A stretch of DNA of 64,000 bases. Source: a virus. Both the position numbers and the translations under genes were made by a program. How positions within the stretch are numbered: position 1 is the first letter of the stretch; each line of letters starts with the position of its first letter. Under the pieces are notes generated by a model. That model was not told where the DNA came from. It made no database searches and saw only the letters and a program-made list of their open reading frames with translations. The stretch is from IMG/VR virus record IMGVR_UViG_3300021400_000042. One strand, written 5' to 3'. Of the stretch, positions 1 to 64,000 are shown in pieces.

Positions 1-2
1 AC

Positions 3-743
3 GTGATAAAGGAAGCGGACATGCAGTATTCCCGCCTTCTCTGGGAGTATGAAGGGTCCGAGCTTGCGATTGACGTAGATCCGACAGCCCTGAGACCGAA
101 ACGGGCAGAGGGCGGCGGCGTGGAAATGCCGAAGCTGAATCAGCGCCTCTTCCGTGCGGTTGACATTGATAAGGGTGACCGCGATCTGTACGATGTGTTT
201 TCTCCGAATATCCGTGATGCGAGTATCCTGAATGGCCTGAATCAGCTCATGATCCGTATTGAGGATCTGTCCGGGCTGTCCCGTGGAACGCTGTCAGATG
301 CCAATGTAGAGGCACGGACAGCAACGGAAATGAAAATCATCAAACAGAGATCCTATACCACGATAGCAGACAACCAGGCAGCCCTGGAACGGTGTCTGAA
401 GGATGTTGTCCGGGTTATGAACAAATACGCCACTGTTTACCATCTGGCTCCGGAGGGTGACTATGATGTGTCTTTTGAGTGGGACGATTCGATTCTGACC
501 GATACGGACGCGGAAATGCAGGAACGGCTTATGATGCTGAATGCCGGCATTATCAGCAAGGCAGAATTCCGTGAATGGTATTTTGGGGAGACGAAGGCAC
601 AGGCCAAAGCCGCTATTGAAAGCATAAGCGACGAAAAGGCCGCAGACATGCAGGCCATGATGCCGCAGCAGACAGACCAGACAGAGAACGGAGGAAATGG
701 CGGCGGTCCGCTTCCCACACCCGCAGGCGGTGATGAAGAGTGA
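3..743 (+). CDS. Portal protein, C-terminal part (ORF runs off the 5' window edge)
   Basis: ORF is open to the window edge and is followed by MuF, scaffold and capsid genes. A portal N-terminus sits at 63755-64000 after the terminase. Confidence 0.7.
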   Translation: MIKEADMQYSRLLWEYEGSELAIDVDPTALRPKRAEGGGVEMPKLNQRLFRAVDIDKGDRDLYDVFSPNIRDASILNGLNQLMIRIEDLSGLSRGTLSDANVEARTATEMKIIKQRSYTTIADNQAALERCLKDVVRVMNKYATVYHLAPEGDYDVSFEWDDSILTDTDAEMQERLMMLNAGIISKAEFREWYFGETKAQAKAAIESISDEKAADMQAMMPQQTDQTENGGNGGGPLPTPAGGDEE

Positions 744-1888
744 CACAGGCAGAACTTGAAAAGAAAGTCGATATAATCATGCAGCGTTTCGATGAGGTAA
801 ACGCTTTTTTTATTGCCAAAGTAGCAGACCAGGTTATGAGAGTGGGGAAGCTCATACCTTCCACCATGAACATAATTTCTGTTATGGCAAGTATGAATGA
901 GGATATCGCGGCGATCAATCAGAAGATTGCGGCAGCACTGAGAATGAGTATCCCGGATCTGTATGACCTGTACAACGATGCCATGCAGAGCCATTACAGG
1001 GATCCGCGTTTTGTACGGGCGCTGCAGGAAACGCCTTTGACGGACAGCGCGAAAGCCAGGATCCGGCATTTTACGGAAGCGGTCAGCAGACAGACGGCCG
1101 GAACCATGATAAACCTGTCAAACACTACAATAGCGTCCAATGTATACCGGCATACCGTCGATAATGCGATCCTTGCAGTCAGCAGCGGATTGACTGATTA
1201 CAGGTCAGCTACACGGCAGAGCATTAGGGACCTGGGACACAATGGCCTGCAGATGCAGTATCCTTCCGGGTATCACAGACGGCTGGATACTGCTGTCCGA
1301 CAGAATATCATAGACGGCGCGAACCAGATTGCACAGCAGGGGTCAATCCTGATGGGGGAAGAGTTGGGCTATGATGCCTATGAGCTTTCCGCGCATGTAC
1401 GATCAGCGCCGGATCATGAACCGATACAGGGCAGAGTGTTCCTGATTGCAGAGTTTGAGAAGCTGCAGAATCAGCAGCCCTTTGAAGACGTTGACGGGAA
1501 CCAGTACGAAGCAATCCGCCGGCCTATCGGTGAGTGGAACTGTATGCATATCGCTATGGCCTTCTCTACGAAGTATTCAAAGCGGCAGTATACAGACGCA
1601 CAGCTCAAAAAGTGGGCAGATGACAATGAGAAGGGCTGCATGATAGGCGGAAAGCACTATACCACCTATGAGGCGGCACAGCTCATGAGACAGATTGAAA
1701 CACAGGTCCGGCGGGAGAAGGATACAGCCAATGCCGCGAGAATTGCCGGTGACGATGTTCTCCGGAGAGAATGCCAGATCCGGATCAATAACCTGGCAAG
1801 GAAGTATCAGGAAGTTGTTCAAGCATCAGGCTTGAAAGCCCGAAAAGAGCGCATGAGCGTGGAGGGCTTCAGGATGGTTAAAGTATAA
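740..1888 (+). CDS. Head morphogenesis / minor capsid protein (MuF, SPP1 gp7-like)
   Basis: GTG start overlaps the portal stop. Canonical position between portal and scaffold. 382 aa, resembles the Phage_Mu_F family by eye. Confidence 0.65.
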   Translation: MTQAELEKKVDIIMQRFDEVNAFFIAKVADQVMRVGKLIPSTMNIISVMASMNEDIAAINQKIAAALRMSIPDLYDLYNDAMQSHYRDPRFVRALQETPLTDSAKARIRHFTEAVSRQTAGTMINLSNTTIASNVYRHTVDNAILAVSSGLTDYRSATRQSIRDLGHNGLQMQYPSGYHRRLDTAVRQNIIDGANQIAQQGSILMGEELGYDAYELSAHVRSAPDHEPIQGRVFLIAEFEKLQNQQPFEDVDGNQYEAIRRPIGEWNCMHIAMAFSTKYSKRQYTDAQLKKWADDNEKGCMIGGKHYTTYEAAQLMRQIETQVRREKDTANAARIAGDDVLRRECQIRINNLARKYQEVVQASGLKARKERMSVEGFRMVKV

Positions 1889-1899
1889 AGGAGGCACAC

Positions 1900-2355
1900 A
1901 TGGAATTCAGAGAAGCATTCAAAGCAATGAGAGCGGGTAAGAAGGTTCGTCTTCCGAGTTGGTCCGGTTACTGGGCGTGGGAGAACGGCACAATTATGAT
2001 GCACTGTCATGACGGGAAGGTGCTGGACATCCGAAACACGGACGATCCTGCATACACCTTTACAAACATCGCGTCTTCCGCCTGGAAGATTGTTGGTGAG
2101 ATGACCGATCTGAAAGATACGGCAGCGGCCATGGTATCTGCTGACTACAAAGAGCGGTTCAAAGCAGAGTATTACCAGACCGTCATCCGGTTCAAAAAGC
2201 TGATGGTAATGCTGAAAAAGTGGGATGCTGGAAAACTGGACTTCACACCGACCTGCTGCAGAGGTATCTATAATCTTCAGATCCGTGCTATGGCTGACTA
2301 TATTGCAGCCCTGGAAGCACGCGCACAGATCGAAGGCATTAAGTTGGAGGGATGA
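1900..2355 (+). CDS. DUF2829 (Tad2-like) domain protein with a helical C-terminal extension
   Basis: N-terminus MEFREAFKAMRAGKKVRLPSWSGYWAWENG...SSAWKIV matches the DUF2829 pattern (F.eA..A.k.GKKV...W...W.iv). GGAGG RBS upstream. Confidence 0.6.
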   Translation: MEFREAFKAMRAGKKVRLPSWSGYWAWENGTIMMHCHDGKVLDIRNTDDPAYTFTNIASSAWKIVGEMTDLKDTAAAMVSADYKERFKAEYYQTVIRFKKLMVMLKKWDAGKLDFTPTCCRGIYNLQIRAMADYIAALEARAQIEGIKLEG

Positions 2356-2358
2356 GAG

Positions 2359-2607
2359 ATGCAGGAAAAAGCAAGACAGATTGTGATGGAATATTTCAAC
2401 AGTCATGCTGATGTGACCGACGGCGTACAGATCAGCATGGAGGACGTGTATGTTGTCTGGTTCAGTAAGACGCTGCAGAACTGGAAAGCTCTGGTAAGCA
2501 CTAAGGTTCCGGATAACAAATATTATGAGCTTACCTACAACGGGGACAAGGGCGAAACCTATGTTGACGTTTACGTGAAACTGGACAACCAGGTTGTGAA
2601 GGATTGA
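2359..2607 (+). CDS. Hypothetical protein (82 aa)
   Basis: ORF starts 4 nt after the upstream stop, with a GGAGGG RBS. Confidence 0.5.
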   Translation: MQEKARQIVMEYFNSHADVTDGVQISMEDVYVVWFSKTLQNWKALVSTKVPDNKYYELTYNGDKGETYVDVYVKLDNQVVKD

Positions 2608-2620
2608 GGAGGGCAGGAAC

Positions 2621-3097
2621 ATGAGAAAGTTCATAAATCTCAGCGCTCCGTGGGTCCTTTTTTACAGAGAGATAGAAGCCCTGTTTAAAGAGGATCCGGC
2701 TGTCAGGGTTGAATATGATGAGGCCAATCAGACGATCAGGCTGTATGTGGAAGGCGAAGAAAAAGCGGACGCGCTGGCGCAGTTGCTTCCGACAGTGAGG
2801 ACATTCGGAGATGTCGTGGTAAAGGTGGCGGTCATTCCGGCCAACTTAAAGGGTCCTTCCAAGCTGCAGTTGTTTCAGAAAGCATTTGAGGGCAATCCTG
2901 CACTTGCATTTATTCAGGGCGGCAGCAGTGGTGTTTTTGATCTCAACTATGTGGTGTTTAAGAGTAAAGTTGTTCAGTTCAAGAGTGATGATATCGGGGA
3001 TGTGAACGGCCTGACATCTACTCTGTATCAGAACATCGCAAAGGATCTTTTTGAGGATGTCCGCGGAATATTCTTCTGCACGGAAATTGCAGAATGA
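2621..3097 (+). CDS. Hypothetical protein (158 aa)
   Basis: ORF with a GAGGAGGG RBS. No recognisable motif. Confidence 0.5.
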   Translation: MRKFINLSAPWVLFYREIEALFKEDPAVRVEYDEANQTIRLYVEGEEKADALAQLLPTVRTFGDVVVKVAVIPANLKGPSKLQLFQKAFEGNPALAFIQGGSSGVFDLNYVVFKSKVVQFKSDDIGDVNGLTSTLYQNIAKDLFEDVRGIFFCTEIAE

Positions 3098-3186
3098 AGC
3101 AGCAAATCTGCACATTATGTGCCGGTTTTTGTAAAAATTCCGCAAAAATCGGGGTTAAAACTCTGAAAAACATAATTTTGTTGATA

Positions 3187-3211
3187 AGCCTCTGAGAAAT
3201 CAGGGGCTTTT
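3187..3211 (+). terminator. Rho-independent terminator-like hairpin
   Basis: AGCCTCTGA-GAAA-TCAGGGGCT followed by TTTT. Confidence 0.5.
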
Positions 3212-3323
3212 CATATATCTACTACCCGGCGTTGCAGGGATATAAATGCGACGGTTCAGCCATACCGCTGAGTGGCAGCGGAAATACAAATTAAATCAAG
3301 CATGAACGACAGGAGGAACAGAC

Positions 3324-3995
3324 ATGGAATTTTTGAAAGCACTTTTCGGAGATGAAGCATTGACCTATGACCAGCTTGCGGCAAAGGTGGCAGAGGGCAA
3401 ACTGAATGTTGTCAATATTGCGGACGGGTCCTACGTGAGCCGGAACAAGTTTGATGACACAGTGAACGGCCTGAAATCTCAGGTAACTGACCTTCAGGGG
3501 CAGATAGCGCAGAGAGACACCGATCTTGCCGGCCTGAATGAACAGCTCACAGCTGCACAGGCGGACGCTGGACAGCTTGCAGAAGCTCAGAAACAGCTTT
3601 CCGCGCTGCAGTCCAAGTATGACAAGGACAGTAAGGCGTGGGAGGCAAAGAACGCACAGCAGGCCTATGAATATGCTGTCAGAAGCAAGGCCGGTGAACT
3701 GAAGTTCACGAGCGCGGCAGCAAAGAAAGACTTTATCAGGGAGGCCATTGCACAGGGATTCAAGATGGATGGCGATACGCTGATGGGCTACACAGACTTT
3801 GTGGCGAAGTACCAGGAGAATGATCCGGGTGCATTCGTGAAAGAAACGCCTGCAGCAGATCCGAAACCGGCGGATCCGACTCCTACGATTGTGCTTCCGG
3901 GAAAGTCCAATCCTAACCCTCATAAGATGTCTCTGGCGGAAGCTATGAAGGCAAAAAATGAAAACCCGAACATGGAAATCAATTTTGAAAGCTGA
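3324..3995 (+). CDS. Capsid scaffolding protein
   Basis: 223-aa coiled-coil, Ala/Gln/Lys-rich ORF directly upstream of the capsid gene. The N-terminus MEFLKALFGDEALTYDQL is typical of Firmicute phage scaffold proteins. Confidence 0.7.
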   Translation: MEFLKALFGDEALTYDQLAAKVAEGKLNVVNIADGSYVSRNKFDDTVNGLKSQVTDLQGQIAQRDTDLAGLNEQLTAAQADAGQLAEAQKQLSALQSKYDKDSKAWEAKNAQQAYEYAVRSKAGELKFTSAAAKKDFIREAIAQGFKMDGDTLMGYTDFVAKYQENDPGAFVKETPAADPKPADPTPTIVLPGKSNPNPHKMSLAEAMKAKNENPNMEINFES

Positions 3996-4026
3996 TTTCC
4001 GCTGATTACCAGAAAGGAGAATAGAA

Positions 4027-5097
4027 ATGCCTGGTATTTTTGATAACAAACTTTTCAATGCAGAGGTATTCCAGAAGTACGTTGATCGTATCCCGAACCT
4101 CAACAGAAACGAGCTGATTCGCTCTCGTGCGGTACGTCCGAGACCGGATCTTGCTGCAGCTATGGCCGATCAGGTGGGCGGCAACTATCTGACCACTCCG
4201 CTGTATGGCCTCATCAATGGCGCTGAAGTCCAGAACTATGACGGTAACACTGACATCGATTCCAATGAGACTGTGACCTTCAGTCACTCCCGTGTCGTTG
4301 TCGGCCGTGCGCAGTCCTGGGTTGAGCGTGATTTCAGTTACGATATCACCGGAGGCGTTGACTTCCTGGAGAACGTGGCACAGCAGATCGCTGAATACTG
4401 GGAGGAAGTCGATCAGGCTACGATCGTTCACATCCTGAACGGTGTGTTTGCTATGACCGATACCGAAGGTAAGAAGTTCGTCGATGGCCATACCCTGGAC
4501 ATCACTGCGAAGGAGAACAGTGAGGGTGTTACCGGTGTAATGGACGGAACTACTCTGAATATCGCTATGCAGCAGGCCTGCGGTGATAACAAGGGTAAGT
4601 TCTCCCTGGCTATCATGCATTCCTTTGTCGCGACGAACCTTGAAAACCTGAGACTTCTGGCCTATCTGAAGTACACGGACGCTTCCGGTATGCAGCGTGA
4701 CCTTGCTATCGGTACGCTGAACGGCAGAACCGTCCTCGTGGACGATAACATGCCGGTCAAGACTACCGGAACCGGTGCGGAAGCAAAGACCACCTATACC
4801 ACCTATGTTCTGGGTGACGGCGCTATCGAGTACACCGATTGCGGCGCAAAGGTCCCGTATGAGACTGACCGTGATCCGGCCAAGAACGGCGGCCAGGATA
4901 CCCTGTATTCCCGTCAGAGAAAGTGCTTTGCTCCGTATGGTATTTCCTTCACGAAGAAGAGCATGACTTCTCTGTCCCCGACTGATGCGGAACTGGAAAA
5001 GGGTCAGAACTGGGAGCTGGTAAACAGCACCGGAGACACCAAACAGTATATCGCTCACAAGGCTATCCCGATTGCACGTATCATTTCCCTGGGCTGA
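4027..5097 (+). CDS. Major capsid protein
   Basis: 356-aa ORF after the scaffold gene with a strong RBS (AAAGGAGA). Canonical position and size. Confidence 0.8.
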   Translation: MPGIFDNKLFNAEVFQKYVDRIPNLNRNELIRSRAVRPRPDLAAAMADQVGGNYLTTPLYGLINGAEVQNYDGNTDIDSNETVTFSHSRVVVGRAQSWVERDFSYDITGGVDFLENVAQQIAEYWEEVDQATIVHILNGVFAMTDTEGKKFVDGHTLDITAKENSEGVTGVMDGTTLNIAMQQACGDNKGKFSLAIMHSFVATNLENLRLLAYLKYTDASGMQRDLAIGTLNGRTVLVDDNMPVKTTGTGAEAKTTYTTYVLGDGAIEYTDCGAKVPYETDRDPAKNGGQDTLYSRQRKCFAPYGISFTKKSMTSLSPTDAELEKGQNWELVNSTGDTKQYIAHKAIPIARIISLG

Positions 5098-5136
5098 TTG
5101 TCCAGGGATTTCTGCTGAAGACGGGAGGTGCTACAC

Positions 5137-5520
5137 ATGATGTACCTGACATACGAAGAGTACAAAGGATACGGCGGGGATCTCCCGGAAACGGATTTCA
5201 TTCTGTTTGAGCATAGGGCAAGAAAGCGGATTGACTACTGGACAGACTGCCGTGTTCAGAACATGGCAGCAGTGCCGGAAGCAGTCAAGCTGTGCATGAT
5301 GCAGATTATTAAGCTGGACGGAAAATTCGGTGTGGACGCGCAAACGGATAATCCGGTTGTCGCGTCCTTCAATACTGACGGATATTCGGAAAGCTACGGA
5401 AGTGCATCTGACCAGGCGGCGGCTGCAGAGGCGAGTCTGTATAAAACCGTGAGAAGCCTGTTATACGGCGAAAAGGATGACTACGGTACACCGTTACTTT
5501 ACCGGGGGGTGTACGGATGA
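5137..5520 (+). CDS. Head-tail connector (gp6-like)
   Basis: ATG at 5137 is preferred because the GTG at 5128 overlaps the GGGAGG RBS. Position after the capsid gene. Confidence 0.55.
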   Translation: MMYLTYEEYKGYGGDLPETDFILFEHRARKRIDYWTDCRVQNMAAVPEAVKLCMMQIIKLDGKFGVDAQTDNPVVASFNTDGYSESYGSASDQAAAAEASLYKTVRSLLYGEKDDYGTPLLYRGVYG

Positions 5521-5924
5521 AAGAATGTAATGAGACGATAACTGTTTTTAACACACGCCTGGATGATGACAAGGGGTATGACCTGTACGTCCCTACAATC
5601 ATCCGGGGCGTTTCGTGGTTCTGTGAAATTGCATCGAATGTAGATTCTTCAGGATTGAAAGCAGCCAATAAATTCATAATCCGTATCCCTGTTGACGCGG
5701 ATTTCTCTGATAAGGCATATGTCCCGCCTGCGGCATATGCGGGAGGTGATCCTAATACCGTTTTTACCCTGAAACAAGGTGATGTCATAGTGCATGGAGA
5801 GGAAACGGAACCTATGCAGCCTGCACAGCTGCAGGAAAAGTATGGGGAACTGGTAACGATCCTGGGCGTGACGGACAGCAGCAGGCGGCCGCACGCGAAG
5901 CACTGGAAGGTGGTGGGGGCATGA
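5517..5924 (+). CDS. Head closure / head-tail adaptor candidate
   Basis: ATGA overlap with the upstream gene. Position only. Confidence 0.45.
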   Translation: MKECNETITVFNTRLDDDKGYDLYVPTIIRGVSWFCEIASNVDSSGLKAANKFIIRIPVDADFSDKAYVPPAAYAGGDPNTVFTLKQGDVIVHGEETEPMQPAQLQEKYGELVTILGVTDSSRRPHAKHWKVVGA

Positions 5925-6379
5925 TCGAATTCAAAGCGAGAAAGGAATTCATGGATCTGGATACAGAAAAGCTGCTTGCGCGGTTTAATCTGGAATCCGG
6001 CGGAATGGTCCAGAAGGCCATAGACGCGGCGGTCATCCGCTACGATATGCAGTATGTTCCATGGGATACCGGAACGCTTGCGAGAAGCCCTTACTCAGTT
6101 ACAGCCATAGGCAGCGGTGAAGTGGTGTATCCCGGACCGTATGCCCACTATATGTATTATGGTGAGGTCTATGGTCCGAATATTCCGGTTTTTGAGGATG
6201 ACAGCGGAGAGCCTACAAGATGGTTTTCGCCACCCGGGAGAGAGAAGCATCCGACGGGAAGACCGCTGGAATACAGTCAGGAACCGAACCCACTTGCCGG
6301 ATCCTATTGGTTTGAGCGCATGAAGGCAGACCACCTTCAGGACATCATAGAAGAGGCACGAAGAGCAGTAGGGAGGTAA
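5921..6379 (+). CDS. Neck / minor capsid protein (HK97 gp10-like)
   Basis: ATGA overlap with the upstream gene. 152 aa, in the head-tail joining block. Confidence 0.5.
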   Translation: MIEFKARKEFMDLDTEKLLARFNLESGGMVQKAIDAAVIRYDMQYVPWDTGTLARSPYSVTAIGSGEVVYPGPYAHYMYYGEVYGPNIPVFEDDSGEPTRWFSPPGREKHPTGRPLEYSQEPNPLAGSYWFERMKADHLQDIIEEARRAVGR

Positions 6380-6384
6380 TCGGA

Positions 6385-6822
6385 ATGCCGGACATAAATA
6401 ACACAGAGGCATTGAGAGACTGGTTCCGTACCTGTCCCGTGATACAGAAAGGGAATCGGTTCCGTGTGGATTATGTGGCGGAGAATCCGACAGAATACGC
6501 GATTTATGCGGTTCCTTCTACTCTGCGGTATCACGAAAACATTCTGGGTGAGGAAGTCCTGGACGATATCCAAACACAGAATTTCATTTTTGCATCCAAA
6601 GAGCATTACGGCGCTGACATTCAGCAGAACCTTGCGAACCTGGGATTTCATCAGGCCGTTGTTGAATGGATCTTAGAGCAGAATACAGCAAGGAATTTCC
6701 CGGAATGGTCCGGCGGATACGTCAAATCCATCGTACCTACACTGACCGGATATCCGGTACAGGTCGGGAGCAGCGCAGCAAAGTATCAGATACAGTTAAA
6801 AATCACATACAGGAGAGTGTAA
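6385..6822 (+). CDS. Tail completion / neck protein candidate
   Basis: Position immediately upstream of the major tail gene. Confidence 0.45.
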   Translation: MPDINNTEALRDWFRTCPVIQKGNRFRVDYVAENPTEYAIYAVPSTLRYHENILGEEVLDDIQTQNFIFASKEHYGADIQQNLANLGFHQAVVEWILEQNTARNFPEWSGGYVKSIVPTLTGYPVQVGSSAAKYQIQLKITYRRV

Positions 6823-6824
6823 TC

Positions 6825-7304
6825 ATGGCAGGAAAAATTGAAAGAAAATACCTTGCACATTTTATTGATGCCTCCTTCAATGGTACTCCCGTGAACTATA
6901 TCCGTCTGGGTAAAGATCTGGAAGAGTACAACGAGGAGCTGAATCCGGATGTCGAGGTAAGCCAGAACATTCTTGGTGAACAGAATGTTCAGCACAATGG
7001 CTATGAAGTTCAGAGTGAGGTTGATCCTTTCTATGCGTATGAAGGTGATCCGATGTTTACGCGCCTTTGCAAGATTGCAAATGAGCGCCTGACCGGTGAT
7101 GCCTGCATGACCACGAAGGTTGACGTGCTGCTGAAGGCAGACGGGACCGTCGAGTGGGCGTATTGTGAGGACTGCTACGTCGTGCCTAATACGGTCGGCG
7201 GCGATACTTCCGGTGTCCAGGTTCCGTTTACGGTTTACAATGCCGGCAACCGGAAGAAGGGTACTTTCAACATGAGTACGAAGAAGTTTACCGCTACCAC
7301 CTGA
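6825..7304 (+). CDS. Major tail protein
   Basis: ATG at 6825 follows an AGGAGA RBS and the stop of the preceding gene (6820-6822). The longer 6666 start overlaps the upstream gene. No sheath gene is present, consistent with a siphovirus tail. Confidence 0.65.
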   Translation: MAGKIERKYLAHFIDASFNGTPVNYIRLGKDLEEYNEELNPDVEVSQNILGEQNVQHNGYEVQSEVDPFYAYEGDPMFTRLCKIANERLTGDACMTTKVDVLLKADGTVEWAYCEDCYVVPNTVGGDTSGVQVPFTVYNAGNRKKGTFNMSTKKFTATT

Positions 7305-7328
7305 TAGCGGACGGCAGAAACAGATAAC

Positions 7329-7359
7329 AGGGAGTTTGGTATAGACCAGGCTCCCTTTT
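7329..7359 (+). terminator. Hairpin plus T-run after the major tail gene (attenuator-like)
   Basis: AGGGAG...CTCCCT stem followed by TTTT. Confidence 0.35.
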
Positions 7360-7378
7360 CTTATGAATGGAGGCAAAC

Positions 7379-7861
7379 ATGGCAGAAGAAAAGAAACAGG
7401 CAGCATTAAAGATTGTCATTGATGACGGCAGTCAGCGGATCCCGATTGAAAACATGAACGGGGATGAAATCGGTGTGTTCTATTTCCATCCTACGGATGT
7501 GGGTATCATCGAGCGCTACAACGAAACAATGTCCAAATTTGACGAGATCGTGGCTCCCCTGGAAGAGATCGATATCAACGCGGACGGTACGGCAGATGCA
7601 AATGACGAGGCGGCCGCCAAAGCCCTGAAAGAAGCAGAAAAGCGGCTTTATGAGGCCTGTGATTATATATTCGGCGGAAACATGTCCGAAGCATTTTTCG
7701 GGAAAATGCACCCGTTTTCCCCGGTGGGCGGACTCTTCTACTGTGAGAGTGCGCTGAATAAGGTTGGAGCCTTTATTTCAGAGCAGTTTGAACAGGAGAC
7801 TACGAAGATCAACAGCCGCCTGAAACAGTATGTAGGAAAGTACGGTAAGGGCAAAAAATGA
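7379..7861 (+). CDS. Tail assembly chaperone
   Basis: Position between the major tail and tape measure genes. Acidic 160-aa protein. Confidence 0.55.
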   Translation: MAEEKKQAALKIVIDDGSQRIPIENMNGDEIGVFYFHPTDVGIIERYNETMSKFDEIVAPLEEIDINADGTADANDEAAAKALKEAEKRLYEACDYIFGGNMSEAFFGKMHPFSPVGGLFYCESALNKVGAFISEQFEQETTKINSRLKQYVGKYGKGKK

Positions 7862-8418
7862 TCGGTGTACTTCCGACAAGCCTTGAAGTAAGCGGAAAAG
7901 AGTATGCAATACGGAGTGATTTCCGGGACATCCTCACAATCATAACAGCTTTCAATGATCCGGATTTAGAGGACAAAGAAAAGATGTTTGCATGTCTGTA
8001 CATTCTCTATGAGGATTTTGAGGATATGCGGAATGAGGAATACGAAGAGGCCTATATGCAGGCCATCCGCTTTATTGACTGCGGTGACGAACCCAAAGAC
8101 GGGAAGCATCCGCGTCTGATGGACTGGGAACAGGATGAACGGATCCTGTTTCCGGCCATCAACAGTGTGGCAGGATATGAAACACGGTCCAGCAAATACG
8201 TTCACTGGTGGACGTTCGTTGGGTATTTTATGGAGATCCATGAAGGCGTGTTTTCACAGGTGCTATCTCTGCGACAGAAAAAGTCAAAGGGCAAAAAGTT
8301 GGAAAAATGGGAGCAGGAATTCTGGCGTTCAAACAGAGAACTATGCGTCCTGCAGCACAAACTATCCAAAGAAGAGAAGGAAGAAAGAGACCGGCTGAAT
8401 GCCCTGTTAAATGGCTAA
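7858..8418 (+). CDS. Gp15-family tail assembly protein
   Basis: Lies in the -1 frame relative to the upstream chaperone, overlapping it at GGC AAA AAA TGA. The N-terminus MIGVLPTSLEVSGKEYAIRSDFRDIL resembles the bacteriophage Gp15 family. Confidence 0.6.
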   Translation: MIGVLPTSLEVSGKEYAIRSDFRDILTIITAFNDPDLEDKEKMFACLYILYEDFEDMRNEEYEEAYMQAIRFIDCGDEPKDGKHPRLMDWEQDERILFPAINSVAGYETRSSKYVHWWTFVGYFMEIHEGVFSQVLSLRQKKSKGKKLEKWEQEFWRSNRELCVLQHKLSKEEKEERDRLNALLNG

Positions 8419-8434
8419 TGGGAGGTGAGAAAGC

Positions 8435-11400
8435 ATGGCTGGAAAGAGCGACGGCTCTATAACGATTGATACAAAACTGGATAATAGCGGTTTTTCCAGA
8501 GGATCGGATGAGCTGAAGCACGCCGTCAAGTCCCTGACAGATCAGGTGAACGAGACTGGAAGTAAGATCCAGAATGCGTTCAAGTTTGATTTTGGGCAGC
8601 CCAAACAGGCTGTCAATTCATTCTCACGAGCAATTAAGCAGGTCAATGATGAAATTCAGAGTCTTGGAGAGCTTGGACAGAGAGCGCTGGAAGGTGATGC
8701 GGATGCACTGGCACGGTTCCGGTCTGAAAGCGGGGAAACCCTGAGTAAGCTGGAAGAAATGAAGGCTGAACTGGAAAAGTTCGGCAGTACGGAATTCATG
8801 ACACCGGAATACGCGAAAGCTGCGGACCAGTACCAGAAAGCAGCTACACAGGTGGATGAACTGGCAAAGTCCCTGGAAAATGCAGAAGCCGCCTTTGAAC
8901 AGCTGACAAATGATTTTGGCAGCTCCGAAGAATATACGGCACTGGAAGACCGGATAGATGTCCTGAAGATGTATCAGAAGGAATACGAAGCTGCTATGAA
9001 GCGCGGTGACAGCGGCGCGGCAGCACAGGCCTTCATGAATTCAGGTGTGGGAAAAGGGACGATTGCGGATGCGGTAAAAGAAGCAGAAGCAGAAATGCAG
9101 AAGCTCTGGGATAAGTTTGAAAACTCCACTCCGTACAGATCAGCTCAGAAAGAGATTGATAAGATCACGGCAAAACTGGAACAGGCGAAAGCACAGGCTG
9201 AACAGTATAAAGCCGAAATGGACGCGACTCCGGCAACGTTTGAAGGGTATGCGTCTACAGAGTATGAAAGAGATCAGGCCGCACTGGAAAGAACGATTGA
9301 CCGGCTCCTGGAATACAGGCAGCTTGTCAGAGAAGGCGTAGGAAGCGACACAGCACCGTCGGCAGAATGGCAGGCGGTACAGGAACGTTGGCAAAACATG
9401 ACTACCATGAGCGGTCTTATCCGTAATGCCTTTACCAGTCTTTTCAGCACGATTACAAGCGGAGCGCGTACCGTAGGAAGCGCACTCAGCACGGGTATTA
9501 CTCATCCGATTCAGCTTGTAGATCGTGCGCTTGGCGGCGTTGCTGTGGGTGCATGGAAAGCAGTTTCTTCCCTTGGAAGGCTTGCCGGCAATGCGATTGT
9601 AAGCGGCATTCAGAGGATAGCGAGTGCCGCGAGACAGGCAGCCGTACACCTGGCGGGAATGGCGAAAAGTGCCATCACGAACGGTCTGAAGAAGCTGGGT
9701 AACGCGATTGCCAATGTCGGAAAGAAATCAAAGAGTACAAACGTTTCTCTTTCCGGCGGATTTAAAACTATGTTGAAGTACGGACTGGGTATTCGTTCCA
9801 TGTTCGTACTTTTTAATAAATTGAGAAATGCAATCAAAGAGGGATTCGGCGCACTGGCAGAACAGGATGCAGCGTTCGGTCAGACCGTGAATAACTTCAA
9901 AGCAGCTCTCACAAACCTGAAAATGAGTTTTGCAGCGGCATTCGCTCCGATTGCAGAGACGGTATTGCCCATACTGACAAACCTCATCAATACACTGGCA
10001 ACAGCAATATCGAAAATAGGTCAGCTTGTGGCGGCGCTGTCGGGGAAAACGACCTATAAAAGAGCGATCACTTCTCAGGCGGCTATGGCCGATAACACTT
10101 CAAACGCGGCAGACGCGATGAAGGATGAATCGAAGGCCGCAAAGGAAGCACAGAAAACACTGGCCGGTTTTGATGACGTGGAAATCCTTCATGATAATTC
10201 GTCAAATCTGGATCAGGGACAGACAGCCGGGAACGGTGGCGGTGGTGGTTTTGAAGAACTGCCGATTGACAGTAAATTCGCGGACCTTGCAAAGAAGCTC
10301 AAAGACATGTGGAAGAATGCAGATTTCACAGAGCTTGGCCGGATGCTTGGACAAGGGTTAAAAGATGCCCTGGATAAGATCCCGTGGGATTACATCAAAC
10401 AGGTAGCGGCGAAACTGGGAAAGAGCATAGCTACACTGTTCAACGGCTTTCTGGAAGTGCCGGGACTGTTTACGACGATTGGAAAGACAATCGGAGAAGG
10501 TATCAATACGATATTTGAATTCCTGGATGCGTTCGCCTCTAACTTCCATTGGGCAAGTCTCGGACAGGCTATCAAAGATGCGATCCTCGGAATGCTCAAT
10601 ACGATTGACTGGCCGCTGATTTATCACACCATGGCAACATTCGGTGAGGGTATCGGGACAGCGCTTGAAACAGCACTGAATAATCCGGAGATATGGACAG
10701 CCATATTCACGGCAGTCAGTAACGGCTTGAATTCGATTGTGTACGGTATTGATGCATTTCTGAAAGCAGTGAACTGGGGTGAGCTTGGCGCGAACATTGG
10801 AACCGGCCTGAATGCCGGCGTAGAGGCCTTTGATTGGAGCGCACTGTCACAGACGTTGATAGATCTGATAAACGGCGCATTCGATCTGTGGTACAACTTT
10901 GTGACCACATTCGATTTTTATAAATTCGGGTCTCATATTGGTACAGCCCTGTCCGATGCAGTAAAGGGTATCAACTGGACTGAGGGCGGTGCAAGCGTCG
11001 CACAGACGATTAACGGCCTGTTTGAAGCTCTGAATGGGTTTATACAGTCTACAGACTGGAAAGCCCTTGGAGCGGCGGTTATCGATGCCATAGGCGGCTT
11101 TTTCGGTGAGATTGACTGGGGAACCATGGCGGAAACGCTGTCCAGTGCGGCGATAGGCCTGTTGGATGCCCTCACAGGTGCATTTCAGGAAGTTGACTGG
11201 AAAGCGCTGCCCGGACAGATTACAGAGGCAATTAAGACGTTCCTGACAGAATTTGACTGGGCGGGAGTCGCAACGGCAGCAGGTGAACTGATCGGAGCGG
11301 CATTCACAGCACTGATTGAAGTCGGCGGGGAACTGTGGGAGTCCATGAAATCTGTCGGTAAGAACATCATGGAAGGAGGTTTTCAGGGTATTATAGATGC

Positions 11401-13315
11401 CCTGGCAAGTGTCGGTGAATGGATAAAGACAAACATCTTCGATCCGTTCATTACCGGGTTTAAGACCGCGTTTGGTATTGAATCACCTTCTACGGAGATG
11501 ATGCCGCTTGGCGGTTACATCATCGCAGGTATGCTGCAGGGTATTATCGACGGCCTTGTAAATATCGGGACCTGGATCAAAACAAATATCGTGGATCCGT
11601 TCGTATCCGGCGTGAAGAGTATGTTCGGTCTGGACGGTGAGGAGTCCGTTCTGGTAAGCGTCGGTAAAGACCTGATTGCCGGCCTGAAAGCCGGTATCGG
11701 GGCAGTCATGACCGGTATCAGCGATTGGATCAAAACTGTTATCGTGGATCCGTTTGTATCCGGTGTGAAAAGCATGTTCGGTCTGGATGGTGAAGAATCC
11801 GTGCTTGTCAGTGTTGGTAAAAACCTTCTGGAAGGTCTGAAGAACGGTCTGCTTGGAGCAATGGACGGTATCGGTGATTGGATCGGTACGAATATTACCG
11901 GCCCTATCTGCGGATTCTTTAAGGACCTGTTCGGAATTGCCAGCCCGTCAACTGTATTCTCTGAATACGGTGGTTTCCTGCTTGCCGGTCTGAAAAACGG
12001 TCTGCTTGCGGCAATGGATGGTATCGGTGATTGGATTAGCACAAACGTAACCGGCCCCATCTGCGGATTTTTCAAAGATTTGTTCGGTATTAACAGCCCG
12101 TCAACCGTGTTCAATGAATACGGCGGATACCTTATGCAAGGTCTGGAAGGCGGTATTGACGAGAATAAAGAGCTTCCGAAAACAGCTCTGTCAAATGCTC
12201 AGACTTCCATGGAAACGGTATTCAGCGCACAGAAACAACTGCTTGCATGGGCGCAGGTCGGTAGCAACGTGATGTCCCTCGGATTAAGAGCAGGTATCCT
12301 GCTGAAGACACCGGCTGTCCTGGCCACAATCACTAAGCTGGAAGACGATATGCGAAAGGTCATCACAAAACAGTTCAATACCTGGAAAACAGCGGCGGGA
12401 ACACTGCTTGACAATTTTAAGAACGGATTGACCGGGAAACAGGCAACACTGATAACAACAGTCAATACGATTATTACTGCACTGAAGACAAAAATTGATA
12501 GCTTCAAATCTCAGCTGAATAATTCCGGACGTGATCTGATGACGGATCTGCAGAATGGGATGAACAGCATGAGCGGCAGCATCTCTTCTTCAGCAAGTAA
12601 TATAGCAACCGGAATACATAACAGCTTCAATAACCAGAACTGGAATAATCTTGGGTACAACATCGGGATGGGTATTTATAACGGTCTGGTATCTTCCGGA
12701 AGCTGGCTGTCTACGCTTGCATGGAATACAGCTGTAAACATGTACAATTCGGCTTGTCGCGCCTTGGGGATTGCATCACCTTCCAAAGAATTTGCATGGA
12801 TTGGTGAAATGATTACCAGAGGTCTGGGCGGCGGAATTGAGGCTACACAGGACAATGCGGTGAGTGCGGTCACATCCCTGGCGGATGCCGTGACGCAGGA
12901 AGCAGAAGACAGCAATCCGATTATGCACATCGATACGGCCGTGAATGGGATAGACAGTGTGCTTTCCACATTCTCTGACAAGGTAGTACAGAGCTTTGAT
13001 GCGATGATCTCTGCAATGGAGAGTATTGTAAATGGCTCTTCTCTCACACTGCCTGCAATGGCAAACGGCTCTGTAATGCCGTATTCTGCCCGTAGGAGCG
13101 CTTCGCAGGATGAGGGGGATAAACTATCGTCCCTCATCGAAACACTGGCACAGCGGGACGCTGACAGGCTCACACGGGATGATCTGAGTGAAGTCCTTAT
13201 CAATGTACTCAGGCAGTATTTGAACATTGATTTTTACATCGGTGATGAACAAATTGCAAGACACGCGAACGCGGGAAACGCAAAACTGAATCGCCGGTAC
13301 AGTACAGCAACATAA
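8435..13315 (+). CDS. Tape measure protein (1626 aa)
   Basis: Very long ORF after the chaperones, with coiled-coil and Gly/Ala-rich repeats. Confidence 0.9.
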   Translation: MAGKSDGSITIDTKLDNSGFSRGSDELKHAVKSLTDQVNETGSKIQNAFKFDFGQPKQAVNSFSRAIKQVNDEIQSLGELGQRALEGDADALARFRSESGETLSKLEEMKAELEKFGSTEFMTPEYAKAADQYQKAATQVDELAKSLENAEAAFEQLTNDFGSSEEYTALEDRIDVLKMYQKEYEAAMKRGDSGAAAQAFMNSGVGKGTIADAVKEAEAEMQKLWDKFENSTPYRSAQKEIDKITAKLEQAKAQAEQYKAEMDATPATFEGYASTEYERDQAALERTIDRLLEYRQLVREGVGSDTAPSAEWQAVQERWQNMTTMSGLIRNAFTSLFSTITSGARTVGSALSTGITHPIQLVDRALGGVAVGAWKAVSSLGRLAGNAIVSGIQRIASAARQAAVHLAGMAKSAITNGLKKLGNAIANVGKKSKSTNVSLSGGFKTMLKYGLGIRSMFVLFNKLRNAIKEGFGALAEQDAAFGQTVNNFKAALTNLKMSFAAAFAPIAETVLPILTNLINTLATAISKIGQLVAALSGKTTYKRAITSQAAMADNTSNAADAMKDESKAAKEAQKTLAGFDDVEILHDNSSNLDQGQTAGNGGGGGFEELPIDSKFADLAKKLKDMWKNADFTELGRMLGQGLKDALDKIPWDYIKQVAAKLGKSIATLFNGFLEVPGLFTTIGKTIGEGINTIFEFLDAFASNFHWASLGQAIKDAILGMLNTIDWPLIYHTMATFGEGIGTALETALNNPEIWTAIFTAVSNGLNSIVYGIDAFLKAVNWGELGANIGTGLNAGVEAFDWSALSQTLIDLINGAFDLWYNFVTTFDFYKFGSHIGTALSDAVKGINWTEGGASVAQTINGLFEALNGFIQSTDWKALGAAVIDAIGGFFGEIDWGTMAETLSSAAIGLLDALTGAFQEVDWKALPGQITEAIKTFLTEFDWAGVATAAGELIGAAFTALIEVGGELWESMKSVGKNIMEGGFQGIIDALASVGEWIKTNIFDPFITGFKTAFGIESPSTEMMPLGGYIIAGMLQGIIDGLVNIGTWIKTNIVDPFVSGVKSMFGLDGEESVLVSVGKDLIAGLKAGIGAVMTGISDWIKTVIVDPFVSGVKSMFGLDGEESVLVSVGKNLLEGLKNGLLGAMDGIGDWIGTNITGPICGFFKDLFGIASPSTVFSEYGGFLLAGLKNGLLAAMDGIGDWISTNVTGPICGFFKDLFGINSPSTVFNEYGGYLMQGLEGGIDENKELPKTALSNAQTSMETVFSAQKQLLAWAQVGSNVMSLGLRAGILLKTPAVLATITKLEDDMRKVITKQFNTWKTAAGTLLDNFKNGLTGKQATLITTVNTIITALKTKIDSFKSQLNNSGRDLMTDLQNGMNSMSGSISSSASNIATGIHNSFNNQNWNNLGYNIGMGIYNGLVSSGSWLSTLAWNTAVNMYNSACRALGIASPSKEFAWIGEMITRGLGGGIEATQDNAVSAVTSLADAVTQEAEDSNPIMHIDTAVNGIDSVLSTFSDKVVQSFDAMISAMESIVNGSSLTLPAMANGSVMPYSARRSASQDEGDKLSSLIETLAQRDADRLTRDDLSEVLINVLRQYLNIDFYIGDEQIARHANAGNAKLNRRYSTAT
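11410..12150 (+). repeat. About five diverged ~50-aa tandem repeats inside the tape measure
   Basis: Repeated peptides W-I-K/G-T-N-I-x-D/G-P-F/I...FG(L/I)...(e.g. DPFVSGVKSMFGLDGEESVLVSVGK twice, GPICGFFKDLFGI.SPSTVF.EYGG twice). Confidence 0.8.
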
Positions 13316-13327
13316 GGAGGCAGGCGA

Positions 13328-13699
13328 ATGGCGTTCAAAAATCCTTTTAAGGTTGACGGGGTGGTTTTACCCACCCCGGATGAATATAAGCCGGGAATTG
13401 AAGATCTGTCTTCTGAAGCAACCGGCAGAACTCTGGACGGTATCATGCACAAGGACGTTGTTTCCACAAAGGACTATTACGAGTTTGTGTGGAAGGTCGT
13501 TTCATGGGCGGATGCCGCAAAGATATTCAATGCAGTGGACGGAAAGACGCAGGTGACACTTACCTATGCGGATCCCCGGACACCAAACAGATTTCTGACC
13601 AACACATTCTATGTCGGAAAACGGAGTTGTTCGGCTTTGAATCTGAATGATCCGGTTCGTACCTGGAAGGACGTATCTCTGACATTCACAAGAATTTAA
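13328..13699 (+). CDS. Tail component (hypothetical, 123 aa)
   Basis: AGGAGG RBS. Position after the tape measure gene. Confidence 0.5.
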   Translation: MAFKNPFKVDGVVLPTPDEYKPGIEDLSSEATGRTLDGIMHKDVVSTKDYYEFVWKVVSWADAAKIFNAVDGKTQVTLTYADPRTPNRFLTNTFYVGKRSCSALNLNDPVRTWKDVSLTFTRI

Positions 13700-13712
13700 G
13701 GAGGTCGCACAG

Positions 13713-15932
13713 GTGATAAATCTTTCAAGAGCTTTCCGGCAGGAGCTTTTTTACAACAGAAGAAATTATCTCACCTATGCGGATATTACTCTGTCAACCG
13801 GAAGAACATTGTCCCTGACCAATACACAGATATGGTCCGGTGGTTTTTCAACAGAGGATGCCGTATCGGAGGATAATTCTTTTACGGCCCTCGGTTCAAC
13901 AATCATGGGAGCGGCAACGCTGGTCATAAACAATATGACAGAGGCCTATTCCAATTATGATTTCACCAATGCAAAGGTTGTCCTTTATGTGGGTATGACC
14001 TTCAAAGTCAATGGATCCACCCGGACAGAGAAAATCAAAAAGGGAACCTATACCGTTGATGAAACGAGCTATAACGGTGGTACAATCACGCTCTCCCTGC
14101 TGGATTACATGGAGCAGTTTGACCGGCCGTACAGCAACAGTACATTGAGCTATCCTAATACTTTGGATGCCATTGTCAGGGATGCCTGTAATAAATGCGG
14201 TGTATCCCTGAATACCTATACTTTCCCGCATAGAGATTATGTGGTTCAAAATAGACCGGAGGATGAAGCAATCACCTTCCGGGAGGTCATCGGCTGGGCG
14301 GCCTGTATCGCCGGGTGCTTTGCCAGATGCAATGTTGATGGAAAACTGGAACTGAAATGGTTCGATCAGACTACACTGGAAAGCCGCACAAATGTCATTG
14401 ACGGTGGCAGGTCCTTCAGTTCTTCCGGAACGCTGATTGATGGCGGCGGGTTTGATACTGATTATGATGTTATCGACGGCGGCAATCTGGCAGACGATGA
14501 CGGGATGCATTATGTCCATTCTCTGTATTCTCAGGATATCAGTGTAGACGATGTGGTCATTACTGGGGTCCATATTACGGTTAAAGATGAGACAGAAGAA
14601 GGGAAGTCTTCTACAAAGGAATTCAATTCCGGGCGAAAGGGTTATGTAATTGGGATTGAAAACAATGATTTCATTACACCTGAAACCGGACAGGAGGTTG
14701 CGAACTGGTTAGGGGAGCAGCTGATTGGTCTGACCTTCCGGAAGGCTTCCGTTACACATGCCAGTGATCCTTCCATGGAGGCCGGTGATATCGGGATCCT
14801 GTGGGACAGGAAAGACAATGAATATCCTGTCCTGATTACCCGGACAAACTTCTCTGCTACTGCTTCACAGAAAACGGTAAGCGGGGCGGAAACGCCTTCA
14901 CGAAACAGTGCTACACGGTACGGGTGGCAGACAAAAAGCTATGTGGAGTCCAGGAAGCTGCTGAAGAAGGAACAGACTACCAGAGAAGCCATGCTGAAAG
15001 ATCTTGCCGATAAACTGGCAGCTCATTCCGGTCTGTATTCTACGGTTGAAACACAGTCGGACGGCAGCAGCATTTTCTACCTTCACGATATGCCTACTTT
15101 GAATGAGTCCGCGATTGTCTGGAAAATGACAAAAGAGGCCTGGGGCGTAACGACGAATTACAACAAGGGTAAAAATACAGTATGGAACGGCGGCATGACC
15201 GTTGACGGTGATACTATCGTTCGTATTCTTACAGCTGTCGGCGTGGACGCGGACTGGATCAATACCGGAAAGATACAGTCAAAAGACGGGTCTGTATCAA
15301 TCGATCTGGACAAGAACACGATCAACCTGAAGGGTATCACTTCCTTTGATGGGTTTGAGACAAAGGACAATCTGAAGACTGCCGGCAAAACCACGATCAA
15401 CGGCGCGAATATCACAACCGGGTCCATAAAGGACGCAAACAGTAACACGGTATTCAATCTGTCAACCGGTTCCCTGACAATGAAGAAAGGAAGCATTGAA
15501 CTGGGAACTCGATTTAAAGTAGACAGTAATGGTTATCTTACGGCTGAATCAGTTGACCTTAAAGGCCATTTTCGGAGTGTTTCAGGAAGTACCTTTACAG
15601 AAATATATAATGGTCAATTCCGCGCCGGTACTACCAATGGTAGCTACGATACTTTGCACGGTGTTATTGATGCAGATGCAAACTATAGCGGCGGAACACA
15701 TGCCGTTTCAGTAATTGCAAAAACGGGTTTTTTGGTCCTTGGAGGAAATGGGACAATCTGGTTTACAGATCAAACCGGATCCGGAAATGCATGGGGCTGG
15801 GCAAACAGTAATGGTCTGCATTCAAAAGGTGGATTAAGCGTAAGCAGTATTGCCATTCCTACCGCTTTTGATAGCGAAGGCAAAGCGGTAAGTTGGTATA
15901 CCGGATACATAGATGACGGCATTATCAAATAG
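13713..15932 (+). CDS. Tail tip / tail-associated protein (Tal or endopeptidase-tail-like)
   Basis: 739-aa ORF with a GTG start and AGGAGG RBS, in the baseplate position. Confidence 0.6.
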   Translation: MINLSRAFRQELFYNRRNYLTYADITLSTGRTLSLTNTQIWSGGFSTEDAVSEDNSFTALGSTIMGAATLVINNMTEAYSNYDFTNAKVVLYVGMTFKVNGSTRTEKIKKGTYTVDETSYNGGTITLSLLDYMEQFDRPYSNSTLSYPNTLDAIVRDACNKCGVSLNTYTFPHRDYVVQNRPEDEAITFREVIGWAACIAGCFARCNVDGKLELKWFDQTTLESRTNVIDGGRSFSSSGTLIDGGGFDTDYDVIDGGNLADDDGMHYVHSLYSQDISVDDVVITGVHITVKDETEEGKSSTKEFNSGRKGYVIGIENNDFITPETGQEVANWLGEQLIGLTFRKASVTHASDPSMEAGDIGILWDRKDNEYPVLITRTNFSATASQKTVSGAETPSRNSATRYGWQTKSYVESRKLLKKEQTTREAMLKDLADKLAAHSGLYSTVETQSDGSSIFYLHDMPTLNESAIVWKMTKEAWGVTTNYNKGKNTVWNGGMTVDGDTIVRILTAVGVDADWINTGKIQSKDGSVSIDLDKNTINLKGITSFDGFETKDNLKTAGKTTINGANITTGSIKDANSNTVFNLSTGSLTMKKGSIELGTRFKVDSNGYLTAESVDLKGHFRSVSGSTFTEIYNGQFRAGTTNGSYDTLHGVIDADANYSGGTHAVSVIAKTGFLVLGGNGTIWFTDQTGSGNAWGWANSNGLHSKGGLSVSSIAIPTAFDSEGKAVSWYTGYIDDGIIK

Positions 15933-15937
15933 GAGGC

Positions 15938-16150
15938 ATGATGACGTACATTACAGTTTTAAACGGAGTAGAAACCATTATCACAAAAGATCAGCAAATG
16001 TACGATTGTATCAAACAAAATGGGGAGATCTATTCTATAGATGATGATGGGAGCAGAACGTTAATTGCAAACGGAAAAGAAGGTTTTCTTCGTGGAAGAC
16101 CTGGTTTTCCGGTATATCCGACACATAGAAAGAAAACGGAGGACGAATAA
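15938..16150 (+). CDS. Hypothetical protein (70 aa)
   Basis: ORF with an AGGAGG RBS in the tail module. Confidence 0.4.
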   Translation: MMTYITVLNGVETIITKDQQMYDCIKQNGEIYSIDDDGSRTLIANGKEGFLRGRPGFPVYPTHRKKTEDE

Positions 16151-16461
16151 TGGATATCGGAGATCTTTTAACAGCTGTAGAAAACCATATTTACAGTTTT
16201 GCCAAAAAACAGTTTGATATCAATAATATTTCCCCTTCCATGCAAAGGTTAATCATGGAGGCCGTTTTCAGCAAATTTCAGGCGGAAGCCATCGCAGAAA
16301 TGATTCTCAATCAGATTTCGTATGAGGGAGAAGATACACCGGATAAACAGATCGATCAGACCAAAGAAACAGTCGAAGACATGGTGGATACCTTGAGAGA
16401 GTTTTACAATAACGAGGAGGGAGAGAATGGCGGAACAGAAGATAGTTCAGCACAGGCGTGA
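16150..16461 (+). CDS. Hypothetical protein (103 aa)
   Basis: Its ATG overlaps the upstream stop (TAATG). Confidence 0.45.
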   Translation: MDIGDLLTAVENHIYSFAKKQFDINNISPSMQRLIMEAVFSKFQAEAIAEMILNQISYEGEDTPDKQIDQTKETVEDMVDTLREFYNNEEGENGGTEDSSAQA

Positions 16462-17107
16462 CATTTATTCCAACTTTGCCCCGTCGAAGATAAAGCCCGG
16501 TGAGATCATCATGATTACCAGCGGCGATCCGAATTCATCCAGTGGTAAATCGGTATACGCCTGTATCGCTGCCGGTGATGTGATGCAGTTGGCTACACGG
16601 GACGAACTGAAGACTTACGATCAGGCAGCACAGACAGCGGCGGAAGCGGCGGCACAATCCAAAACGGATGCAGCCACAATCAAAGGTCAGATCGATGAAG
16701 AACTGACATCTGCACAGAACGCAGCACAGGCGGCAGCTGAACAGGCAGAGGCCGCAGCGCAGGCGAATGGTCAAATCGCGGAGAAGACCACAGCTGCACA
16801 GAAAGCAGCAGAGGACGCGCAGGCTGCCCTTGAAAGTGTTCAGACAAAAGCAGCGGATATCGAGGACATTCTGGTTCATAACTCCCATACAATCGAAACA
16901 GGGGACGGCGCTACAGATGAAAACGGGAGCGTTTACATTTATCTGAGTGATTACTTCAAGGAAATCCTTGGAGAAGGTCAAACAGGATATAGGGTTTTCC
17001 TTCAGGAAGAAGGAGAAGGCAAGGTGTATGTCAGTGAAAAGACAGACACCTTTTTTGTTGTATCCGGTACAGAGAGCCTTGCGTTCTCTTGGATGATAAT
17101 TCTCTAA
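16427..17107 (+). CDS. Tail-fibre-like protein (Ala/Gln coiled coil)
   Basis: The N-terminus IVQHRRDIYSNF...PGEIIMITSGD resembles the N-terminal motif of HylP and Mtd-type fibre proteins. Central AAQAAAEQAEAAAQ coiled coil. Confidence 0.5.
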   Translation: MAEQKIVQHRRDIYSNFAPSKIKPGEIIMITSGDPNSSSGKSVYACIAAGDVMQLATRDELKTYDQAAQTAAEAAAQSKTDAATIKGQIDEELTSAQNAAQAAAEQAEAAAQANGQIAEKTTAAQKAAEDAQAALESVQTKAADIEDILVHNSHTIETGDGATDENGSVYIYLSDYFKEILGEGQTGYRVFLQEEGEGKVYVSEKTDTFFVVSGTESLAFSWMIIL

Positions 17108-17133
17108 AAGATTTTCAGGAAAGGAGAGGGCAA

Positions 17134-17478
17134 ATGGTTACACAGGAATTTGAACTGAGTGTCACGCCTATTGGCAGTCCGCCTGTCATCCATCTGAATA
17201 AGGATGACGCGGATTTTCAGCTGATATTCAACATCGATTCCCGGTCAGGGAAGTTCACGATGGAGAATAACACGTCTGCACAGATACGCGGAACAAAACC
17301 GGATGGAACAAAATTCCAGGCTTCCGGAACCGTGTCCGTAGCAAACAAAAGGGTAACTATCAACGGCGATAAGAATATGACCAATGTTCCGGGTATCGGG
17401 ATCTTTGAAATCTGTCTTATCCATGCAAGAAAGGAACTCTATACACAGAATTTCAAAGTGTGTATTGAGGATATTTAA
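17134..17478 (+). CDS. BppU_N-like baseplate protein (paralogue of the fibre N-terminus)
   Basis: AAGGAGAGG RBS. The sequence aligns by eye with residues 1-110 of the 2009-aa fibre (..IRGTKPDG..A.G....N..VTI.G...) . Confidence 0.55.
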   Translation: MVTQEFELSVTPIGSPPVIHLNKDDADFQLIFNIDSRSGKFTMENNTSAQIRGTKPDGTKFQASGTVSVANKRVTINGDKNMTNVPGIGIFEICLIHARKELYTQNFKVCIEDI

Positions 17479-17507
17479 GCACATCACAAAGAAAGGAAGA
17501 AGGGCAA

Positions 17508-20500
17508 ATGATTATTCATGAATTTGATCTGGACATGATACCTGGTGGTAACGTGCCGTCAATCAGGGTGAATCAGTATGATGAAGATTTCAACCTGAAG
17601 ATCAACCTGTTTTCCAGAAACGGGAATTTCTCTGTCCTCAGTGGCACAACCGCCCTGGTAAGAGGAACAAAGCCGGATGGAAATGCCTATTCTGCGGAAG
17701 CCTCCGTCAACGGGACCGTTGTTACCGTGACCGGAAATCAGCAGATCACAGCGGCAGCAGGCAGAGCGATCTTTGAAATTTCCCTCCGCAGGAACGGAAG
17801 AGAACTGAATACGGCAAACTTTGTCATTGATATTGAGCAGGCGGCCATGGATAAGGATACCGTTGCATCCACGTCCGTTGTCAGAGAGCTTGTCGATATT
17901 ATGGATAACTCTGAGGAAATCATCAATGCGGGTCAGCAGTATGAGAATTCTCAGAGGGCGATGGAGGAACTGACTGCGAGATCTGAAGCGGCTGCTGAAA
18001 CAGCAACCACGATGAAGACGCAGACGGAGGAAATCGCTACACAGACTGCTGAGAAATGGACAGAAGTCTCTGAACAGATGGACCGTAAATCTGCAGCTAT
18101 CGCTACTCTGGTATCCAATGCGGATCAAGTGGCGGCAGAGGCATCTGAAAAGGCCGGCAATGCTCTGAACGAGGCAGCGGAAGTATCCAACAGCCTTGAA
18201 GACATTCAGGGGAAAGTTACCGCTCTGGAACTGGGGCAGAACAACTATGTTGCGGATGGTTATGTGGAAGACGAAGAGGCCGTTTTTGTCGATAAGGACG
18301 GAAACGAGATGTTCCGTATTACGGGCATCGGCGGATCCGGCGGCGGTGGCGGAAGTTCTGACCAGACCGTGAAATCCCAGGTTACCATGGACAACATGAC
18401 TGGATGGCTTTCCAAAACGATTGCTGCAGGTGCGGAATGCCCGGTATCCTTTGTATGGTCCTCCACGATGGAAGGCATCCCGACCGGAAACGGCGTTGTC
18501 AGTGTGACTGTCAACAACGTGGTAAAGGCCACTATGGACGTTGCACAGGGAGCCGTAGAGATTGACCTGACTCCGTACATGACTGCAAGCGTGAACCGTG
18601 TCGAAGTTCGTGTAACAGATATTGAGGGTCAGTACAAGAGGATCAATTACAGTATCACGATCATGCAGCTATCTCTCAGCTCCACATTCGACGTGGCCAC
18701 ACCGTATACCGGTGCTATCCCGTTCCCGTACACTCCGATTGGTGCGGTACAGAAGACCGTGCATTTCATCCTGGATGGTACGGAAATCGGCACTCAGCAG
18801 ACCTCCGTAACCGGCAGACAGATGACCTATACGATCCCGGCACAGGCCCACGGCGGCCACTCTATCAGAGTTTACTTTGAGGCAGAGATCAATGGTGAGA
18901 CGGTGCGCTCCAATGAGCTGTACTATGAATTCACCTGCCTGGAAGCGATGAGCGATGAAGTCATCATCACGAGTCCGTACAATCAGGCTACACAGCCGCA
19001 GTATACGTCCATCGCTATTCCGTTCACGGTTTACGATCCGGTATCCCCGACGGCCGAAGTCAAAATCTATGCAAACGGTGAGCTGCTTTCTACTCAGACG
19101 GTTGACAGATCTGAACAGTCCTATACCTACAGGGCAACAGAGGCCGGTCCGCTGGTAATTGAGATCAAGAGCCATGAAACGACCAAAACCTTCAATATCG
19201 AGATCACCGAATCTGATGTCCATGCGGAAGCAGAGACGGAAAACCTTATGCTCTTCCTGTCTTCTCAGGGCAGAAGCAACAATGAGGAAAATCCGTGGAC
19301 ATGGGTTTCCAATGTTGGAGAGAACGATGTCAGTGCAGTTCTTTCCGGCTTCAATGGCGCGTCTGATGGATGGCAGACCGATGAGAGCGGTATTACCTGC
19401 CTGCGCGTGACCGGCGGTGCAAGAGTCCAGATCCCGTATCAGATTTTTGCTGCTGACGCGAGAAGAACAGGTCTTACCTTTGAGATCGAGTATGCAACCA
19501 GAAACGTGTCTGATTACAACGCGACGATCCTTTCCTGCATGAATGGCGGCAGAGGACTTGAAATCACTCCGCAGAGAGCAACACTGAAGTCTGAACAGAC
19601 CGAACTGTACATGCAGTACAAAGAGGGCGAACATATCCGCGTTGCCTATACCATCGGCAAGAGATCTGAAAACCGTCTGGTGAAGAGCTATATCGATGGT
19701 AAGATTGCGAGGGTTACACAGTATCCGGATGATGATGACTTTGCACAGGTAGCGCCCGTTGGAATTTCTATCGGTTCCGATAACTGCACAATCGATATCT
19801 ACTGCATCCGCGTATACACCAATGACCTTACCGCAAATCAGGTCATGGACAACTGGATTGCTGACACACAGGACGGATCCCTGATGCTTGAAAGATATGC
19901 GAGGAACCAGATTTTCGATGCATATGGTCAGGTAGTTCCGGGACAGCTGCCGTCCAACCTTCCTTACATGATTATCGAGTGCGAGGAGCTGCCGCAGTAC
20001 AAGGGCGATAAGAAGACAGTGAATGTATCCTATACGGATCCGCTGTATCCGAGTCATTCCTTCACGGCAGAGAAGGTACAGGCGAACGTCCAGGGTACAT
20101 CTTCCGCCCCGTATGCAGTGAAGAACCTTGACCTGCAGTTCAAGGGCGGCTTTGAGATGACCACAACCGGCCATTCCAAACTGTACAGACTGAGAGACGA
20201 TTCCATGCCGACGGCAAGGTTCGTTCTGAAGGCTGACGTGGCCTCTTCCGAGTCCGCAAACAATACGCAGCTGGTAAGACTGTACAATGACCTTTGCCCG
20301 TATAAGACTCCGGAAATGGAGGAAGATGAGAGAGTCCGTTGGGGTATCGATGGTATCCAGATTGTCATGTTCTGGCGTGACACGGTGACCGGAGATCTGC
20401 ACTTCAAGGGCAAATACAATTTCAACTTCCCGAAGAGGTTCCCGGAGGGGTACGGCTACACAGAGGATCAGGAGTCCTGGGAGTGGCAGAACAACACTTC

Positions 20501-23500
20501 CGACCGTATGCTTTTCAAGTCTGATGACTTTGACAGCATTTATACGGATCCGGAGACTCTGGAACAGTTCCCGGCATGGAAGAACGACTTTGAAGCACGT
20601 TTCCCGGAAGATACCTGGGAAGATATCGACAAACTGAAAGAGTGGATCAGCTGGGTAGTATCTACAGACCGCGATCAGGCTACAGGTGATGCTCTTGAAG
20701 CTCCTGTAACCTATGACGGAACTGAGTACACTGCCGATACTGCGGAATATCGTCTGGCGAAGTTCAAAGCAGAACTGGCGGATTATGCAGAGGTTGACAC
20801 TCTGATTTTCTACTATGTATGGACAGAATTCTTCCTGATGGTAGACTCCCGTGCAAAGAACCTGTTCATGGGCTTCCATGGCAGCCCGTGTGAGATCGAG
20901 GGTAGCGCGATTGATCGTAAGATCGTCGCAGAGCCTTACGATATGGATACCGGCCTGGGAACCAACAATGAAGGTACTCTGACATACACCTACAGTCTGG
21001 AAGATCTGGACACGATTGCCGGCGCGGATGTTTTCAACGGACAGCACTCTGTACTGTGGTGCAACCTGAGAGATACGCACAGAGCCGCAATCGTCAACAT
21101 GTATCAGACGCTCCGTTCCTCCGGCGGCCTTAACTACAAAGCAGTTGAGAAGCGCTATGAGGATGCACAGAATATCTGGCCGGAAGCAGTCTGGAATGAA
21201 GACGGAAGGATCAAATATACCGATCCTCTGACCAATCCGGAGACCGGTAAAGAACCGACGGCCTTCTATCTTCCCATGGCACAGGGATCAAAGGAGCAGC
21301 AGCGTAAATGGTGGCTGGGTAACCGTTTCGCGTACATGGACAGCAAATGGAATGCCGGTGATGCACTGGCACAGGTCATTCAGCTTCGTGGCTATGCAAA
21401 AGCGGATATCACGGTTACACCTTACATTGACCTGTATCCGACGGTCAAATATGGATCCTACCTGGTACAGCAGAGAGGTACGGCGGGGACACCTGCTACA
21501 CTGGCCTGCCCGATGGATTCTGTGAATGATACTGAGATCTATATTTACAGTGCGCCGCAGATTGCAAGCGTGGGCGATCTGTCCGGGCTGAAAGTCGGTG
21601 TCGCTGACTTCTCTCAGGCTACAAACATTCAGGAGGTCAAACTGGGTGATGCGGATCCGAGTTACGAAAACAACAACATGAAGCGTCTGAGCTTCGGCAG
21701 CAACGTTCTTCTGAAGAAGATCGATGTCCGGAACTGTGCGATGCTTGGAACCGACGAACAGAAGAGCGTGGACGTTTCCAACTGCGCTATTCTGGAAGAG
21801 GCTTACTTCGACGGCACAGCTATTCAGGGTCTTTCCCTTCCGAATGGCGGCGTGCTGAGAGTGCTGCACGTACCGGCTACAATGTCGAACCTGACGATCA
21901 GGAACCAGAAGAACCTTGCAGAGTTTGTTATCCCGTCCTACAGCAATATCTCGACGTTGTGGCTGGAAAACAACAGCGCCGTGATTGATACTCTGGATAT
22001 TGTGAAGAAGGTTCCGGCAAATGCCCGTATCCATCTGGTAGGGGTAGCGTGGGAAGCGGCTGACGCGGCAGAGATCAGAACCGTCCTGGATCTTCTTGAT
22101 ACAATGAGAGGTCTGGATGACTACGGCAACAACCAGGATCAGGCGTATGTTTCCGGATCCATCCACACAAGCAGCCTGACCGGTGCTGAAGTGGCGGAGT
22201 TTGAAGGCAGATACCCGTATCTGAAGATCCTTGCTGACCACACAACGTCTTACCGCACCTATGCGGATTATGACGGTACAGAGCTGAAGAAGGTTGCTTG
22301 CATCGACGGCGTACCGCAGGAGAGCGCACCGGCCAATCCGTCTAGGGCGCAGACAGCTCAGTACAGCTATTCCTTCGTGGGATGGTCTAAGAGCATGAAC
22401 GCTGAGACAGCGGACTCTGATGCACTGGATAACGTGATTGCTGACAGGACGATCTATGCGGCCTACAGCAAGACCGTGAGGGAATACACCGTAACATGGA
22501 AGAATGCGGATGGAACCACTCTCAGAACGGATACGCTGAAATATGGCGCAACACCGTCCTGGGGACAGGCTATGCCGACCAATTCCAGCGGCCAGACGGC
22601 ACAGGGATGGACACCGACGATCAGCACGGTCACCGGTAACGCAACCTATACCGCGTCCTACATTCCGGTATACAACGTATACTTCTACAACGGTACGACG
22701 CTGCTGAAGGAACAGCAGGTACAGCAGGGTGGAAATGCTACACCGCCGAGTGAAACACCTGTGAGCGCGGACGGTCCGGATTATGAATTCACCGGATGGC
22801 TGCCGGGGTACACGAACATTCAGGGTAACACTTCCTGCTATGCACAGTTCAAAGCTCCGAGTGCTGTGAAGGAAATCACGGATGACTGGGCAACCATTGT
22901 CTCAAAGATTGCGAACGGCACGGCAAATTACCAGGTAGGTAACTACAAGCCTCTGGACCTTGGTACAGAGGGCGTTGTCAATATGCAGATCGTTGGTAAG
23001 AATACCAGTCCTCTTGCATCCGGCAGCGGAACAGCTACTTATGACTGGCTGAGTATGGAACTGCTTGCAACTGACCATAGAATGAACCCGTCCAACAACA
23101 ATAACGCTGAAGGAACCGGGTCTATCGGTGGTTGGGAGAAGTGTGAAATGAGGAAGTACCTCAAAGAGACCATTAAGCCGCTCATACCTGAGACGGTTAG
23201 AAATGCAATCAAAGAGGTTACGAAGTATTCGCGTATCTTTGATACAAGCGGAACTGCAGTCAACGATGTGGCATCGACAGAAGATGTCTGGATCCCGTCC
23301 AAACGTGAAATGTTTGGTGCAATCAGTAATGCAGAGACGATGGGACCGATCTATGACGGAATCTTCACGGATAATGCAAGCCGTGTGAAGAAGAAAGTAG
23401 GCGCGTCCAGCGCCTCGTTCTGGTGGTGCCGGTCCGCTGGTACCAACCATGGCTTCAGTGGTGTGAACAGCAGCGGCGGCAATAGCTATAACGGCGCGAG

Positions 23501-23537
23501 CAACTCCTACCCGCTGGCCCTGGGCTTCTCAATTTAA
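17508..23537 (+). CDS. Giant modular tail fibre / receptor-binding protein (2009 aa), DGR target 1
   Basis: Contains a BppU_N-like N-terminus, a coiled coil, an LRR-like block (KLGDADPSYENNNMKRLSFGSNVLLKKIDVRNC...) and Listeria-Bacteroides-type repeats (YSFVGWS..., YEFTGWL...). The C-terminal domain ends in VR1. Confidence 0.85.
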   Translation: MIIHEFDLDMIPGGNVPSIRVNQYDEDFNLKINLFSRNGNFSVLSGTTALVRGTKPDGNAYSAEASVNGTVVTVTGNQQITAAAGRAIFEISLRRNGRELNTANFVIDIEQAAMDKDTVASTSVVRELVDIMDNSEEIINAGQQYENSQRAMEELTARSEAAAETATTMKTQTEEIATQTAEKWTEVSEQMDRKSAAIATLVSNADQVAAEASEKAGNALNEAAEVSNSLEDIQGKVTALELGQNNYVADGYVEDEEAVFVDKDGNEMFRITGIGGSGGGGGSSDQTVKSQVTMDNMTGWLSKTIAAGAECPVSFVWSSTMEGIPTGNGVVSVTVNNVVKATMDVAQGAVEIDLTPYMTASVNRVEVRVTDIEGQYKRINYSITIMQLSLSSTFDVATPYTGAIPFPYTPIGAVQKTVHFILDGTEIGTQQTSVTGRQMTYTIPAQAHGGHSIRVYFEAEINGETVRSNELYYEFTCLEAMSDEVIITSPYNQATQPQYTSIAIPFTVYDPVSPTAEVKIYANGELLSTQTVDRSEQSYTYRATEAGPLVIEIKSHETTKTFNIEITESDVHAEAETENLMLFLSSQGRSNNEENPWTWVSNVGENDVSAVLSGFNGASDGWQTDESGITCLRVTGGARVQIPYQIFAADARRTGLTFEIEYATRNVSDYNATILSCMNGGRGLEITPQRATLKSEQTELYMQYKEGEHIRVAYTIGKRSENRLVKSYIDGKIARVTQYPDDDDFAQVAPVGISIGSDNCTIDIYCIRVYTNDLTANQVMDNWIADTQDGSLMLERYARNQIFDAYGQVVPGQLPSNLPYMIIECEELPQYKGDKKTVNVSYTDPLYPSHSFTAEKVQANVQGTSSAPYAVKNLDLQFKGGFEMTTTGHSKLYRLRDDSMPTARFVLKADVASSESANNTQLVRLYNDLCPYKTPEMEEDERVRWGIDGIQIVMFWRDTVTGDLHFKGKYNFNFPKRFPEGYGYTEDQESWEWQNNTSDRMLFKSDDFDSIYTDPETLEQFPAWKNDFEARFPEDTWEDIDKLKEWISWVVSTDRDQATGDALEAPVTYDGTEYTADTAEYRLAKFKAELADYAEVDTLIFYYVWTEFFLMVDSRAKNLFMGFHGSPCEIEGSAIDRKIVAEPYDMDTGLGTNNEGTLTYTYSLEDLDTIAGADVFNGQHSVLWCNLRDTHRAAIVNMYQTLRSSGGLNYKAVEKRYEDAQNIWPEAVWNEDGRIKYTDPLTNPETGKEPTAFYLPMAQGSKEQQRKWWLGNRFAYMDSKWNAGDALAQVIQLRGYAKADITVTPYIDLYPTVKYGSYLVQQRGTAGTPATLACPMDSVNDTEIYIYSAPQIASVGDLSGLKVGVADFSQATNIQEVKLGDADPSYENNNMKRLSFGSNVLLKKIDVRNCAMLGTDEQKSVDVSNCAILEEAYFDGTAIQGLSLPNGGVLRVLHVPATMSNLTIRNQKNLAEFVIPSYSNISTLWLENNSAVIDTLDIVKKVPANARIHLVGVAWEAADAAEIRTVLDLLDTMRGLDDYGNNQDQAYVSGSIHTSSLTGAEVAEFEGRYPYLKILADHTTSYRTYADYDGTELKKVACIDGVPQESAPANPSRAQTAQYSYSFVGWSKSMNAETADSDALDNVIADRTIYAAYSKTVREYTVTWKNADGTTLRTDTLKYGATPSWGQAMPTNSSGQTAQGWTPTISTVTGNATYTASYIPVYNVYFYNGTTLLKEQQVQQGGNATPPSETPVSADGPDYEFTGWLPGYTNIQGNTSCYAQFKAPSAVKEITDDWATIVSKIANGTANYQVGNYKPLDLGTEGVVNMQIVGKNTSPLASGSGTATYDWLSMELLATDHRMNPSNNNNAEGTGSIGGWEKCEMRKYLKETIKPLIPETVRNAIKEVTKYSRIFDTSGTAVNDVASTEDVWIPSKREMFGAISNAETMGPIYDGIFTDNASRVKKKVGASSASFWWCRSAGTNHGFSGVNSSGGNSYNGASNSYPLALGFSI
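23404..23531 (+). repeat. DGR variable region VR1
   Basis: 128 nt, collinear with TR 24132-24259. Has 14 mismatches in the body, all at TR adenines in AAC/AAT codons. Confidence 0.95.
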
Positions 23538-23549
23538 GCCCGTATCCAT

Positions 23550-23576
23550 GATCTGGCCCGCTTGTCGGGCCAGATC
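23550..23576 (+). promoter_or_regulatory. GC hairpin downstream of VR1 (retrohoming-associated)
   Basis: GATCTGGCCCG-CTTGT-CGGGCCAGATC, an 11-bp stem, 18 nt after VR1. Confidence 0.7.
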
Positions 23577-23603
23577 CCCCGGCTTGCAAGGAACCCACCT
23601 TTT

Positions 23604-23630
23604 CCGCCGCGTAAGCGGCGGCGAATTTTT
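23604..23630 (+). terminator. Rho-independent terminator after the tail fibre gene
   Basis: CCGCCGC-GTAA-GCGGCGG followed by CGAATTTTT. Confidence 0.65.
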
Positions 23631-23645
23631 GGGGATTTTTTAGGG

Positions 23646-23674
23646 TAGACGAACGGCGTAAGCTGAAGTATAAT
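23646..23674 (+). promoter_or_regulatory. Candidate promoter of the avd-TR-RT unit
   Basis: TAGACG, 17 nt, TATAAT. Confidence 0.45.
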
Positions 23675-23699
23675 GACGTGCTGAAAGTAGGTGAAAGCA

Positions 23700-24104
23700 A
23701 TGTCGGTCATCCGTAGTAAACGCGCGGAGTCCGAAATGGAGTTTATCCATACTGCCCGACAGCTTCAGGTCTATACGATTCAGAAGTGTGTCGGATTTCC
23801 CAAACGGTACACATTTTACATCGCCCAACCGATTGCAAATGCAGCTACACGGGTGCATGAGCTGACGAAGATGGCGAATAGTGTCTATCCCACCAATTCC
23901 CATGAAGTCCAGCTTCGGCGGGACTATCTCCTCAGAGCAAATGCAGAATTGAACAGCCTTGTCTCACAGATCGAAGTCGCTCATGAGCTATTCGGTCTTG
24001 AACCCAATGTCATGAAATTCTGGATGGATCTGGTGGATAAGGAGATCCGTTTGGTAAAGGGAACTCTGAAAAAGGACAAAGAGCGTTACAAGAATATCAC
24101 ATAA
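23700..24104 (+). CDS. avd: DGR accessory variability determinant (Avd, four-helix bundle)
   Basis: About 134-aa basic helical protein between the target gene and TR. The ATG at 23700 has an AGGTG RBS. Same position as bAvd in BPP-1-type DGRs. Confidence 0.8.
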   Translation: MSVIRSKRAESEMEFIHTARQLQVYTIQKCVGFPKRYTFYIAQPIANAATRVHELTKMANSVYPTNSHEVQLRRDYLLRANAELNSLVSQIEVAHELFGLEPNVMKFWMDLVDKEIRLVKGTLKKDKERYKNIT

Positions 24105-24131
24105 GTTTATTTTGGGTTTTGTTCTAAACAT

Positions 24132-24259
24132 CGTCCAGCGCCTCGTTCTGGTGGTGCCGGTCCGCTAATAACAACAATAACTTCAATGGTGTGAACAGCA
24201 GCGGCAACAATAACAATAACAACGCGAACAACTCCTACCCGCTGGCCCTGGGATCCTCA
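24132..24259 (+). repeat. DGR template repeat (TR)
   Basis: Non-coding, with a run of AAC/AAT triplets. Matches VR1 over 128 nt and VR2 over 108 nt. The 3' end GGATCCTCA differs from both VRs (GGCTTCTCA), consistent with an IMH* versus IMH distinction. Confidence 0.95.
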
Positions 24260-24485
24260 TCTGTGAGACAAAGTAACCCATGAGGGCGAAATCAGTGCAA
24301 GAGGATGAGAAGGAGAATAGAACCCTCCATGCGGAAGCATGGTAAATAATGCCCTTGATAGGTCTGGGCGGACGCTGCTTGCATGGCGGTGCTTGATGGT
24401 GATGCACCGTTTCATGCCCACTGACCTTACGCGGCTATATGTAACCATCCGGCAGCCGTACAGGGGCAATTTTAAAAAAGGACTG

Positions 24486-25640
24486 ATGACAATGACCAGT
24501 GAAGAACGTCGGGAGGGACGGTATCAGAGAAGGATTGCAAAGCGCATGGCGAAGAGAAATCAGAGCCGTGCTTTTTGTGATGACTTCAACACCGTATTCT
24601 CTTATGAAAATCTTTACCGGTCATATAAGAAATGCCGCAGGAATGTGGCGTGGAAAGCATCCGTCCAGAAATACATCACGCAAGCGCCTTTGATGGTCAA
24701 TCAGACATACGAAAAGCTGCAGGCGGGGAAATTCAAGTCCAGCGGCTTTTATGAGTTTGATATCAATGAGCGTGGGAAGATCCGGCATATTAAGTCGGTG
24801 ACTATAACAGAAAGAGTGGTACAGCGCTGTCTGTGCGATAATGCGCTTGTACCCATGCTGAGTCCTACTTTCATCTATGATAATGGTGCTTCACTGGAAA
24901 ACCGTGGATATCATTTCTCCATACGGCGGATGGTGAGACACCTGCAGGAGCATTACCGGAAACATGGTACAGAAGGTTATGTCCTGCTTTTTGATTTTTC
25001 CAAATTCTTTGATAATGTCTCTCATGAACTGTGCAAGCAAATCATGAGAGAACAGTTCACCGATGAAAGGGTCATAGGTATCACAGATCATTTCATTGAC
25101 ATGTTCGGTGATGTCGGCCTGGGACTTGGAAGTCAGATCAGTCAGACATTCGCTCTGGCCTCTGCAAATCGTCTCGATCATTATGTGAAAGAGGTACTGC
25201 GGATCAGAGGCTATGGACGGTATATGGATGACGGGTATCTGATTCACGAGAGTAAGGAATACCTGCAGCACTGCCTGACGGAAATCCGGCGGGTATGTAG
25301 GGAACTTGGGATCACGATCAATGAGAAGAAAACGCAGATTGTGAAGATATCCCATGGTTTTACCTTCCTGAAAGCTCGTTTTTACCTCACTGAAACCGGA
25401 AAAGTTGTCCGGAAAATATATAAAAAGTCCATCGTCCGGGAGCGGCGCAAGCTGAAAAAGTTTGTGCCTCTTCTGGAAAACGGGGTCATGAGCTACACGG
25501 ACGTTGCGACGGCCTTTCAGTCGTGGTGTGCGTATGCAAAGAACTTCAGCGCATGGCATACGATACAGAATATGTGTCGATTGTATAATCAACTATTCAT
25601 TTATCCCTGGATAATACAGGGAGGGACACAAGGTTGCTGA
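24486..25640 (+). CDS. DGR reverse transcriptase
   Basis: Contains RYMDDGYL (YMDD box) and LGLGSQISQ (the DGR-type [LIV]GxxxSQ motif). The start is set at ATG 24486 or 24492. The longer ORF from 24339 would cover the TR-RT spacer. Confidence 0.9.
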   Translation: MTMTSEERREGRYQRRIAKRMAKRNQSRAFCDDFNTVFSYENLYRSYKKCRRNVAWKASVQKYITQAPLMVNQTYEKLQAGKFKSSGFYEFDINERGKIRHIKSVTITERVVQRCLCDNALVPMLSPTFIYDNGASLENRGYHFSIRRMVRHLQEHYRKHGTEGYVLLFDFSKFFDNVSHELCKQIMREQFTDERVIGITDHFIDMFGDVGLGLGSQISQTFALASANRLDHYVKEVLRIRGYGRYMDDGYLIHESKEYLQHCLTEIRRVCRELGITINEKKTQIVKISHGFTFLKARFYLTETGKVVRKIYKKSIVRERRKLKKFVPLLENGVMSYTDVATAFQSWCAYAKNFSAWHTIQNMCRLYNQLFIYPWIIQGGTQGC

Positions 25641-25642
25641 AA

Positions 25643-25670
25643 GCATCTTCCAGACGGGAGGTGCTTTTTT
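25643..25670 (+). terminator. Rho-independent terminator after RT
   Basis: GCATCTTCC-AGAC-GGGAGGTGC (two G-U pairs) followed by TTTTTT. Confidence 0.6.
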
Positions 25671-25699
25671 AATGCCCAAAAGAAAGGAGATTCAGCAAG

Positions 25700-26041
25700 A
25701 TGAAACTGGAAATGGTATTGATGGATGGAACGGCGGTGGAACTGATTGAGGCTTCTTATCCGCAGCACTATGTCCTGTCCTGTGGGAGCCGGACGGCCTT
25801 CACAAAGATCTGGGGCAAGATGACGGATGAAAACATCTCGGAGATTCACATCAAAGAAGATGATGAAGAGAAGGCCATCATCGTAGGATCCCGGCTTGTC
25901 GGAACTCAGACAGTAAACTTCCCCAACAATGTAATGCTTGGTCATTTCTACTTCAGCGGCGGCGATGTGTACGGCCCCGGTGAGTATCCGCCTGCAGAGG
26001 AAGAGGAATTTATTGATGAGGAAGAGACACCTGACGAATAA
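25700..26041 (+). CDS. Hypothetical acidic protein (113 aa)
   Basis: AAAGGAGA RBS. No recognisable motif. Confidence 0.5.
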   Translation: MKLEMVLMDGTAVELIEASYPQHYVLSCGSRTAFTKIWGKMTDENISEIHIKEDDEEKAIIVGSRLVGTQTVNFPNNVMLGHFYFSGGDVYGPGEYPPAEEEEFIDEEETPDE

Positions 26042-26072
26042 TCACGGCTTCAACAGAAAGGAGAACTGACCA

Positions 26073-26468
26073 ATGGACTTTCTTCAGACGCTCATCGGCG
26101 GATTGATCGGTGGTGGGCTTATAGGCTTTATCGAATTCCTTATCCGCCGAAAGGATGAAAAGGAAGACAAAAACAGCGAGATCCTGAAAGCTGTGAAAGA
26201 TCTGTCGAAAAAGGTTTCTGACATTGAAACACGCCTCGATAAAGAAAACGCTGACAATGCCCGGAGAAATATCCTGGCATTCGATGACGAATTGAGGCGC
26301 GGCATGGACCATTCAGAGGAAAGTTTTAACCAGATCCTCGAAGACACCAACTTTTATACCCGCTATTGCAAGGATCACCCTGAATACGAGAATAACAAGG
26401 CGATCAATGCGATAGCACATATCAACACAGTTTATCAGCATGTGAAAGCTGAAAACAAGTTCATCTGA
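26073..26468 (+). CDS. Membrane-anchored protein (131 aa), lysis-module associated
   Basis: N-terminal TM segment [18 protein letters not shown]. Lies immediately upstream of the holin. Confidence 0.5.
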
Positions 26469-26482
26469 GAAAGGAGATCATC

Positions 26483-26677
26483 ATGAATAAGAGAACATGG
26501 ATTCAGGCAGCAGGAGTAAGAGCGATTAAGACGGTTGCACAGACAGCAGTGGCCACCATCGGTACTGCCGCCGTACTCGGTGATGTGAACTGGGTTGCTG
26601 TGGCAAGCGCGTCCGTACTGGCAGGCATCCTGTCTCTGCTGACCAGCGTTGCCGGCCTTCCCGAAGTCGAAGCGTGA
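26483..26677 (+). CDS. Holin
   Basis: 64 aa with two hydrophobic segments ([28 protein letters not shown]). Upstream of the endolysin. Confidence 0.7.
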
Positions 26678-26799
26678 GACACGCGCTCATTATCGGAGCC
26701 GTCCTGCTATGCGGGGCGGCTCTTACTTTTGGCGGCATGGTAATACATGAACTTGGACGATTTATCAACGATGTAAGGGGAGATAACGAATATGAATAA
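26674..26799 (+). CDS. Possible small membrane peptide (41 aa, GTG start)
   Basis: Bridges the holin stop and the endolysin start. One TM segment ([21 protein letters not shown]). Below the ORF-track cutoff. Confidence 0.3.
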
Positions 26800-28588
26800 A
26801 GAAAATATGGCCGTCCTGACAAATGTTATCGGCGCGGTAGAGTCTGGCGGTCAGATCTACGGGAAGCGCGACTATTCCGCGTATGCGGCCCCGTACACGA
26901 ACAGCAATGTGGAGCATACAATCACCCTGGGATGGGCGCAGAACTACGGATCTGAAGCCCACAAGCTGATTCAGATGATTTATGATGCGGATCCGGCAGC
27001 CTTCAAAAAGATTGATGGGAACGGCAGCATAAAGAAAGCGTTGGCGAAGGACTGGGTAGCTACACGGTGGAATCCGAGTGCTGCACAGAAGAAGACACTG
27101 ATTGCCCTGATTTCTTCCGACGCAGGAAAGAAGTGCCAGGACGAACTGTTTGCACAGCTTATGGATACCTTCATCGCGGAGTGCGAGAAGAAATATACCA
27201 AAGATATCAAGGCGGTCATGATGTATTGTCAGATCCGGCATCTGGGTGGCGGTGGTCCTGTAAAGAGGATCTTTGACCGGTTGGGAGGAGACTACAGCCT
27301 GGACGCGATCATGGCATCTCTGAAGAAGGATCAGAACGATACATCCAATGATAATCAGGTCGGGGACGCGAAGTTCTGGACCAGACATCAGAAGTGTAAG
27401 CAGTTCATTGAGAAGTATGCGGTAGTGGATAAAGTGGATAAAGTAGATGAAAGTGAGGATAAGACAATGGGAGTAACAGCTGAACAGGTCATTGCGGTAT
27501 ATAGGAGCTGGATCGGGCTGTCCCGTGCGGCCGGCACACACTCTGTTATCCTGGACACATATAACAAGTACATTCGGAACCATCCGGGAGCAGGCCGTAA
27601 CTATCAGGTTCAGAGAAGTGACGCATACTGCGATACTACGTTCTCTGCAGCATTCGTGAAGCTGAATGCGGTTGACCTGATCGGTGGCGTGGAATGCGGT
27701 GTGGAAGAACATGTGAAGATCTTCAAGGCTGCCGGTATCTGGGAAGAGGACGGCAGTATTACGCCTAAACCCGGTTACGGCATCATCTATAACTGGGATG
27801 ATGCGACGCAGCCGAATGACGGCTACAGTGACCATATCGGCATCGTAGAGAAGGTTTCCGGCGGGTACATTACCTGCATTGAAGGAAACATGAACGGCGG
27901 TGTTGTCGGCCGCAGGACAATTCCGGTTGGCTGGGGGTATATCCGCGGTTTCGCAAAACCGAAATATGCGACATCCTCCGGTAAGACCGAAGAGAAGCAG
28001 GAGCAGACTGCTACACAGCAGCAGGCGGGTGGCGGAACGACACTCAGCAAAGCAAAGAAGTGGAACGGCATTGTCGTGGATAAGACCGGCGCAAATGTAC
28101 GGACCTGGCCGGGAACGGAGAACCATCAGGTTTCCTTCAGTCCTCTGAAATACGGAACCGTGGTAGATGTCTGCGATACCATCAAAGCGGCGGATCAGAC
28201 AGACTGGTATTACATCCGGTATAATGGTCGGTATGGTTTTGTCAGTGCTGCCCTCATCCAGCGGAAGGAAACGGCGGCAGCAGCCCCGTTCACACCGAAG
28301 GAACAGGCCACAAAAAAGACGGCCACCTATGGCGCGTCTATCGGTCCTGACAAGTCTGTGGCCGGAACCTATAAGGTCACAGCTGACAGCCTGAATATCC
28401 GGAACCGTGCCGGTGTGGACACGGCTAAAGGGTGTACGATCCTGGGAGCAATTCCGGAGGGGACCAAAGTCCAGAACTACGGTTTCTATTCCATGGTCGG
28501 CGGTGTGAAGTGGCTTTACATTCAGGTCACCTATGACGGTGTGACCTATACCGGTCATTGTTCCGGCGAATATCTGAAGAAGGTTTGA
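26792..28588 (+). CDS. Endolysin (CHAP/NlpC-P60-like amidase plus two SH3b domains)
   Basis: Cys in SDAYCDTTFSAAF and His in YSDHIGIVEKV. Two C-terminal SH3-like repeats (NVRTWPG...WYYIRYNGRYGFV and LNIRNRAG...WLYIQVTYDG). Confidence 0.8.
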   Translation: MNKENMAVLTNVIGAVESGGQIYGKRDYSAYAAPYTNSNVEHTITLGWAQNYGSEAHKLIQMIYDADPAAFKKIDGNGSIKKALAKDWVATRWNPSAAQKKTLIALISSDAGKKCQDELFAQLMDTFIAECEKKYTKDIKAVMMYCQIRHLGGGGPVKRIFDRLGGDYSLDAIMASLKKDQNDTSNDNQVGDAKFWTRHQKCKQFIEKYAVVDKVDKVDESEDKTMGVTAEQVIAVYRSWIGLSRAAGTHSVILDTYNKYIRNHPGAGRNYQVQRSDAYCDTTFSAAFVKLNAVDLIGGVECGVEEHVKIFKAAGIWEEDGSITPKPGYGIIYNWDDATQPNDGYSDHIGIVEKVSGGYITCIEGNMNGGVVGRRTIPVGWGYIRGFAKPKYATSSGKTEEKQEQTATQQQAGGGTTLSKAKKWNGIVVDKTGANVRTWPGTENHQVSFSPLKYGTVVDVCDTIKAADQTDWYYIRYNGRYGFVSAALIQRKETAAAAPFTPKEQATKKTATYGASIGPDKSVAGTYKVTADSLNIRNRAGVDTAKGCTILGAIPEGTKVQNYGFYSMVGGVKWLYIQVTYDGVTYTGHCSGEYLKKV

Positions 28589-28594
28589 TCGGGT

Positions 28595-28634
28595 TGCCCT
28601 GGTGAGGATTGAGGTCCTTGCCGGGGCATTTTTT
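28595..28634 (+). terminator. Terminator after the lysis genes
   Basis: TGCCCTGG...CCGGGGCA stem followed by TTTTTT. Confidence 0.55.
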
Positions 28635-28636
28635 AT

Positions 28637-28892
28637 ATTACAAACGCCTGTAATATTCTGTAATATTGCGTAATTTTGTAATTTGGAATTCGGGAATCTC
28701 ATTACAAAATTACGGAGTATTACAAAATCTGTAATCCGTGAAAGCCGCATAGAATAAGGCTTTATCTGCATTTATTACAATATTACAAACATTTCTAATA
28801 GACCTATTGAAATAGAGAAAATAGAGAGTACATGTCCCGCCTGTCCCGCCTAATGCGAACACGTCTATACGCGCGTGCGAGAAACGTAATTA
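28637..28892 (+). repeat. Iteron-rich element, copy A (homologous to 53121-53363)
   Basis: Shares GTAATATTGCGTAATTTTGTAAT, TTACAAAATTAC, CTGTCCCGCCTAAT and AACACGTCTATA with copy B. GTAAT occurs at 28650, 28660, 28670 and 28678. Confidence 0.85.
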
Positions 28893-28910
28893 ACTCCCCT
28901 GATAAACGAC

Positions 28911-28987
28911 AGTCGAAAATGTTCAACTTTAGCATTGACAAGTCGAAATAAGTTTGCTATAGTGTACTCAGTAAAACAAATTCAACT
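28911..28987 (+). promoter_or_regulatory. Early promoter with operators
   Basis: TTGACA (28935), 17 nt, TATAGT (28958). Operator AGTCGA-N6-TCAACT at 28911-28928 and a half-matching site at 28970-28987. Confidence 0.65.
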
Positions 28988-29005
28988 GAACGGAGGAACG
29001 CAAAA

Positions 29006-29269
29006 ATGATGAAAGCAAAGGCGCTCAACCTTAAAAACATGAAAGAGACACTGGTGAACTACAGCGGCGATCAGAAAGAACTTGAAAAAATTTGGGACGG
29101 ATTACATCAAATGGCGTGCCTGGGATTTATCACACAGGATACATGGAGAAAATTCTATGAGGAGTGCAAAGGCTGGTTCGTAACGACGGACGGGGCGGAA
29201 GTCAGAGACAGCGAACAGGGCGATGCAGTTATCTGGACATACACGGGGGAGGCACAGTACAAAGCATGA
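29006..29269 (+). CDS. Hypothetical protein (87 aa)
   Basis: First gene after the promoter, with a GGAGGA RBS. Confidence 0.5.
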   Translation: MMKAKALNLKNMKETLVNYSGDQKELEKIWDGLHQMACLGFITQDTWRKFYEECKGWFVTTDGAEVRDSEQGDAVIWTYTGEAQYKA

Positions 29270-29472
29270 AAGCGATCATCAAGTATTACGATCAGTGGGG
29301 CGGTAAAAGGCAGGCCACGGTAGAGATTGAAACGAATGAGCCGAACAGCATTCTTGTCAAGGCCATGAAAACGAAGAAAATCAGTCCGTGGGATGTGGTC
29401 AGAACGATCCGGTGCGGTCAGAGAGAATACCAGTGGATGGGCAGAGCTAAAGAGGCTATGAAGGAGGCTTAA
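29266..29472 (+). CDS. Hypothetical protein (68 aa)
   Basis: ATGA overlap with the upstream gene. Confidence 0.5.
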   Translation: MKAIIKYYDQWGGKRQATVEIETNEPNSILVKAMKTKKISPWDVVRTIRCGQREYQWMGRAKEAMKEA

Positions 29473-29474
29473 TC

Positions 29475-29690
29475 ATGAAGAAGGGTGATACCTACCAGAA
29501 TTTCGGATGCACCTGGGTAGTAGATGACGTTTACGAGGTTCCGGACTCAGCATTGATGAGTCCGGAAAACCCCTTCGGGCTGTGGCACAAAAAGCGCTTT
29601 AAAGCGCATGTGATAAAGGCTCCGGAAGGATATGAGGGGGTCAGAGAGATGGACGCGGCATTGACCGGTTTTATGGCAGAGGAGGAATGA
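29475..29690 (+). CDS. Hypothetical protein (71 aa)
   Basis: Starts 2 nt after the upstream stop, with a GGAGG RBS. Confidence 0.5.
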   Translation: MKKGDTYQNFGCTWVVDDVYEVPDSALMSPENPFGLWHKKRFKAHVIKAPEGYEGVREMDAALTGFMAEEE

Positions 29691-29954
29691 GTGATGAAAA
29701 GGACAATCAGTGCAAAGCGTGTTTTAGATGAGCTGGCAGAGGCTTATAACGATCACACTATTGCCTATGGCTATGCAATGGCAACCGGTGACAATAAGAC
29801 GGCAAATGAGCTTCAAATAGCTATCAATGTTATCAGCAAACTGGTAAGGGATCTTGGCTTCACGTCCGGTGTGGACTATACAACGGAACGTGTCCATGAG
29901 GAAATGGCCAATGTATCGTTCATGTACTGGAAGATGGAAAAGTGCGGAGGTTGA
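29691..29954 (+). CDS. Hypothetical protein (87 aa)
   Basis: GTG/ATG start abutting the upstream stop. Confidence 0.5.
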   Translation: MMKRTISAKRVLDELAEAYNDHTIAYGYAMATGDNKTANELQIAINVISKLVRDLGFTSGVDYTTERVHEEMANVSFMYWKMEKCGG

Positions 29955-29956
29955 AA

Positions 29957-30199
29957 ATGATTGAAATCGTAAGCAGCAGGAATGCATTGTCAGCGGAGGA
30001 CCTACGGGTCCTCTGCATTCGGGAAAACTGGTTCACCAATGGGGATAATTCACAGTATGAGAAACTGTTTGACTTGAACCGGGAAGGCGCTTCCCTGGAC
30101 GATCTGGCCTTGGTGATCTGGCTGTGCAGTTCGGATGTGGAACGCGAGGAAGTGCTACACAAGCTGAATGAAAGATGCAGGAGGGTAAACTATGGTTGA
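29957..30199 (+). CDS. Hypothetical protein (80 aa)
   Basis: ATG at 29957 after a GGAGG RBS. Confidence 0.5.
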   Translation: MIEIVSSRNALSAEDLRVLCIRENWFTNGDNSQYEKLFDLNREGASLDDLALVIWLCSSDVEREEVLHKLNERCRRVNYG

Positions 30200-30344
30200 C
30201 TATGAAGCTCTGATTTTGGAGCGGCAGGAGAATATCGAGATCTGGGAAGATGAACCGGACAGTCCGTATCTTCAGCAGCCCTTTGACAGCGGTAACTGGT
30301 GGGACGATATCCCGGATGAAGAATTTGAGGAGGTAAGACGATGA
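30192..30344 (+). CDS. Hypothetical acidic peptide (50 aa)
   Basis: Fills a gap in the ORF track. Overlaps both neighbouring genes. Confidence 0.4.
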   Translation: MVDYEALILERQENIEIWEDEPDSPYLQQPFDSGNWWDDIPDEEFEEVRR

Positions 30345-30502
30345 CTGTAGAACAGAGGTATCAGGCAGCTATCAGGGAGATCGGAGGAGCCGCAGGGCTT
30401 CTCAGTCTTCCGGAAGAGGTAAAGGATATTCTGAAAGAGACTATGGACCTGGAAACAAAAACAGTGCTGTTGGAAGCAATCGCAGAGAAGAAAGAGAGGT
30501 AA
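30341..30502 (+). CDS. Hypothetical peptide (53 aa)
   Basis: ATGA overlap with the upstream gene. Ends 4 nt before the next ATG. Confidence 0.4.
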   Translation: MTVEQRYQAAIREIGGAAGLLSLPEEVKDILKETMDLETKTVLLEAIAEKKER

Positions 30503-30506
30503 GGGC

Positions 30507-30692
30507 ATGAAGGTTATTTTTACGATGGAGAAGGCAACAAAGAACACGATCCGGTTCACGGAGAAACTGGAAAACGAACTGGATGCACCGAAGATCGGAA
30601 CGATTTATGTTCCAAAAGCCACCCTGGGCGCTATCGGCTGGAAGGAAGGCCGCGTGTTGACGGTAGATCTGGGAGCGGAGGAACCAGCATGA
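30507..30692 (+). CDS. Hypothetical protein (61 aa)
   Basis: GAGAGG RBS. Overlaps the next gene. Confidence 0.5.
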   Translation: MKVIFTMEKATKNTIRFTEKLENELDAPKIGTIYVPKATLGAIGWKEGRVLTVDLGAEEPA

Positions 30693-31078
30693 GGCAGATG
30701 AGGCGGAGAGTCAGATACAGTGTGAACATTCACGGGGAGCGCGTTGAGCGTACTCCCCGTGAGTACCCTTACAGCTATGATCCGTTTCAGGTCTTCAAGG
30801 ATCCTGCCTGGGCAGATACGGACGCGGTTGTTTACTCTGACCGGATGCTTCAGTGGGATCGGGACAAATACGATCAAAGCTGTGAGAAGATCTGGAATAA
30901 TCACGGTCAGTCCTTCAGCGGGAGAGAACCGGCAGAGATTGAGAAGTTTCTGCAGCTGTATTTTGAGGATCCTACATTGGTGCTGACCGGCATTGAAGCG
31001 GGATGTAATTATTCAAACGGATATCCGTTCTGGGTGTTCTACATGAGAGGTGAGAAGGTGTGTACAAATACTATTTGA
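30689..31078 (+). CDS. Hypothetical protein (129 aa)
   Basis: ATGA overlap with the upstream gene. Confidence 0.5.
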   Translation: MRQMRRRVRYSVNIHGERVERTPREYPYSYDPFQVFKDPAWADTDAVVYSDRMLQWDRDKYDQSCEKIWNNHGQSFSGREPAEIEKFLQLYFEDPTLVLTGIEAGCNYSNGYPFWVFYMRGEKVCTNTI

Positions 31079-31641
31079 CAGAGCGGCCGCGTTCAATCGC
31101 TACACAGCCGGACGGATACAAGGACTGGATCGATTACGATGAGCGGACGTATATTAGCGAGATCGGGCGGTCCGTCTGGGGAGTGCTGTACTATGATCGG
31201 CAGCTCACGCCGGAAGAGATTGAACGGTTTGAACTGTATGACGCATCTCTGATCCTGGCAAATGTCCTGAGAGGGCCGACAGGAGATAACGAGAAGGATC
31301 TGAAGCAGGAGCTTTATGGCGTGAGATGGGCGTATCAGTTTCTCTCTAACGGAACGTGGGGATGCGTTGATCTTCAGAGTACGGATAAGACAGACAAAGG
31401 TGAGTCCTGGGCTATGGGGGCATACGGGAACATGAAGATCTTTATCATGAGCGGGATTGCAGAGGAAATATACCTGCTGCGGGATGTTGACCGGCAGGAA
31501 GCGGTCAGGGCAGCAAATCAGAAAGTGCGAGAAACCGGCTGCAAGGATATGTCCATCCTGAAAGAAGAGGTTGCAAAGAGAGCGCTGACAATCATAGATC
31601 GGGAGTACGTGGAAGCACAGCGGGAAGCAAGGTGGAAATGA
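31060..31641 (+). CDS. Hypothetical protein (193 aa)
   Basis: GTG start. The N-terminus MYKYYLTERPRSIATQPDGY recalls domains seen in conjugative-element polyvalent proteins, but no assignment is made. Confidence 0.5.
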   Translation: MYKYYLTERPRSIATQPDGYKDWIDYDERTYISEIGRSVWGVLYYDRQLTPEEIERFELYDASLILANVLRGPTGDNEKDLKQELYGVRWAYQFLSNGTWGCVDLQSTDKTDKGESWAMGAYGNMKIFIMSGIAEEIYLLRDVDRQEAVRAANQKVRETGCKDMSILKEEVAKRALTIIDREYVEAQREARWK

Positions 31642-31642
31642 G

Positions 31643-31777
31643 ATGACGATTTCAAAAGGGAACCGGTATGCGGTTGATAATGGTTTTGGTTACGACCTGT
31701 ATGAGCGGGATCGGTATGTTTGCAGTGTGGCTACACTGTCAGAGGCAGAGTATTTTGTGGACGGAGGGGACGAATGA
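31643..31777 (+). CDS. Hypothetical peptide (44 aa)
   Basis: Starts 2 nt after the upstream stop. ATGA overlap with the downstream gene. Confidence 0.4.
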   Translation: MTISKGNRYAVDNGFGYDLYERDRYVCSVATLSEAEYFVDGGDE

Positions 31778-32112
31778 AAAAGCGGCCTGAGATCGGTACG
31801 GTGCTGTGGTCTGTACATGAGCATCTGTATTATATTCCGGGCAGAGCAGGACCGGTGATGGAGTATTGTGTCTGCGACGCTGCAGTAACAGGATATTACG
31901 AGGGCGGATTTGTGGAGATTTGTGTTACGGGCAAGAGTCCGGACGGATACCGCACACCGTACCGTTACAAGTTGGCTGATCTGGGGAAGAGTATATTCTT
32001 CACTCCAAGGGAAGCGGCAGAACTGGCACAGAGGGAAACAGAACGATATGAGCGGACATGGAGTCGGATGGGATACCCGCCTATGCGCCGGACATGGGAG
32101 GTGTATTTATGA
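31774..32112 (+). CDS. Hypothetical protein (112 aa)
   Basis: ATG at 31774 is preferred over the 31720 start because of the translational coupling. Confidence 0.5.
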   Translation: MKKRPEIGTVLWSVHEHLYYIPGRAGPVMEYCVCDAAVTGYYEGGFVEICVTGKSPDGYRTPYRYKLADLGKSIFFTPREAAELAQRETERYERTWSRMGYPPMRRTWEVYL

Positions 32113-32336
32113 GCATAAGAGTAGGCGGCCCCATGACGGGCGTTACCGGAATAAAGGAATGTGATACATGCAGGTGGGCCGATATTTACGAAGGGCCGCG
32201 CACGATCAGGAAAGGAAGCATGACTTTGATCCAGAACGGAAAGCATAACATTGACTGCACTCATACCGGCGATAAAACCATAAACTTTGATGACAAAGGG
32301 ATGAAGTGCAGCGGATGGGAGCCGCGCGAGGAGTAA
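32109..32336 (+). CDS. Hypothetical Cys-containing protein (75 aa)
   Basis: ATGA overlap with the upstream gene. Last gene of the operon. Confidence 0.5.
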   Translation: MSIRVGGPMTGVTGIKECDTCRWADIYEGPRTIRKGSMTLIQNGKHNIDCTHTGDKTINFDDKGMKCSGWEPREE

Positions 32337-32347
32337 CAGCTACACAT

Positions 32348-32376
32348 AACATTATCCAACATTATCCAACATTTTA
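32348..32376 (+). repeat. Tandem repeat AACATTATCC x2 plus a partial unit
   Basis: Direct reading of the sequence. Lies between the convergent small-gene operon and the integrase. Confidence 0.8.
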
Positions 32377-32402
32377 CCCCGGAGGCTATTGAGCTTCCGG
32401 GG
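32377..32402. terminator. Bidirectional terminator hairpin
   Basis: CCCCGGAGGC-TATTGA-GCTTCCGGGG, flanked by a T-run on the + strand. Confidence 0.6.
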
Positions 32403-32410
32403 TATTTCTT

Positions 32411-34012
32411 TTACAGCAGGCCTTCAATGGCGAACACATCCAGGTGCATGTACCAGATCAGGCGGAGTGGTTCGCCTGTTGGTCGCTCAGGTACGGGTGA
32501 GCGACTACAGTCGAACACTTCAGAAGTGCCGTCTGTAGTCGCTTTTTCTATGTCTTCAACCTTGACTGTATTCCCGTCTCCGCTGAAATTCAGCGTAATC
32601 AGGAAGTGATCGTCATACAGGAAGATGGCGTTGACAAAAGTATCGATCAGTCGCTTTTTAGCATCCAGATTATCCGTGTCCATATCACGCATGGTTTCCA
32701 GGAAGAATTCAATGCGCTCTTTGGTCAGCTTTATTCCCTTTGCAAGCTCTCGGTCAGCGAGGGCCTTTTTTAATGCCGCTTTTTGCCCGTTCAGTTCATC
32801 CAGGCGCGTCTGTATCAGATCGAAGGGCATTCCGCTCTCAACCGATTTCACGAGGTTTGCAATTCCCTTTTCTACGCCGGCAAGTTCCGTCTGCATTGCC
32901 TGTATTTCTGTCTGTTCTGTATCTTGCTTCAGGTAGAATTCCCAAGTCTTATCTACGATCAGCTGGAAGATCTCTGGATTGTGAAGAATCTCATGGATCT
33001 TTTCAAGGACCAGAGGTTCTATATAGTCTTGCCGGACGTTCTGCTTATCACAGCCTTTACCGTTATGCCGGTTCCAGCAGCCATAATAGCAGTGCTTATC
33101 TCCGGTTCTGCTGGTTCCGCTTTTTCCTACCATCGAGGATCCGCATTTTCCGCAGAACAGTTTTCCTGTCAGCAGATAATCAGAGTATGACCATTTATGC
33201 GATGGCATTCTTTTATTGATCTTCAGCATATCCTGTACCTTCCGGAACGTGTCCTTATCTACGAGGGCCGGAACCGCGTCTTCATCCCGGATTATGTCCT
33301 TGTAGATGTATGTGCCGATGTATAACTCGTTATGCAGCATCCTTTTCAGACTGCTGCGGTTAAAAGCTACACCGCGTTGTGTGCGATGTCCCTGCTCATT
33401 CAGATACCGGATGATTTCAAATTCTGTGCTGCCGGCAGCATACATCTCAAAGATTTTCTTTGCAATCGGACCGGTTACAGGATCGATCTCATATGTCTTA
33501 TCTGCGGCAGCCCGGTATCCGAATGCGATTGCACGGCCGCCGGGGACGTGATGCTTCTTTGCGGCTTCCAGCAGGCCGCGTCTTACGTTCTGGGACAGCT
33601 GCAGGCTGTAATATTCAGCCATGCCTTCCAGGACGCTTTCCAGGATCACGCCTTCCGGTCCGTCTACTACATTCTCAGCTACGTATTCGACGCGGACACC
33701 GTGCTTTTTCGCCTTGTATTTGTTGAACGTGATTTCTTCCCGGTTACGTCCGAACCGGTCAACCTTCCAGACGATGATGACACTGAACTGATGTTTTGCA
33801 CAGTCGTGTAACATCTGCTGGAAGGCCTCTCTGTTGTCGTTTGTGCCGGTTTTAGCTCTGTCACAGTATTCCCGGATGATAGTGTATCCCTTTTTCTCCG
33901 CGTATTTCTGTGCAGCGGCAAGCTGACCTTCAATGGAGGTCTCATGCTGTTTTGCTGATGAGAACCGGGCATATACGACAGCCATTTCTCCATCTGTCTT
34001 CTTACCAGTCAT
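32411..34012 (-). CDS. Large serine recombinase (integrase)
   Basis: N-terminal resolvase motif VVYARFSS..Q. 533 aa with a Cys cluster (CGKCG...CYYGC) and a coiled-coil tail. Confidence 0.85.
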   Translation of the reverse strand: MTGKKTDGEMAVVYARFSSAKQHETSIEGQLAAAQKYAEKKGYTIIREYCDRAKTGTNDNREAFQQMLHDCAKHQFSVIIVWKVDRFGRNREEITFNKYKAKKHGVRVEYVAENVVDGPEGVILESVLEGMAEYYSLQLSQNVRRGLLEAAKKHHVPGGRAIAFGYRAAADKTYEIDPVTGPIAKKIFEMYAAGSTEFEIIRYLNEQGHRTQRGVAFNRSSLKRMLHNELYIGTYIYKDIIRDEDAVPALVDKDTFRKVQDMLKINKRMPSHKWSYSDYLLTGKLFCGKCGSSMVGKSGTSRTGDKHCYYGCWNRHNGKGCDKQNVRQDYIEPLVLEKIHEILHNPEIFQLIVDKTWEFYLKQDTEQTEIQAMQTELAGVEKGIANLVKSVESGMPFDLIQTRLDELNGQKAALKKALADRELAKGIKLTKERIEFFLETMRDMDTDNLDAKKRLIDTFVNAIFLYDDHFLITLNFSGDGNTVKVEDIEKATTDGTSEVFDCSRSPVPERPTGEPLRLIWYMHLDVFAIEGLL

Positions 34013-34493
34013 TTTGTAATTTCAACGCCTCCTGCATTGTCAGGACATCCATGTACGGATCAAAGAAGATCACATAGTCCTGATATTTAACGTGCGTGCC
34101 GTATTTATCGTGATAGCATTCCAAGCAATCTCTGAGAAAGTTCTGTGGAACATCGAGATATTCTGCAGTCTCATACATGTTCTTACAGCCGGCCTCTTTT
34201 GCTTCGATAAGGCCGGGTAATCCGATCTGTACGTCAAAGGCCCACATCCTTGCTTTGCGCTCCTGCTTTCTGGATTCGGGCGTGTCATCGAGGATATCAC
34301 CGGATGATGTGAAGTAATGTCCAAGCTCTTCAGCCAGGACGCACGCTTTCTTCCGGTAGGTGGGTATAGTGCGACGGATAGCTACACGGTTGCCTTTGAT
34401 ACGTCCGTCATAGGCCTGCAGATCCTTTTCTCTGGTTACAAGGCCAAGGCTGTCAGCTACGGCAAGTAAGCCATCATAAGTCATGTAAACCAT
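34002..34493 (-). CDS. ImmA/IrrE-family metallopeptidase
   Basis: Contains an HExxH-type motif in LAEELGHYF. Lies directly downstream of the XRE repressor, as in ImmR/ImmA modules. Confidence 0.7.
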   Translation of the reverse strand: MVYMTYDGLLAVADSLGLVTREKDLQAYDGRIKGNRVAIRRTIPTYRKKACVLAEELGHYFTSSGDILDDTPESRKQERKARMWAFDVQIGLPGLIEAKEAGCKNMYETAEYLDVPQNFLRDCLECYHDKYGTHVKYQDYVIFFDPYMDVLTMQEALKLQNDW

Positions 34494-34544
34494 CCCCTTT
34501 TACAGTTACATACCAAAAGCGTTGTCCGCGCAGGGTTACAATGG

Positions 34545-35030
34545 TCAAAAGTCATCGCCGTCCATGATGTCTTCATCATGAGCGATCATCTCCGGAGTTA
34601 CCTTCACATCTGTTCTGACATGGGCGGCATTCGGAAGGGAGTCAAGATACTTATCCTGCATGAGCATCCCCTGGATGACACCTTCAGCCCGTAGACGGTC
34701 AGCCGGATCCAGTTTGCTGATTAGCTGCATCAGGTTGCTGTCAGCAGCAGGCCGCTGAAATGAAACAGTTTTCTGGGGAGCCGGATCCGCCGGTTTTGTT
34801 TTTCCCTTTGCATAATCGGTCGGATCATCGGTCCGGCCTAAAAGATAGTCTGTCGATACTTCCAGCGCGTCAGCGACGGCGGCCACAGTATTACCCAACG
34901 GCGTGATGTCCTTAGTGTTCCATTTTGAGATTGTTGCTTTTGTCGATCCAAATAGGCTGGCGGCCTTCTGAGAACACGGTTCCAGTCCACGCTTTTCCGC
35001 GATTGCAGCATATCTGTCATAGAAAGACAA
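34545..35030 (-). CDS. XRE-family (CI/ImmR-like) repressor
   Basis: N-terminal HTH (QKAASLFGSTKATISKWNT). Divergent from the early rightward promoter. Confidence 0.8.
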   Translation of the reverse strand: MSFYDRYAAIAEKRGLEPCSQKAASLFGSTKATISKWNTKDITPLGNTVAAVADALEVSTDYLLGRTDDPTDYAKGKTKPADPAPQKTVSFQRPAADSNLMQLISKLDPADRLRAEGVIQGMLMQDKYLDSLPNAAHVRTDVKVTPEMIAHDEDIMDGDDF

Positions 35031-35045
35031 CTCTGTTCACCTCAC

Positions 35046-35212
35046 AGTCGAAAGAATTCTATTTTTCCTCTTGACAAGTTGAATTTGTTTTGCTACACTC
35101 GCTATAGACAGTTGAACGAGGTAGACCAAAACAAAAAGCAAAGAGTTCCGGTCATAGAGGATAGTTAAAAGTGGTGTTCTAATTATACTCTATTAGTTGA
35201 AATCTTTCAACT
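35046..35212. promoter_or_regulatory. Lysis-lysogeny switch region
   Basis: Rightward promoter TTGACA (35071), 17 nt, TACACT (35094). Perfect palindrome AGTTGA-AATCTT-TCAACT at 35195-35212 overlaps the -35 of a leftward TTGAAA-17-TATAAT promoter. Half-sites at 35046, 35077 and 35110. Confidence 0.65.
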
Positions 35213-35251
35213 GTAAATACATAAGAAATTTGCAGAGACAGGAGGTAAGGA

Positions 35252-35557
35252 ATGGCACTGGTTCTTAACGAGGACTGGACGGCGCATGTAGTCGGGCAAA
35301 TGCACAAGTACCGGATCATGAATATCGAGCTGGCAGCGCGATGTGTGTACAAGGTGGATGAGAACGGAGAGAAGAAGAGCTATTCTCCGCAGTATCTTTC
35401 CACGGTTCTGAACGGTAACAAGGTATTTGAGAGTGAAGAAGCCGCCCAGAAGACACAGGAACGCATTTTATCGGCTCTGGATGAGCTGATAGCGGAAAGA
35501 ATGAGCGAGGTAGAAAAATCAGATGCAGGGAATGATGCAGGACCCGAAGGGGATTGA
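35252..35557 (+). CDS. Cro/antirepressor-position early protein (101 aa)
   Basis: First rightward gene after the switch, with a GGAGG RBS. Confidence 0.5.
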   Translation: MALVLNEDWTAHVVGQMHKYRIMNIELAARCVYKVDENGEKKSYSPQYLSTVLNGNKVFESEEAAQKTQERILSALDELIAERMSEVEKSDAGNDAGPEGD

Positions 35558-35705
35558 CCTTTCACTTATCCCACCTGCAGAAATTCAAAACCTGGCAGCA
35601 ACGTTTCTCGATGCCGTAAAGAGCTTTTATGAGGATCCTGGAAACGAGGCGAAGTTCCAGGCATGGTTACGGCGGCGGGAAGAACAGAGGAAACAAGCGG
35701 TATAG
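35523..35705 (+). CDS. Hypothetical protein (60 aa)
   Basis: ORF overlaps the upstream gene end. Start is uncertain. Confidence 0.35.
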   Translation: MQGMMQDPKGIDLSLIPPAEIQNLAATFLDAVKSFYEDPGNEAKFQAWLRRREEQRKQAV

Positions 35706-35730
35706 CAATCACATACAAGGAGGCAAAACT

Positions 35731-36231
35731 ATGTTGGAAATCAAAGTAAACATCGAGGCAACCGCACCGGATCTTTCAGCAGCAATCGAAAAACTGGCAG
35801 TGGCGCTGAAAGGATCGGTGATCCTGAGTCCGGAAGGGGTGCAGACGCAGCTCAGTGGAGTACAGGTTGCAGGAAACCCTACAGTTACTCCTGCATCGGC
35901 TACTGTGGAAAGTGTTCCTGCAGTCAATACGAATGCGCAGCAGGCTGTAGCACAGAACGCGGTTGACCAGATTCCTGCAGCGCAGGCACAGCCGGGGCAG
36001 ACGGCGCAGGTCGCACAGCAGCAGTTCATGAATCCGCCTGTTACGGCAGCAGCTCCGGTAATTGATCTGGAAACGATCAGCAGAGCAGGCGCGGCCCTTA
36101 TCGATCAGGGAAAGACAGGGAATGTCCTTGCATTACTGAAGCAGTTCGGAGTACCGGCGGTCAATCTTCTGGATCCGAGTCAGTACCCGGCATTTGCAGA
36201 GGGCTTGAAAGCACTGGGCGCAAGTATCTGA
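35731..36231 (+). CDS. Hypothetical Ala/Gln-rich protein (166 aa)
   Basis: ATG at 35731 after an AAGGAGG RBS. Confidence 0.5.
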   Translation: MLEIKVNIEATAPDLSAAIEKLAVALKGSVILSPEGVQTQLSGVQVAGNPTVTPASATVESVPAVNTNAQQAVAQNAVDQIPAAQAQPGQTAQVAQQQFMNPPVTAAAPVIDLETISRAGAALIDQGKTGNVLALLKQFGVPAVNLLDPSQYPAFAEGLKALGASI

Positions 36232-36240
36232 TGGAGGTGA

Positions 36241-37482
36241 GTGCGGATGGCTACACCGAATGAACATGCGAAGGCGAGTGCATCCGGATCCGGCCGCTGG
36301 TTGAACTGCACGATGTCCCCAACTTTTGAAGCACAGTTTCCGGACGGAGATCCGGGGCCGTATGCGAAAGAGGGAACACTTGCACATCGGATCTGTGAGC
36401 TGACGGCTGAATACAATTCCGGGGAGATCACGAAACGGAAATACAATTCGCAGATTAAGAAATGCCGTGAAGATCCGCTTTTCCAGGAAGAGATGATAAA
36501 GACAGCTGAGTTTTACGGTCAGTACGTCTGGGAGAAGGTTACGGGATTTTCCGGAAAGCCTTATCAGAAGCAGGAAGTCAGGGTTGATTTTTCTGAGTAT
36601 GTTCCGGGAGGCTTTGGAACATGTGACTGCCTGATAATCGGCGGCGATACGCTTTGCATCGTTGATTACAAGCATGGTAAGGGCGTTCCGGTATCAGCTG
36701 AAAACAATTCACAGATGCGATTGTACGCACTGGGAGCGTTGAAACAGTACGGAATGCTTTATGCAGTGAAGAACGTTTCAATGGCAATCGTGCAGCCCCG
36801 GATCACGGAAGAGGTCAGTGAGGAGACAATCACGGTAGAGGAACTGCTTTCCTGGGGAGAACAGATCAAACCGATTGCACAGAAGGCCGTAACCGGTATC
36901 GGGGCGGAATTCAAGGAAGGCCCATGGTGTCGGTTCTGCAAAGGCCGTGCGGTATGCAGGGCGAGGGCAGAGAACATGACAGCGCTGGAAGACTTCAAAG
37001 ATCTTCCAATCGATGGAAAGTTGACAGAGGAAGAGAAGACACAGAGGGCAGCGGCCATGGATGCCGGCTTTACCCTTCTGTCGGTTTTGACGGATGCGGA
37101 TGTTGGGGATCTGCTTTTCAGGGGAGAACAGCTTGTCAGCTGGTACAACGATCTGAAGGATTATGCGCTGGAAGCGATTCTGACCGGAAAAGAGATCCCC
37201 GGATGGAAGGCAGTGGCCGGAAGATCAAACAGGGCGTTTGATGATACGGACGCAGCTCTGGAAGCAGCGAAGAAGGCCGGATATGACGAAGCTGTCCTGT
37301 ATGACAGGAAGCCGAAAACCCTCACTGAACTGGAAAAGATGATGGGTAAGAAAGAATTTGCTGAAGTCATGGGGAGCCACATTGTAAAGCCAATAGGAAA
37401 ACCCACACTGGTAGAGCAGTCAGATAAGCGGGAGCCGTACAGTCCGGCGGCGGCTGATTTTGCAGGAGCTACACAGTCATGA
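36241..37482 (+). CDS. DUF2800-type PD-(D/E)XK (Cas4-like) nuclease
   Basis: N-terminus SASGSGRWLNC and a C-terminal Cys cluster (WCRFCKGRAVC). Usual partner of DUF2815 and PolA. Confidence 0.65.
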   Translation: MRMATPNEHAKASASGSGRWLNCTMSPTFEAQFPDGDPGPYAKEGTLAHRICELTAEYNSGEITKRKYNSQIKKCREDPLFQEEMIKTAEFYGQYVWEKVTGFSGKPYQKQEVRVDFSEYVPGGFGTCDCLIIGGDTLCIVDYKHGKGVPVSAENNSQMRLYALGALKQYGMLYAVKNVSMAIVQPRITEEVSEETITVEELLSWGEQIKPIAQKAVTGIGAEFKEGPWCRFCKGRAVCRARAENMTALEDFKDLPIDGKLTEEEKTQRAAAMDAGFTLLSVLTDADVGDLLFRGEQLVSWYNDLKDYALEAILTGKEIPGWKAVAGRSNRAFDDTDAALEAAKKAGYDEAVLYDRKPKTLTELEKMMGKKEFAEVMGSHIVKPIGKPTLVEQSDKREPYSPAAADFAGATQS

Positions 37483-37889
37483 CAGAGAGAAGTTTGGAGT
37501 TCAGGCGTTATGGCTGCCGGATGACTCTGAATATGCCGGTAGCCATGGAGGAAATGTCGATCACCAATCTCCGGAAGTTCTTCAAGCTGATGGACGAGGA
37601 ATATTGGAGGAATGAAGAAAGCACCCGCTCTTTCTTCTCCTATATTCCTGAGATCCTGGAAGACCTGAAGGACAAATGGAACGAGGAAAGCCTGAAGTTC
37701 CAGAAGGAATATCAGGATCCTAAGTTTGACTCATCTGGAAACTATATCAGTGACAAGGTTGAGCGCGAGAAGAGAAGGAACCACAATAAACGGCTGATGA
37801 ACCGAGTGAAAGCGGCAAAGGCCAGGTATGAACGGTTTCAGAAGAAGATTCCAAAGTTAAAAGAACTGCAAGAGCAGTATTCACATTAA
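37479..37889 (+). CDS. Hypothetical protein (136 aa)
   Basis: ATGA overlap with the upstream gene. Confidence 0.5.
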   Translation: MTERSLEFRRYGCRMTLNMPVAMEEMSITNLRKFFKLMDEEYWRNEESTRSFFSYIPEILEDLKDKWNEESLKFQKEYQDPKFDSSGNYISDKVEREKRRNHNKRLMNRVKAAKARYERFQKKIPKLKELQEQYSH

Positions 37890-37901
37890 GGAGGCAAATA
37901 T

Positions 37902-38663
37902 ATGTATCAGAATATCCCTACTAAAGTTTTAACCGGTGAAGTCAGACTTTCCTATTGCCATCTGAATGAGCCGTCTCTGAGAAAAGATGCAGCTCCGGGC
38001 GAAAAGCCGAGATACAGCGTAACTCTGCTGATTCCGAAAACAGATGTGGCAACAAAGGCCGATATCGACTCTGCTATCAAAGCGGCCTATGAGGATGGTG
38101 TGGCGAACAAGTGGAAGGGCCTGCGGCCTGAAATGGCTTCCCCGCTGATCTGGGACGGTGACGGAAGACGTAAAGGCGGCGATGAGTTCGGTCCTGAGTG
38201 CAAAGGCCACTGGGTTATTACAGCGAACACTCCGGACAATACCAGAAAGCCGCAGGTCGTTGACATCTCCAATATCAATGTCGAGCTTGCACCGAAGGAT
38301 GTTTATTCCGGCATGTATGCCCGTGTAACGCTTAATTTCTTCTCCTACAGCAGAGGAAACAAGGGTGTTGGTTGCGGCCTGGGTAACGTCATGAAGACCA
38401 GAGACGGAGAGCCGCTGTCCGGTGGCGCGTCTGCTGCTTCCGACTTTGACGGTATCGGTCAGGCCGTCGCTCCCGGTGTCGGTTTTGGAGCAGGGCCGCA
38501 GGGAACAGCTACACCGAACTACGGCGGAGCGATGCCGGCCACACCCGGACAGATGGGTTACCAGAATACCGGAATGAACATCAATCCGATCACTGGCCAG
38601 CCGATGGGCGGTCCGCAGATGAGCGGGGTACAGATCAATCCGATCACAGGACAGCCCATGTAA
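37902..38663 (+). CDS. DUF2815-family ssDNA-binding-like protein
   Basis: N-terminus VLTGEVRLSYCHLNEP plus a Gly/Pro/Gln-rich tail. Gene context fits. Confidence 0.6.
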   Translation: MYQNIPTKVLTGEVRLSYCHLNEPSLRKDAAPGEKPRYSVTLLIPKTDVATKADIDSAIKAAYEDGVANKWKGLRPEMASPLIWDGDGRRKGGDEFGPECKGHWVITANTPDNTRKPQVVDISNINVELAPKDVYSGMYARVTLNFFSYSRGNKGVGCGLGNVMKTRDGEPLSGGASAASDFDGIGQAVAPGVGFGAGPQGTATPNYGGAMPATPGQMGYQNTGMNINPITGQPMGGPQMSGVQINPITGQPM

Positions 38664-38823
38664 GTTCTTCATAGTTTTTCTCCTTTTCACGGCAGAGCCG
38701 GAACTGCCTTAACAAAACATACACTGGGCAAATAATTGGCGGCATTACGGAACAGCCTAAGAACCGCAAGGGGAACACGCGGATAACACGTCTACCCCGG
38801 ACGAACCAGTTATCCGCACTGTG

Positions 38824-38965
38824 CGGAGCATAGCTCAATGGTAGAGCGGCGTGTATTCAGTAGCGATGGCGTGTCACATTGACGATACGTTGCTGCGGAG
38901 GGATCCGGACCAGTCACCCGGTTTTCAATTCAGTGACGGTGCAGGTTCAAGTCCTGCTGCTCCGC
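38824..38965 (+). ncRNA. tRNA-like element 1 (expanded anticodon region)
   Basis: Acceptor CGGAGCA/TGCTCCG, TA, D-arm GCTC-AATGGTA-GAGC, T-arm GCAGG-TTCAAGT-CCTGC. About 93 nt lie between the D- and T-arms instead of about 23. Confidence 0.6.
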
Positions 38966-39280
38966 TTATAGAAAACAGGGAGGGGGTGAACAGCTTTTAT
39001 GAATTCGGTGACTATCTTCCGTTTCGGATCTTTCGGATATGTGTCAACAGGAAAAGTATTACTGAGACTATGGCTTTTCGTTGGCATGATATCGCCGGAG
39101 ACAGTGAAAAGCTGGCATCCTATTTAGATTAAGCCCATGTAATGAAGAGCTTCTCGTTTAATAACCCAAAGATCCGAACGATGGTGAGTATTACATGGGC
39201 GCATAAAGCTCAACATGTGAATCGATAGTGCGTGTCTCCTGGCAGTGGAAATACAGGAATCACGACACGCACTCTTTTAT

Positions 39281-39376
39281 CGGAACGTGGACAAGAGGTC
39301 AAAGTCGCAGAGCTGAAAGAGAGATTGATCTGACAAAGGAAGCTCAGAGACGCAGGTTCAAATCCTGCCGTTCCGA
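39281..39376 (+). ncRNA. tRNA-like element 2
   Basis: Acceptor CGGAACG/CGTTCCG, D-arm GAC-AAGAGGTCAAA-GTC, T-arm GCAGG-TTCAAAT-CCTGC. About 45 nt in the anticodon-arm region, with no 7-nt anticodon loop. Confidence 0.55.
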
Positions 39377-39534
39377 AGCGGGGTGGAGAACAAATTATCC
39401 GCGCACCCAGTGACAAGTAGCGATAACACTTGTGAAGTAGGGGGACTAAAGTACACGGCCTCTTGAAAAACAGGTGGCGAAAACGTCAGGCCAACCTTGC
39501 GGGATGAGTGGTTTCGGTTACCTGAACCGACCAT

Positions 39535-39613
39535 CGGAACGTAGCTCAAAGGTAGAGCAGGGAATATGGCGGCCGAGGAAGCCCCGATGCAGGTTCAAGT
39601 CCTGTCGTTCTGA
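39535..39613 (+). ncRNA. tRNA-like element 3
   Basis: Acceptor CGGAACG/CGTTCTG, D-arm GCTC-AAAGGTA-GAGC, T-arm GCAGG-TTCAAGT-CCTGT. The 30-nt middle part does not fold into a canonical anticodon arm. Confidence 0.55.
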
Positions 39614-39990
39614 AGTAGTTGGCAGCGCGGAGAGCTGCAGATCTTGCCACACCCAAAATAGACCCGCGCATAAATAAGGGGCTGATCCTGCCGGTACAAA
39701 CAGAAACGGAATGTTCAGCAGGATACCGTGACAACATGAGAGGATGTTGACAGTCTGGAAAAAGAAGCGATGGACAGGCTACACAGTGAGGGAAAACACT
39801 TGAGCGAAAAAACACGCAACCGGGCGTAACACGGCGGTCGAGTCAGGATGTACACGGCGGGGCCGATACGTTGGCCGTGGCATGTCGGAAGTTTATGCAG
39901 GTTAGAGTGAACCGACGAAAAATAGTAACGACGTAACCGCAGAGGGCGAACTGTTCACCCGTCCCTCTCAAAACTAACGGGAGAACTTTT

Positions 39991-40095
39991 CGGAACGTAG
40001 CTTAAAAGGGAAAGCAGCGGCGGAGGATTTTGTCATGTTCCTAAATTATCAGTTGTGCAAGCCGCAGGATGCGCGTTCGAGTCCCGCCGTTCCGA
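39991..40095 (+). ncRNA. tRNA-like element 4
   Basis: Acceptor CGGAACG/CGTTCCG, D-arm GCTT-AAAAGGGA-AAGC, stem GCGGC/GCCGC closing a 39-nt loop, T-arm GCGCG-TTCGAGT-CCCGC (one mismatch). Confidence 0.55.
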
Positions 40096-40406
40096 TTGCC
40101 CGTCCGGTCATGTTTGAACCGGAAATTGAAACCGATTGCACTTTGGCAGCACGTCAGCCGGTCGAAGAGCGGCAGCAGTCAGGAGCGGCTATACGGCCTG
40201 CGTTTCGCTGTGAACGAAATCACAGAGCGCGAGGTTATGTTCGGTTTGTAGCGCGTAAAGGGTCCTGAAGACCGGACGATATACGGGGAAACCATATACA
40301 GCGACCGGAGCAGGTGAGAACCGACGATCTGGGGTTGTTAAACGGTGCATCGGTATGGGAGTACCCGTTTTTCTCTGAGATTTACAAGTGATGAAGGAGG
40401 CAACCT

Positions 40407-42413
40407 ATGATGCATCACTTATCAATCGACCTGGAAACGTACTCTGAAGCGACTATCACAAAGACAGGAGCGCAGCGGTACATTCTGGATCCGAGTTTTG
40501 AAATATTATTGTTCGCCTATTCCGTGGACGGGCAGCCGGTCCAGATCATCGATCTGGCAAACGGTGAGACGGTCCCGGAATGGTTGAAAACAGCATTGGT
40601 GAATCCGGCCTATATCAAACACGCCTATAATGCACCGTTTGAATTCGGCTGCCTGTCAAAGTATTACGGACAGCTGTATCCGGCACAGTGGCGCTGCACG
40701 ATGTTCCACGGTCTGTATTGTGGCTACACAGCGGGACTGGAAGCAACGGGTAAGGCTTTAGGGCTGCCGGAAGACAAACAGAAATTGAAAACCGGTCGAG
40801 ACCTGATCCGGTACTTTTGTGTACCATGCCGGCCGACAAAGAGTAACGGACAGCGGACCAGAAACTATCCGCATCATGATCCGGATAAATGGCAGCTCTT
40901 CAAAGAATATTGCTGTCAGGACGTGGTTACAGAGATGGAGATTGAAAGACGGCTTTCTTCTTTCCCGGTTCCCGACTTTGTACAGAAGCAGTGGGAAACG
41001 GATCTGAGGATAAACTTCAGAGGCGTGGCCGTGGATATGCCGTTTGTGGAAGGCGCTCTCATCATGGGTAACCAGGTGAAGACGGAAATGATCGAAGAGG
41101 CAGAACAGATAACGAACCTTGACAATCCGAACAGTATTTCACAACTGAAAGACTGGCTGAATAAAGAGATTGGAACCGGTGAAGAGGAACCGGAAATTCA
41201 GAGCTTGTCAAAGGACATCGTGAAGAAGCTCCTGAACCGTGAAGACAACAGTCCGGATGTACAGAGGATGCTGCAGATCCGTCAGGAGCTTGGAAAGACA
41301 TCCACGAAGAAGTATGACGCAATAAAGATATGTGTTTGTCCTGATAAGCGGGTCAGAGGACTGCTGCAGTTCTATGGAGCCAACAGAACCGGCAGATGGG
41401 CCGGCCGGCTGGTACAGGTCCAGAACCTTCCGAGAACGTACACAGATCCGATAGAGCTTGCCCGTGAGCTTGTCACAGACAGGAAGACAACGGCGGTCAG
41501 ATGCCTTTACGGATCTGTCTCTGACACGCTCTCACAGCTCATCAGGACGGCTTTCATTGCCAGTCCTGGGAATGTTCTGATCGATGCCGATTTCAGCGCT
41601 ATTGAGGCGCGTGTGATCTCGTGGCTGGCCGGTGAACAGTGGAGACTGGAAGTATTCCGGACGCACGGGAAGATCTACGAGGCTTCCGCTTCACAGATGT
41701 TCGGCGTACCGATAGAGCTGATTAAGAAGGGCAATCCTGAATATGCTCTGAGGGCAAAAGGGAAGGTCGCTGAATTGGCTTTAGGATATCAGGGAAGTTC
41801 CGGGGCGCTCATCAATATGGGAGCTTTGGAGATGGGGCTACACGAAGAGGAACTGCCGGACATCGTACAGAGATGGAGGACCGCGAACAGGCACATTCAA
41901 AGTCTCTGGTATGAAATGGATGAAGGGGCGCGGCAGGTTATCGGTTTTGGCGGGGCCGTGAATGTACACGGGTTATGGCTGGCAAGGGAGTATGACTATA
42001 ACCAGGGTGTTTACTGCTTCACGATCACGTTACCTTCCGGCCGGAAGCTCTTTTACATCAATCCGAAGATCGGAACGAACCGGTTTGGCGGTGAGTCTAT
42101 CACGTACTGGGGTATGGACCAGACATCGAAGAAGTGGAAAGAGATAGAGACCTACGGCGGGAAACTGACAGAGAACGTTGTGCAGGCTATTGCTCGTGAT
42201 TGTCTGGCAGAGGCGATTGAACGCCTGGAAGCGGCAGGGTTTCCCATTGTCTTCCATGTGCATGATGAAGTGGTCATTGATATAAAGCCCTATGCAGACA
42301 ACAAGGCGATGCTGCAGCAGGTAGTCGATATCATGAAGCAGCCGCCGGCATGGGCGGCAGATATGCCGCTGAATGCGGCAGGATGGGTAGGAGATTTCTT
42401 CACGAAGGATTAA
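40407..42413 (+). CDS. Family A DNA polymerase with 3'-5' exonuclease domain
   Basis: ExoI motif LSIDLETYS. 668 aa. Context with DUF2800 and DUF2815. Confidence 0.8.
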   Translation: MMHHLSIDLETYSEATITKTGAQRYILDPSFEILLFAYSVDGQPVQIIDLANGETVPEWLKTALVNPAYIKHAYNAPFEFGCLSKYYGQLYPAQWRCTMFHGLYCGYTAGLEATGKALGLPEDKQKLKTGRDLIRYFCVPCRPTKSNGQRTRNYPHHDPDKWQLFKEYCCQDVVTEMEIERRLSSFPVPDFVQKQWETDLRINFRGVAVDMPFVEGALIMGNQVKTEMIEEAEQITNLDNPNSISQLKDWLNKEIGTGEEEPEIQSLSKDIVKKLLNREDNSPDVQRMLQIRQELGKTSTKKYDAIKICVCPDKRVRGLLQFYGANRTGRWAGRLVQVQNLPRTYTDPIELARELVTDRKTTAVRCLYGSVSDTLSQLIRTAFIASPGNVLIDADFSAIEARVISWLAGEQWRLEVFRTHGKIYEASASQMFGVPIELIKKGNPEYALRAKGKVAELALGYQGSSGALINMGALEMGLHEEELPDIVQRWRTANRHIQSLWYEMDEGARQVIGFGGAVNVHGLWLAREYDYNQGVYCFTITLPSGRKLFYINPKIGTNRFGGESITYWGMDQTSKKWKEIETYGGKLTENVVQAIARDCLAEAIERLEAAGFPIVFHVHDEVVIDIKPYADNKAMLQQVVDIMKQPPAWAADMPLNAAGWVGDFFTKD

Positions 42414-42426
42414 GGGGAGTGAGTTC

Positions 42427-42597
42427 ATGAAGAATACGGTTTTAAAGGTACAGGCGTATATATGCCTAATCATCTGGACGATCGCCGCTTGTGCGGTAGA
42501 TAGTGACAGCTGGATACCAACTATCATAGTTGCTGTCGTGACAGCATGGCTGACGCTTTTCGCATATGCGAATGACTGGTTTGAGGGGTACTGCTGA
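42427..42597 (+). CDS. Small membrane protein (56 aa)
   Basis: Two hydrophobic segments. Below the ORF-track cutoff. Confidence 0.35.
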   Translation: MKNTVLKVQAYICLIIWTIAACAVDSDSWIPTIIVAVVTAWLTLFAYANDWFEGYC

Positions 42598-42627
42598 AAA
42601 AGGCAGTAAATAATAAGGGGGCAAAAC

Positions 42628-42858
42628 ATGAAGCGCACAAACAGGGGATCCGGAAGAGAAATCTTCACGGAAGAGTATTGGGACAAAGTGTTTATGAAGC
42701 TGCTTATGCGGATCGGGATCTTTGCTATCACCGTAACGGTGATCGGGGTACTGGCCACACCGATAATCATGTCTGTGGTTTACACCTGGCGGTGGATGTT
42801 CCTGTATCCGGCATATCTGGTAATCATACTTTTAGCATTGGCATTTGATAGGAGGTAA
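42628..42858 (+). CDS. Small membrane protein (76 aa)
   Basis: Hydrophobic C-terminal two-thirds. Confidence 0.45.
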   Translation: MKRTNRGSGREIFTEEYWDKVFMKLLMRIGIFAITVTVIGVLATPIIMSVVYTWRWMFLYPAYLVIILLALAFDRR

Positions 42859-42860
42859 AC

Positions 42861-43496
42861 ATGAAGATCATTAAACCATCAGTAGAGTTCATCACACCTT
42901 TGAACGGGAAAGTCATCATGGAGCGGCTGGAAGAATGCGGCCGTGTCTGCTACAAGTCGGAAGATTCCATCACAGAGGGAAGCGCAGAGAAGTTCCTGAA
43001 AGGGATCATTTCAAGAGGGCATGAGGCAGTCCTGGAACATTGTTCCTTCACAGTCAAATTCATCTGTGATCGTGGAGTATCCCATGAAATCGTAAGACAC
43101 AGGCTTGCCGCTTACTGTCAGGAGTCCACACGGTACTGCAATTACAGTAAGGATAAGTACAACAACGAAATTACGGTCATAGAGCCGTGTTATCTGACTC
43201 AGGGTACAGAAACCTATGCCCGATGGGAAAAGGCCTGCATTGAGGCGGAGAGTGCTTATTTTGACCTTCTGAATGCCGGTTGTTCCCCGCAGGAAGCAAG
43301 GGCAGTCCTTCCCAACAGTCTGAAGACAGAGCTTGTCATGACAGCGGACATCAGAGAGTGGAGACACTTCCTCAGACTCAGATGCAGTAAAGCCGCCCAT
43401 CCGCAGATAAGGGAGGTAGCTACACAGCTTTTGGAAGCGCTGCAGTGGGATCTGCCGGTTTTGTTCGGTGATATCTGGGAGGATCTGAAGAAATGA
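42861..43496 (+). CDS. thyX: FAD-dependent thymidylate synthase ThyX
   Basis: Contains VRHRLAAYCQESTRY, the RHR...S..Y ThyX signature. Confidence 0.85.
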   Translation: MKIIKPSVEFITPLNGKVIMERLEECGRVCYKSEDSITEGSAEKFLKGIISRGHEAVLEHCSFTVKFICDRGVSHEIVRHRLAAYCQESTRYCNYSKDKYNNEITVIEPCYLTQGTETYARWEKACIEAESAYFDLLNAGCSPQEARAVLPNSLKTELVMTADIREWRHFLRLRCSKAAHPQIREVATQLLEALQWDLPVLFGDIWEDLKK

Positions 43497-43654
43497 CTTT
43501 TACATTGATTGCAAAGACGGTTTTTATGGTCGCGGCGCTGCTCTTTTCAGTATGCAGCGTGGGAGCGAAGGAACAGAATGTCGGCTGGCGGTGCGTGGTA
43601 CTGTCAGCGGTATTTACAGCTGCTTTAGCGGCGATGATTGTGATTAAGGGGTGA
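43493..43654 (+). CDS. Small membrane protein (53 aa)
   Basis: ATGA overlap with thyX. Two TM segments. Confidence 0.35.
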   Translation: MTFTLIAKTVFMVAALLFSVCSVGAKEQNVGWRCVVLSAVFTAALAAMIVIKG

Positions 43655-43660
43655 CAAGGG

Positions 43661-43951
43661 ATGAAGAGAAAAGAGGTTTTACAGCAGGCTGACAAGTGTG
43701 TAAATGGCGAAAGAGAACAGGATTACGGTACACCGGAACAGAACTTTCAGATTATCGCGGACCTGTGGAGCGTTTACAAGGGCGTATCCTTTTCACCGGT
43801 AGATGTGGCAATGATGATGTCCCTTCTGAAGATTGCGCGGATTAAGAGCGGCGGCGGAACCGGTGACAGCTTTGTTGATCTGGCCGGATATGCAGCCTGC
43901 GGCGGCGAACTGGCAGAACTGGAAAAGACGAGAGTGACGGCGAAACGATGA
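43661..43951 (+). CDS. DUF6378-like protein (96 aa)
   Basis: Contains GEREQDYGTPEQNF...KIARIK, resembling DUF6378 phage proteins by eye. Confidence 0.5.
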   Translation: MKRKEVLQQADKCVNGEREQDYGTPEQNFQIIADLWSVYKGVSFSPVDVAMMMSLLKIARIKSGGGTGDSFVDLAGYAACGGELAELEKTRVTAKR

Positions 43952-45306
43952 GAGAAACGAACCTGATAATAGATTGCTTTGCCGGCGGAGGAGGGGCTTC
44001 CGTCGGTATCGAAATGGCGGTAGGCCGCAGCGTAGATATCGCGGTAAACCATGATCCGCAGGCCATACGGATGCATACCGTCAATCACCCGAAAACACTT
44101 CATCTGACAGAGGATATCTTTGAGGTTGATCTGCAGAAATATGTTGGTGGCCGTCATGTGGCCCTTATGTGGGCTTCTCCGGACTGTACGCAGTTCAGTA
44201 AGGCCAAAGGTGGAAAGCCCCGTGTGAGCGGGATCCGGATGCTTCCCTGGGCGGTATATAAACACGCGAAGGCTGTACAGCCGGATGTCATCATTATGGA
44301 AAACGTCGAGGAGATCCAGCAGTGGGGTCCTCTGGATGAGAACGGCAGACCGATAAAAGAAAAGATGGGTGAAGAGTATTCCCGGTTCATATCGGCAGTC
44401 AAAGGTTTGGGCTATGTGTTTGACAGCAGAGAACTGATTGCAGCTGATTACGGCGCTCCCACGACACGGAAACGCTGGTATGCGATATTCCGCAGAGACG
44501 GCAGGCCAATTACCTGGCCGCAGCCGTCTCATTTCAGAGATGCGGAACCGCGCTGGAAGCCATGCGGAGATTATATAGACTGGTCGGATCTGGGGCAGTC
44601 GATCTTTAACCGAAAGAGGCCGTTGGCGGAGGCTACACAACGCAGGATAGCGAACGGTATACGTAAGTATATCGTCGAGAATCCGGATCCGTACATCGTG
44701 AAGGATGAAAAGGCCCTGGCCTTCATCATCCAGTATCACGGAGAACAGAAGGATGGGGATAGCCGGGGACAGGTCCTCACAGAGCCAATCAGAACTATAG
44801 ACACGTCAAATCGGTACGGACTGGTAACGGCCTTTGTGACGAAGTTCTATAAAACCGGGATCGGGCAGGGGTGTGACGAACCGCTGCATACGATCACAAC
44901 AAGCCCCGGACACTTTGGCGTGATATCGGCATTCTTGGTCAAGTATTACGGGCAGGGATGCGGTCAGCAGGTATCAGAACCGCTGGCAACGATCACGACA
45001 AAAGACAGGTTTGGTCTGGTTAATGTACTGCTGACTATAGATGGTCAGAAATACGTTATTTCAGATATATTTCTGCGAATGCTGAAGCCTACAGAACTGA
45101 AGGTTATGCAGGGATTTCCGAATGATTACATCATCGGATATGACCTGTCATGGAGGAAGATGTCTGTAGCAGAGCAGGTCGCAAAAATAGGAAACAGCGT
45201 TTCCCCGCCGGTTGCTAAAGCACTTGTGGAGGCGAACTGTGCATATCTCAAAGAGGGCGAGAGGAAACCGATAATCAGTTTTGACAGACTGGAAAAGACC
45301 GGTTGA
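43948..45306 (+). CDS. DNA (cytosine-5)-methyltransferase
   Basis: Motif I DCFAGGGG, motif IV-like SPDCTQFS, motif VI IIMENVEE. Confidence 0.8.
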   Translation: MRETNLIIDCFAGGGGASVGIEMAVGRSVDIAVNHDPQAIRMHTVNHPKTLHLTEDIFEVDLQKYVGGRHVALMWASPDCTQFSKAKGGKPRVSGIRMLPWAVYKHAKAVQPDVIIMENVEEIQQWGPLDENGRPIKEKMGEEYSRFISAVKGLGYVFDSRELIAADYGAPTTRKRWYAIFRRDGRPITWPQPSHFRDAEPRWKPCGDYIDWSDLGQSIFNRKRPLAEATQRRIANGIRKYIVENPDPYIVKDEKALAFIIQYHGEQKDGDSRGQVLTEPIRTIDTSNRYGLVTAFVTKFYKTGIGQGCDEPLHTITTSPGHFGVISAFLVKYYGQGCGQQVSEPLATITTKDRFGLVNVLLTIDGQKYVISDIFLRMLKPTELKVMQGFPNDYIIGYDLSWRKMSVAEQVAKIGNSVSPPVAKALVEANCAYLKEGERKPIISFDRLEKTG

Positions 45307-45319
45307 ATAAGGAGGCATT

Positions 45320-45925
45320 ATGAAAATCGGAAGAGAGATCAAAGAGACCTGGGCAGAAATCGAAGAGCTTCAGAAGAATGGCGCATTGCTGAATCGGTGC
45401 GTTCCCGGGGATTACAAGCTCGTAGATTTTGGAGAGGATGGCGTTATCAGAATGCGCTTTGCCGGATTACATAAGGACGTAAGGGAATATGGAGAACCGG
45501 CTTATGCAACATGGGTTGCAGGAGATCTGACTGCAAAGAGACACCAGATGCACAATGACTGGTTTGGTGAGTACAGCAAATCGGATCTTAGAAAATGGCT
45601 GAACGATGAACTGTATAACCGGCTGCCGGATGACCTGAAGAGAATCATCGTTCCTGTGCTGAAACGGCAGGTGGCGTATGACGCGGACTGGAATTGCTAC
45701 ACAGATGAAGTGGTGGATAAAATCTGGATCCCGTCGTTTGCGGAGCTATTTGAGGGCGGATATCCTGATCTGTTTACAGACGATGAGAGCCGCGCTATGG
45801 GTGCGTTTTATTGGTGCCGGTCCGCTTATAACGGCAATTACTTCAGTGGTGTGGACAGCAGCGGCAACAATAGCCATGACATCGCGGACTACTCCTACCC
45901 GCTGGCCCTGGGCTTCTCAACCTGA
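45320..45925 (+). CDS. DGR target 2: stand-alone paralogue of the fibre C-terminal (DUF6273/CLec-like) domain, 201 aa
   Basis: Aligns by eye with the last ~240 aa of the 2009-aa fibre (IKETWAEI.. vs ITDDWATI..; RKWLN.. vs RKYLK..; IWIPS..E.F). Ends in VR2. Confidence 0.85.
   Translation: MKIGREIKETWAEIEELQKNGALLNRCVPGDYKLVDFGEDGVIRMRFAGLHKDVREYGEPAYATWVAGDLTAKRHQMHNDWFGEYSKSDLRKWLNDELYNRLPDDLKRIIVPVLKRQVAYDADWNCYTDEVVDKIWIPSFAELFEGGYPDLFTDDESRAMGAFYWCRSAYNGNYFSGVDSSGNNSHDIADYSYPLALGFST
45812..45919 (+). repeat. DGR variable region VR2
   Basis: 108 nt, collinear with TR 24152-24259. Has 12 mismatches in the body, all at TR adenines. Same GGCTTCTCA 3' end as VR1. Confidence 0.95.
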
Positions 45926-45934
45926 TCTTGAATC

Positions 45935-45955
45935 CGCGCCCGCTTGTCGGGCGCG
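45935..45955 (+). promoter_or_regulatory. GC hairpin downstream of VR2
   Basis: CGCGCCCG-CTTGT-CGGGCGCG, 15 nt after VR2. Same loop and inner stem as the VR1 hairpin. Confidence 0.7.
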
Positions 45956-45989
45956 TAAACCAAAAACAGGAAGGAGGAAAAGACCAAAT

Positions 45990-46196
45990 ATGAAGGTCAC
46001 ATTGTTTTCGACAAACTGTCCGCGCTGTAAAGTCCTGGCACAGAAATTAACGGATAAGGGTATTGAATTCAATATCTCGGAAGACGTTGATGAGATGATC
46101 CGCAGGGGCTTCAGAAGTGCGCCGGTATTGGATGTTGACGGAAACTCGATGAATTTTAGTGATGCAATCAACTGGGTTGACGGCAGGGAAGGATAA
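45990..46196 (+). CDS. Glutaredoxin-like protein (NrdH-like)
   Basis: 68 aa with CPRC. AAGGAGGA RBS. Directly upstream of nrdD. The longer 45678 ORF is rejected. Confidence 0.7.
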   Translation: MKVTLFSTNCPRCKVLAQKLTDKGIEFNISEDVDEMIRRGFRSAPVLDVDGNSMNFSDAINWVDGREG

Positions 46197-46198
46197 CT

Positions 46199-48118
46199 AT
46201 GTACATACCTATCAAAGTAAACAAGGACTTTGAAAGAGTCCTTGACGGGTTGATTAAGAAGTATGGCGAAGACTTTGAAACCCTGAACGGTTTTCACGAG
46301 TCTCAGCTGAATTTTTCGGATTTTATCGATGGGTTCATTGATAAGAATGTGGCGGATGCTACGATTGACAGCAATGCGAACGCCCATCATAAGGACATCC
46401 GAAGCATGATGAATGAGAAGGGCAAATCGGAAGACAAGCTCTTCTGCTACAACAAAATCTATTTTGAACTGAAAAAGAAATATGGTCTCAGGACAGCAAA
46501 CGAGTGGCTGGAAACGGAGTACAACGGCGGGTTCTATCTGCATAATGCTCACACGAGTTCCATGATCCCGTATTGCTATGCTTACGATCTCAGCAGACTG
46601 GCAACAGAGGGACTTTTCTTCCTGGAAAACTACAACAATGAAGCTCCGAAGCACCTGACTACATTCCTGGATGACCTGATCGAATTTATCAGTTTCATGT
46701 CTAATCGCAGTTCAGGGGCCTGTGGTATCCCGAATGTCCTTCTGTGGACTATGTATTTCTGGAAGAAGGACTGTGATAACGGGTACTACATCAAAGATCC
46801 GGATTATTACATCCGGCAGTGTTTCCAGAAGTTTATTTACAGAATGAATCAGCCATTTATCAGGGTCGATCAGAGCGCCTTTGTCAATGTATCGATCTTT
46901 GACCGACATTACTATGAAGCTCTTTTCGGTGGGGTAACCTTCCCGGATGGATCCTTTGCCATTGATTATGTGGACCTGTTCATGGAGCATCAGAAAGTGT
47001 TCATGGAGGTTGTTTCGGACATCCGCAGCGCCAATATGTTCACGTTTCCGGTTCTGACCTATTCCCTGCTTTTCAAAGACGGAAAGTTTGCAGATGAGGA
47101 ATTTGCAAGATGGTGTTCTGACCATAACTGTACCTGGAACGACAGCAATTTCTTCCAGAGCGAAAGCACGGGAACGCTGTCAAACTGCTGCCGGCTTTTA
47201 TCCGATACAACGAAGCTGGATGCCTTTATCAATTCCATCGGCGGCACGGCCCTTTCCATCGGATCCGTACAGGTCAACACAATCAATCTGGTAAGGATTG
47301 CTTACGAGGCCGAAGGGGACGAAGAGAAGTATCTGGAAATCCTGAAGAAACGTGCGCTGCTTTGCTGTAAGGTGCTGGACGTTGTGCGGCACATCATAAA
47401 ACGGAACATCGAAAAGGGCCTGCTGCCGAATTACTGTGACGGCGGGATCGAGCTGGAAAAGCAGTATGCTACACTGGGCATTTTGGGATTATTTGAAACG
47501 GTGGAAGCATTCGGTCATACGGTCCGGGATGAGTTCGGAAACGTCTCATACACGGATGAAGGTATTGCCCTGGCGGATCAGATTTTCAAGGTCCTCAATG
47601 ATGTGAAGGATACCTTCCCGAAGGATTATTCCTTCAATATCGAGTCAGTGCCGGCGGAACGGGCAGCAGTCATCCTGTGCCAGAAGGACAATCTGCTGTA
47701 TGAGAAGAACGAGAAGTTCATCTATTCAAATCAGTGGATCCCGCTCTCAGAGAAATGCACGATTCAGGAAAAGCTCAGACTCAGCTCTATTCTGGATGAG
47801 AAGTGTTCCGGCGGAGCGATAGCACATATCAACCTGGAACAGAATTTCCCGAATACGGAAGTAGCCTGGAAGATGCTGAACTATATCGCGTCTCAGGGAG
47901 TGTTCTACTTCGCTTTCAATACCCGGATCAATGAGTGCAAAAACCATCACGGTTTTGTGGGTACGGATACATGCCCGGTATGTGGGGAGCCTGTCTATGA
48001 CACCTATCAGCGGATCGTGGGGTTCCTGGAACCGCGCCGGACATATTCCAAAGACAGGAAGCGTGAGTTTGATACCCGTAAATGGTATGAGTATGCGGAT
48101 CTGAAAGGTGAGATATGA
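46199..48118 (+). CDS. nrdD: Anaerobic ribonucleoside-triphosphate reductase
   Basis: C-terminal CPVCG Zn site and a glycyl-radical-type motif (QRIVGFL). Confidence 0.85.
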   Translation: MYIPIKVNKDFERVLDGLIKKYGEDFETLNGFHESQLNFSDFIDGFIDKNVADATIDSNANAHHKDIRSMMNEKGKSEDKLFCYNKIYFELKKKYGLRTANEWLETEYNGGFYLHNAHTSSMIPYCYAYDLSRLATEGLFFLENYNNEAPKHLTTFLDDLIEFISFMSNRSSGACGIPNVLLWTMYFWKKDCDNGYYIKDPDYYIRQCFQKFIYRMNQPFIRVDQSAFVNVSIFDRHYYEALFGGVTFPDGSFAIDYVDLFMEHQKVFMEVVSDIRSANMFTFPVLTYSLLFKDGKFADEEFARWCSDHNCTWNDSNFFQSESTGTLSNCCRLLSDTTKLDAFINSIGGTALSIGSVQVNTINLVRIAYEAEGDEEKYLEILKKRALLCCKVLDVVRHIIKRNIEKGLLPNYCDGGIELEKQYATLGILGLFETVEAFGHTVRDEFGNVSYTDEGIALADQIFKVLNDVKDTFPKDYSFNIESVPAERAAVILCQKDNLLYEKNEKFIYSNQWIPLSEKCTIQEKLRLSSILDEKCSGGAIAHINLEQNFPNTEVAWKMLNYIASQGVFYFAFNTRINECKNHHGFVGTDTCPVCGEPVYDTYQRIVGFLEPRRTYSKDRKREFDTRKWYEYADLKGEI

Positions 48119-48585
48119 AGATAAAGGTCGTGAATGTAATAGATGAGGATTTCTCAAATTACAAACGTGCATCCATGACCATAGGTTTTCCGTTCTGTAC
48201 TTTCAAGTGTGGGCGGCAGGTGTGTCAGAACGGCACACTTGCCGCAGCCCCAAAGATCGAGATAGAGGCGGCGGATCTGGTAGAGCGGTACATGAAAAAT
48301 CCCATTACGGAAGCAATCATCTTTCAGGGATTGGAACCGTTCGACTCTCCGGAGGTCTTTGATCTGGTAGCGGAATTCCGAGATAAGACGGATGACACGA
48401 TTGTGATTTATACCGGCTACACAAGGGAAGAGGCGGATGACAGAGCATGGATAGATTACTTGAAGTTCTTCCCGAATATCATTGTGAAGTACGGCCGGTT
48501 TATCCCCGGACAGGAACCACACTTTGATGAGGTTCTGGGAGTAAACCTTGCTTCTGATAACCAGTATGCAGTGAAGGAGTCCTGA
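48115..48585 (+). CDS. nrdG: Anaerobic RNR activating protein (radical SAM)
   Basis: ATGA overlap with nrdD. Cys cluster FCTFKCGRQVC. 156 aa. Confidence 0.65.
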   Translation: MKIKVVNVIDEDFSNYKRASMTIGFPFCTFKCGRQVCQNGTLAAAPKIEIEAADLVERYMKNPITEAIIFQGLEPFDSPEVFDLVAEFRDKTDDTIVIYTGYTREEADDRAWIDYLKFFPNIIVKYGRFIPGQEPHFDEVLGVNLASDNQYAVKES

Positions 48586-48586
48586 C

Positions 48587-48979
48587 ATGAAAAAGATACA
48601 TCCCTGGATCAGAGCAATGATTATTGTGATCGGGCTTTTGCTGATACTGACCGCTGTGCTGCACTTCCGGCAGCAGAGGCAGCAGCGGGAAATGGATAAG
48701 CAGGAGCTTCACTATGACGCTGACAACTATTTCCTCATGATCGATGCCACAAACGGGATTGCAGGATTTTACTTTTGCGCTCACCCGCTTACGCACATGC
48801 GGATCCGGACGGACGCGCTTGACGGTGTGTATGATGCATATTTCCATGATGGGTATATGTATTTGGAGCATACAAAGCAGGACGCGACAATTCAGGTCCC
48901 ATTGACAAGGCGGCAGGCGGCATGGATAGAGGCAGAATATGAGGACGGGTTTCCGGCCTTGGTGTACAGGAGGCGGTAG
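48587..48979 (+). CDS. Membrane-anchored hypothetical protein (130 aa)
   Basis: N-terminal TM segment WIRAMIIVIGLLLILTAVL. Confidence 0.5.
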   Translation: MKKIHPWIRAMIIVIGLLLILTAVLHFRQQRQQREMDKQELHYDADNYFLMIDATNGIAGFYFCAHPLTHMRIRTDALDGVYDAYFHDGYMYLEHTKQDATIQVPLTRRQAAWIEAEYEDGFPALVYRRR

Positions 48980-48982
48980 ACG

Positions 48983-49219
48983 ATGGCGATTGAGAAACGT
49001 TGGGAACATGGAGAAGAGATCTTCACACCGGTCTGTGATGGATGCGGTGATGAGTTGGCCGACGAATATGATTTTTATGACGCGGTAGACGCGAAGAAAC
49101 TTGCAGGATGGCGGTCAAAGAAGATTGATGGGGAATGGCAGGACTATTGTCCGGAATGCCAGGAGAGATTTAATCACGAAAACGCTGTGGGCGATTTTGC
49201 AGGGATAGGGAGGTTATAA
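48983..49219 (+). CDS. Zinc-ribbon protein (78 aa)
   Basis: Contains CDGCG...CPEC. Confidence 0.5.
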   Translation: MAIEKRWEHGEEIFTPVCDGCGDELADEYDFYDAVDAKKLAGWRSKKIDGEWQDYCPECQERFNHENAVGDFAGIGRL

Positions 49220-49221
49220 AG

Positions 49222-49686
49222 ATGGGACTGGTAGATTCTTTTGCAGCAGAAGACAGGGTTGAAGTAAAGTATTCGGACTTCTACAAACTGGTAAGAGCTG
49301 AAGCGGAAAGAGCGCTTTTGAAGAATGCCGTGTTTGCGGGGGTCCCGCGTGAGCAGATCCTTAAAATGCTGTCCGGTCAGAATGATGAGCTGGAAGAGTA
49401 CAGAAAGACCGGGCTGTCTCCGGATCAGATCAGGGAGATGGATAAGTTTTACGCAGAGAAGTGTAAGGAAGTTGCGATAACCACGGCTGAAAAGGATGTG
49501 CTGAAAAAGCAGATCGAGGATCTGATGGTGCAGCGCGAAGCGGAAGAGGCAGCAGCGGCAGATGCAGCTGTCCAGGATGAGGCGGAAGCGGCGGCTGATG
49601 GGGGCGAAGCTACACAGGCGGAAACTGAGACAGAAATTACTGCGGATCCGGACAAAAAAAAAACGGTCTGGAAAAAGGAACATTGA
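49222..49686 (+). CDS. Hypothetical acidic protein (154 aa) ending just after an A10 tract
   Basis: ORF with a GGGAGG RBS. Confidence 0.55.
   Translation: MGLVDSFAAEDRVEVKYSDFYKLVRAEAERALLKNAVFAGVPREQILKMLSGQNDELEEYRKTGLSPDQIREMDKFYAEKCKEVAITTAEKDVLKKQIEDLMVQREAEEAAAADAAVQDEAEAAADGGEATQAETETEITADPDKKKTVWKKEH
49654..49663 (+). promoter_or_regulatory. A10 homopolymer (possible slippage site)
   Basis: Direct reading of the sequence. One fewer A would fuse 49222-49686 to the frame ending at 49840. Confidence 0.5.
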
Positions 49687-49840
49687 CAGGGGTAAGATCC
49701 TCGCTTTAAAGAAAGCGGGTTGGAAGGTGAAGGATATTGCGGAAGATATGGGGTTGGAAGCATCGACTGTATCACAGGTCCTCTGGCAGGAGAACCGGAA
49801 AGCAAAGCAAGTGGGGAAAGATGAGAACGCGCTGTTATAA
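49664..49840 (+). CDS. Start-less frame encoding an HTH (possible frameshift extension)
   Basis: Encodes RSGKRNIDRGKILALKKAGWKVKDIAEDMGLEASTVSQVLW. There is no ATG, GTG or TTG upstream in this frame after the A10 tract. Confidence 0.35.
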   Translation, partial: RSGKRNIDRGKILALKKAGWKVKDIAEDMGLEASTVSQVLWQENRKAKQVGKDENALL

Positions 49841-50225
49841 GTGTTTTGGAGCGGCGATGGATGATTGTAAAGATTGTGAAAGGATATATGCCATGACAGT
49901 ACAGGAATATCAGGATAAAGCAAGACGGACACAGGCGCAGGGATTGAATCAGGAAGAGAGAATGCTTCATGCAGCTCTGGGCCTGACATCGGAAGCCGGT
50001 GAGGTGTCCGGGATCCTGCAGAAGAAATATCAGGGTCATCCGGTTGACCGGGATCATCTGATTAAGGAACTGGGTGATTGCCTTTGGATGATCGCGGAAG
50101 CGTGCGACGCTATTGACGTTCCGATGGAATACGTGATGGCAGTCAACATTAAGAAGCTGGAAGAGAGGTTCCCGGAAGGGTTTTCTGCTGAGAAATCGCT
50201 ACACCGGAAAGAAGGAGACATCTGA
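49821..50225 (+). CDS. mazG: MazG-like nucleotide pyrophosphohydrolase (start uncertain: 49821, 49857 or 49893)
   Basis: Contains LGLTSEAGEVSGILQKK...ELGDCLWMIA, the EExxE/D-type MazG helices. Confidence 0.7.
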   Translation: MRTRCYKCFGAAMDDCKDCERIYAMTVQEYQDKARRTQAQGLNQEERMLHAALGLTSEAGEVSGILQKKYQGHPVDRDHLIKELGDCLWMIAEACDAIDVPMEYVMAVNIKKLEERFPEGFSAEKSLHRKEGDI

Positions 50226-50227
50226 GA

Positions 50228-50428
50228 ATGAGCGGAACGGATATCCGGAAGAACGGTTCAGGATACAGAGACGATACAGCTTTTAGGGCGATTTGTAATG
50301 TAACACGGGAAGAAAGGAAAGCAAGGAGGCATGGTAACGCTAATATTCAGGCTCTTAGGCCTGGTCATAATCATAACGATAATAGCGCTGTGGATAAGCG
50401 CAATGATCGCACCGACAATGCCGGATAG
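50228..50428 (+). CDS. Hypothetical protein (66 aa)
   Basis: Starts 2 nt after the mazG stop. Confidence 0.4.
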   Translation: MSGTDIRKNGSGYRDDTAFRAICNVTREERKARRHGNANIQALRPGHNHNDNSAVDKRNDRTDNAG

Positions 50429-50573
50429 TTGGGACGAAGACGCAGGCAGGTTTATCCCTTGCTCGGATTGCTGCTGGAAATGTGATGATGATTATTCCCT
50501 TTTCGGAGAGCCGGGACCGGGCTGCAAAAGTTGTCCGTTTTGTCATAAGCCGGGAAATAATACAGTCGAATGA
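50331..50573 (+). CDS. Membrane-anchored Cys-rich protein (80 aa; overlaps the previous ORF)
   Basis: TM segment LLGLVIIITIIALWI, then CSDCCWKC...CKSCPFC. Confidence 0.4.
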   Translation: MVTLIFRLLGLVIIITIIALWISAMIAPTMPDSWDEDAGRFIPCSDCCWKCDDDYSLFGEPGPGCKSCPFCHKPGNNTVE

Positions 50574-50587
50574 AGTTGTCTGTCTGA

Positions 50588-50642
50588 TTGACAGATGATT
50601 TCTTTTGACTTATAATCGAAAGAGAGTTGAACGAAATCGACT
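50588..50642 (+). promoter_or_regulatory. Consensus promoter plus operator
   Basis: TTGACA (50588), 17 nt, TATAAT (50611). Operator AGTTGA-ACGAAA-TCGACT at 50625-50642. Confidence 0.7.
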
Positions 50643-50678
50643 CACGCTCTTAACCGGCAGTTAAAGGAGAGGCGATGC

Positions 50679-53147
50679 ATGAAACTACAGTATGACCGAC
50701 AGCTCACTATTTCAGTAGGGAACAGTCGGAAGGACATGAATTGGAAACCACAAACACTGACGATCGGTGAGTTGTGGGAAAGACTCAAAGTACCGGCAAG
50801 GGGTACGGAAACCATATCTCAATACCTTGCACTCAAAAAGGCGCAGCAGGACGAACTGAAGGACGTTGGCGGTTTTATGGCCGGTACACTGAGCGGCGGC
50901 AGGCGTAAAGCCTCCGCCGTTACCGGCAGGGATGTGGTCACGCTGGACTTTGATACCATTCCAGCCTATGGCACGGAAGGCGTGCTGAAGGCAGCCGATA
51001 ACCTGGGCTGCGGGTATGCCGTTTATAGTACCAGAAAGCATATCGAGACAGCGCCGCGCCTGAGATTACTTTTCCCTCTGGATAGAACAGTATCGGCAGA
51101 TGAGTATGAACCGATTGCCCGGTGGATGGCTGCACAGATCGGCATTCAGATGGCGGATCCTACCACGTTTGAACCGTCACGCCTTATGTACTGGCCTTCC
51201 TGTAGCGTGGACAGCGACTATGTATTCAAGTACAAGGACGCGCCACTTGTGAAGGCCGACGGCGTGCTGAACAGCTACACAGACTGGCGGGACTTCTCAT
51301 CCTGGCCGCAGGTTCCCGGAGCTGTCAGCTATCAGCGCCTTGCTACAAAGCAGGGTGATCCGGATACAAAACCGGGTGTCGTGGGCGCTTTTAACCGGGC
51401 ATACGGGGATGTCTATACCGTCATGGACAAGGTTATCCCTGGTATCTATGATCCGGTTGACGGAGATCCGAACAGATTCACGTATCTGGGCGGCAGCACG
51501 ACAGGCGGCGCGGTGGTGTACGACAACGGAAAGTTCTTGTATTCCCATCATGCGACGGATCCGTGCGGCGGAAAGCTGGTCAACTGTTTTGATCTGGTAC
51601 GCCTTCACAAGTTTGGTGACAAGGACGATGAGGCAGCGGCCGGCACTCCGAATAACCGTCTTCCGTCCTATCTGGCCATGTGTGAGTTCGCGGTTGCGGA
51701 TCCCTTGTGTTCTGCACTGATGGCGAAGGAACGCCACGAAGAGGCCATGAAGGATTTTGACGGCGTTGGGGCAGATAATCACGATGACCCGGCCAACTGG
51801 ATGCAGAAGCTCGATCTGAACGCCAAATCAGGCCTTGTAAAGCCTACCATTGACAACATTCTCATAATCCTTGACAACGATCCGATGCTGAAGAAAAAGT
51901 TCGCACTGAATCAGTTTGCAGGGCGCGGGGAGATCCTGGGGCAGCTTCCCTGGTCGAACGATAAGACGCGCCGGCTGTGGTCCGATACGGACAGCAACGG
52001 CCTTTACTGGTATCTGGAAAAGGCCTACCAAATCACCGGCAGAGGGAACATTGACGCGGCGCTGGATATTCACGCAGCCACGCACGCATTCAATGAGGTG
52101 CAGGATTATCTGAAGAGTCTGGAATGGGACGGTGTGCCGCGTCTGGACACGCTCTTTATCGACTATCTGGGGGCGGAGGATGACGCGGCGGGATACTGCA
52201 GGGCAGTGTGTCGGAAGTCCTTCACGGCGGCCGTAGCGCGTGCCATGGAGCCGGGTTGTAAGTTCGATAACATGCTGATTCTTTGTGGTCCGCAGGGCAT
52301 CGGAAAGTCAACCATATTAGACCGCATGAGTCACGGCTGGTTCAATGACAGTATCCGGACGTTTGAAGGCAAGGAAGCGGCGGAGCTGCTGCCGGGTGTC
52401 TGGATCGTGGAGGTGGCGGAGCTGGATGCATTTCGGCGGACGGACGTTGCCCGTATCAAACAGTTCCTCTCACTGAGATCTGACAGGTACAGAGCAGCAT
52501 ACGGACGGAACATGAAGGAACAGCCACGGACATGCATCTTCTTTGGAACCTGTAACCAGATGGACTTCCTGCAGGATACGACAGGAAACCGGAGGTTCTG
52601 GCCGGTGGACGTGGGGAAAAAGCTACACCCTAAGAATGTATGGAAGGATCTGACCGATGAAACGGTAGCGCAGGTCTGGGCGGAAGCAAAAGTCAGATGG
52701 CAGATGGGTGAACAGCTCTATCTCACGGGTGATCTGGAAGAGGCCGCAAAGGAACATCAGGAGCAGCACAGAGACACTTCACCGTGGGAAGGCATGATAC
52801 ATGAATTCATGGCAAAGCCGGTTCCGGATGACTGGTTGAAATGGGATCTGGACAGGCGGCGCGACTTCTGGGCGGCAAACGTGAAGGGCAGTTATAACCT
52901 GGTTCCCCGTGATCGGATAACAGCTATTGAAGTATGGTGCGAAATGTTCATGGGGAGAAAAAACGATATGAAAGCTAATGATCGGAAGGAAATAAATGCG
53001 TGTTTGGCGAATGCAAAGGGCTGGATCCGGGCAGATAAGCCGTTTTATGCAGGAATACCCTATGCGACGCAGAGAGGGTTTATTTCCAATATGACAGGCG
53101 TTCAGGCGGCATATAACCAAATTACAAACGGATGTAATATCCCGTAA
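50679..53147 (+). CDS. VirE / P4-type primase-helicase (822 aa)
   Basis: Walker A motif CGPQGIGKST. Size and context match virulence-associated-E or D5-like primase-helicases. Confidence 0.75.
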   Translation: MKLQYDRQLTISVGNSRKDMNWKPQTLTIGELWERLKVPARGTETISQYLALKKAQQDELKDVGGFMAGTLSGGRRKASAVTGRDVVTLDFDTIPAYGTEGVLKAADNLGCGYAVYSTRKHIETAPRLRLLFPLDRTVSADEYEPIARWMAAQIGIQMADPTTFEPSRLMYWPSCSVDSDYVFKYKDAPLVKADGVLNSYTDWRDFSSWPQVPGAVSYQRLATKQGDPDTKPGVVGAFNRAYGDVYTVMDKVIPGIYDPVDGDPNRFTYLGGSTTGGAVVYDNGKFLYSHHATDPCGGKLVNCFDLVRLHKFGDKDDEAAAGTPNNRLPSYLAMCEFAVADPLCSALMAKERHEEAMKDFDGVGADNHDDPANWMQKLDLNAKSGLVKPTIDNILIILDNDPMLKKKFALNQFAGRGEILGQLPWSNDKTRRLWSDTDSNGLYWYLEKAYQITGRGNIDAALDIHAATHAFNEVQDYLKSLEWDGVPRLDTLFIDYLGAEDDAAGYCRAVCRKSFTAAVARAMEPGCKFDNMLILCGPQGIGKSTILDRMSHGWFNDSIRTFEGKEAAELLPGVWIVEVAELDAFRRTDVARIKQFLSLRSDRYRAAYGRNMKEQPRTCIFFGTCNQMDFLQDTTGNRRFWPVDVGKKLHPKNVWKDLTDETVAQVWAEAKVRWQMGEQLYLTGDLEEAAKEHQEQHRDTSPWEGMIHEFMAKPVPDDWLKWDLDRRRDFWAANVKGSYNLVPRDRITAIEVWCEMFMGRKNDMKANDRKEINACLANAKGWIRADKPFYAGIPYATQRGFISNMTGVQAAYNQITNGCNIP

Positions 53148-53363
53148 TATTGCGTAATTTTGTAATGCGGTTGTCTTACAAAATTACAGGATATTACAAA
53201 CGTTGTAATCTCGGAAAGCCTTATTTTATCAGGGTTTCAAGAGAATATTACAAAATTACAATTATTTCTATAGAGGTATAGAAATAGAGAGAACAGGGGG
53301 TATATGTACTCCCTGTCCCGCCTAATCGCAACACGTCTATAACGCGCGCGCGAAAGTGTAATT
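53121..53363 (+). repeat. Iteron-rich element, copy B (starts inside the primase 3' end)
   Basis: Homologous to 28637-28892. GTAAT occurs at 53134, 53144, 53154 and 53162. Confidence 0.85.
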
Positions 53364-53468
53364 GTTCATTCCGGAAATCGGATTTTGCGGTTATGGGGGA
53401 CGAGCGCGAACCGTGTGCAGGTGTTCACTCTTACGCGCGGGGAATTTTTCGACGGGAGGCCGGCAGGG

Positions 53469-53771
53469 ATGGCAGAGAAGGATATTGAACGGAAACTGAA
53501 GAAGCGCGTCGAGGCGCTGGGCTGTATGTGCCTGAAGTTTGAGAGTCCGGGTTATACGGGAGTACCTGACCGGATCGTTCTCATGCCGGGAGGCGAGGCG
53601 TTCTTTGTGGAGCTGAAAGCACCTGGGAAGAAGGAACGGCCCCGGCAGGAATACGTACAGCAGCAGTTCCGGAATCTCGGATTTATCGTAGTCAGTTCAG
53701 TAGACAGCGAGGACGGCATCAATCGGGTTGTCGCACTGATCGAGTCTTATTTGCAGAGGGAACAGTTTTGA
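53469..53771 (+). CDS. VRR-NUC nuclease
   Basis: Contains GVPDRIVL...FFVELK. ATG at 53469 after a GGGAGG RBS. Confidence 0.7.
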   Translation: MAEKDIERKLKKRVEALGCMCLKFESPGYTGVPDRIVLMPGGEAFFVELKAPGKKERPRQEYVQQQFRNLGFIVVSSVDSEDGINRVVALIESYLQREQF

Positions 53772-55156
53772 AAGAGTATAAGCCGCACAGATATCAGCAA
53801 TATGTTACAGAGAAGATGATAGAGCTTCCCTTCATGGGTGCATGGCTGGACATGGGACTGGGAAAGACGGTCTGCACGCTGACGGCGCTACACAGCCTGA
53901 AGTATTACCGGTTCTGCATCCGGAAAGCTCTTGTCATCGCACCGAAAAAGGTTGCTGAGAATACATGGTCCGCAGAGGCGGCAAAATGGGAGCATCTGAA
54001 GGATCTGAGAGTGTCGGTTGTCCTGGGATCCGCAAAGGAACGGTTGGCGGCCCTGAAGGTGACCGCTGACGTTTATGTCATCAATCGGGAAAATACACAG
54101 TGGCTTGTCAAGCTGTACGGGAATAAGTGGCCGTTTGACGTGGTTGTCCTGGATGAAAGCAGTTCTTTCAAAAGTCATCAGGCAAAGCGCTTCAAGGCGC
54201 TGAAAGCGGTTCGGCCTCATATCGGCAGACTGATAGAGCTGACTGGCACACCGTCCCCGCATGGCCTTATGGATCTGTGGGCGCAGGTGTATTTACTGGA
54301 TGGAGGGGAGCGCCTGGGAAAGACGATCTCATGTTATCGGGAAATGTACTTTGTGCCGGATAAGCGCAGCCGTACAACGATATTCTCATACGCGCCGAAG
54401 GACGGCGCGGCGGATGCGATATACAGACAGATACAGGATATCTGTATCAGCATGAAGTCAGAGGATTATTTACAACTGCCGGATATGGTCATTGATGATA
54501 TTCCGGTTGCCCTGGATCCGAAGGCAAAGAGAGCCTATACAGAGCTTGAAAAGACCATGCTTTTGACTGTAGACGAAGACCAGCTTGTCACGGCAACGAC
54601 GGCGGCCACACTGACCGGGAAGCTGCTGCAGCTGTGCAATGGGGCAGTGTATGACGAAAACGGGGATGTTCTGGAAGTCCATGACTGCAAACTGGAAGCA
54701 TTCATGGAGACGATAGAACAGCTGAACGGACAGCACGCACTTGTCTATTATTACTTCAAGCATGATCGGGAAAGACTTCTTACGGCCCTGGGAAAAACGG
54801 GGTTGCGCGTGCGCGTGTATATGGGGGCGCATGATGAGAAGGACTGGAACGCGGGAAAGATTGACATATTATTGGCGCAACCGGCCTCATGCGGTTACGG
54901 TCTGAATCTGCAGGACGGCGGTCATCATGTAATATGGTTCGGCCTGACGTGGAGTCTGGAAGAGTACCAGCAGGCAAACAAACGCCTTCACAGGCAGGGG
55001 CAGCAGTTCCCTGTAATCATCCATAGATTGATTGTACAGGGCGGAACGGATGAGGATGTGATCCGGTCACTGGAAAGTAAAGACGGAGCGCAGGAGGCGT
55101 TACTTGCGGCCCTGAAAGCAAGAGTGGATAGAGCAAAGGAGGGGTTACCGGGATGA
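53768..55156 (+). CDS. SNF2-family helicase
   Basis: TTG start. Motifs GLGKT, DESS and a helicase-C motif HRQGQ. Confidence 0.8.
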   Translation: MKEYKPHRYQQYVTEKMIELPFMGAWLDMGLGKTVCTLTALHSLKYYRFCIRKALVIAPKKVAENTWSAEAAKWEHLKDLRVSVVLGSAKERLAALKVTADVYVINRENTQWLVKLYGNKWPFDVVVLDESSSFKSHQAKRFKALKAVRPHIGRLIELTGTPSPHGLMDLWAQVYLLDGGERLGKTISCYREMYFVPDKRSRTTIFSYAPKDGAADAIYRQIQDICISMKSEDYLQLPDMVIDDIPVALDPKAKRAYTELEKTMLLTVDEDQLVTATTAATLTGKLLQLCNGAVYDENGDVLEVHDCKLEAFMETIEQLNGQHALVYYYFKHDRERLLTALGKTGLRVRVYMGAHDEKDWNAGKIDILLAQPASCGYGLNLQDGGHHVIWFGLTWSLEEYQQANKRLHRQGQQFPVIIHRLIVQGGTDEDVIRSLESKDGAQEALLAALKARVDRAKEGLPG

Positions 55157-55347
55157 TGTATTTGATGGCGGCTGTATTTGTCGGATGGACAATCGGAGTT
55201 GTCGCAATCGTGATTGACTGGCGGAAAGACTGCAAAGAGATTGGCAGGGAGAATCTTGCGGTTTCATTGGGAGAACGGTTACGGGCATTTTTCCTTTGTT
55301 TTGTCCTTCCTGTGATCCTGGGATTGCTGACCAGAAGAAAGGGGTAA
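55153..55347 (+). CDS. Small membrane protein (64 aa)
   Basis: ATGA overlap with the upstream gene. Two TM segments. Confidence 0.45.
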   Translation: MMYLMAAVFVGWTIGVVAIVIDWRKDCKEIGRENLAVSLGERLRAFFLCFVLPVILGLLTRRKG

Positions 55348-55348
55348 G

Positions 55349-55540
55349 GTGATGAAATGTCCGTACTGTGGGGGCCGTATGGTCATTGAATACTTTGGCA
55401 GCTATGGGAACGTGTACCCGCTGAAAAAGGACGGGGAGCCGGGAAAGAAAAGAATACGGCGGTTCCTGTATGAAGAATCTGGGGATTATCCGTTGATTTA
55501 CTGTCTGGACTGCAGGAGACCGAAGGAGGATGAAGCATGA
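55349..55540 (+). CDS. Zinc-ribbon protein (63 aa)
   Basis: Contains CPYCG...CLDC. Confidence 0.5.
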   Translation: MMKCPYCGGRMVIEYFGSYGNVYPLKKDGEPGKKRIRRFLYEESGDYPLIYCLDCRRPKEDEA

Positions 55541-55737
55541 AAGGTTTACGTCCATGCCCGTTTTGTGGCAGCGAAGTCAAAATAGTGATTCATAGCTATG
55601 GTGTGGCGAGTGTGATTGATTGTGGGAAATGCCATGCCCGGTTTATTTTCCCATGGAGCAAGACAGAAACAACAAACGATTTATGCGAGGTCTGGAATGA
55701 AAGAGTCGGAGAGCCTGAAGTATCAGGCAATAGGTGA
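55537..55737 (+). CDS. Lar-family restriction alleviation protein
   Basis: Contains LRPCPFCGS...CGKCHA...VWNER, the typical Lar pattern. Confidence 0.65.
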   Translation: MKGLRPCPFCGSEVKIVIHSYGVASVIDCGKCHARFIFPWSKTETTNDLCEVWNERVGEPEVSGNR

Positions 55738-56077
55738 AGAGCTGGCAGAGGGGTTAAGAGTTGGGGCATCAAAAACGAAGGATCCTAAATTGGAGCCGTG
55801 CCGATGCGGAAGGCCGGTAGAGGTCAACTATATAGCAGGCCTGGGGCGCGGTGTGATCGAGCATGTAAGCAATCCATTCAAGAGCAGCTATCCGACGTAT
55901 TACATTCACTGTCCCGTGTGCAATCGGAATCTGTGCATCCGGATAACCAGAGGATCCGCAGTGGAGTACAGAGACAGAGCGCGGCGGAAGCTGATACGGA
56001 AATGGAATGCAGTCATGAGGTCGGATATCGATCTGATACCGGCAAATACAAAGAATGTGTGGGAGGTAACGAAGTGA
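55697..56077 (+). CDS. Second Lar-like zinc-ribbon protein (start uncertain)
   Basis: Contains CRCG...CPVC...RKWNAV. Confidence 0.45.
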   Translation: MKESESLKYQAIGEELAEGLRVGASKTKDPKLEPCRCGRPVEVNYIAGLGRGVIEHVSNPFKSSYPTYYIHCPVCNRNLCIRITRGSAVEYRDRARRKLIRKWNAVMRSDIDLIPANTKNVWEVTK

Positions 56078-56191
56078 GCTGGGCGATAAGGTTTTTCTAC
56101 AGGGTAATACCGCTTTGTATCATCATGCAGACGTTCGCAATAATGTGGATGGCGTGGGTAATGACCAGAGTTGCAATGAGGAGGAGAAAGC

Positions 56192-56548
56192 GTGGCAGAA
56201 GAAAAGTCAGTCATCATAATGGGTGAGCTGTGGCGCATCAAAGAGGGGACAGAGGAAGAGTTTCCCGGATTGATCGGGGCGGACGGGTACACCGATTCAA
56301 GTATCAGATCGATTGTGATAGAGGCCACAATCACGCATGATACGGATCCGGCGGCAAAGGCCAATTTGGAAGAGTACAAGAAACAAGTCATCAGACATGA
56401 AATCATTCACGCCTTCCTGTATGAGAGCGGGTTAGAGGGTAACACGAACAAGAGTAAGAATTGGTCGCAGAATGAAGAGATGGTGGACTGGATCGCTATT
56501 CAGTTCCCGAAGATCCTGAAGGTATTCAAATCACTGAACGTGCTGTAG
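56192..56548 (+). CDS. Putative HExxH metallopeptidase-like protein (118 aa)
   Basis: GTG start after a GAGGAGGAG RBS. Motif RHEIIHAF. Confidence 0.5.
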   Translation: MAEEKSVIIMGELWRIKEGTEEEFPGLIGADGYTDSSIRSIVIEATITHDTDPAAKANLEEYKKQVIRHEIIHAFLYESGLEGNTNKSKNWSQNEEMVDWIAIQFPKILKVFKSLNVL

Positions 56549-56559
56549 GAGGTAGAGGA

Positions 56560-56766
56560 ATGTCAGCAAACGTAAATCCGGAAGATAACGAAAGATGGCT
56601 GTCAGATGGTAACTGTACATACTGCAGACGGAAGAAATACTGCAGCAAGGCCTGTACAGCACAGAAGAGGCGGAAAGAGGCAATTATACGGGCTATGGTC
56701 CGCAATATGACCGGCATAGGGCAGCTGAAAAAAGCGGTAGAGGGAAAGCTGAATGAGAGCATCTGA
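56560..56766 (+). CDS. Small basic Cys-containing protein (68 aa)
   Basis: ORF with a GGAGG RBS. Confidence 0.45.
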   Translation: MSANVNPEDNERWLSDGNCTYCRRKKYCSKACTAQKRRKEAIIRAMVRNMTGIGQLKKAVEGKLNESI

Positions 56767-57112
56767 AGAGGTAAAAGCATTCCTGGATTTTATCAGAGAA
56801 GCAGAGCCGCGTTACATGCTTGCCCTGGAAGCGATGAAGACCGAAGAGAAGCGGACGCAGGACTTTCTTCACGCTATCGAGTTTGAACCACATGCAGGGG
56901 AACGAAGCAAGATAGCAACGAAGATGAGGGCAAGCCGGATAGCACGGCGGGAGAATAAGGACATCGTGGAAGAGCTGGAACCTATCATTGACTTTCTGAG
57001 CGTACAGAGCAACAAGAAGGCCATTGACCAGCTCACACAGCTATTAGGCAGGATCCGGAAAGTGGAAAAGTACCACGAGAACCGGTCCTATCATCCGAGG
57101 GTGGAGAGGTGA
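56753..57112 (+). CDS. Hypothetical protein (119 aa)
   Basis: ORF overlaps the upstream gene end. Confidence 0.45.
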   Translation: MRASEEVKAFLDFIREAEPRYMLALEAMKTEEKRTQDFLHAIEFEPHAGERSKIATKMRASRIARRENKDIVEELEPIIDFLSVQSNKKAIDQLTQLLGRIRKVEKYHENRSYHPRVER

Positions 57113-57297
57113 CCATGGACAGGAAGAAATACTACAAGCTGATAACAGACATGCGCGAGGCGGCGCGGCTGGCGCTACACACTGCGGAGGACCGGACATT
57201 GGTCTGTGAGCTGTGCGGCCTGAAGCTGACACAGTGTGCGAATGAGTTTGAAAAGCTGCTGCGGAAACTGGCAGATCAGGAGGATGACGGGAAATGA
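57109..57297 (+). CDS. Hypothetical protein (62 aa)
   Basis: Overlap with the upstream stop. Confidence 0.4.
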   Translation: MTMDRKKYYKLITDMREAARLALHTAEDRTLVCELCGLKLTQCANEFEKLLRKLADQEDDGK

Positions 57298-57473
57298 AAT
57301 CAGCGGGTTGTTCATGTGCGACGATAACAGATCAATGGCATGGTTACGAGTGTGAGGTAACCGGCGGCGCTTGTGTCTTCCTGAGACCAAATAGTAAAGC
57401 GTGTGCAGAGATCTATGGAGAAGGCCCGGACGCATGGCCTGATGATTCAGAAGAAGAAGAAACAGAGGATTGA
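57294..57473 (+). CDS. Cys-rich acidic peptide (59 aa)
   Basis: ATGA overlap with the upstream gene. Below the ORF-track cutoff. Confidence 0.35.
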   Translation: MKSAGCSCATITDQWHGYECEVTGGACVFLRPNSKACAEIYGEGPDAWPDDSEEEETED

Positions 57474-57667
57474 TTATGTGCGTGAGGATCTGTGAGTGTT
57501 CGCGGTGCGGACGGAAAAGGCGGTGCCGGAATTGTAGTTGGATAGGGGCAGCCCTGGCACAGATGACAAAACACGGCGCGGACATCACAGCATCCGTAAT
57601 GTGCAGGACAGGTGACGGTGTGCAATGGTGTCCGGGCTTCATACAAAGGGGAGGTAAGCAGAATTGA
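57470..57667 (+). CDS. Cys-rich basic protein (65 aa)
   Basis: Contains CECSRCGRKRRCRNC. Confidence 0.4.
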   Translation: MIMCVRICECSRCGRKRRCRNCSWIGAALAQMTKHGADITASVMCRTGDGVQWCPGFIQRGGKQN

Positions 57668-58068
57668 CCATCAAAGAGTTATCACAGCTCTATTACCTTA
57701 ACCGGGAAATAGAGGACTGTCAGAAGAAACTGGAAGAACTGGAATCACAGAGAGGTGTCAGCGCGGTCATGATCGATGATATGCCGCACGGTAAGGGACC
57801 GGCGAAAAGCAGGGTTGAACAGCTGGCACTGGAAATTGTGGATCTGAAAGCAATCATACATGCAAAGCAGATCGAATGTATCCATGAGCGGAACCGTTTA
57901 GAACGGTACATAGCAGAGATACCGGATTCATTGACACGTCAGATCTTTGAATACCGTTTTGCAAATTGCCTTCCTTGGCATCAGGTAGCATTGCACATCG
58001 GTGGTGACAATACAGCGGACAGCGTGAGAATGGCCTGTAAGAGATACCTTGAAAAAGTGGCAGGCTGA
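57664..58068 (+). CDS. Sigma-70 region-4-like late regulator (ArpU/RinA/DUF1492-like)
   Basis: TTG start. C-terminal HTH (RQIFEYRFANCLPWHQVALHIG). Positioned upstream of the packaging genes. Confidence 0.55.
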   Translation: MTIKELSQLYYLNREIEDCQKKLEELESQRGVSAVMIDDMPHGKGPAKSRVEQLALEIVDLKAIIHAKQIECIHERNRLERYIAEIPDSLTRQIFEYRFANCLPWHQVALHIGGDNTADSVRMACKRYLEKVAG

Positions 58069-58257
58069 AGGTTGTTCGTTTTGTTCGGTCAGTCTGTGAT
58101 ATGCTTTATCATGGAATTCGTATGATACGGAGTGGGAGTTGCCTCCGCTCCCGGCCGGCAGAGTGTTCTCCGTAACATGCACATAGAATTTCCAACAGGG
58201 CCTCTGGCGCGTGGTAAGCACACGTCAGGGGTCTTTTCAATGGTGGAGGTGAAGAAC

Positions 58258-58878
58258 ATGTCATATAGACAGCAGCGGGACTATGAGAACCTGAATAAAG
58301 CGATATTCGATGGAGTGGGTGAGTATGACATTCCGGTCATCGAACCAGACAGTCCGCAGGTTGATAACTGGATCAGTTTCAACTATGCGAAAGGGTGCGA
58401 GGAACCGGAGATACACGGCATCCACTTTTTCATTGACGATTATCAGTTTGTCCGTGTCTGGAAGCAGCCGGATGTTTACCTGGATATGCTGAGAAAGTTT
58501 CAGGCAGTATGCACGCCTGACTTTTCCACGTATACAGACTTTCCGAAGACGATACAGCTGTATAACCACTATCGGAAGCACTGGTTAGGTGCGTACTGGC
58601 AGATGAACGGGATCCGGGTGATACCTACCATCAGCTGGGCGGATCGGGACAGCTACGAATGGTGTTTTACCGGTGAGCCGGAAGGCTACACGGTCGCGGT
58701 CAGTAGCGTTGGAACGCAGGGCAGTCAGGAGACACGACAGTTATTTCTGGACGGATATCGGGAAATGATGACCAGGCTGCAGCCGCAGAGGATCATCATG
58801 TATGGCAACGTACCGGATGAATGCCAGGGAAATATTATTCCCGTCAAAGCGTTTCAGCAGAAATGGAGGAATGGCTAA
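58258..58878 (+). CDS. DUF4417-like protein
   Basis: ATG at 58258 after a GGAGGTG RBS. Motif HFFIDDYQF. Confidence 0.5.
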   Translation: MSYRQQRDYENLNKAIFDGVGEYDIPVIEPDSPQVDNWISFNYAKGCEEPEIHGIHFFIDDYQFVRVWKQPDVYLDMLRKFQAVCTPDFSTYTDFPKTIQLYNHYRKHWLGAYWQMNGIRVIPTISWADRDSYEWCFTGEPEGYTVAVSSVGTQGSQETRQLFLDGYREMMTRLQPQRIIMYGNVPDECQGNIIPVKAFQQKWRNG

Positions 58879-59492
58879 TGGGCGGTCGTGGGGCAAGTTT
58901 TACCACAGCCAGAGAAATAGTCGGACAGTATGAGTTGACGGATATAACCGACAGTAAATCAAAGATTGTCAGTTTCTTCCGTGACATTGATAAGAACGGC
59001 GGTATTCGAGTTGATGAAGAGGCCGGAAAGATCAAAGTCACGAAGTCAGCAATGCAGAAGGCACGGGATCTGGCAGATGAGCTTTCTGAAAGAATGGTCG
59101 AAAGGGATGAACAATCCCTGAGAGATTACAGAGATATCCGTCAGATAATGAATGGTGAGTATTCGATCAGCGATCAGGACCGCAGTAACATTCCTGATTT
59201 CAATGCTTATGTCCGGTCGAGTGAGAATTTCATAAAGATCCGGCGCAATGGTATGAGCATTGACACAGCATATCAGGAACTTGCGTCCATGTATCCATAT
59301 TACTTTGATGCAGACCGGGTAACCAATCCTGCGGATCAGCTGCAGGACATTAACCGTGTCCTGGCAGATCTGAAGAACAGCACGCGACAGATACCGCGTG
59401 AATACCGGCAGGAAGCGGCGGATGACTTGCGAACTACCATTATCCGGGGTTATATCGCACTGCAGTACAGGAAGGGGCGCAGGACGGCATGA
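58878..59492 (+). CDS. MGGRG-N-terminus protein 1 (204 aa, no recognised domain)
   Basis: TAATG overlap with the upstream gene. Starts MGGRGASF. Confidence 0.55.
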   Translation: MGGRGASFTTAREIVGQYELTDITDSKSKIVSFFRDIDKNGGIRVDEEAGKIKVTKSAMQKARDLADELSERMVERDEQSLRDYRDIRQIMNGEYSISDQDRSNIPDFNAYVRSSENFIKIRRNGMSIDTAYQELASMYPYYFDADRVTNPADQLQDINRVLADLKNSTRQIPREYRQEAADDLRTTIIRGYIALQYRKGRRTA

Positions 59493-59623
59493 CGGAGAAA
59501 AGCAAGACTGATATCAGCAAGGCAGTCGAAACGGTGATGAGAAAATGCGGTGTAACTATTCCTGACAGGATAAAAGAGTATACCGTAGAAGAGGAAGATG
59601 ACAAAACGGTTGAAAAAAGTTGA
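59489..59623 (+). CDS. Small acidic peptide (44 aa)
   Basis: ATGA overlap with the upstream gene. Below the ORF-track cutoff. Confidence 0.35.
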   Translation: MTEKSKTDISKAVETVMRKCGVTIPDRIKEYTVEEEDDKTVEKS

Positions 59624-59646
59624 CTGTTTACACAGGAGGTGCTATC

Positions 59647-60300
59647 ATGGGAGGTAGAGGAAGTGGAAGCGGATTAAAACAAAGCGACGGCCCTCGTGGA
59701 GGTGGCGGCGGTGATACAAAATGGAATCAGCCGAATACGCCACAAATGCGGCCGCCGGCCCCGAATATCAGAGGGGTCATAGGCGCGAAAGGCAAGCCTA
59801 TATCCGCCACACAAGCAGTTAAAAGCATCAATCCTTTCAGAGATGCTGAGTATGGCGATTACAGCGAGAATTGCCAGCGTTGCGTTGTTGCTTTTGAGCT
59901 GAATCGAAGAGGTTACAAAGTAGAGGCAGAAGCGACGTGGGAGAATGATACATACCCGCGTGGAAACCATTGGCTGTCCGCATTTAAAGGCGGAAAGCTG
60001 GAAGATGTTGGCGCTCGTAACACAGCGGCGATCAATAAAAACATTCTTTCAAAAATGGGATCTTGGGGTGAAGGTTCCAGGGCTATTGTCAAAGTACAGT
60101 ATCCCGGAGGCAATTCAGGGCATGTATTCAATGTTGAATACCATCGGGGAAAACTTTATTATTACGACGCTCAAACCGGCGTTTCGTATAAAAACCGAAC
60201 GGTGTTTGACCATGTTGTAAAGGGTAACGTCCAAATCGTTAGAAGCGATAATCTTGATATTGCCGATAATGTTAGGGATATGGTGAGAAAGCGCAGGTAA
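59647..60300 (+). CDS. MGGRG-N-terminus protein 2 with a papain-fold (Tox-PL1/glutamine-deamidase-like) domain
   Basis: Starts MGGRGSGS after an AGGAGG RBS. Candidate catalytic residues: Cys in ENCQRCVVAFEL, His in SGHVFNVEY, and YYYDAQTG. Confidence 0.55.
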   Translation: MGGRGSGSGLKQSDGPRGGGGGDTKWNQPNTPQMRPPAPNIRGVIGAKGKPISATQAVKSINPFRDAEYGDYSENCQRCVVAFELNRRGYKVEAEATWENDTYPRGNHWLSAFKGGKLEDVGARNTAAINKNILSKMGSWGEGSRAIVKVQYPGGNSGHVFNVEYHRGKLYYYDAQTGVSYKNRTVFDHVVKGNVQIVRSDNLDIADNVRDMVRKRR

Positions 60301-60322
60301 GGTAACCAGTTAGGAGGCAAAC

Positions 60323-60553
60323 ATGGGGACTAAAGAAGCTATCGAAAAAGCCAAAAAATTAAATCCAAATTATAACAAGTGTGTTGAGCATTCAAACGCG
60401 TGGGCATTTAGCCGTGACGATGATGAAGAACGCGTCGGAGGGCCGGATGCAGGTATCGTTATCATGAAAGATGACGGGCGCGTGCTTAGAATGTACGAGT
60501 ATTACATGACAGATCTTGGTGAGAGTGAAATCATAAGCGAACAGAAGATCTGA
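60323..60553 (+). CDS. Small acidic protein (76 aa), immunity-position gene
   Basis: Immediately downstream of the toxin-like gene, with an AGGAGG RBS. Confidence 0.45.
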   Translation: MGTKEAIEKAKKLNPNYNKCVEHSNAWAFSRDDDEERVGGPDAGIVIMKDDGRVLRMYEYYMTDLGESEIISEQKI

Positions 60554-60569
60554 CACAGAAAGGCGTAAA

Positions 60570-61154
60570 ATGGGCGGTAGAGGCGGTTCATTCACCAGTG
60601 TTGGTGAAAGCATCGCATACAGAAACGCCTTAAATGCAGCGGAAAACGGGATAAAGCGTGATAGGGTTGAAACAGCTATCCTTCTGGACAAAGACGGGAA
60701 TACCATTTTCACCGAGTCACAGGGCAGTGCTGATTCGGTACAATTCTCACCGGATCAGTTCAATCAAATGAAGGACGGCACGCTCACGCACAATCATCCG
60801 AGTGGATCAACCTTCAGTTGGCAAGATCTTGACTTGCTGGTGCGAAGTGGATTGAAAGAGATCCGCGCCACATCTGCAAACAGGACGTATCGAATGATAG
60901 ACCTTGGAGGATCCTTCTCTGGAAAAGGAAATTTTCCACAGGATTTCTTTAACGCTTATCAGGCCAACAAAGCTGTATGCGATGCGAAATATCAGAAGAT
61001 CGAAAACAATTACAATTCAGGAGCCATATCATACAATGAGTATGCTGACCAGTGTTCAAACCTCAATAAAGAGCTGAACATGATGAACAGTAAATGGTTA
61101 AGGTCAAATGCTCGATTGTATGGATACAGGTATGAAATGATCGGGAGGAACTGA
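60570..61154 (+). CDS. MGGRG-N-terminus protein 3 with a JAB/RadC-like motif
   Basis: Starts MGGRGGSF. Contains THNHPSGSTFSWQDL, resembling HNHPSG...S..D of RadC/JAMM. Confidence 0.5.
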   Translation: MGGRGGSFTSVGESIAYRNALNAAENGIKRDRVETAILLDKDGNTIFTESQGSADSVQFSPDQFNQMKDGTLTHNHPSGSTFSWQDLDLLVRSGLKEIRATSANRTYRMIDLGGSFSGKGNFPQDFFNAYQANKAVCDAKYQKIENNYNSGAISYNEYADQCSNLNKELNMMNSKWLRSNARLYGYRYEMIGRN

Positions 61155-61155
61155 T

Positions 61156-61314
61156 ATGCCTAAAACAAAAGACGGCGGATATTTATTACATGAACCGGAT
61201 GCAGCGGCCGGCCCGTATGCTCCGAAGGCAAAAGAAGAGGAAAAGAAGTCCGGAAAGGGTAAAAAACCCGGAACGGTGAAGAGATCAGGAAACAAGCGAA
61301 CAGGAAAGAAGTAA
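61156..61314 (+). CDS. Small Lys-rich peptide (52 aa)
   Basis: Starts 2 nt after the upstream stop. Below the ORF-track cutoff. Confidence 0.3.
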   Translation: MPKTKDGGYLLHEPDAAAGPYAPKAKEEEKKSGKGKKPGTVKRSGNKRTGKK

Positions 61315-61374
61315 AACCCTCTACCACATACGGCGGAGGGTTTCTTTATGCCCTGAGAAAGTGAGGTATGCCGT

Positions 61375-61902
61375 ATGGCGTTCGCAAAGGGGAATCAGTA
61401 CGGCAAAAAGCCGAAGTATAAGACACCCGAAGAAATACAGGAAAAAATAGATGCATACTTTGAGGAGTGTAAAGGTACACTCCTTGAAGATCATAACGGA
61501 GATCCGATCATTGACAGGTGGGGCAATCCGGTATATCTGGACAGGAAGCCGCCCACGGTCACGGGGCTGGCGCTTGCCCTGGGATTTAAAACGCGCCGCG
61601 CCTTAATGCTCTATCAGGCAAAGAAAGAGTTCATGGACGTGATACTGGAAGCGAAGTCCCGGATAGAGATGTACAACGAAGAACAGCTCTTTTCCCGCGA
61701 CGGGTCCAGAGGCGCACAGTTCTCTCTGCAGCATAACTTCCAGGGGTGGCAGGAAGAGAAGGAAGACGATAAGAAAGGTGCAGCGGTCAATATCATCAAT
61801 GATATTCCGAAGGGGACTGTCACGGTGAACACGGACACGGCGGTGTTCAATGCATTGCAGAAGCCGGAGGATGAAGCTACACAGGATGCCGGCGAAGAGT
61901 AA
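61375..61902 (+). CDS. Terminase small subunit
   Basis: Contains PPTVTGLALALGFKTRRALMLY (HTH typical of gp3/Terminase_4-type TerS). Upstream of TerL. Confidence 0.75.
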   Translation: MAFAKGNQYGKKPKYKTPEEIQEKIDAYFEECKGTLLEDHNGDPIIDRWGNPVYLDRKPPTVTGLALALGFKTRRALMLYQAKKEFMDVILEAKSRIEMYNEEQLFSRDGSRGAQFSLQHNFQGWQEEKEDDKKGAAVNIINDIPKGTVTVNTDTAVFNALQKPEDEATQDAGEE

Positions 61903-63145
61903 CCTTTCCGGGGTTCGTCTCACAGACCTGATAGCCCCGGCGTTCTATCCCGTGTACTGGGACGTAAGAGAGGGGAACCATACATATTACGATCTGTACG
62001 GCGGTCGAGGATCCACAAAATCATCCTTTATCAGTCTGGACCTGGTAATGGGTATCATGGAGGATCCGGCAGCGAATGCAGCTGTCTTCCGTAAAGTGGC
62101 AAGCACTATCGGGACATCTGTATTTGAACAGGTTTTGTGGGCGATCAATGCGTTAGGTGTGGAAGAACTGTGGAAGACCACAACCAATCCATACAAGGCC
62201 ACGTATAAACCGACGGGGCAGGTTATATTATTCCGAGGCCTGGATAAAGCCAAAAAGCTGAAGTCCATCAAAGTATCACGCGGATATCTGAAATATCTGT
62301 GGTTTGAAGAACTTGACGAGTTTTCAGGCGAAGAAGAGATCCGATCTGTACAGCAGTCAGTCCTCCGAGGCGGCCCGAAATACGTTGTATTCAAGTCCTT
62401 CAACCCGCCGATCAGTAAATCAAACTGGGCGAATAAATACGTCCTGAAGCCGCACAGAGGCGCGTACAGGCACAAATCCTGTTATCTGGATGTGCCGCGT
62501 GACTGGTTAGGACAGCAGTTCTTTGATGATGCGGAAGATCTGAAGAACACGAATTATCGTGCCTATCAGCATGAGTACCTGGGGGATGCCGTCGGAACTG
62601 GCGGTGAAGTCTTTGACAACCTGGAAATCAGGGCAATCACTGACGCGGAGATTGCGAGTTTTGCCAATATTTACATGGGTATTGACTGGGGCTGGTTCCC
62701 GGATCCGTACCACTGGGGCAAAATGAACTATGATGCAGCCCGTAGGACCTTATACATCTACGATGAAATGCGGTGCTGGAAGACATCGAATGCAGAGACC
62801 TGGAACCGGCTTGTTATGCAGCACGGCGTAACGAGTCAGGATCTTATCACTGCGGATTCTGCGGAAAAGAAATCTGTCGGAGACTATCGTGATTATGGCT
62901 CTCTGTGCCGGCCGGCAATCAAAGGTCCGGACAGTGTGCGGTATGGTATGAAATGGCTGCAGTCTTTAGTAAAGATTGTCATTGATCCGTACCGATGCCC
63001 GTATACGGCGCAGGAGTTTACAGAGTATGAGTATGAACGGACAGACGATGATGAGATAATCAGCAGCTATCCGGATGCAAATAACCATAGCATTGATATG
63101 ACCAGATATGCTATGGAACGCGTATATAAGCGCAAAGGCCAGTAA
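61886..63145 (+). CDS. Terminase large subunit (PBSX-type)
   Basis: Walker A motif YGGRGSTKS. About 420 aa. The start overlaps the TerS end. Confidence 0.85.
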   Translation: MPAKSNLSGVRLTDLIAPAFYPVYWDVREGNHTYYDLYGGRGSTKSSFISLDLVMGIMEDPAANAAVFRKVASTIGTSVFEQVLWAINALGVEELWKTTTNPYKATYKPTGQVILFRGLDKAKKLKSIKVSRGYLKYLWFEELDEFSGEEEIRSVQQSVLRGGPKYVVFKSFNPPISKSNWANKYVLKPHRGAYRHKSCYLDVPRDWLGQQFFDDAEDLKNTNYRAYQHEYLGDAVGTGGEVFDNLEIRAITDAEIASFANIYMGIDWGWFPDPYHWGKMNYDAARRTLYIYDEMRCWKTSNAETWNRLVMQHGVTSQDLITADSAEKKSVGDYRDYGSLCRPAIKGPDSVRYGMKWLQSLVKIVIDPYRCPYTAQEFTEYEYERTDDDEIISSYPDANNHSIDMTRYAMERVYKRKGQ

Positions 63146-63235
63146 TGAAAAAACAGCCCTGGCAAGGGCTGAGAGGATTGCAGTTGTCATGGAGCAGCTG
63201 CGGGATAGCGGTAGGCGTAGGGGCCGCTATTATTT

Positions 63236-63318
63236 GGGTGAGTGTGCCGAGAGGCGAAGGCAGCGGACTGTAAATCCGTGACAGAGAAACACCGGTGGTT
63301 CGATTCCACCTTCACCCA
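63236..63318 (+). tRNA. tRNA-Tyr (GTA), type II with a long variable arm
   Basis: Acceptor GGGTGAG/TTCACCC, anticodon arm GCGGA-CTGTAAA-TCCGT, T-arm GGTGG-TTCGATT-CCACC. Collinear with E. coli tRNA-Tyr. Confidence 0.8.
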
Positions 63319-63462
63319 CGATGCCCTCCGAGGTCTGCGGACCGGCGGTGAAAGCTCATTCTTTTTGGAGATTATGAGAAAGGCTACACAGTAAAAAGAG
63401 TTTTACTTTTCCCGTCGTTGTGGTAGAATCTTTTTATCACAATATGAGGGAGGCGTTTATAG

Positions 63463-63689
63463 TGGCAAACTATGTAACGATCACGTCAGATAAGAGCAAA
63501 AAGACAGCTTATCTGATTTGCCTCTTTACCGGAATGTTCGGCGGTCATTACTATTACGTCGGGCGAACGATGAGAGGATTACTTGCAACATTCACTTTGA
63601 ATTTTGCATTCATCGGTTGGATTCTGGATCTCCGGAAGATCCGGAAAGGAAAATTCAAAGACAATGTTGGTCAATATTTGAGGCAGTGA
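63463..63689 (+). CDS. TM2-domain membrane protein
   Basis: GTG at 63463 after a GAGGGAGG RBS. Contains FTGMFGGHYYYVGR...GWILD, the TM2 pattern. Confidence 0.6.
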
Positions 63690-63754
63690 TAATCACATCA
63701 AAAGCAGAGCAGAAATGCCCTGCTTTTTTCATGCAGAAAATGAGGTGAGGACGA

Positions 63755-64000
63755 TTGAATATCTTCACGGGCCTTATGGCAAAAATACGGGAGGTGTTAA
63801 GACGATTGATCCCATATAGAAACATAGAGCAGGTGGAGAATATCGAAACTCCCCTGTCAACAGATATGACGAACGCCCTTGACCTGTGGTACAAGCTGTA
63901 TCTGAATCAGGCGTACTGGTTAGGCGGCGAAGCGAATGTGAAATCTTTGAACCTTCCGGCTTTTATCAGTTCCGAGATTGCACGTCAGATTGTGCTTGAA
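63755..64000 (+). CDS. Portal protein, N-terminal part (runs off the 3' window edge)
   Basis: TTG start after a GAGGTGAGG RBS. Open for 82 codons to the window end. Contains LDLWYKLYLNQAYWLGG...SLNLPAFISSEIARQIV, typical of SPP1 gp6-like portals. Confidence 0.65.
   Translation, partial: MNIFTGLMAKIREVLRRLIPYRNIEQVENIETPLSTDMTNALDLWYKLYLNQAYWLGGEANVKSLNLPAFISSEIARQIVLE

Follow-up and report, generated by a model that had tools for sequence, protein, structure and literature searches.

The closest characterised relative of the element described here is the diversity-generating retroelement (DGR) of Roseburia phage Shimadzu (LR596903), which comprises a tail fibre gene (orf22), avd (orf23), a template repeat (TR), a reverse transcriptase (RT) gene (orf24) and a second target (orf43), and two proteins of which are reported in the literature as diversified (cited in PMC11792537). 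In Shimadzu, as here, a first variable repeat (VR1) lies at the 3' end of a distal tail/fibre gene and is followed by avd, TR, an RT-2 RNA and the RT. The second variable repeat again ends a protein of about 200 aa and of unknown function, encoded next to DNA methyltransferase genes within the DNA-metabolism module, at a distance of 13.9 kb from TR as compared with 21.6 kb in our case. What is more, GC-rich hairpins follow both variable repeats in either phage, and a G-C-T IMH is likewise set against a G-A-T IMH*. That said, the backbones differ: the Shimadzu genome is of myovirus type, measures 45 kb and encodes a sheath and a 431-aa fibre, as against about 64.5 kb and a 2009-aa target here. 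The RTs are 49% and the Avd proteins 26% identical, the small targets resemble each other weakly (26% over 70 aa), and between Shimadzu and the window (the whole stretch of 64,000 nucleotides analysed) there is no similarity at the nucleotide level, the TR and VR sequences being unrelated.

The gene order of BPP-1 (mtd-avd-TR-brt) is also the one seen here, as are its adenine-specific mutagenesis of AAY codons, a VR placed C-terminally in a tail receptor-binding protein (a putative one in our case), its IMH and IMH*, the GC-rich inverted repeat that comes next and the variable 5' boundary (PMC5758913); BPP-1 moreover provides the best PDB match to our RT and a fold match to our Avd. It differs in that its target is Mtd rather than a DUF6273 protein and its spacer RNA is RT-10 (PMC5737381) rather than Rfam RT-2, while the present element has two targets, one of them non-adjacent, and an Avd too diverged for the NCBIfam cut-off. 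Finally, two-target DGRs with DUF6273 are known from other gut phages, namely the 'tentaclin' phages nd4 and nd12 (PMC10743442) and the Faecalibacterium phages Lelie and CP11 (PMC11792537), whose RTs are 31-38% identical to ours. Like our element, these combine one TR with two targets of very different size, place a VR at the C-terminal end of DUF6273 and have a small target made of a single globular domain. In nd4 and nd12, however, both targets lie within the cassette and one VR is N-terminal (the tentaclin topology, C-lec and then Ig domains), whereas here both VRs are C-terminal, tentaclin Ig repeats are absent and the small target is 21.6 kb away. The DGR is of a kind already known, and it is well evidenced rather than surprising.

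We are highly confident that the window carries a functional DGR of a temperate gut phage of about 64.5 kb, diversifying two targets (Table 1). The phage is uncultivated, its host is probably a member of Lachnospiraceae or Eubacterium, and the DGR is complete and demonstrably active on the tips of two putative binding proteins, one a giant tail protein and the other small and encoded remotely. An earlier note on this DNA had proposed a BPP-1-type order of VR, avd, TR and RT, and all of these parts are indeed present in that order. The second variable repeat (VR2), the hairpins after the VRs and the structured spacer RNA were absent from that note and are added here.

Table 1. Features of the two-target DGR, with positions in the window
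Feature	Position	Strand	Description and basis
Target gene 1	17508-23537	+	ORF; 2009-aa distal tail protein (putative tail fibre/receptor-binding)
VR1	23404-23531	+	variable repeat near 3' end of 2009-aa ORF; mutable body ~23439-23510
GC-rich hairpin 3' of VR1	23550-23576	+	11-bp stem GATCTGGCCCG/CGGGCCAGATC, 5-nt loop; z = -4.5
Terminator-like hairpin and T-run closing target-1 transcript	23604-23631	+	scan; sequence kept in relatives
Promoter-like site 5' of avd	23646-23674	+	TAGACG-17-TATAAT; scan, 10/12 matches
avd	23700 (ATG) to 24104 (stop)	+	134 aa; basic, four-helix-bundle accessory protein; pI 9.5, predicted all-helical
TR	24132-24259	+	template repeat; 15 AAY codons
RT-2 RNA (Rfam RF03077), TR-RT spacer	24259-24488	+	146.4 bits, threshold 40
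DGR reverse transcriptase	24486-25640	+	384 aa (382 aa from 24492); LGSQISQ, YMDD
Terminator-like hairpin and T-run 3' of RT	25647-25671 (hairpin 25647-25661)	+	scan
Target gene 2	45320-45925	+	ORF; 201-aa stand-alone DUF6273 protein (41.1 bits, cut-off 23.5)
VR2	45804-45919	+	remote variable repeat, third repeat copy; unbroken TR identity from 45812
GC-rich hairpin 3' of VR2	45935-45955	+	stem CGCGCCCG/CGGGCGCG

The collinearity of TR and VR1 described in the earlier note was reproduced base for base: the two align without gaps over 128 nt, with the initial 35 nt identical and 16 mismatches in all. Namely, 14 substitutions fall in the body of VR1, and each of them, as claimed, hits a TR adenine of an AAT or AAC triplet. 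In the frame of the ORF 17508-23537 they are all at codon position 1 or 2, and by type there are 11 A>G, 2 A>C and 1 A>T. The examples given at the time (aat>ggt, aac>acc and aac>ggc) are correct. The other two mismatches (A>C at 24253 and C>T at 24255) lie at the 3' ends, which read GGATCCTCA in TR and GGCTTCTCA in VR1, and agree with the IMH*/IMH boundary, including a non-adenine change, that had been placed there. Altogether, 15 of 36 adenines differ as against 1 of 92 non-adenine positions (Fisher p = 5.6e-9), and the p values for adenine bias in the TR/VR1 and TR/VR2 comparisons run from 8e-7 to 1e-11. The IMH of VR1 occupies ~23511-23531 (CCGCTGGCCCTGGGCTTCTCA), and its GGGCTTCTCA is common to VR1 and VR2, TR having instead the IMH* …GGGATCCTCA at 24239-24259. 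Across the 64 kb, exactly 3 IMH-type sites were found with 0 expected by chance, and the contrast between G-C-T (IMH) and G-A-T (IMH*) is likewise present in relatives, with G-T-T in L033. After the end of VR1, 6 nt lead to the stop of the 2009-aa ORF.

The remote repeat follows the same rule. VR2 ends target gene 2, has the same IMH as VR1 and differs from TR at 13 of 35 adenine sites as compared with 1 of 73 others. A DNA cytosine methyltransferase gene lies on one side of this target and NrdH-like and NrdD genes on the other, and the protein is a paralogue of the target-1 C-terminus (32% identity over 198 aa, E = 1e-30), where DUF6273 covers residues 1871-1998 (Pfam, 37.0 bits; cut-off 23.5). 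In both targets the VR falls at the C-terminal end of this domain, and following its assignment as C-lec in the literature (PMC10743442), we regard the two as putatively C-type-lectin-like. Foldseek searches with the DUF6273 targets against BFVD find matches, at 1e-6 to 1e-3, to DUF6273 proteins, tail-collar fibres and receptor-binding proteins. The target model has a pLDDT of 71 overall and below 50 across the VR region, and its comparison with PDB by Foldseek gave no significant match. As for the 'tail fibre' label of the 2009-aa protein, used in the earlier note, we keep it as a putative one, because the gene follows those for the tape measure (8435-13315) and a tail protein (13713-15932), its product matches a tail-fibre PHROG weakly (1.2e-5), and the Shimadzu gene in the equivalent position is annotated as tail fibre.

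Both VRs are followed by a GC-rich hairpin, with the core GCCCGCTTGTCGGGC common to the two, and no such hairpin follows TR, a pattern that holds in all relatives, different though their stem sequences are. The hairpin after VR1, kept in L027 and L029 with compensatory changes in the stem, is a candidate target-recognition (cruciform) element. A GC-rich inverted repeat 3' of the IMH occurs in about a third of DGRs.

How the element behaves in natural populations was followed in public metagenome contigs, the variants compared being assembly consensus sequences, and the variation at VR1, the invariance of TR and the adenine specificity anticipated earlier are all found there. In particular, 11 of 12 genomes show a differing VR1, and nearly all of the changes are at TR-adenine positions. 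The window and L007 show 15 differences across 20,405 nt, every one inside VR1; L008 and L009 have 24 within the 128 nt of VR1 and 2 in 7976 nt of other sequence; and 20 of the 25 differences that separate L010 from L013 over 18,000 nt are in VR1. VR2 tells the same story, with 17 differences inside and 4 in 5031 nt outside between the window and L024; pairs whose flanks have 2-8 differences in 5-8 kb differ at 17-24 positions in the VR. Pooling 18 distinct VRs, 264 of 594 cells (44%) are mutated at adenine sites and 8 of 954 (0.84%) elsewhere. Tyr, Ser, Gly and Asp are common replacements at the Asn codons, as in PMC10743442, while the adenines at 24197 and 24200, in AGC codons, never vary across the 18 VRs, and to account for this one has to invoke selection on scaffold residues. 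TR, on the other hand, is present in 11 related contigs (L003, L007-L016) and unchanged in 9 of them; the remaining two, L010 and L013, carry a single C>T at the equivalent of 24235 together with the same change in their cognate VR1; a non-adenine marker has passed from TR to VR. Even in a strain with flanks diverged by 3-12%, TR is unchanged, and the non-adenine positions of the VR in diverged strains show 0 of 92 differences against a background of 6.6% in the flanking gene. How far identity to TR extends in the 5' direction within VR2 depends on the strain, as homology-dependent 5' integration would predict (Wu et al. PMC5758913). Programmed hypervariation of a receptor-binding tip, as claimed earlier, thus stands as regards diversification at VR1, and receptor binding itself is suggested by the BPP-1 paradigm.

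Could the VRs have been diversified once, by a cassette that is now inactive, the TR/VR differences being historical? From one genome, past and present activity are indistinguishable, but here genomes identical over 20.4 kb differ in VR1 alone, VR differences far outnumber those in kilobases of flank, and RT, avd, TR, spacer RNA, IMH and hairpins are intact and conserved, so we take such a fossil to be very improbable. Phage tail-fibre tips are commonly hypervariable and mosaic, and one can argue that ordinary diversifying selection, or recombination of receptor-binding alleles, would produce such variation without reverse transcription. This we find extremely improbable, given that the variation is limited to the adenine positions of a nearby non-coding template, that the non-adenine sites of the VR lack even the background divergence of the flanking gene, that a point mutation in TR is mirrored in the VR, and that two unlinked genes, 21.6 kb apart, show the same pattern.

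The remaining alternative is that the RT is of another class (a retron, a group II intron or a defence DRT/Abi system) and the repeats are unrelated duplications. The NCBIfam group II RT/maturase model does score 87.7 bits, the Drt3a and retron models about 40 bits and PADLOC Drt9 61 bits; these values are, however, far under the curated cut-offs (300, 200 and 235 bits). The best match in PDB is the BPP-1 bRT (8ub7, 1.5e-17, the best group II intron maturase reaching 7e-10), and LGSQISQ, which the earlier note had reported together with YMDD and which is present at residue 214 (YMDD at 246), aligns with IGSLTSQ of bRT as a DGR-type (I/L)GxxxSQ motif. What is more, the element lacks an intron RNA domain as well as any maturase or endonuclease extension, and RT relatives consistently adjoin A-biased TR/VR pairs, namely upstream in 12 of 16 loci at 37-85% identity. 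Another class has, in our view, next to no chance of being the right one, and the DGR assignment is preferred. The RT further matches RVT_1 (3.6e-18) and PHROG 1423 (1.5e-87). It most likely starts at 24486 or 24492 rather than at the first in-frame ATG (24339), since the RT-2 RNA occupies 24259-24488 and gene callers use the equivalent of 24492 in sister contigs. The terminator proposed at 25643-25670 was recovered by our scan as a terminator-like hairpin with a T-run.

The basic helical protein of about 134 aa between target and TR, taken earlier as Avd-like, has a match at 3.7e-12 in PHROG 3206 ('Avd protein of DGR'); all relatives have an ORF in this position. Its AF2 model has four helices (pLDDT 78), and Foldseek relates it to 2gsc, 2rld, 8ub7_B (BPP-1 Avd) and 4dwl with TM of about 0.6-0.8 and probability 0.95-1.0, at E-values of 0.04-1.4; for the BPP-1 Avd structures 8ub7_B and 4dwl, TM is 0.63-0.76. 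The NCBIfam Avd equivalog NF033474 gives 19.5 bits (E = 8.9e-4), below its cut-off of 80 bits, and BPP-1 Avd was not reached in PDB by phmmer or profile search from the Avd sequence. The candidate promoter upstream was found again by scan and its -10 box is kept in L027 and L029, but the -35 box is not, and the 3 promoter-like sites in the region do not exceed the 3.1 expected by chance. Downstream of TR, the RT-2 RNA match is full length (model positions 1-222 of 222), directly 5' of the RT gene, and recurs at the equivalent place in L027-L031 and in Shimadzu. Possibly, this RNA does for its own lineage what the spacer RNA of BPP-1 does, scaffolding and priming cDNA synthesis.

As a mechanism, in which the cDNA intermediate and the parts played by Avd, spacer RNA and hairpin are modelled on BPP-1, the avd-TR-spacer-RT unit would be transcribed, and RT, Avd and the structured RT-2 spacer RNA would together copy TR, misincorporating opposite template adenines. 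At two loci that have in common the IMH (…GGGCTTCTCA) and a GC-rich hairpin downstream as their marks, the homologous VR would then give way to the adenine-mutagenised cDNA, while TR would escape overwriting because it has the IMH* (…GGGATCCTCA) and no hairpin. In this way, the 15 AAY codons of TR would recode the DUF6273 surface at the C-terminus of the 2009-aa protein and in its 201-aa paralogue. Either target could take on about 4e17 different protein sequences (15^15), all free of stop codons, and ligand or receptor binding would presumably be retuned.

While knowledge of the DGR mechanism itself is unchanged, the element adds a very clean natural example of activity, in which clonal genomes differ at template adenines of two unlinked genes and nowhere else, and in which a VR has taken over a marker occurring naturally in TR. 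RT-2, an orphan motif in Rfam, is moreover linked to the spacer between TR and RT in this DGR lineage, and the layout known from Shimadzu, in which a giant tail target is combined with a small remote DUF6273 target by methyltransferase genes, recurs in unrelated gut-Clostridia phage backbones. The question touched here is why a second, small protein from a non-structural module is co-diversified. One reading, which we consider unlikely, is that the 201-aa protein is not a virion receptor-binding protein but an intracellular or released binder diversified by the DGR, which could, for example, bind a variable part of the host's defences or surface in the course of infection; it is suggested by the place of the gene, which in this phage and in Shimadzu alike is conserved next to DNA methyltransferase genes, within the DNA-metabolism (early) module. 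If this target were indeed non-virion, one template would co-evolve two functionally distinct interfaces.

The repeat pair at the 3' end of the gene for the 2009-aa distal tail protein belongs to what is almost certainly an active diversity-generating retroelement (DGR), in the order VR1, avd, TR and RT, with TR the template repeat and VR1 a variable repeat. The earlier note had read these elements, from the sequence alone, as a complete BPP-1-type DGR, an interpretation that is supported here and extended by a second variable repeat (VR2), by hairpins, by a spacer RNA and by evidence from natural populations. Namely, base-by-base comparison confirms that TR and VR1 are collinear over 128 nt without a gap, that their first 35 nt are identical, and that the substitutions in the body of VR1 (14/14) all fall on TR adenines, in the first or second position of AAT or AAC codons when read in the frame of target gene 1. 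At the 3' end, TR reads GGATCCTCA and VR1 reads GGCTTCTCA, with A>C at 24253 and C>T at 24255, i.e. the expected contrast between IMH* (in TR) and IMH (in a VR). Mismatches occupy 15 of 36 adenine sites, as compared to 1 of 92 other sites (Fisher p = 5.6e-9), an adenine bias far above chance. The 15 AAY codons in TR would by computation allow 15^15, or ~4e17, protein variants per target, with no stop codons.

What is more, a repeat search over the whole window revealed a third copy of the repeat, VR2, which forms the 3'-terminal codons of an ORF of 201 aa flanked by a DNA cytosine methyltransferase gene on one side and by NrdH-like and NrdD genes on the other. From 45812 on, VR2 differs from TR at TR adenines only (12 body positions), its IMH is exactly that of VR1, and mismatches again concentrate at adenine sites (13/35 vs. 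1/73 elsewhere, p = 8e-7); IMH-type sites number exactly three in the 64 kb, with 0 expected. The 201-aa protein and the C-terminal ~200 residues of the 2009-aa protein are paralogous (32% identity, E = 1e-30), Pfam DUF6273 lies above its gathering threshold in both targets, and in each the VR falls at the C-terminal end of the domain. The structure model of the small target is mediocre and has no PDB match, giving no independent confirmation of a C-lectin fold. A perfect GC-rich hairpin follows each VR by 15-18 nt, with the core GCCCGCTTGTCGGGC common to both, and the hairpin scan found none of this kind 3' of TR.

Is the element still at work? Searching IMG/VR and JGI with the TR pattern, every adenine masked, recovered one related population (the JGI scan gave only three contigs, already in IMG/VR), and the same pattern had no match in 185,579 GTDB genomes. 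This population shares 88-97% identity with the window in the flanks and 128/128 positions in TR, and both of its VRs differ from those of the window at adenine sites only. Exact look-up of the Avd protein led to ten more contigs, which come from independent ENA metagenomes; TR is identical to that of the window in eight of them, and VR1 is different in every one, except for the near-clonal pair L014/L015. A fossil element, no longer active, is contradicted by near-identical pairs among the window and its sister-phage contigs, which show recent turnover at both VRs. In particular, over 20,405 nt the 15 differences between the window and L007 all fall inside VR1; L008 and L009 have 24 differences in VR1 vs. 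2 in the 7976 positions outside it; and of the 25 differences between L010 and L013 (assemblies under one BioSample accession), compared over 18,000 nt, VR1 holds 20. For VR2, the window and L024 have 17 differences in the repeat vs. 4 in the 5031 nt outside it, and L023 and L026 have 22 vs. 8. Ordinary diversifying selection on the targets fares no better: pooling 18 distinct VRs, 264 of 594 adenine-site cells differ from TR vs. 8 of 954 other cells, and in L010 and L013 a C>T in TR at a non-adenine site (equivalent to 24235) is mirrored in the cognate VR1, which we read as natural transfer of a marker from TR to VR.

Among these VRs the adenines of all AAY codons vary, the commonest replacements being Tyr, Ser, Gly, Thr and Asp. 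TR adenines 24197 and 24200 (VR1 23469 and 23472), the first positions of adjacent AGC Ser codons, show no variation in the 18 VRs, with purifying selection on scaffold serines as the likely cause. How far TR identity extends 5' in VR2 varies by strain, in three classes, and this matches what is known of DGR conversion tracts, whose 5' boundary is imprecise and depends on homology (PMC5758913). In four sister phages whose NrdH-like gene is identical (L018, L019, L020 and L022), VR2 (locus ~3800-3936) differs from the window TR at 6-10 non-adenine positions, e.g. …GCCTCGACTGCCGGCGCGCTGGCC; this implies that a diverged TR lineage would serve them, and hence that TR and VR would co-evolve as a unit across strains. 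As for L014 and L015, which share one VR1 sequence but appeared to be 2.1% diverged, the puzzle is dismissed, as their differences cluster at two places, namely the locus start, where the alignment is offset, and the region around locus position 6500-7000. The latter is near the point (~6667-6680) at which gene calling in L014 (ERZ914863, locus ~3888-9837) splits the 2009-aa target gene into ORFs of 930 and 1056 aa; the split could reflect a frameshift, an indel or misassembly.

The proteins of the element point the same way. The ORF between VR1 and TR is Avd-like, as had been proposed, with a PHROG match (3.7e-12) to 'Avd protein of DGR'; its score against the NCBIfam Avd equivalog is 19.5 bits, below the cut-off of 80, and neither phmmer nor an 11-sequence Avd profile gave a meaningful sequence match in the PDB. 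AF2, given 37 homologues, models it as a four-helix bundle (pLDDT 78), and the top Foldseek matches are 2gsc, 2rld and BPP-1 Avd (8ub7_B, 4dwl), with TM 0.63-0.80 and probability 0.95-1.0, but E-values of 0.04-1.4. Both 2gsc and 2rld are bundles of the Avd/'S23 ribosomal protein' family. It is the predicted fold alone that links this Avd to the BPP-1 Avd structures. The RT carries the anticipated LGSQISQ (residue 214, aligned with IGSLTSQ of the BPP-1 RT) and YMDD (residue 246), and matches Pfam RVT_1 at 3.6e-18 and PHROG 1423 at 1.5e-87. That it belongs to another class is contradicted, because the PADLOC and NCBIfam models for group II, retron and defence RTs match far below their cut-offs, at the level of generic RT similarity, and the best solved relative is the BPP-1 DGR RT (8ub7, 1.5e-17), with group II maturases behind at 7e-10 or weaker. 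The RT most likely starts at 24486 or 24492 and not at the upstream in-frame ATG 24339, since that stretch is filled by the RT-2 RNA. A consensus scan recovered both the terminator-like site after the RT and the candidate promoter of the earlier note, although promoter-like sites are no more numerous than in shuffled sequence.

Neither the cassette nor window 1-25000 had a nucleotide-level match by megablast in deposited phage genomes, and therefore there is no annotated near-relative among them. RT relatives in GTDB lie in MAGs labelled Eubacterium or Lachnospiraceae (73-85% identity) and in other Clostridia, and at 12 of 16 such loci a TR/VR pair with the A bias is located directly upstream of the RT. 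All relatives with the pair have an avd-like ORF between VR and TR, and they keep the post-VR hairpin, with different stem sequences, as well as the contrast of IMH G-C-T vs. IMH* G-A-T (G-T-T in locus L033); the closer ones have the RT-2 RNA in the TR-RT spacer. The closest annotated phage, Roseburia phage Shimadzu (RT 49% identical), has an identical layout: VR1 (18935-19063) at the 3' end of a gene annotated as tail fibre, then Avd, TR (19582-19710), RT-2 RNA (145 bits) and RT, with a second VR (33483-33593), 13.9 kb from TR, at the end of a 209-aa hypothetical protein beside DNA methyltransferase genes. A passage in PMC11792537 describes two Shimadzu proteins as diversified, and large and small DUF6273 targets are known from Faecalibacterium phages (PMC11792537); non-adjacent targets in the same prophage are common according to Wu et al. 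(PMC5758913). Weinberg et al. tied only RT-10 among RT motifs to a DGR, that of BPP-1, and speculated that others serve other DGRs (PMC5737381). The RT-2 RNA in the spacer fits this speculation, and its association with DGRs is apparently not stated in the searchable literature.

Features of the phage genome and its retroelement
Feature	Position	Strand	Remarks
Major head protein	4027-5097		
Tape measure	8435-13315		1626 aa
Tail protein	13713-15932		
Target gene 1	17508-23537		2009-aa protein
VR1	23404-23531		
Hairpin after VR1	23550-23576		
Candidate promoter	23646-23674		
avd	23700-24104		from ATG; 134 aa, pI 9.5
TR	24132-24259		
RT-2 RNA	24259-24488		Rfam RF03077
Terminator-like site	25647-25661		followed by T-run
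Large serine recombinase	32411-34012	minus	Resolvase, Recombinase, Zn_ribbon_recom domains
DNA cytosine methyltransferase	43948-45306		
Target gene 2	45320-45925		201 aa
VR2	45792-45919		
Hairpin after VR2	45935-45955		

The window is a phage genome, with genes also for holin, endolysin, DNA polymerase A, ThyX, methyltransferase and NrdD; the sister contigs are ~64.5 kb long. The large serine recombinase marks the phage as temperate, and the sister copy L021, on a 186-kb contig (ERZ4903486), may be an integrated prophage, from which the host could be named. Two intergenic regions of ~250 nt, 24.5 kb apart and 83% identical (28600-28900, after the endolysin gene, and 53085-53385, after an 822-aa ORF), are dense in TTACAA(A)/TGTAAT half-sites and look like duplicated regulatory regions, operator or iteron arrays heading two transcription units. 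The tRNA cluster (38824-40100, and 63236-63319) has four Rfam matches, two of them unusually long (38824-38965, 142 nt; 39281-39376, 96 nt), of which ARAGORN calls tRNA-Leu(aag) and tRNA-Tyr(gta) only; four T-arm-like GGTTCAAnTCC repeats are spaced across 38938-40097, and the genes may contain introns or be degenerate. An Rfam GP20-a cis-regulatory RNA (3221-3319, 57.9 bits) directly precedes ORF 3324-3995 of the head module, and the tape-measure gene contains tandem 153-nt (51-codon) repeats at 11573-12129, 76-80% identical. Long minus-strand ORFs opposite the tail-fibre gene (18669-21080, 803 aa) and the endolysin gene (26765-28771, 668 aa) are probably non-coding by-products of codon composition.

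We propose that canonical mutagenic retrohoming acts on both targets. By analogy with BPP-1, where Sp A56 primes the cDNA, it would proceed through a cDNA intermediate, made by a complex of Avd, RT and spacer RNA, the hairpin and IMH would take part in target recognition, and the diversified DUF6273 surface would bind a receptor. To the specialist, this phage offers one more example of a DGR of known type, tidy and not surprising.

Follow-up and report, generated by a model that had tools for sequence, protein, structure and literature searches.

A putative SaPI-type replication origin present as two iteron-rich copies in a temperate tailed phage genome

The alpha primase-helicase of satellite phage P4 carries a C-terminal DNA-binding domain, and one short iteron is recognised by this protein at two separated sites, ori and crr. 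The second of these, crr, bears iterons and is required in cis but does not duplicate the origin.

In the SaPI islands, the initiator-helicase Rep, a member of SF3, is encoded immediately upstream of 6 to 12 iterons, and the C-terminal domain of Rep1 holds a winged helix that reads iterons of 5-6 nt (PMC9371898). The origin has an AT-rich region near its centre and oppositely oriented iterons, at least two on each side; one origin per island has been described (PMC9371898). Origins of the SaPI type are further characterised by specific binding of the cognate Rep, which is independent of ATP, by melting and by Rep-dependent replication. Phage SPP1 offers a different layout, in which the second origin, oriR, occupies a segment that also contains moron genes and is flanked by transcription signals (PMC6316719); in a proposed model, gp38 bound to oriR forms a roadblock, and this triggers the theta-to-sigma switch (PMC6316719, PMC3485210). 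Our literature search on VapE-associated phage origins yielded nothing usable.

We were interested in an iteron-rich element that occurs twice, 24.5 kb apart, in the window, that is, the whole 64,000-nt stretch of viral DNA analysed (IMG/VR record IMGVR_UViG_3300021400_000042), which represents a temperate tailed phage of ~64 kb. A first-pass annotation had likened the pair to ori and crr of P4. Here, we present comparisons from which we judge, with a probability of about 0.75, that both repeats are copies of an iteron-type replication origin whose initiator is the fused primase-helicase encoded by the phage itself. The element is of a known kind, the SaPI-type origin; less usual is that some relatives keep a complete second copy at a distance from the gene. 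The SaPI origin, for its anatomy, and SPP1 oriL/oriR, for the two-copy layout, are closer analogues than the P4 pair.

Anatomy and surroundings of the two copies

Copy A (28637-28892) and copy B (53121-53363), both on the plus strand, are direct repeats that are ~77-81% identical. All sequence observations of the first pass were confirmed. The copies align over their full length: the mean column identity is 81% in an alignment of 28600-28920 with 53084-53400, a repeat search returned three collinear blocks with start-to-start offsets of 24472-24484 nt, and a single nhmmer profile detects copy A at E=1e-49 and copy B at E=3e-47. The same profile found no third copy elsewhere in the 64-kb window.

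The pentamer ATTAC/GTAAT occurs 12 times in copy A and 11 times in copy B, which also contains one TTACA variant, with shared order, orientation and spacing. Successive distances are 13, 10, 10, 8, 23, 8, 10, 12, 43, 8 and 104 in copy A and nearly the same in copy B (13, 10, 10, 8, 21, 10, 12, 42, 8 and 103). Outside the copies the pentamer occurs at 1.78 per kb, a background that the copies exceed ~25-fold, and all six instances of GTAAT-N5-GTAAT in the window fall within them (shuffle expectation 0.05). We recovered the four GTAAT units in 10-10-8 phasing reported at first pass, at 28650, 28660, 28670 and 28678 in copy A and at 53134, 53144, 53154 and 53162 in copy B; the suggestion that such phased short repeats are sites for a DNA-binding protein stands, and they are best read as iterons.

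The left iteron array of copy A (28637-28735) comprises nine of the units, including those in the previously noticed imperfect inverted repeat, which has 28-nt arms (28655-28682 and 28701-28728) that are 89% complementary; the left array of copy B spans 53121-53209. Next in copy A is a short hairpin-like block, GAAAGCC...GGCTTT (28740-28763), and most lineages contain a similar AAACCC..GGGTTT block. A direct doublet of iterons on the plus strand, ATTACAATATTAC with 8-nt spacing in copy A (28774-28786) and ATTACAAAATTAC in copy B (53247-53259), lies just left of the AT-rich block, a position that in each lineage is taken by a doublet of that lineage's iteron. In copy A the AT-rich block (28792-28829) is 63-77% A+T, contains TAGAGA repeats, is conserved across lineages and is a candidate DNA-unwinding element; its counterpart in copy B occupies 53265-53300. 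Within this block is a small AT-rich palindrome, TTTCTAATAGACCTATTGAAA in copy A and TTTCTATAGAGGTATAGAAA in copy B.

Beyond the AT-rich block is a GC-rich core, composed of two GTCCCGCC units, CCGCCTAAT and GTCTATACGCGCGTGCG in copy A (28834-28879) and of GTCCCGCCTAAT and GTCTATAACGCGCGCGCG in copy B (53315-53352). The GC-rich box described earlier is indeed kept in both copies (CTGTCCCGCCTAAT ... GTCTATA(A)CGCGCG). On the right-hand side of its AT-rich/GC core, the window phage has only one iteron, a GTAAT on the minus strand (28886-28890 in copy A, inverted relative to the direct doublet on the left; 53358-53362 in copy B), and some relatives have two or three (L009, L078, L146). The core was also considered as a sigma70 promoter and rejected: a promoter scan placed no promoter inside copy A or B, and inspection by eye of the TATA(T/C)AC box found no hexamer with A2 and T6 on either strand.

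The two copies differ in their surroundings. Copy B, the gene-adjacent one, starts 27 nt ahead of the stop codon of the primase-helicase gene, so that, as had been noted, it overlaps the last 27 nt of the ORF (50679-53147), and it continues directly after this gene within the replication operon, with no terminator ahead of it. Copy A, the orphan, is located 21.8 kb upstream of the gene start, between an endolysin terminator and a promoter. An intrinsic-terminator-like hairpin with a T run (28595-28628, plus strand) closes the late/lysis operon just before it, and a sigma70-like promoter, TTGACA-17-TATAGT (28935-28963, plus strand), follows it and would drive the small ORFs at 29006-32336. Integrase, cI-like repressor and replication genes are enclosed by the two copies, in agreement with the earlier description. 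GC skew carries no origin signal and tracks the direction of transcription, being positive throughout except at 32-36 kb, around the minus-strand integrase and repressor genes.

A fused primase-helicase and the repeat it may read

The proposed initiator is a primase-helicase of the Pri-Rep type with a VapE-like SF3 domain (822 aa; 50679-53147, plus strand). It matches Pfam VapE-like_dom (1.1e-77), its N-terminal part matches the PHROG family DNA primase/helicase, and residues 373-728 match SaPI1 Rep1 (PDB 7PDS) with E=2e-74 in a phmmer search of PDB. A profile built from 15 lineages for the final ~130 aa matches Rep1 in its C-terminal domain, at residues 336-375 and 406-466 (E=2.5e-12), and 7PDS is the only credible PDB match for both the whole protein and this profile. 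We propose, from this homology, that the C-terminal domain (approximately residues 729-822; 52863-53147, plus strand) is a winged helix that would read the iterons. The neighbouring genes of the replication module encode a DUF2800 nuclease, an Enc34-type SSB, a family-A polymerase, a VRR-NUC-like endonuclease and an SNF2 helicase. Pfam searches of the module ORFs found no DnaB-type helicase or loader, the helicases present being the VapE-like and SNF2 proteins.

Relatives retrieved through the primase-helicase protein (80 viral loci) have the same architecture 3' of the gene in every lineage inspected. The AT-rich block, the CCGCCTAAT repeats and the TATACGCGCGCGCG box are kept across lineages, whereas the short repeat differs: it is GTAAT, GTGAT, TGTAACATT, CTGACAC, CTAACA, CTTACA, GGTTGCCGA, TGATGCAACA or one of several others. 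Between lineages, the primase-helicase varies most in its C-terminal domain, and among 74 distinct loci the top 6-mer is shared wherever the C-terminal sequence is shared and differs where the C-termini differ. The comparison of relatives proposed at first pass shows the repeat unit changing together with the C-terminal domain. The best candidate for the binder of the ATTAC arrays, and most likely their binder, is the phage's own primase-helicase, since this protein is a homologue of SaPI Rep that includes the iteron-reading C-terminal domain. The GC-rich core is kept in lineages with other iterons and also occurs in origins adjoining other primase-helicase families.

The likeness to SaPI origins extends beyond the initiator. 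Primase and helicase are fused in the window protein, as in PriRep5; copy B, but not copy A, is positioned immediately 3' of the gene; each copy contains 11-12 pentanucleotide iterons, within the range of six to twelve; an AT-rich block lies between oppositely oriented iterons; and iteron specificity varies among relatives. Unlike a SaPI, the window is a tailed phage and not a satellite island, has a single inverted iteron right of the AT-rich block, beyond the GC box, has extra conserved CCGCCTAAT repeats and the TATACGCGCGCGCG box, and contains a second full copy 24.5 kb away. Neither the GC box nor the CCGCCTAAT repeats belong to the SaPI origin that PMC9371898 describes.

SPP1 resembles the window in layout, not in ancestry. 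Each genome has two similarly organised origins with repeats and an AT-rich unwinding element, one at the initiator gene and a second that is intergenic, between transcription signals and beside small accessory genes. However, SPP1 employs gp38 with a separate loader and a DnaB-type helicase, whereas the candidate in the window is a self-loading SF3 primase-helicase. The position relative to the gene also differs: oriL is inside gene 38, while copy B follows its gene and shares no more than the final 27 nt with it.

With P4 the window shares a multifunctional primase-helicase and one short iteron at two separated genome sites. Nevertheless, the ori/crr picture of the first-pass annotation is not supported: copy A is a complete origin copy with an AT-rich block and a GC box, not an iteron-only site, and one-copy relatives exist. 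Moreover, the P4 alpha chain was not matched in PDB searches with the whole protein (E<=0.01) or the C-terminal profile (E<=10), so that the window protein shows no sequence match to the P4 origin-binding domain.

Staphylococcus phage 3A and phages related to it have the same gene order (exonuclease, SSB, PolA, ..., VirE helicase, gap, endonuclease, SNF2 helicase). In the gap (40183-40524), six TGATGCAACA iterons surround an AT-rich stretch; in contrast to the window, there is one copy and no alternating-CG box. The phage 3A record annotates no origin, and the gap is a predicted relative of the element.

If the main reading is correct, the winged-helix C-terminal domain would bind the 11-12 ATTAC pentamers of each copy, some of which, at 10-10-8 bp, would be presented on approximately one helix face, in inverted groups on either side of the AT-rich block. 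Hexamers would then assemble and the AT-rich block would melt; the helicase would load itself, its own primase domain would prime, and the phage family-A DNA polymerase would extend. Copy B would be the canonical origin, as we infer from its position. Copy A is most likely a complete second site of Rep assembly and a second origin, which would sit, like SPP1 oriR, in a transcriptionally quiet gap reaching from the late-operon terminator to the promoter of the small accessory genes.

Occurrence, conservation and alternative roles of the second copy

Orphan copies occur in at least five other lineages, with the strand and iteron of the gene-adjacent copy. Both copies were seen in five two-copy lineages: the window; L114/L157, a single contig of 58.8 kb whose orphan is 25.3 kb upstream of its gene-adjacent partner, which resembles the window except that another ORF precedes the orphan; L116/L039 and L106/L048, with orphans 7.6 and 9.7 kb downstream, respectively; and L112. 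Four more orphans (L126, L130, L143, L003) were found on shorter contigs. In the window, L003 and L126 the orphan follows a homologous endolysin, and in L130 an endolysin-like ORF, as judged from the sequence of that ORF only. A terminator-like hairpin with a T run precedes the orphan in the window, L003, L114, L126, L130 and L143, and a promoter-like sequence follows it in the window, L003, L116, L106, L126 and L130. Retrieval through the endolysin gave 11 loci, which are no measure of how often the orphan follows lysis genes, and the element was present only in L314 (equivalent to L003), near-identical. A blastn search of GenBank phages with copy A gave no match, and a scan of genome contigs for the phased GTAAT pattern gave 25 loci, none of which fits the element profile, and found no host.

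Other relatives carry a single copy. This is the case for phage 3A and for the CTGACAC lineage, in 46 contigs, as determined with an exact 18-nt doublet, which was used in place of a loose pattern (CTGACACNNCTGACAC) whose listed matches were mostly noise. The first-pass annotation had set both one-copy relatives and a recent local duplication against its proposal. The former exist and are viable, which makes the pair accessory; the latter does not apply, given that several diverged lineages also have orphans whose iterons match. Copy A is accessory to the replication module and, because one-copy relatives exist, is not needed for the module to work.

The divergence between copies A and B is unevenly distributed. 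Identity is 59/60 in ATTAC columns and 130/196 (66%) in other columns (Fisher p=2.5e-8), and 76/82 in columns conserved across lineages compared with 106/146 in variable ones (p=2.4e-4). We propose that copy A is probably kept under selection. However, identity between copies from the same genome is 67-86%, higher than that with same-position copies of other lineages, so that gene conversion from copy B could preserve copy A without selection on copy A itself.

The most serious alternative, possible although clearly less probable than a second origin, is that copy A binds the initiator without firing. The complex at copy A might stall forks from copy B and trigger a switch from theta replication to concatemers, as gp38 would at oriR; copy A might loop to the origin and stimulate it, like crr; or it might limit initiation through handcuffing or titration. 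The SPP1 model (PMC6316719, PMC3485210) is a precedent for such a site, and the phage encodes a recombination toolkit consisting of the PD-(D/E)XK nuclease (DUF2800), an annealing-type SSB, the VRR-NUC-like endonuclease and the SNF2 helicase. The two copies are on the same strand in 5/5 two-copy lineages, which suits a polar barrier, and the viability of one-copy relatives points to an accessory or modulatory role. Yet a pure binding site needs only iterons, and copy A has kept the AT-rich block and the GC box as well, at the positions that lineages share. Furthermore, there are no clusters of ATTAC/GTAAT iterons alone in the window, nor iteron-only clusters within +/-10 kb in 103 loci; beyond that range such partner sites would have escaped notice, as the probes for orphans (HMM or GC-box pattern) include the core. 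As the intact core is explicable by gene conversion, these observations only weaken the non-firing interpretation.

Quite unlikely, in our estimate, is that copy A is a neutral duplicate of the origin, which only gene conversion keeps like copy B or which recombination at module junctions has produced repeatedly. The greater likeness of same-genome copies would fit such a history, as would the variable location of the orphan, which either follows the lysis genes or is found 7.6-9.9 kb downstream of the gene for the primase, and its absence from many relatives. Neutrality is hard to reconcile with the near-complete retention of iteron positions despite 19-23% divergence between A and B, with the sparing of cross-lineage conserved columns, or with the recurrence of the site after the lysis genes (window, L003 and L126, and L130 by ORF sequence) and of the upstream distance in L114, albeit after another ORF. 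All copies are, in addition, direct repeats, which bear a deletion cost, so a useless copy should be lost.

Regulation of transcription, the first-pass alternative of arrays bound by a regulator, taken here as operators for the repressor or a late activator with the GC-rich core as a promoter for the genes downstream, appears very improbable. Co-oriented genes do lie downstream of both copies, the core is conserved and a strong promoter follows copy A. Even so, no sigma70-like promoter was found within either copy or anywhere in 52800-53800, the intergenic region between the repressor and the early genes (~35.0-35.25 kb) contains no ATTAC cluster, and copy B lies inside an operon without a preceding terminator. 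The repeat, moreover, covaries with the C-terminal domain of the primase-helicase, the one protein to which this comparison extended.

Least credible of the four is the other early suggestion, a structured cis RNA such as a nut/put-like antiterminator or another riboregulator: large hairpins are predicted (z=-5.5 for the plus strand of copy B), but folding of the minus strand is no weaker (z=-4.1 and -7.6 compared with -1.9 and -5.5 for plus), as expected from inverted binding sites at the DNA level, and Rfam gave no match at gathering score in the whole window and only chance microRNA-like matches at E<=10 in 28500-29100. The units outside the large stem (the doublet and the right-hand unit) change by lineage exactly like the stem units, and the terminator-like hairpins before and/or promoter-like sequences after orphans, lineage by lineage, put them outside the flanking transcripts.

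Two further candidates were rejected, namely, a MITE-like mobile element (there are at most two copies per genome, always on the same strand, with iterons as the only terminal repeats) and a packaging site (terS/terL are at 61375-63145, 8 kb from copy B).

Implications for phages with a VirE/VapE module

A more elaborate reading, which we regard as speculative and unlikely, together with the two possibilities that follow, would make the orphan a programmed, orientation-dependent, Rep-bound converter from theta replication to the recombination-driven synthesis of concatemers. The 24.5-kb segment between the direct repeats, which contains the lysogeny and replication genes, may be able to recombine out as a self-replicating circle. 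The TATACGCGCGCGCG box, common to origins with unrelated iterons and to at least two other primase-helicase lineages (L146, L129), may for this reason be a shared, so far undescribed loading or priming signal for SF3 primase-helicases. The conservation of the alternating-CG box beside very different iteron sets makes it worth testing.

The duplicated iteron origin proposed here would place a replication origin in uncultured temperate phages of the gut, a large group, and by extension in phages of Staphylococcus, Enterococcus, Clostridium and Listeria that have a VirE/VapE module and no annotated origin. The lineages would provide a natural table of paired C-terminal domains and iterons, a possible resource for work on DNA reading by SF3 initiators. 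Close relatives that differ in having one copy or two would form a clean comparative system for the role of the second copy, as a second start site or as a fork barrier that triggers the transition from theta to sigma replication, as proposed for SPP1.

Genome setting of the two repeats

The window represents a temperate phage genome of 64 kb or more in circularly permuted form, beginning within an SPP1-type portal gene and ending past terS/terL. Structural genes and a tail-fibre gene targeted by a diversity-generating retroelement (DGR) come first on the plus strand, followed by a plus-strand CHAP and SH3 endolysin gene (26792-28588), a terminator-like hairpin (28595-28628), and the first of two iteron-rich repeats, copy A (28637-28892). 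Past copy A lie a promoter, TTGACA-17-TATAGT (28935-28963), and small ORFs without family matches except for one with a DarA_C domain, and then, on the minus strand, genes for a serine integrase, an ImmA-like peptidase and a cI-like repressor. The early genes encode a DUF2800 nuclease, an Enc34-type SSB, a family-A polymerase, ThyX, a C5-methyltransferase, NrdD/NrdG and MazG. The gene for an 822-aa VapE-like primase-helicase (50679-53147) is followed by copy B (53121-53363), with a VRR-NUC-like endonuclease and a SNF2 helicase encoded beyond it.

Several other features of this genome were recorded. The DGR (23404-25640 and 45792-45919) has two targets and comprises a template repeat (24132-24259), an RT-2 RNA (24259-24488; Rfam, 146 bits), and a putative reverse-transcriptase ORF (24339-25640) and small accessory ORF (23691-24104), both assigned by position only. 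VR1 (23404-23531) lies at the 3' end of a 2009-aa tail ORF, with 15 of 16 mismatches at template adenines; VR2 (45792-45919) lies within a DUF6273 ORF of the replication module, with 13 of 26 mismatches at template adenines and the others mostly in the first ~20 nt, apparently beyond the variable region. Tandem 153-nt repeats (11573-12129, 76-80% identical) occur within a 1626-aa ORF (8435-13315) that probably encodes the tape-measure protein, and a GP20-a RNA motif (3221-3319; Rfam RF02991, 57.9 bits) directly precedes ORF 3324-3995 in the head-gene region. Of four tRNA-like regions detected by Rfam, three fall in the replication module (38824-39613); ARAGORN confirms only tRNA-Leu(aag) (39280-39377) and tRNA-Tyr(gta) (63236-63319), the other two being unusually long or atypical. 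Flanked by the replication module and the terminase genes, an ORF at 59620-60300 contains a papain-fold glutamine deamidase toxin domain (Pfam Gln_amidase, 3e-14). The promoter and leader past copy A (28935-28987; TTGACA-17-TATAGT, then CTATAGTGTACTCAGTAAAACAAATTCAACT) recur inverted at 35077-35107 (31 nt, 77% complementary), adjoining the cI-like repressor gene. On this account the small-ORF operon (29006-32336, including the DarA_C-domain ORF) may share the regulation of the repressor and be active in the lysogen. A TACGCGCGGGAGAAnTTTTTGAnGGGAGG stretch at 53420-53450, just upstream of the VRR-NUC-like gene (53385-53771), is conserved at the same relative place in the related loci L005, L006 and L007 and absent past copy A; it may act as a signal for translation or transcription.

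The first-pass annotation described two alignable repeats, and this description holds. Regions 28600-28920 and 53084-53400 are direct repeats with 81% mean column identity, a repeat search yields three collinear blocks with starts 24472-24484 nt apart, and a profile of the element matches only copies A and B in the 64-kb window (E=1e-49 and 3e-47). Both the 28-nt inverted arms and the GC-rich box are likewise present, as is the small AT-rich palindrome with its paired differences, and copy B overlaps the primase-helicase ORF by 27 nt. Copy A contains 12 ATTAC/GTAAT units and copy B 11, where the rest of the window averages 1.78 per kb; the two sets are alike in order, orientation and spacing. 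All six GTAAT-N5-GTAAT occurrences fall within the two copies, with 0.05 expected from shuffles.

A proposed SaPI Rep-like initiator and its candidate iterons

Residues 373-728 of the primase-helicase match cryo-EM chain 7PDS (E=2e-74), which is SaPI1 Rep1 bound to DNA (PMC9371898), and a C-terminal profile, built from the last ~130 residues in 15 lineages, aligns with Rep1 residues 336-375 and 406-466 (overall E=2.5e-12). The Reps of SaPIs load themselves, serve both as SF3 helicases and as initiators, and use a winged helix in their C-terminal domain to recognize penta- or hexanucleotide iterons; 6-12 of these lie directly downstream of rep, pointing in opposite directions on each side of a near-central AT-rich region, and in SaPI5 Rep is fused to a primase (PMC9371898). 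As judged from its sequence, copy B closely matches most of this description, with a single iteron to the right of its AT-rich block. The SaPI origin as described (PMC9371898) is without a counterpart of the window's CCGCCTAAT repeats and TATACGCGCGCGCG box.

A search with the primase-helicase protein provided 80 viral loci (42-88% identity). In every lineage inspected, the 300-400 nt past the primase gene share a layout that opens with an array of inverted groups of short repeats, continues with a short hairpin of the AAACCC..GGGTTT type, a doublet of the lineage's repeat in direct orientation, an AT-rich block containing TAGAG repeats, CCGCCTAAT-like repeats and a (G)T(C/A)TATACGCGCGCGCG box, and closes with at least one inverted repeat. 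The repeat unit is GTAAT in the window, L005 and L006, GTGAT in L007, and TGTAACATT, CTGACAC, CTAACA, CTTACA, GTAAAC, GGTTGCCGA, TGATGCAACA, CGTCCC and more in other lineages.

We compared this iteron variation with the C-terminus of the primase-helicase, whose last ~100 residues are its most divergent part (16-30% identity, compared with 75-100% in the ATPase core). Across 74 distinct loci, identical C-terminal sequences go with the same top 6-mer and different C-termini with different 6-mers. Three C-terminal variants likewise correspond to three different iterons in three subgroups of isolate-genome loci (43% identity; the group includes Staphylococcus phage 2638A). The most telling pair is L007, whose protein is 85% identical overall to that of the window, with substitutions in the C-terminal helix and hairpin among its changes, and whose iteron is one base apart (ATTAC to ATCAC).

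The pattern GTMTATACGCGCGYGCG retrieved 92 viral stretches, and in some of these, beyond the clade of the window, this box occurs beside quite different iteron arrays, as in L111, L103, L154, L171 and the L097 group. In L146 (3400-3800) it accompanies GCTCCA iterons past an 800-aa ORF resembling, by sequence, a different primase-helicase, and in the high-GC L129 (~1860-1910) it lies directly past a distant VapE-like ORF. The box may be a shared origin core, and could mark the limit of unwinding, signal priming or loading, or play a structural part through its alternating CG; a sigma70 promoter is not a credible reading.

A maintained, accessory second copy

Copies A and B are identical at 59 of 60 ATTAC columns and at 130 of the remaining 196 (p=2.5e-8); they agree at 76 of the 82 columns conserved in 16 other lineages, compared with 106 of 146 variable ones (p=2.4e-4). 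Comparable orphan copies, away from the primase gene, recur in other lineages, bearing the lineage's own iteron on the same strand as the gene-adjacent copy. L114 and L157 belong to a single 58.8-kb contig, with the orphan 25.3 kb upstream of the gene-adjacent copy, like the window; it lies 7.6 kb downstream in L116/L039 and 9.7 kb downstream in L106/L048. L112 has two copies 9.9 kb apart, L126 has an orphan with GTAAT iterons past a homologous endolysin gene and terminator, and L130, L143 and L003 also carry orphans. These are located at gene ends, mostly past a terminator-like hairpin, and in the window, L003, L116, L106, L126 and L130 just ahead of a promoter-like sequence and small accessory ORFs. 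Within a genome, the copies (67-86% identical) resemble one another more than they do the same-position copies of other lineages, so their evolution is concerted, whether by shared specificity, by gene conversion or by the two together. The spared ATTAC and conserved columns and the recurring orphans exclude chance or recent duplication; by these sequence comparisons, copy A is no accident but a second copy that has been maintained.

The second copy is accessory. Staphylococcus phage 3A (L325, NC_007053) has the module order of the window, and an unannotated gap past its VirE helicase gene (40183-40524), a predicted origin of this cultured phage, contains six TGATGCAACA iterons around an AT-rich stretch and no alternating-CG box; there is no second iteron cluster in its 43 kb. 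In the abundant CTGACAC lineage, 46 contigs (several of 50-68 kb) each contain a single exact match to the doublet. Among 103 loci scored for iteron clusters within +/-10 kb, only the window had a convincing second one; the scan missed the L039 and L048 pairs, whose iterons fell below its thresholds. The first-pass annotation, which likened the pair to P4 ori/crr, named relatives with a single copy and no replication defect as telling against its reading. Phage 3A and the 46 CTGACAC contigs supply part of that evidence, arguing against an obligatory crr-like partner.

Possible functions of the pair

The element appears to be of a known kind, an iteron origin at which a SaPI-Rep-like SF3 primase-helicase would act. 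Most likely, extrapolating from the SaPI work, the C-terminal domain would bind the ATTAC units, hexamers would form on the inverted iteron groups, the AT-rich block would melt and the helicase self-load, and the primase domain would prime for extension by the phage polymerase. We favor copy A as a second complete Rep-assembly site, probably capable of firing, because it retains the AT-rich block and the GC box.

The strongest competing reading is that copy A is bound yet does not fire, as in the model proposed for SPP1 oriR, in which bound gp38 halts the fork and sets off the theta-to-sigma switch, helped by an SSB, a nuclease, a resolvase and an annealing protein (PMC6316719; PMC3485210). 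The window phage encodes an analogous toolkit, and copy A, like oriR, lies with small accessory (moron) genes in a segment bracketed by transcription signals; as the initiator families differ, the likeness is one of layout only. The first-pass alternatives fare worse. A cis-acting RNA element is contradicted by a minus strand whose folding equals or surpasses that of the plus strand, by units outside the large inverted-repeat stem that vary by lineage like stem units, and by orphan copies outside the flanking transcripts, and the element has no Rfam match; regulator operators or a promoter fail with no promoter-like site inside copy A or B and no ATTAC cluster at the repressor and early-gene region. 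A packaging site is rejected, the terminase genes being 8 kb off.

The element occurs here in an uncultured temperate phage, together with an accessory second full copy that recalls SPP1 oriL/oriR in its layout. A widespread phage replication module gains a predicted origin annotation, together with a natural table of C-terminal-domain/iteron pairs and a comparative system of one-copy and two-copy lineages.

Follow-up and report, generated by a model that had tools for sequence, protein, structure and literature searches.

Between the SSB gene and the DNA polymerase gene (polA) of a virus of gut Clostridia, a 1.7-kb stretch of the + strand is non-coding and contains four tRNA-shaped RNAs, in each of which the anticodon arm is replaced by a segment of 30 to 93 nt. 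We analyzed this stretch in a window of 64,000 nucleotides (IMG/VR record IMGVR_UViG_3300021400_000042), the whole of the DNA studied; its features, including the elements e1 to e4, are listed in Table 1, where L numbers denote related loci. With an unrelated structured segment in place of the anticodon arm, none of the elements is able to read a codon. On balance, we think it probable that the stretch is a polycistronic phage ncRNA island whose tRNA-like units would be released and turned into stable non-decoding mimics by RNase P, RNase Z, and CCA-adding enzyme. A preliminary description had offered three explanations (a polycistronic RNA cut at tRNA-like sites, decoys for tRNA-targeting host defenses, and a single large ornate RNA), of which the first appears best supported; it had also taken the region for non-coding structured RNA, a view that is borne out here.

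Table 1. Features of the region between the SSB gene and polA. Positions are those of the window; the last three columns give bit scores with the Rfam tRNA model and with model R1, and the length of the unmodelled anticodon-arm block.
Feature	Position	Strand	Length (nt)	Description	Rfam tRNA (bits)	R1 (bits)	Block (nt)
Hairpin	38691..38708	+		GGCAG-AGCCGGAA-CTGCC, just 3' of the SSB stop codon, upstream of the leader; conserved			
Promoter candidate	38709..38736	+		sigma-70-like, TTAACA-16-AATAAT; putative function			
Leader	38738..38817	+		structured, conserved; GGCGG..CCGC, then GGGG, then nested hairpin			
e1	38824..38965	+	142	acceptor CGGAGCA/TGCTCCG; G-1 (38823) facing C73	41.0	50.8	88
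Spacer 1	38966..39280	+		strongly structured			
e2	39281..39376	+	96	acceptor CGGAACG/CGTTCCG plus A73; 3-bp D stem	46.7	56.6	24
Spacer 2	39377..39534	+		conserved module, also between tRNA-like units of L218 (85%) and L137 (95%)			
e3	39535..39613	+	79	3-4-bp GGG(G)/CCCC stem, 19-nt loop AAUAUGRCGGCCGAGGAAR	45.3	69.1	19
Spacer 3	39614..39990	+	~310-390	structured; conserved in L001, L003, L214			
M1	39941..39986	+	46	pseudoknot motif, 3' end of spacer 3			
e4	39991..40095	+	105	perfect 5-bp stem GCGGC/GCCGC closing 39-nt loop	42.5	63.1	39
Spacer 4	40096..40354	+		5' part like L137 (77%); 3' part (40268 onward) in L001 (91%) and L003 (92%)			
Terminator-like hairpin	40355..40373	+		AUGGG-AGUA-CCCGU then U5; 34 nt upstream of polA start codon			

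The Rfam tRNA model (RF00005) matched e1 to e4 end to end and above its gathering score of 29 bits. Both this model and R1, a scaffold model built in this analysis, found exactly the four elements that had been reported at these coordinates. When the 64-kb window was scanned with R1, the elements scored 50.8 to 69.1 bits, and the only other match was an ordinary tRNA-Tyr at 63236 (26 bits). A strict hand-written scaffold scanner gave 201 matches in the fetched loci versus 1 in shuffled copies. In each element, the acceptor stem of 7 bp is intact, a TTCRA loop caps a T stem of 5 bp, the D arm is present with GG in its loop, and U8 and A14 are kept. Direct reading and the scanner reproduced the D-to-T distances given earlier (93, 45, 30, and 55 nt), and the acceptor CGGAACG/CGTTC(C/T)G said to be common to e2 to e4 and the T arm GCAGG-TTCAAR-CCTG said to be common to e1 to e3 were both confirmed.

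In an alignment of 41 scaffold sequences, 98.8% of the cells are paired and both sides have changed in 11 of 16 pairs; the three helices are 96 to 100% paired, with compensatory changes present, and T8, A14, and the T-loop positions are invariant. None of 500 shuffles reached this, and slid controls were 28 to 46% paired. All four elements have the hallmarks of the anticodon-less family that R1 defines, namely, a C1:G72 acceptor of the form CGGA../..UCCG, GG in the D arm, a T arm GYRGG-TTCRA-, and a central segment that is not canonical. R1 gave 75 matches in 36 related loci, and of the 51 strongest, those at ≥45 bits, 38 are shorter than 70 nt or longer than 78 nt. The elements derive from a tRNA scaffold with C1:G72, A73, and the acceptor CGGA../..UCCG. 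By direct reading, the G-1:C73 pair of e1 is a tRNA-His-like feature, and C1:G72/A73 in e2 to e4 is tRNA-Pro-like. An 8-bp acceptor with a -1:73 pair (Sec- or His-like) was rejected as a family feature, as position -1 is T in 16 of 28 expanded elements and A facing A73 in another 9. CCA is encoded in none of these 28 and in none of e1 to e4.

At the anticodon position, none of the elements has the 5-bp stem and 7-nt loop (U33, purine at 37) of a tRNA, so that the absence of a normal anticodon loop from all four, as originally observed, stands; the predicted folds there have loops of 19 to 39 nt or long hairpins. In e1, a 93-nt segment with two long hairpins replaces the arm, and the D and T arms are normal; in e2, an extended arm GAGCU/AGCUC closes a 27-nt loop. 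Compared with shuffles, the folding z score is -2.0 for e1 and -2.8 for e2, and the folding energies of e3 and e4 are no better than those of shuffles. The e2 insert is a singleton, and no homologs were found for it, for the e1 insert, or for spacer 1, so the structures of these three are proposed from folding energy. The e3 insert recurs in L218 (4877-4954); the positional ortholog of e3 in L001 and L003 has the same scaffold with an unrelated insert of 41 nt. The e4 element is identical at 104 of 105 positions in L001 and L003, with flanks at ~80%, and it also occurs on other phage backbones, in L214 and, with a 10-nt deletion in the loop, in L217. Its loop begins GGAGGAUUUUGUCAUG, which is Shine-Dalgarno-like with an AUG. 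Shine-Dalgarno-like motifs are in fact present in all four inserts (joint probability of ~0.02, for a pattern chosen post hoc); as this is only weakly unexpected, we record it as an oddity and not as a claim.

The CGGA../..UCCG scaffold recurs in many Clostridia phage contigs, where it is used by ordinary tRNA-Ile(UAU), by tRNA-Pro, and by dozens of non-decoding variants of 61 to 152 nt. Some relatives have a GNRA-capped mini-arm at the anticodon position. Several expanded families recur in tens of contigs, and one 89-nt variant is found in ≥22 contigs; all differences between its copies are stem changes compatible with wobble pairing. A second phage group has, between flanks of 92 to 98% identity, either a canonical tRNA-Ile(UAU) or the 89-nt mimic. 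Across L001, L003, L004, L137, L155, L214, L217, and L218, modules are present or absent independently and reordered, and they are re-assorted between unrelated phage backbones; even between the same leader and polA, the module sets of L001, L003, L004, and L218 differ. The e4 insert is kept far better than its flanks and survives on other backbones, which indicates that the mimics are under selection and not in decay. The near-identical acceptors across paralogs could reflect gene conversion instead of function.

These features suggest the following scheme. The island would be read on the + strand as part of the early/polA operon, RNase P would cut the 5' end of each unit, RNase Z would cut after the discriminator base, and the CCA-adding enzyme would complete the 3' ends. 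Cleavage of the transcript would release a leader RNA, RNAs derived from the spacers, and four stable tRNA-shaped species of 79 to 142 nt, and would leave the polA mRNA with a processed 5' end. The tRNA shape may serve as processing signal and protective scaffold, and the replaced arm as a variable, exchangeable payload. The retained acceptor/T stack and D/T elbow, together with a single promoter-like site and a covarying leader, are consistent with such processing. Our favored guess for the role of the payload is titration of a host factor that recognizes the tRNA body.

We give limited credence to the view that the main selected function of the mimics is as anti-defense decoys, which may coexist with processing. 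Host enzymes that recognize the CCA end or the tRNA body, such as anticodon nucleases and acceptor-end modifying toxins, could be bound by mimics that they do not destroy; alternatively, the mimics could soak up tRNA-handling proteins. Such a role would suit an accessory island at the head of the early operon that is found in only a few close relatives, the hypervariable payloads on a conserved scaffold, the shuffling of modules between unrelated phages, and the occupation of the same array slot by either a mimic without anticodon or a tRNA-Ile(UAU) that decodes. Other arrays mix mimics with canonical tRNAs, and inside the L003 array there is a weak, sub-threshold YrlA-like match (32.9 bits). 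However, the anticodon loop that anticodon nucleases generally read is absent from the mimics, stoichiometric action against catalytic toxins would need very high expression, and neither a defense system, target, or binding partner nor, in literature searches, a published precedent was identified. A wider proposal, which we regard as speculative and improbable, is that Clostridia phages have an unrecognized class of RNA cassettes, anticodon-less scaffolds with exchangeable payload arms swapped by recombination at the scaffold halves, that act in counter-defense or host takeover. If so, the mimics might, e.g., act as decoys that tRNA-directed immune nucleases or toxins cannot cleave, or bring payload RNAs to tRNA-binding machinery, and the e4 payload with its conserved Shine-Dalgarno-like GGAGGA-N7-AUG could target the ribosome.

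That the elements have no function at the RNA level, as tRNA pseudogenes in decay or as scars left by recombination in a former phage tRNA array, is quite unlikely. Real phage tRNAs do use the same scaffold, the e1 and e2 inserts are singletons, and common scaffold halves would promote recombination. Against this, the compensatory changes in three nearly fully paired helices, the invariant tertiary-interaction nucleotides, the constraint on the e4 insert relative to its flanks and its persistence across backbones, and the expanded families recurring in tens of contigs all argue for maintenance.

The elements had been described as neither ordinary nor simple intron-containing tRNAs, and the ARAGORN results agree with this. 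With default settings, only e2 was called, as a 98-nt "Leu-AAG" with A at position 33; with introns allowed, all four were called (SeC-UCA, Ser-GGA, Pro-AGG, and Ala-UGC), only via ad hoc excisions. The AGG model of e3 fits its Pro-like acceptor (C1:G72/A73) and works for the L218 ortholog as well, but it is very unlikely that these are genuine tRNAs whose short anticodon-loop introns are removed by a phage or host activity to give decoding tRNAs. The intron models were rejected for inconsistent positions (39/40, 34/35, 33/34, and 32/33) and conflicting identities ("Ala" without G3:U70, "Ser" without a long variable arm); they also leave mismatched stems, with G33 in e4, and in none of them does removal of a single segment restore a canonical anticodon arm that fits the identity elements. 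Long ORFs are intact under table 11, so stop-codon recoding is not evident. The inserts in orthologous slots are unrelated and have no anticodon stem in common, and the GNRA mini-hairpin of some relatives leaves no possible anticodon. To our knowledge, bacterial tRNA introns are group I ribozymes, and 30 to 93 nt is too short for a group I core; the modelled inserts are only 10 to 54 nt, and Intron_gpI had no match at E≤10.

The island is inserted between a conserved early leader and polA, at the head of the early operon, with its parts all on one strand. The array is an accessory insertion, given that SSB and polA are direct neighbors in ~75 of the 80 viral relatives; arrays adjoining polA were found only in L001, L003, L004, and L218. 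The nested hairpin of the leader is formed by GCGGATAAC (38779-38787) and GTTATCCGC (38809-38817), enclosing CGTCT..GGACG, and its apical CCCC could form a pseudoknot with the upstream GGGG. The leader is near-invariant in four relatives, has compensatory changes at nine pairs, and had no match in Rfam. It is also present in L155, L196, L218, and L200 to L203, in the last of which protein genes follow directly 3' of it. The promoter candidate is the sole promoter-like site on the + strand between SSB and polA; its -10 is kept as CATAAT, TATAAT, or AATAAT in 11 homologous leaders, and its -35 is variable. The stem of the hairpin upstream covaries (GGCGG/CCGCC in L004; GGTGG/CCACC in L200, L202, and L218) and the loop is kept. 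As the -35 is poorly conserved and the upstream hairpin is conserved, the transcript start is uncertain, and the conserved hairpin upstream of the promoter candidate suggests read-through from the SSB gene. The hairpin plus T5 that was said to end the region is present and conserved in L001 and L003; it is weak, with 5 pairs, and a putative terminator.

The spacers had been called GC-rich and full of stems. The first part does not hold, the GC content of the region being 0.50 to 0.545 versus ~0.50 for the window. The second holds for spacer 1 by folding energy and for spacer 3 by covariation, and is not borne out by folding energy for spacers 2 and 4, which fold no better than shuffles. Spacer 1 is predicted to fold into a branched domain (~38983-39123), a 12-bp hairpin (39134-39201), and a further hairpin (39229-39272), with an MFE of -98.2 kcal/mol versus -78.2 ± 5.1 for shuffles (z of -3.9; 0 of 100 shuffles as stable) and a z of -3.6 in another run. 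Since folding energy beats shuffles only for spacer 1, e2, and e1 and not for spacers 2 to 4, it was discarded as a general proof of structure. Spacer 2 has ordinary folding energy and one compensatory pair, its sequences being too similar for covariation, and spacer 4 has a z of -1.5, which is not significant. Spacer 3, at ~80% identity, shows helix-preserving substitutions, with compensatory changes at ten pairs of the consensus fold; its two-hairpin subdomain is present in the window and absent from L001.

In M1, the stem AGAGGG (39941-39946)/CCCTCT (39963-39968) is combined with pairing of the loop segment GTTCACCCGT (39953-39962) to ACGGGAGAAC (39977-39986). Among five phages, 100% of the cells are paired and both sides have changed at 5 pairs, with 0 of 500 shuffles reaching the covariation score. 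In the window and in L001, M1 is followed by UUUU and directly by a CGGAACG-type tRNA-like unit; downstream of it are a different T-arm-bearing structured element in L086 and L155 and a protein gene in L161. A preQ1-I-like reading of M1, based on the resemblance AGAGG..CCCUCU..AAAAC-UAA, was dropped in view of no Rfam match.

GOLLD (RF01998) and ROOL (RF03087) are large ncRNAs of Firmicute prophages, often near tRNAs (PMC5737381). That the whole 1.7 kb is one such ornate RNA with embedded tRNA-like domains, acting as a single particle, is highly improbable, even though it is a long non-coding Clostridia phage stretch with tRNA-like parts and several covarying helices. The region is modular, a mosaic and not one conserved multi-junction architecture inherited as a unit. 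Its modules occur independently and in other orders in other phages, with different sets between leader and polA, and no long-range covarying helices join them. The GOLLD/ROOL suggestion also found no support in Rfam, with no match over the window at the gathering score, none at E≤10 over 38600-40450, and no GOLLD, ROOL, or tmRNA at gathering thresholds in 12 related islands.

The region had been called ORF-poor, and rightly so, with a longest ORF of 93 aa and no ORF conserved as protein. That a small protein gene is the real content of part of it is scarcely credible: candidate ORFs exist (42 aa, 38999-39127; 93 aa, 38851-39132; 77 aa, 40035-40268), and the ATG inside e4 has a strong Shine-Dalgarno-like GGAGGA 7 nt upstream, but tblastn against 297 loci, by which small-ORF conservation was rejected, gave matches only where the RNA modules are nucleotide-conserved (one in two frames), the e4 ORF diverges directly after the tRNA-like unit in L001 and is frameshifted by the 10-nt deletion in L217, and blastn against the phage collection had no match. 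The spacer-1 ORFs have no homologs and thus lie outside this conservation test.

Searches beyond the relatives were largely negative. No informative match to the region or to a related array came out of blastn against 50,697 GenBank phage records, and no cultured phage with the island turned up. One metagenome scan with the e4 insert as query yielded only two new informative contigs, and exact-pattern scans of IMG/VR with the spacer motif GAGAGCTGCAGATCTT and the e1 and e2 inserts returned known relatives or nothing. Rfam at permissive thresholds (GOLLD, ROOL, tmRNA, group I introns, ribozymes, and riboswitches) gave only tRNA and chance-level matches. A Pfam scan of 30 phage ORFs, a set outside of which the structural-module ORFs lie, found no ligase, CCA enzyme, synthetase, or TROVE/Ro60 domain. 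Literature searches found no published description of such a viral RNA or of a natural bacteriophage with payloads in the anticodon position.

Like canonical phage tRNA arrays, the island has clustered tRNA-shaped genes on one strand, and the canonical tRNA-Ile(UAU), tRNA-Pro, and tRNA-Tyr of relatives share the scaffold, sometimes in the same array (L003 5102-5174; L145 and L096). Unlike them, the window elements have no anticodon stem-loop, arms of 30 to 93 nt, and long structured spacers. tRNA mimicry is known in bacterial Y RNAs, tmRNA, plant-virus 3' ends, and a herpesvirus, and the Y RNA YrlA (RF02553) also occurs in phages according to reports. The tRNA-like domain of bacterial YrlA does not decode but imitates the tRNA elbow and acceptor; RNase P cleaves it, tRNA enzymes modify it, and it receives CCA (PMC4201824). 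The window elements would be handled similarly. However, YrlA is circularly permuted and ends in a Ro60-binding stem on the anticodon side, whereas the elements end at the acceptor stem, and the YrlA model (69-bit threshold) reached only 16.4 and 17.5 bits on the region (E of 2 to 5).

tmRNA likewise has a tRNA-like acceptor/T domain and a non-tRNA insert, to which the Shine-Dalgarno-like motif and AUG of e4 may be compared, but the elements have a full D arm, far shorter inserts, and no conserved tag reading frame. ARAGORN found no tmRNA in the region, and the tmRNA clan of Rfam gave no match except tRNA. RNAC and RNAD of T4 lie in a tRNA gene cluster. They are phage-encoded stable ncRNAs of unknown function (PMC9697503). 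These are two species in one phage, likened to the elements by description alone. No report known to us describes exchangeable arms on a common scaffold in T4.

tRNA-like processing signals are also found in the gammaherpesvirus 68 TMERs, MALAT1 mascRNA, mitochondrial tRNA punctuation, engineered tRNA scaffolds, and tRNA-gRNA arrays. There, non-decoding tRNA shapes recruit RNase P and RNase Z and stabilize RNA, as we propose for the elements, and engineered scaffolds, which carry the payload in place of the anticodon stem, have precisely the topology of the elements. Whereas these cases are of eukaryotic, organellar, or artificial origin, the window elements are from a bacteriophage and make a natural counterpart of the engineered tRNA scaffold for recombinant RNA expression.

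Phage tRNAs are now recognized as weapons against tRNA-targeting immunity, and a phage RNA family with a tRNA body, no anticodon, and exchangeable inserts would add a new layer to tRNA mimicry. Such RNAs cannot decode but may engage RNase P, RNase Z, CCA-adding enzyme, and modification enzymes, perhaps also synthetases or EF-Tu. Such genes escape routine annotation or are wrongly entered as pseudogenes, tRNAs, or intron-containing tRNAs; therefore, gut-phage tRNA counts may be inflated and real ncRNA genes overlooked. The analysis yields short testable RNAs (79 to 142 nt) and a covariance model for mining. One of the related loci, L218, is a prophage in a MAG labelled Eubacterium sp., which identifies the host lineage of that prophage.

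The preliminary description had placed four tRNA-like elements (e1 to e4) between the SSB-like gene, whose stop codon we read directly from the sequence at 38663, and polA, whose start codon lies at 40407. That core observation is confirmed: each element was matched end to end by the Rfam tRNA model above the gathering score of 29, with the acceptor, D, and T arms aligned and a block within the anticodon arm skipped. With default settings, ARAGORN called e2 only, as a 98-nt "tRNA-Leu(AAG)" in which position 33 is an A; with introns allowed, it called all four, with the excised segments at four different loop positions. These intron models were rejected, as they leave mismatched stems, place a G at position 33 in e4, and imply identities that other parts of the molecule contradict (there is no G3:U70 for "Ala" and no long variable arm for "Ser"). 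The elements are thus relatives of tRNA that depart from it in the anticodon arm, and the claim that they are neither ordinary tRNAs nor simple intron-containing ones was borne out. e1 has an encoded G at position -1 (38823) opposite C73 (38965), a hallmark of bacterial tRNA-His identity, and e2 to e4 have C1:G72 and A73, resembling tRNA-Pro. The window's only canonical tRNA is an ordinary class II tRNA-Tyr(GTA).

Features of the island, its relatives, and the rest of the window (positions refer to the window unless a locus is named)
Feature	Position or occurrence	Strand	Remarks
Leader region	38691-38817	+	in order: hairpin with covarying stem; promoter-like site; pseudoknot-capable leader ending in nested hairpin
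Promoter-like site	38709-38736	+	the only one on this strand of the gap
e1	38824-38965	+	tRNA model 41.0 bits, 88 nt skipped
e2	39281-39376	+	46.7 bits, 24 nt skipped
e3	39535-39613	+	45.3 bits, 19 nt skipped
e4	39991-40095	+	42.5 bits, 39 nt skipped
GGAGGA-N7-AUG	40021-40036		in e4
M1	39941-39986		46-nt H-type pseudoknot, 3' end of spacer 3; five phages, 100% pairing, compensatory changes (alignment A5)
CCUGGCAGUGGAAAUACAGG	39241-39260		upstream of e2
Terminal hairpin and U5	40355-40373	+	weak, terminator-like
Non-decoding 89-nt family	22 contigs		11-position arm, 12-nt loop
Non-decoding 87-nt family	18 contigs
Non-decoding 85-, 90-, 100-, 112-, 114-, and 117-nt forms	various contigs
Non-decoding 150/152-nt family			internal hairpin covaries
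Non-decoding 70-72-nt forms			arm is a GNRA-capped mini-hairpin
Slot in second gut-phage group	L145 8546-8634
Same slot	L096 909-981	-
tRNA-Leu-like units	L001 ~4553-4650; L003 ~3680-3790, ~5340-5450; L217 10704-10815; L214 ~430-545
GGAAAGAC-core hairpin	e.g., L217 10540-10565
YrlA-like match	L003 5231-5323		32.9 bits, E 0.003; long closing stem, T-arm mimic, internal hairpin
Probable diversity-generating retroelement	23404-23531, 24132-24259, 24259-24488, 24339-25640
GP20-a RNA	3221-3319		57.9 bits
tRNA-Tyr(GTA)	63236-63319		just after large terminase gene

Elements of this type are tRNA-shaped, anticodon-less genes under structural selection. In an alignment of 41 scaffold sequences (A3), 98.8% of the cells in the three helices are paired and 11 of the 16 pairs have changed on both sides; shuffles and slid controls came nowhere near. 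A covariance model built on the scaffold (R1) recovers exactly e1 to e4 in the window and finds 75 elements in 36 related loci, where 38 of the 51 strongest (45 bits or more) have lengths outside 70 to 78 nt. When viral contigs were scanned for the T arm and 3' acceptor strand, more than 119 loci were found. In viral contigs the scaffold, with the acceptor CGGAACG/CGTTCCG and A73, serves decoding and non-decoding forms alike: it carries a canonical 73-nt tRNA-Ile(UAU) in about 30 contigs and is also seen in tRNA-Pro(UGG/GGG), in attP-like 3' halves of tRNA-Pro, and in the non-decoding families of the table. Searches of 12 related islands against Rfam matched "tRNA" alone. The tRNA-mimic theme appears here in a novel variant that is widespread in Clostridia phages. 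In a second group of gut phages, a single slot with flanks 92 to 98% identical differs in content between genomes that are almost the same: some have a canonical tRNA-Ile(UAU) there and others an 89-nt mimic lacking the anticodon (L096 and L145 form such a pair). An 87-nt mimic and then a tRNA-Tyr follow in both cases. tRNA-Leu-like units with a class II D loop (GGCGGAAUAGGUARACGC) and the T arm UGCAAAU also have a long insert where the anticodon arm would be, and a conserved 220-nt "module X" often follows them.

The inserts show signs of selection, and they are exchanged among phages. e4 of the window is identical at 104 of 105 positions to that of L003, a related viral contig in which the flanking spacer is only about 80% identical. 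It also occurs on two unrelated backbones, L214 and L217; the L217 copy has a 10-nt loop deletion and keeps GGAGGAUUUUGUCAUGUUCCUA and UUGUGCAA. The e3 insert is common to the window and the prophage L218. In L001 and L003, the ortholog at the corresponding position agrees with e3 in scaffold and flanks and differs in its insert, which is 41 nt long and unrelated. No homologs of the e1 and e2 inserts were found in the related loci or in pattern scans of IMG/VR. The e4 insert of five contigs keeps GGAGGA-N7-AUG, a strong look-alike of a ribosome-binding site, with no conserved reading frame after it. All four inserts have a Shine-Dalgarno-like purine motif, with a joint chance of about 0.02, calculated post hoc.

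Open reading frames in the gap do not exceed 93 amino acids, and tblastn with all of them returned just nucleotide-level echoes, including one match in two frames; the one inside e4 has a frameshift in L217, and its sequence diverges in L001. The feature is real, selected, and non-coding. The spacers had been described as full of stems, which holds for spacer 1, whose fold is far more stable than shuffles (z of -3.9), and for spacer 3, whose consensus fold has ten compensatory pairs (alignment A7), although spacers 2 to 4 are not thermodynamically unusual. Nor is the region GC-rich relative to the window; the preliminary description had called the spacers GC-rich. A two-hairpin subdomain of spacer 3 is missing in L001. 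On the 3' side of the pseudoknot M1, the window and L001 have an immediately adjoining tRNA-like unit, the phages L086 and L155 have a structured element of another kind, and the phage L161 has a protein gene. The likeness of M1 to preQ1-I is superficial, and M1 has no Rfam match. Spacer 2 is also present in L218 and L137, and parts of spacer 4 are present in L137, L001, and L003. Other islands join these modules, in differing order, with further ones, such as a tRNA-Leu-like unit with insert, "module X," and a GGAAAGAC hairpin. This hairpin, which has a covarying stem, stands a few nucleotides 5' of many tRNA-like units in L003, L004, L137, L155, and L217, and may be a processing or leader signal; the window has a similar sequence.

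In Pfam scans, the two neighbors of the gap came out as an ssDNA-binding protein of the Enc34 type and a DNA polymerase of family A, and the replication module around them encodes a DUF2800 nuclease, ThyX, Dcm, NrdD/G, a VapE primase-helicase, and an SNF2 helicase. A serine recombinase, a CI-like repressor, and a terminase are encoded as well, and this is a temperate phage. Among 80 viral contigs with a related polymerase, the SSB gene directly abuts polA in about 75, and an insert of 1.2 to 2.5 kb separates them only in L001, L003, and L004 (98%, 83%, and 84% polymerase identity to the window, respectively). The island is therefore an accessory insertion. The window's layout was found in 1 of 80 bacterial genome loci, L218. 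This is a prophage of an "Eubacterium sp." MAG from goat jejunum, and its polymerase is 81% identical; the polymerase clade has its hosts among gut Clostridia. The island occupies a single strand behind a conserved leader, with accessory, mosaic inheritance.

The first 155 nt past the SSB stop codon are 89 to 97% identical to those of L003 and L004, against 71 to 75% for the SSB gene itself. The leader region therein has nine compensatory pairs in eight sequences (alignment A6) and no Rfam match. No fewer than 11 phage or prophage loci share it, among them L155, L196, and L218, and in L200 to L203 it stands directly 5' of early protein genes (SSB and polA in L200); the array of the window thus sits between a conserved early leader and polA. 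The conserved block may act as a promoter, may be an RNA element transcribed from further upstream, or may combine the two; the -35 of the promoter-like site varies among leaders. A regulatory RNA close to the promoter, for processive antitermination or another purpose, is one possibility. The hairpin and T run reported at the end of the region were found as well.

The proposal of a GOLLD or ROOL RNA failed in tests with the family models, as did tmRNA, YrlA, and group I intron tRNA as identities. In their presumed function, the elements come closest to tRNA-like modules for processing and stability, namely YrlA, herpesvirus TMERs, mascRNA, and engineered tRNA scaffolds. Within its tRNA-like array, L003 has a sub-threshold match to YrlA (Y RNA-like). 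Among phages, the nearest precedent is the T4 pair RNAC and RNAD, stable RNAs with no known role (PMC9697503). Our literature search, incomplete in its coverage, turned up no account of phage arrays of this kind. RNase P, RNase Z, and the CCA-adding enzyme recognize the acceptor/T stack and the elbow. Both are intact in e1 to e4, and CCA is encoded in 0 of 28 expanded elements. From tRNA enzymology and the YrlA precedent (PMC4201824), these three enzymes would excise and complete the units, yielding stable tRNA mimics along with spacer RNAs and a polA mRNA in processed form. More speculatively, the mimics might serve to titrate a host factor with affinity for the body of tRNA.

Elsewhere in the window there is a probable diversity-generating retroelement. 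A 128-nt repeat occurs twice, with 88% identity between the copies: the first ends a 2009-aa tail-fiber-like ORF on its 3' side, and the second is upstream of a reverse transcriptase. An Rfam RT-2 RNA (146 bits) lies between the second copy and the reverse transcriptase gene, overlapping its start. The Rfam GP20-a RNA was found in the structural-gene module.
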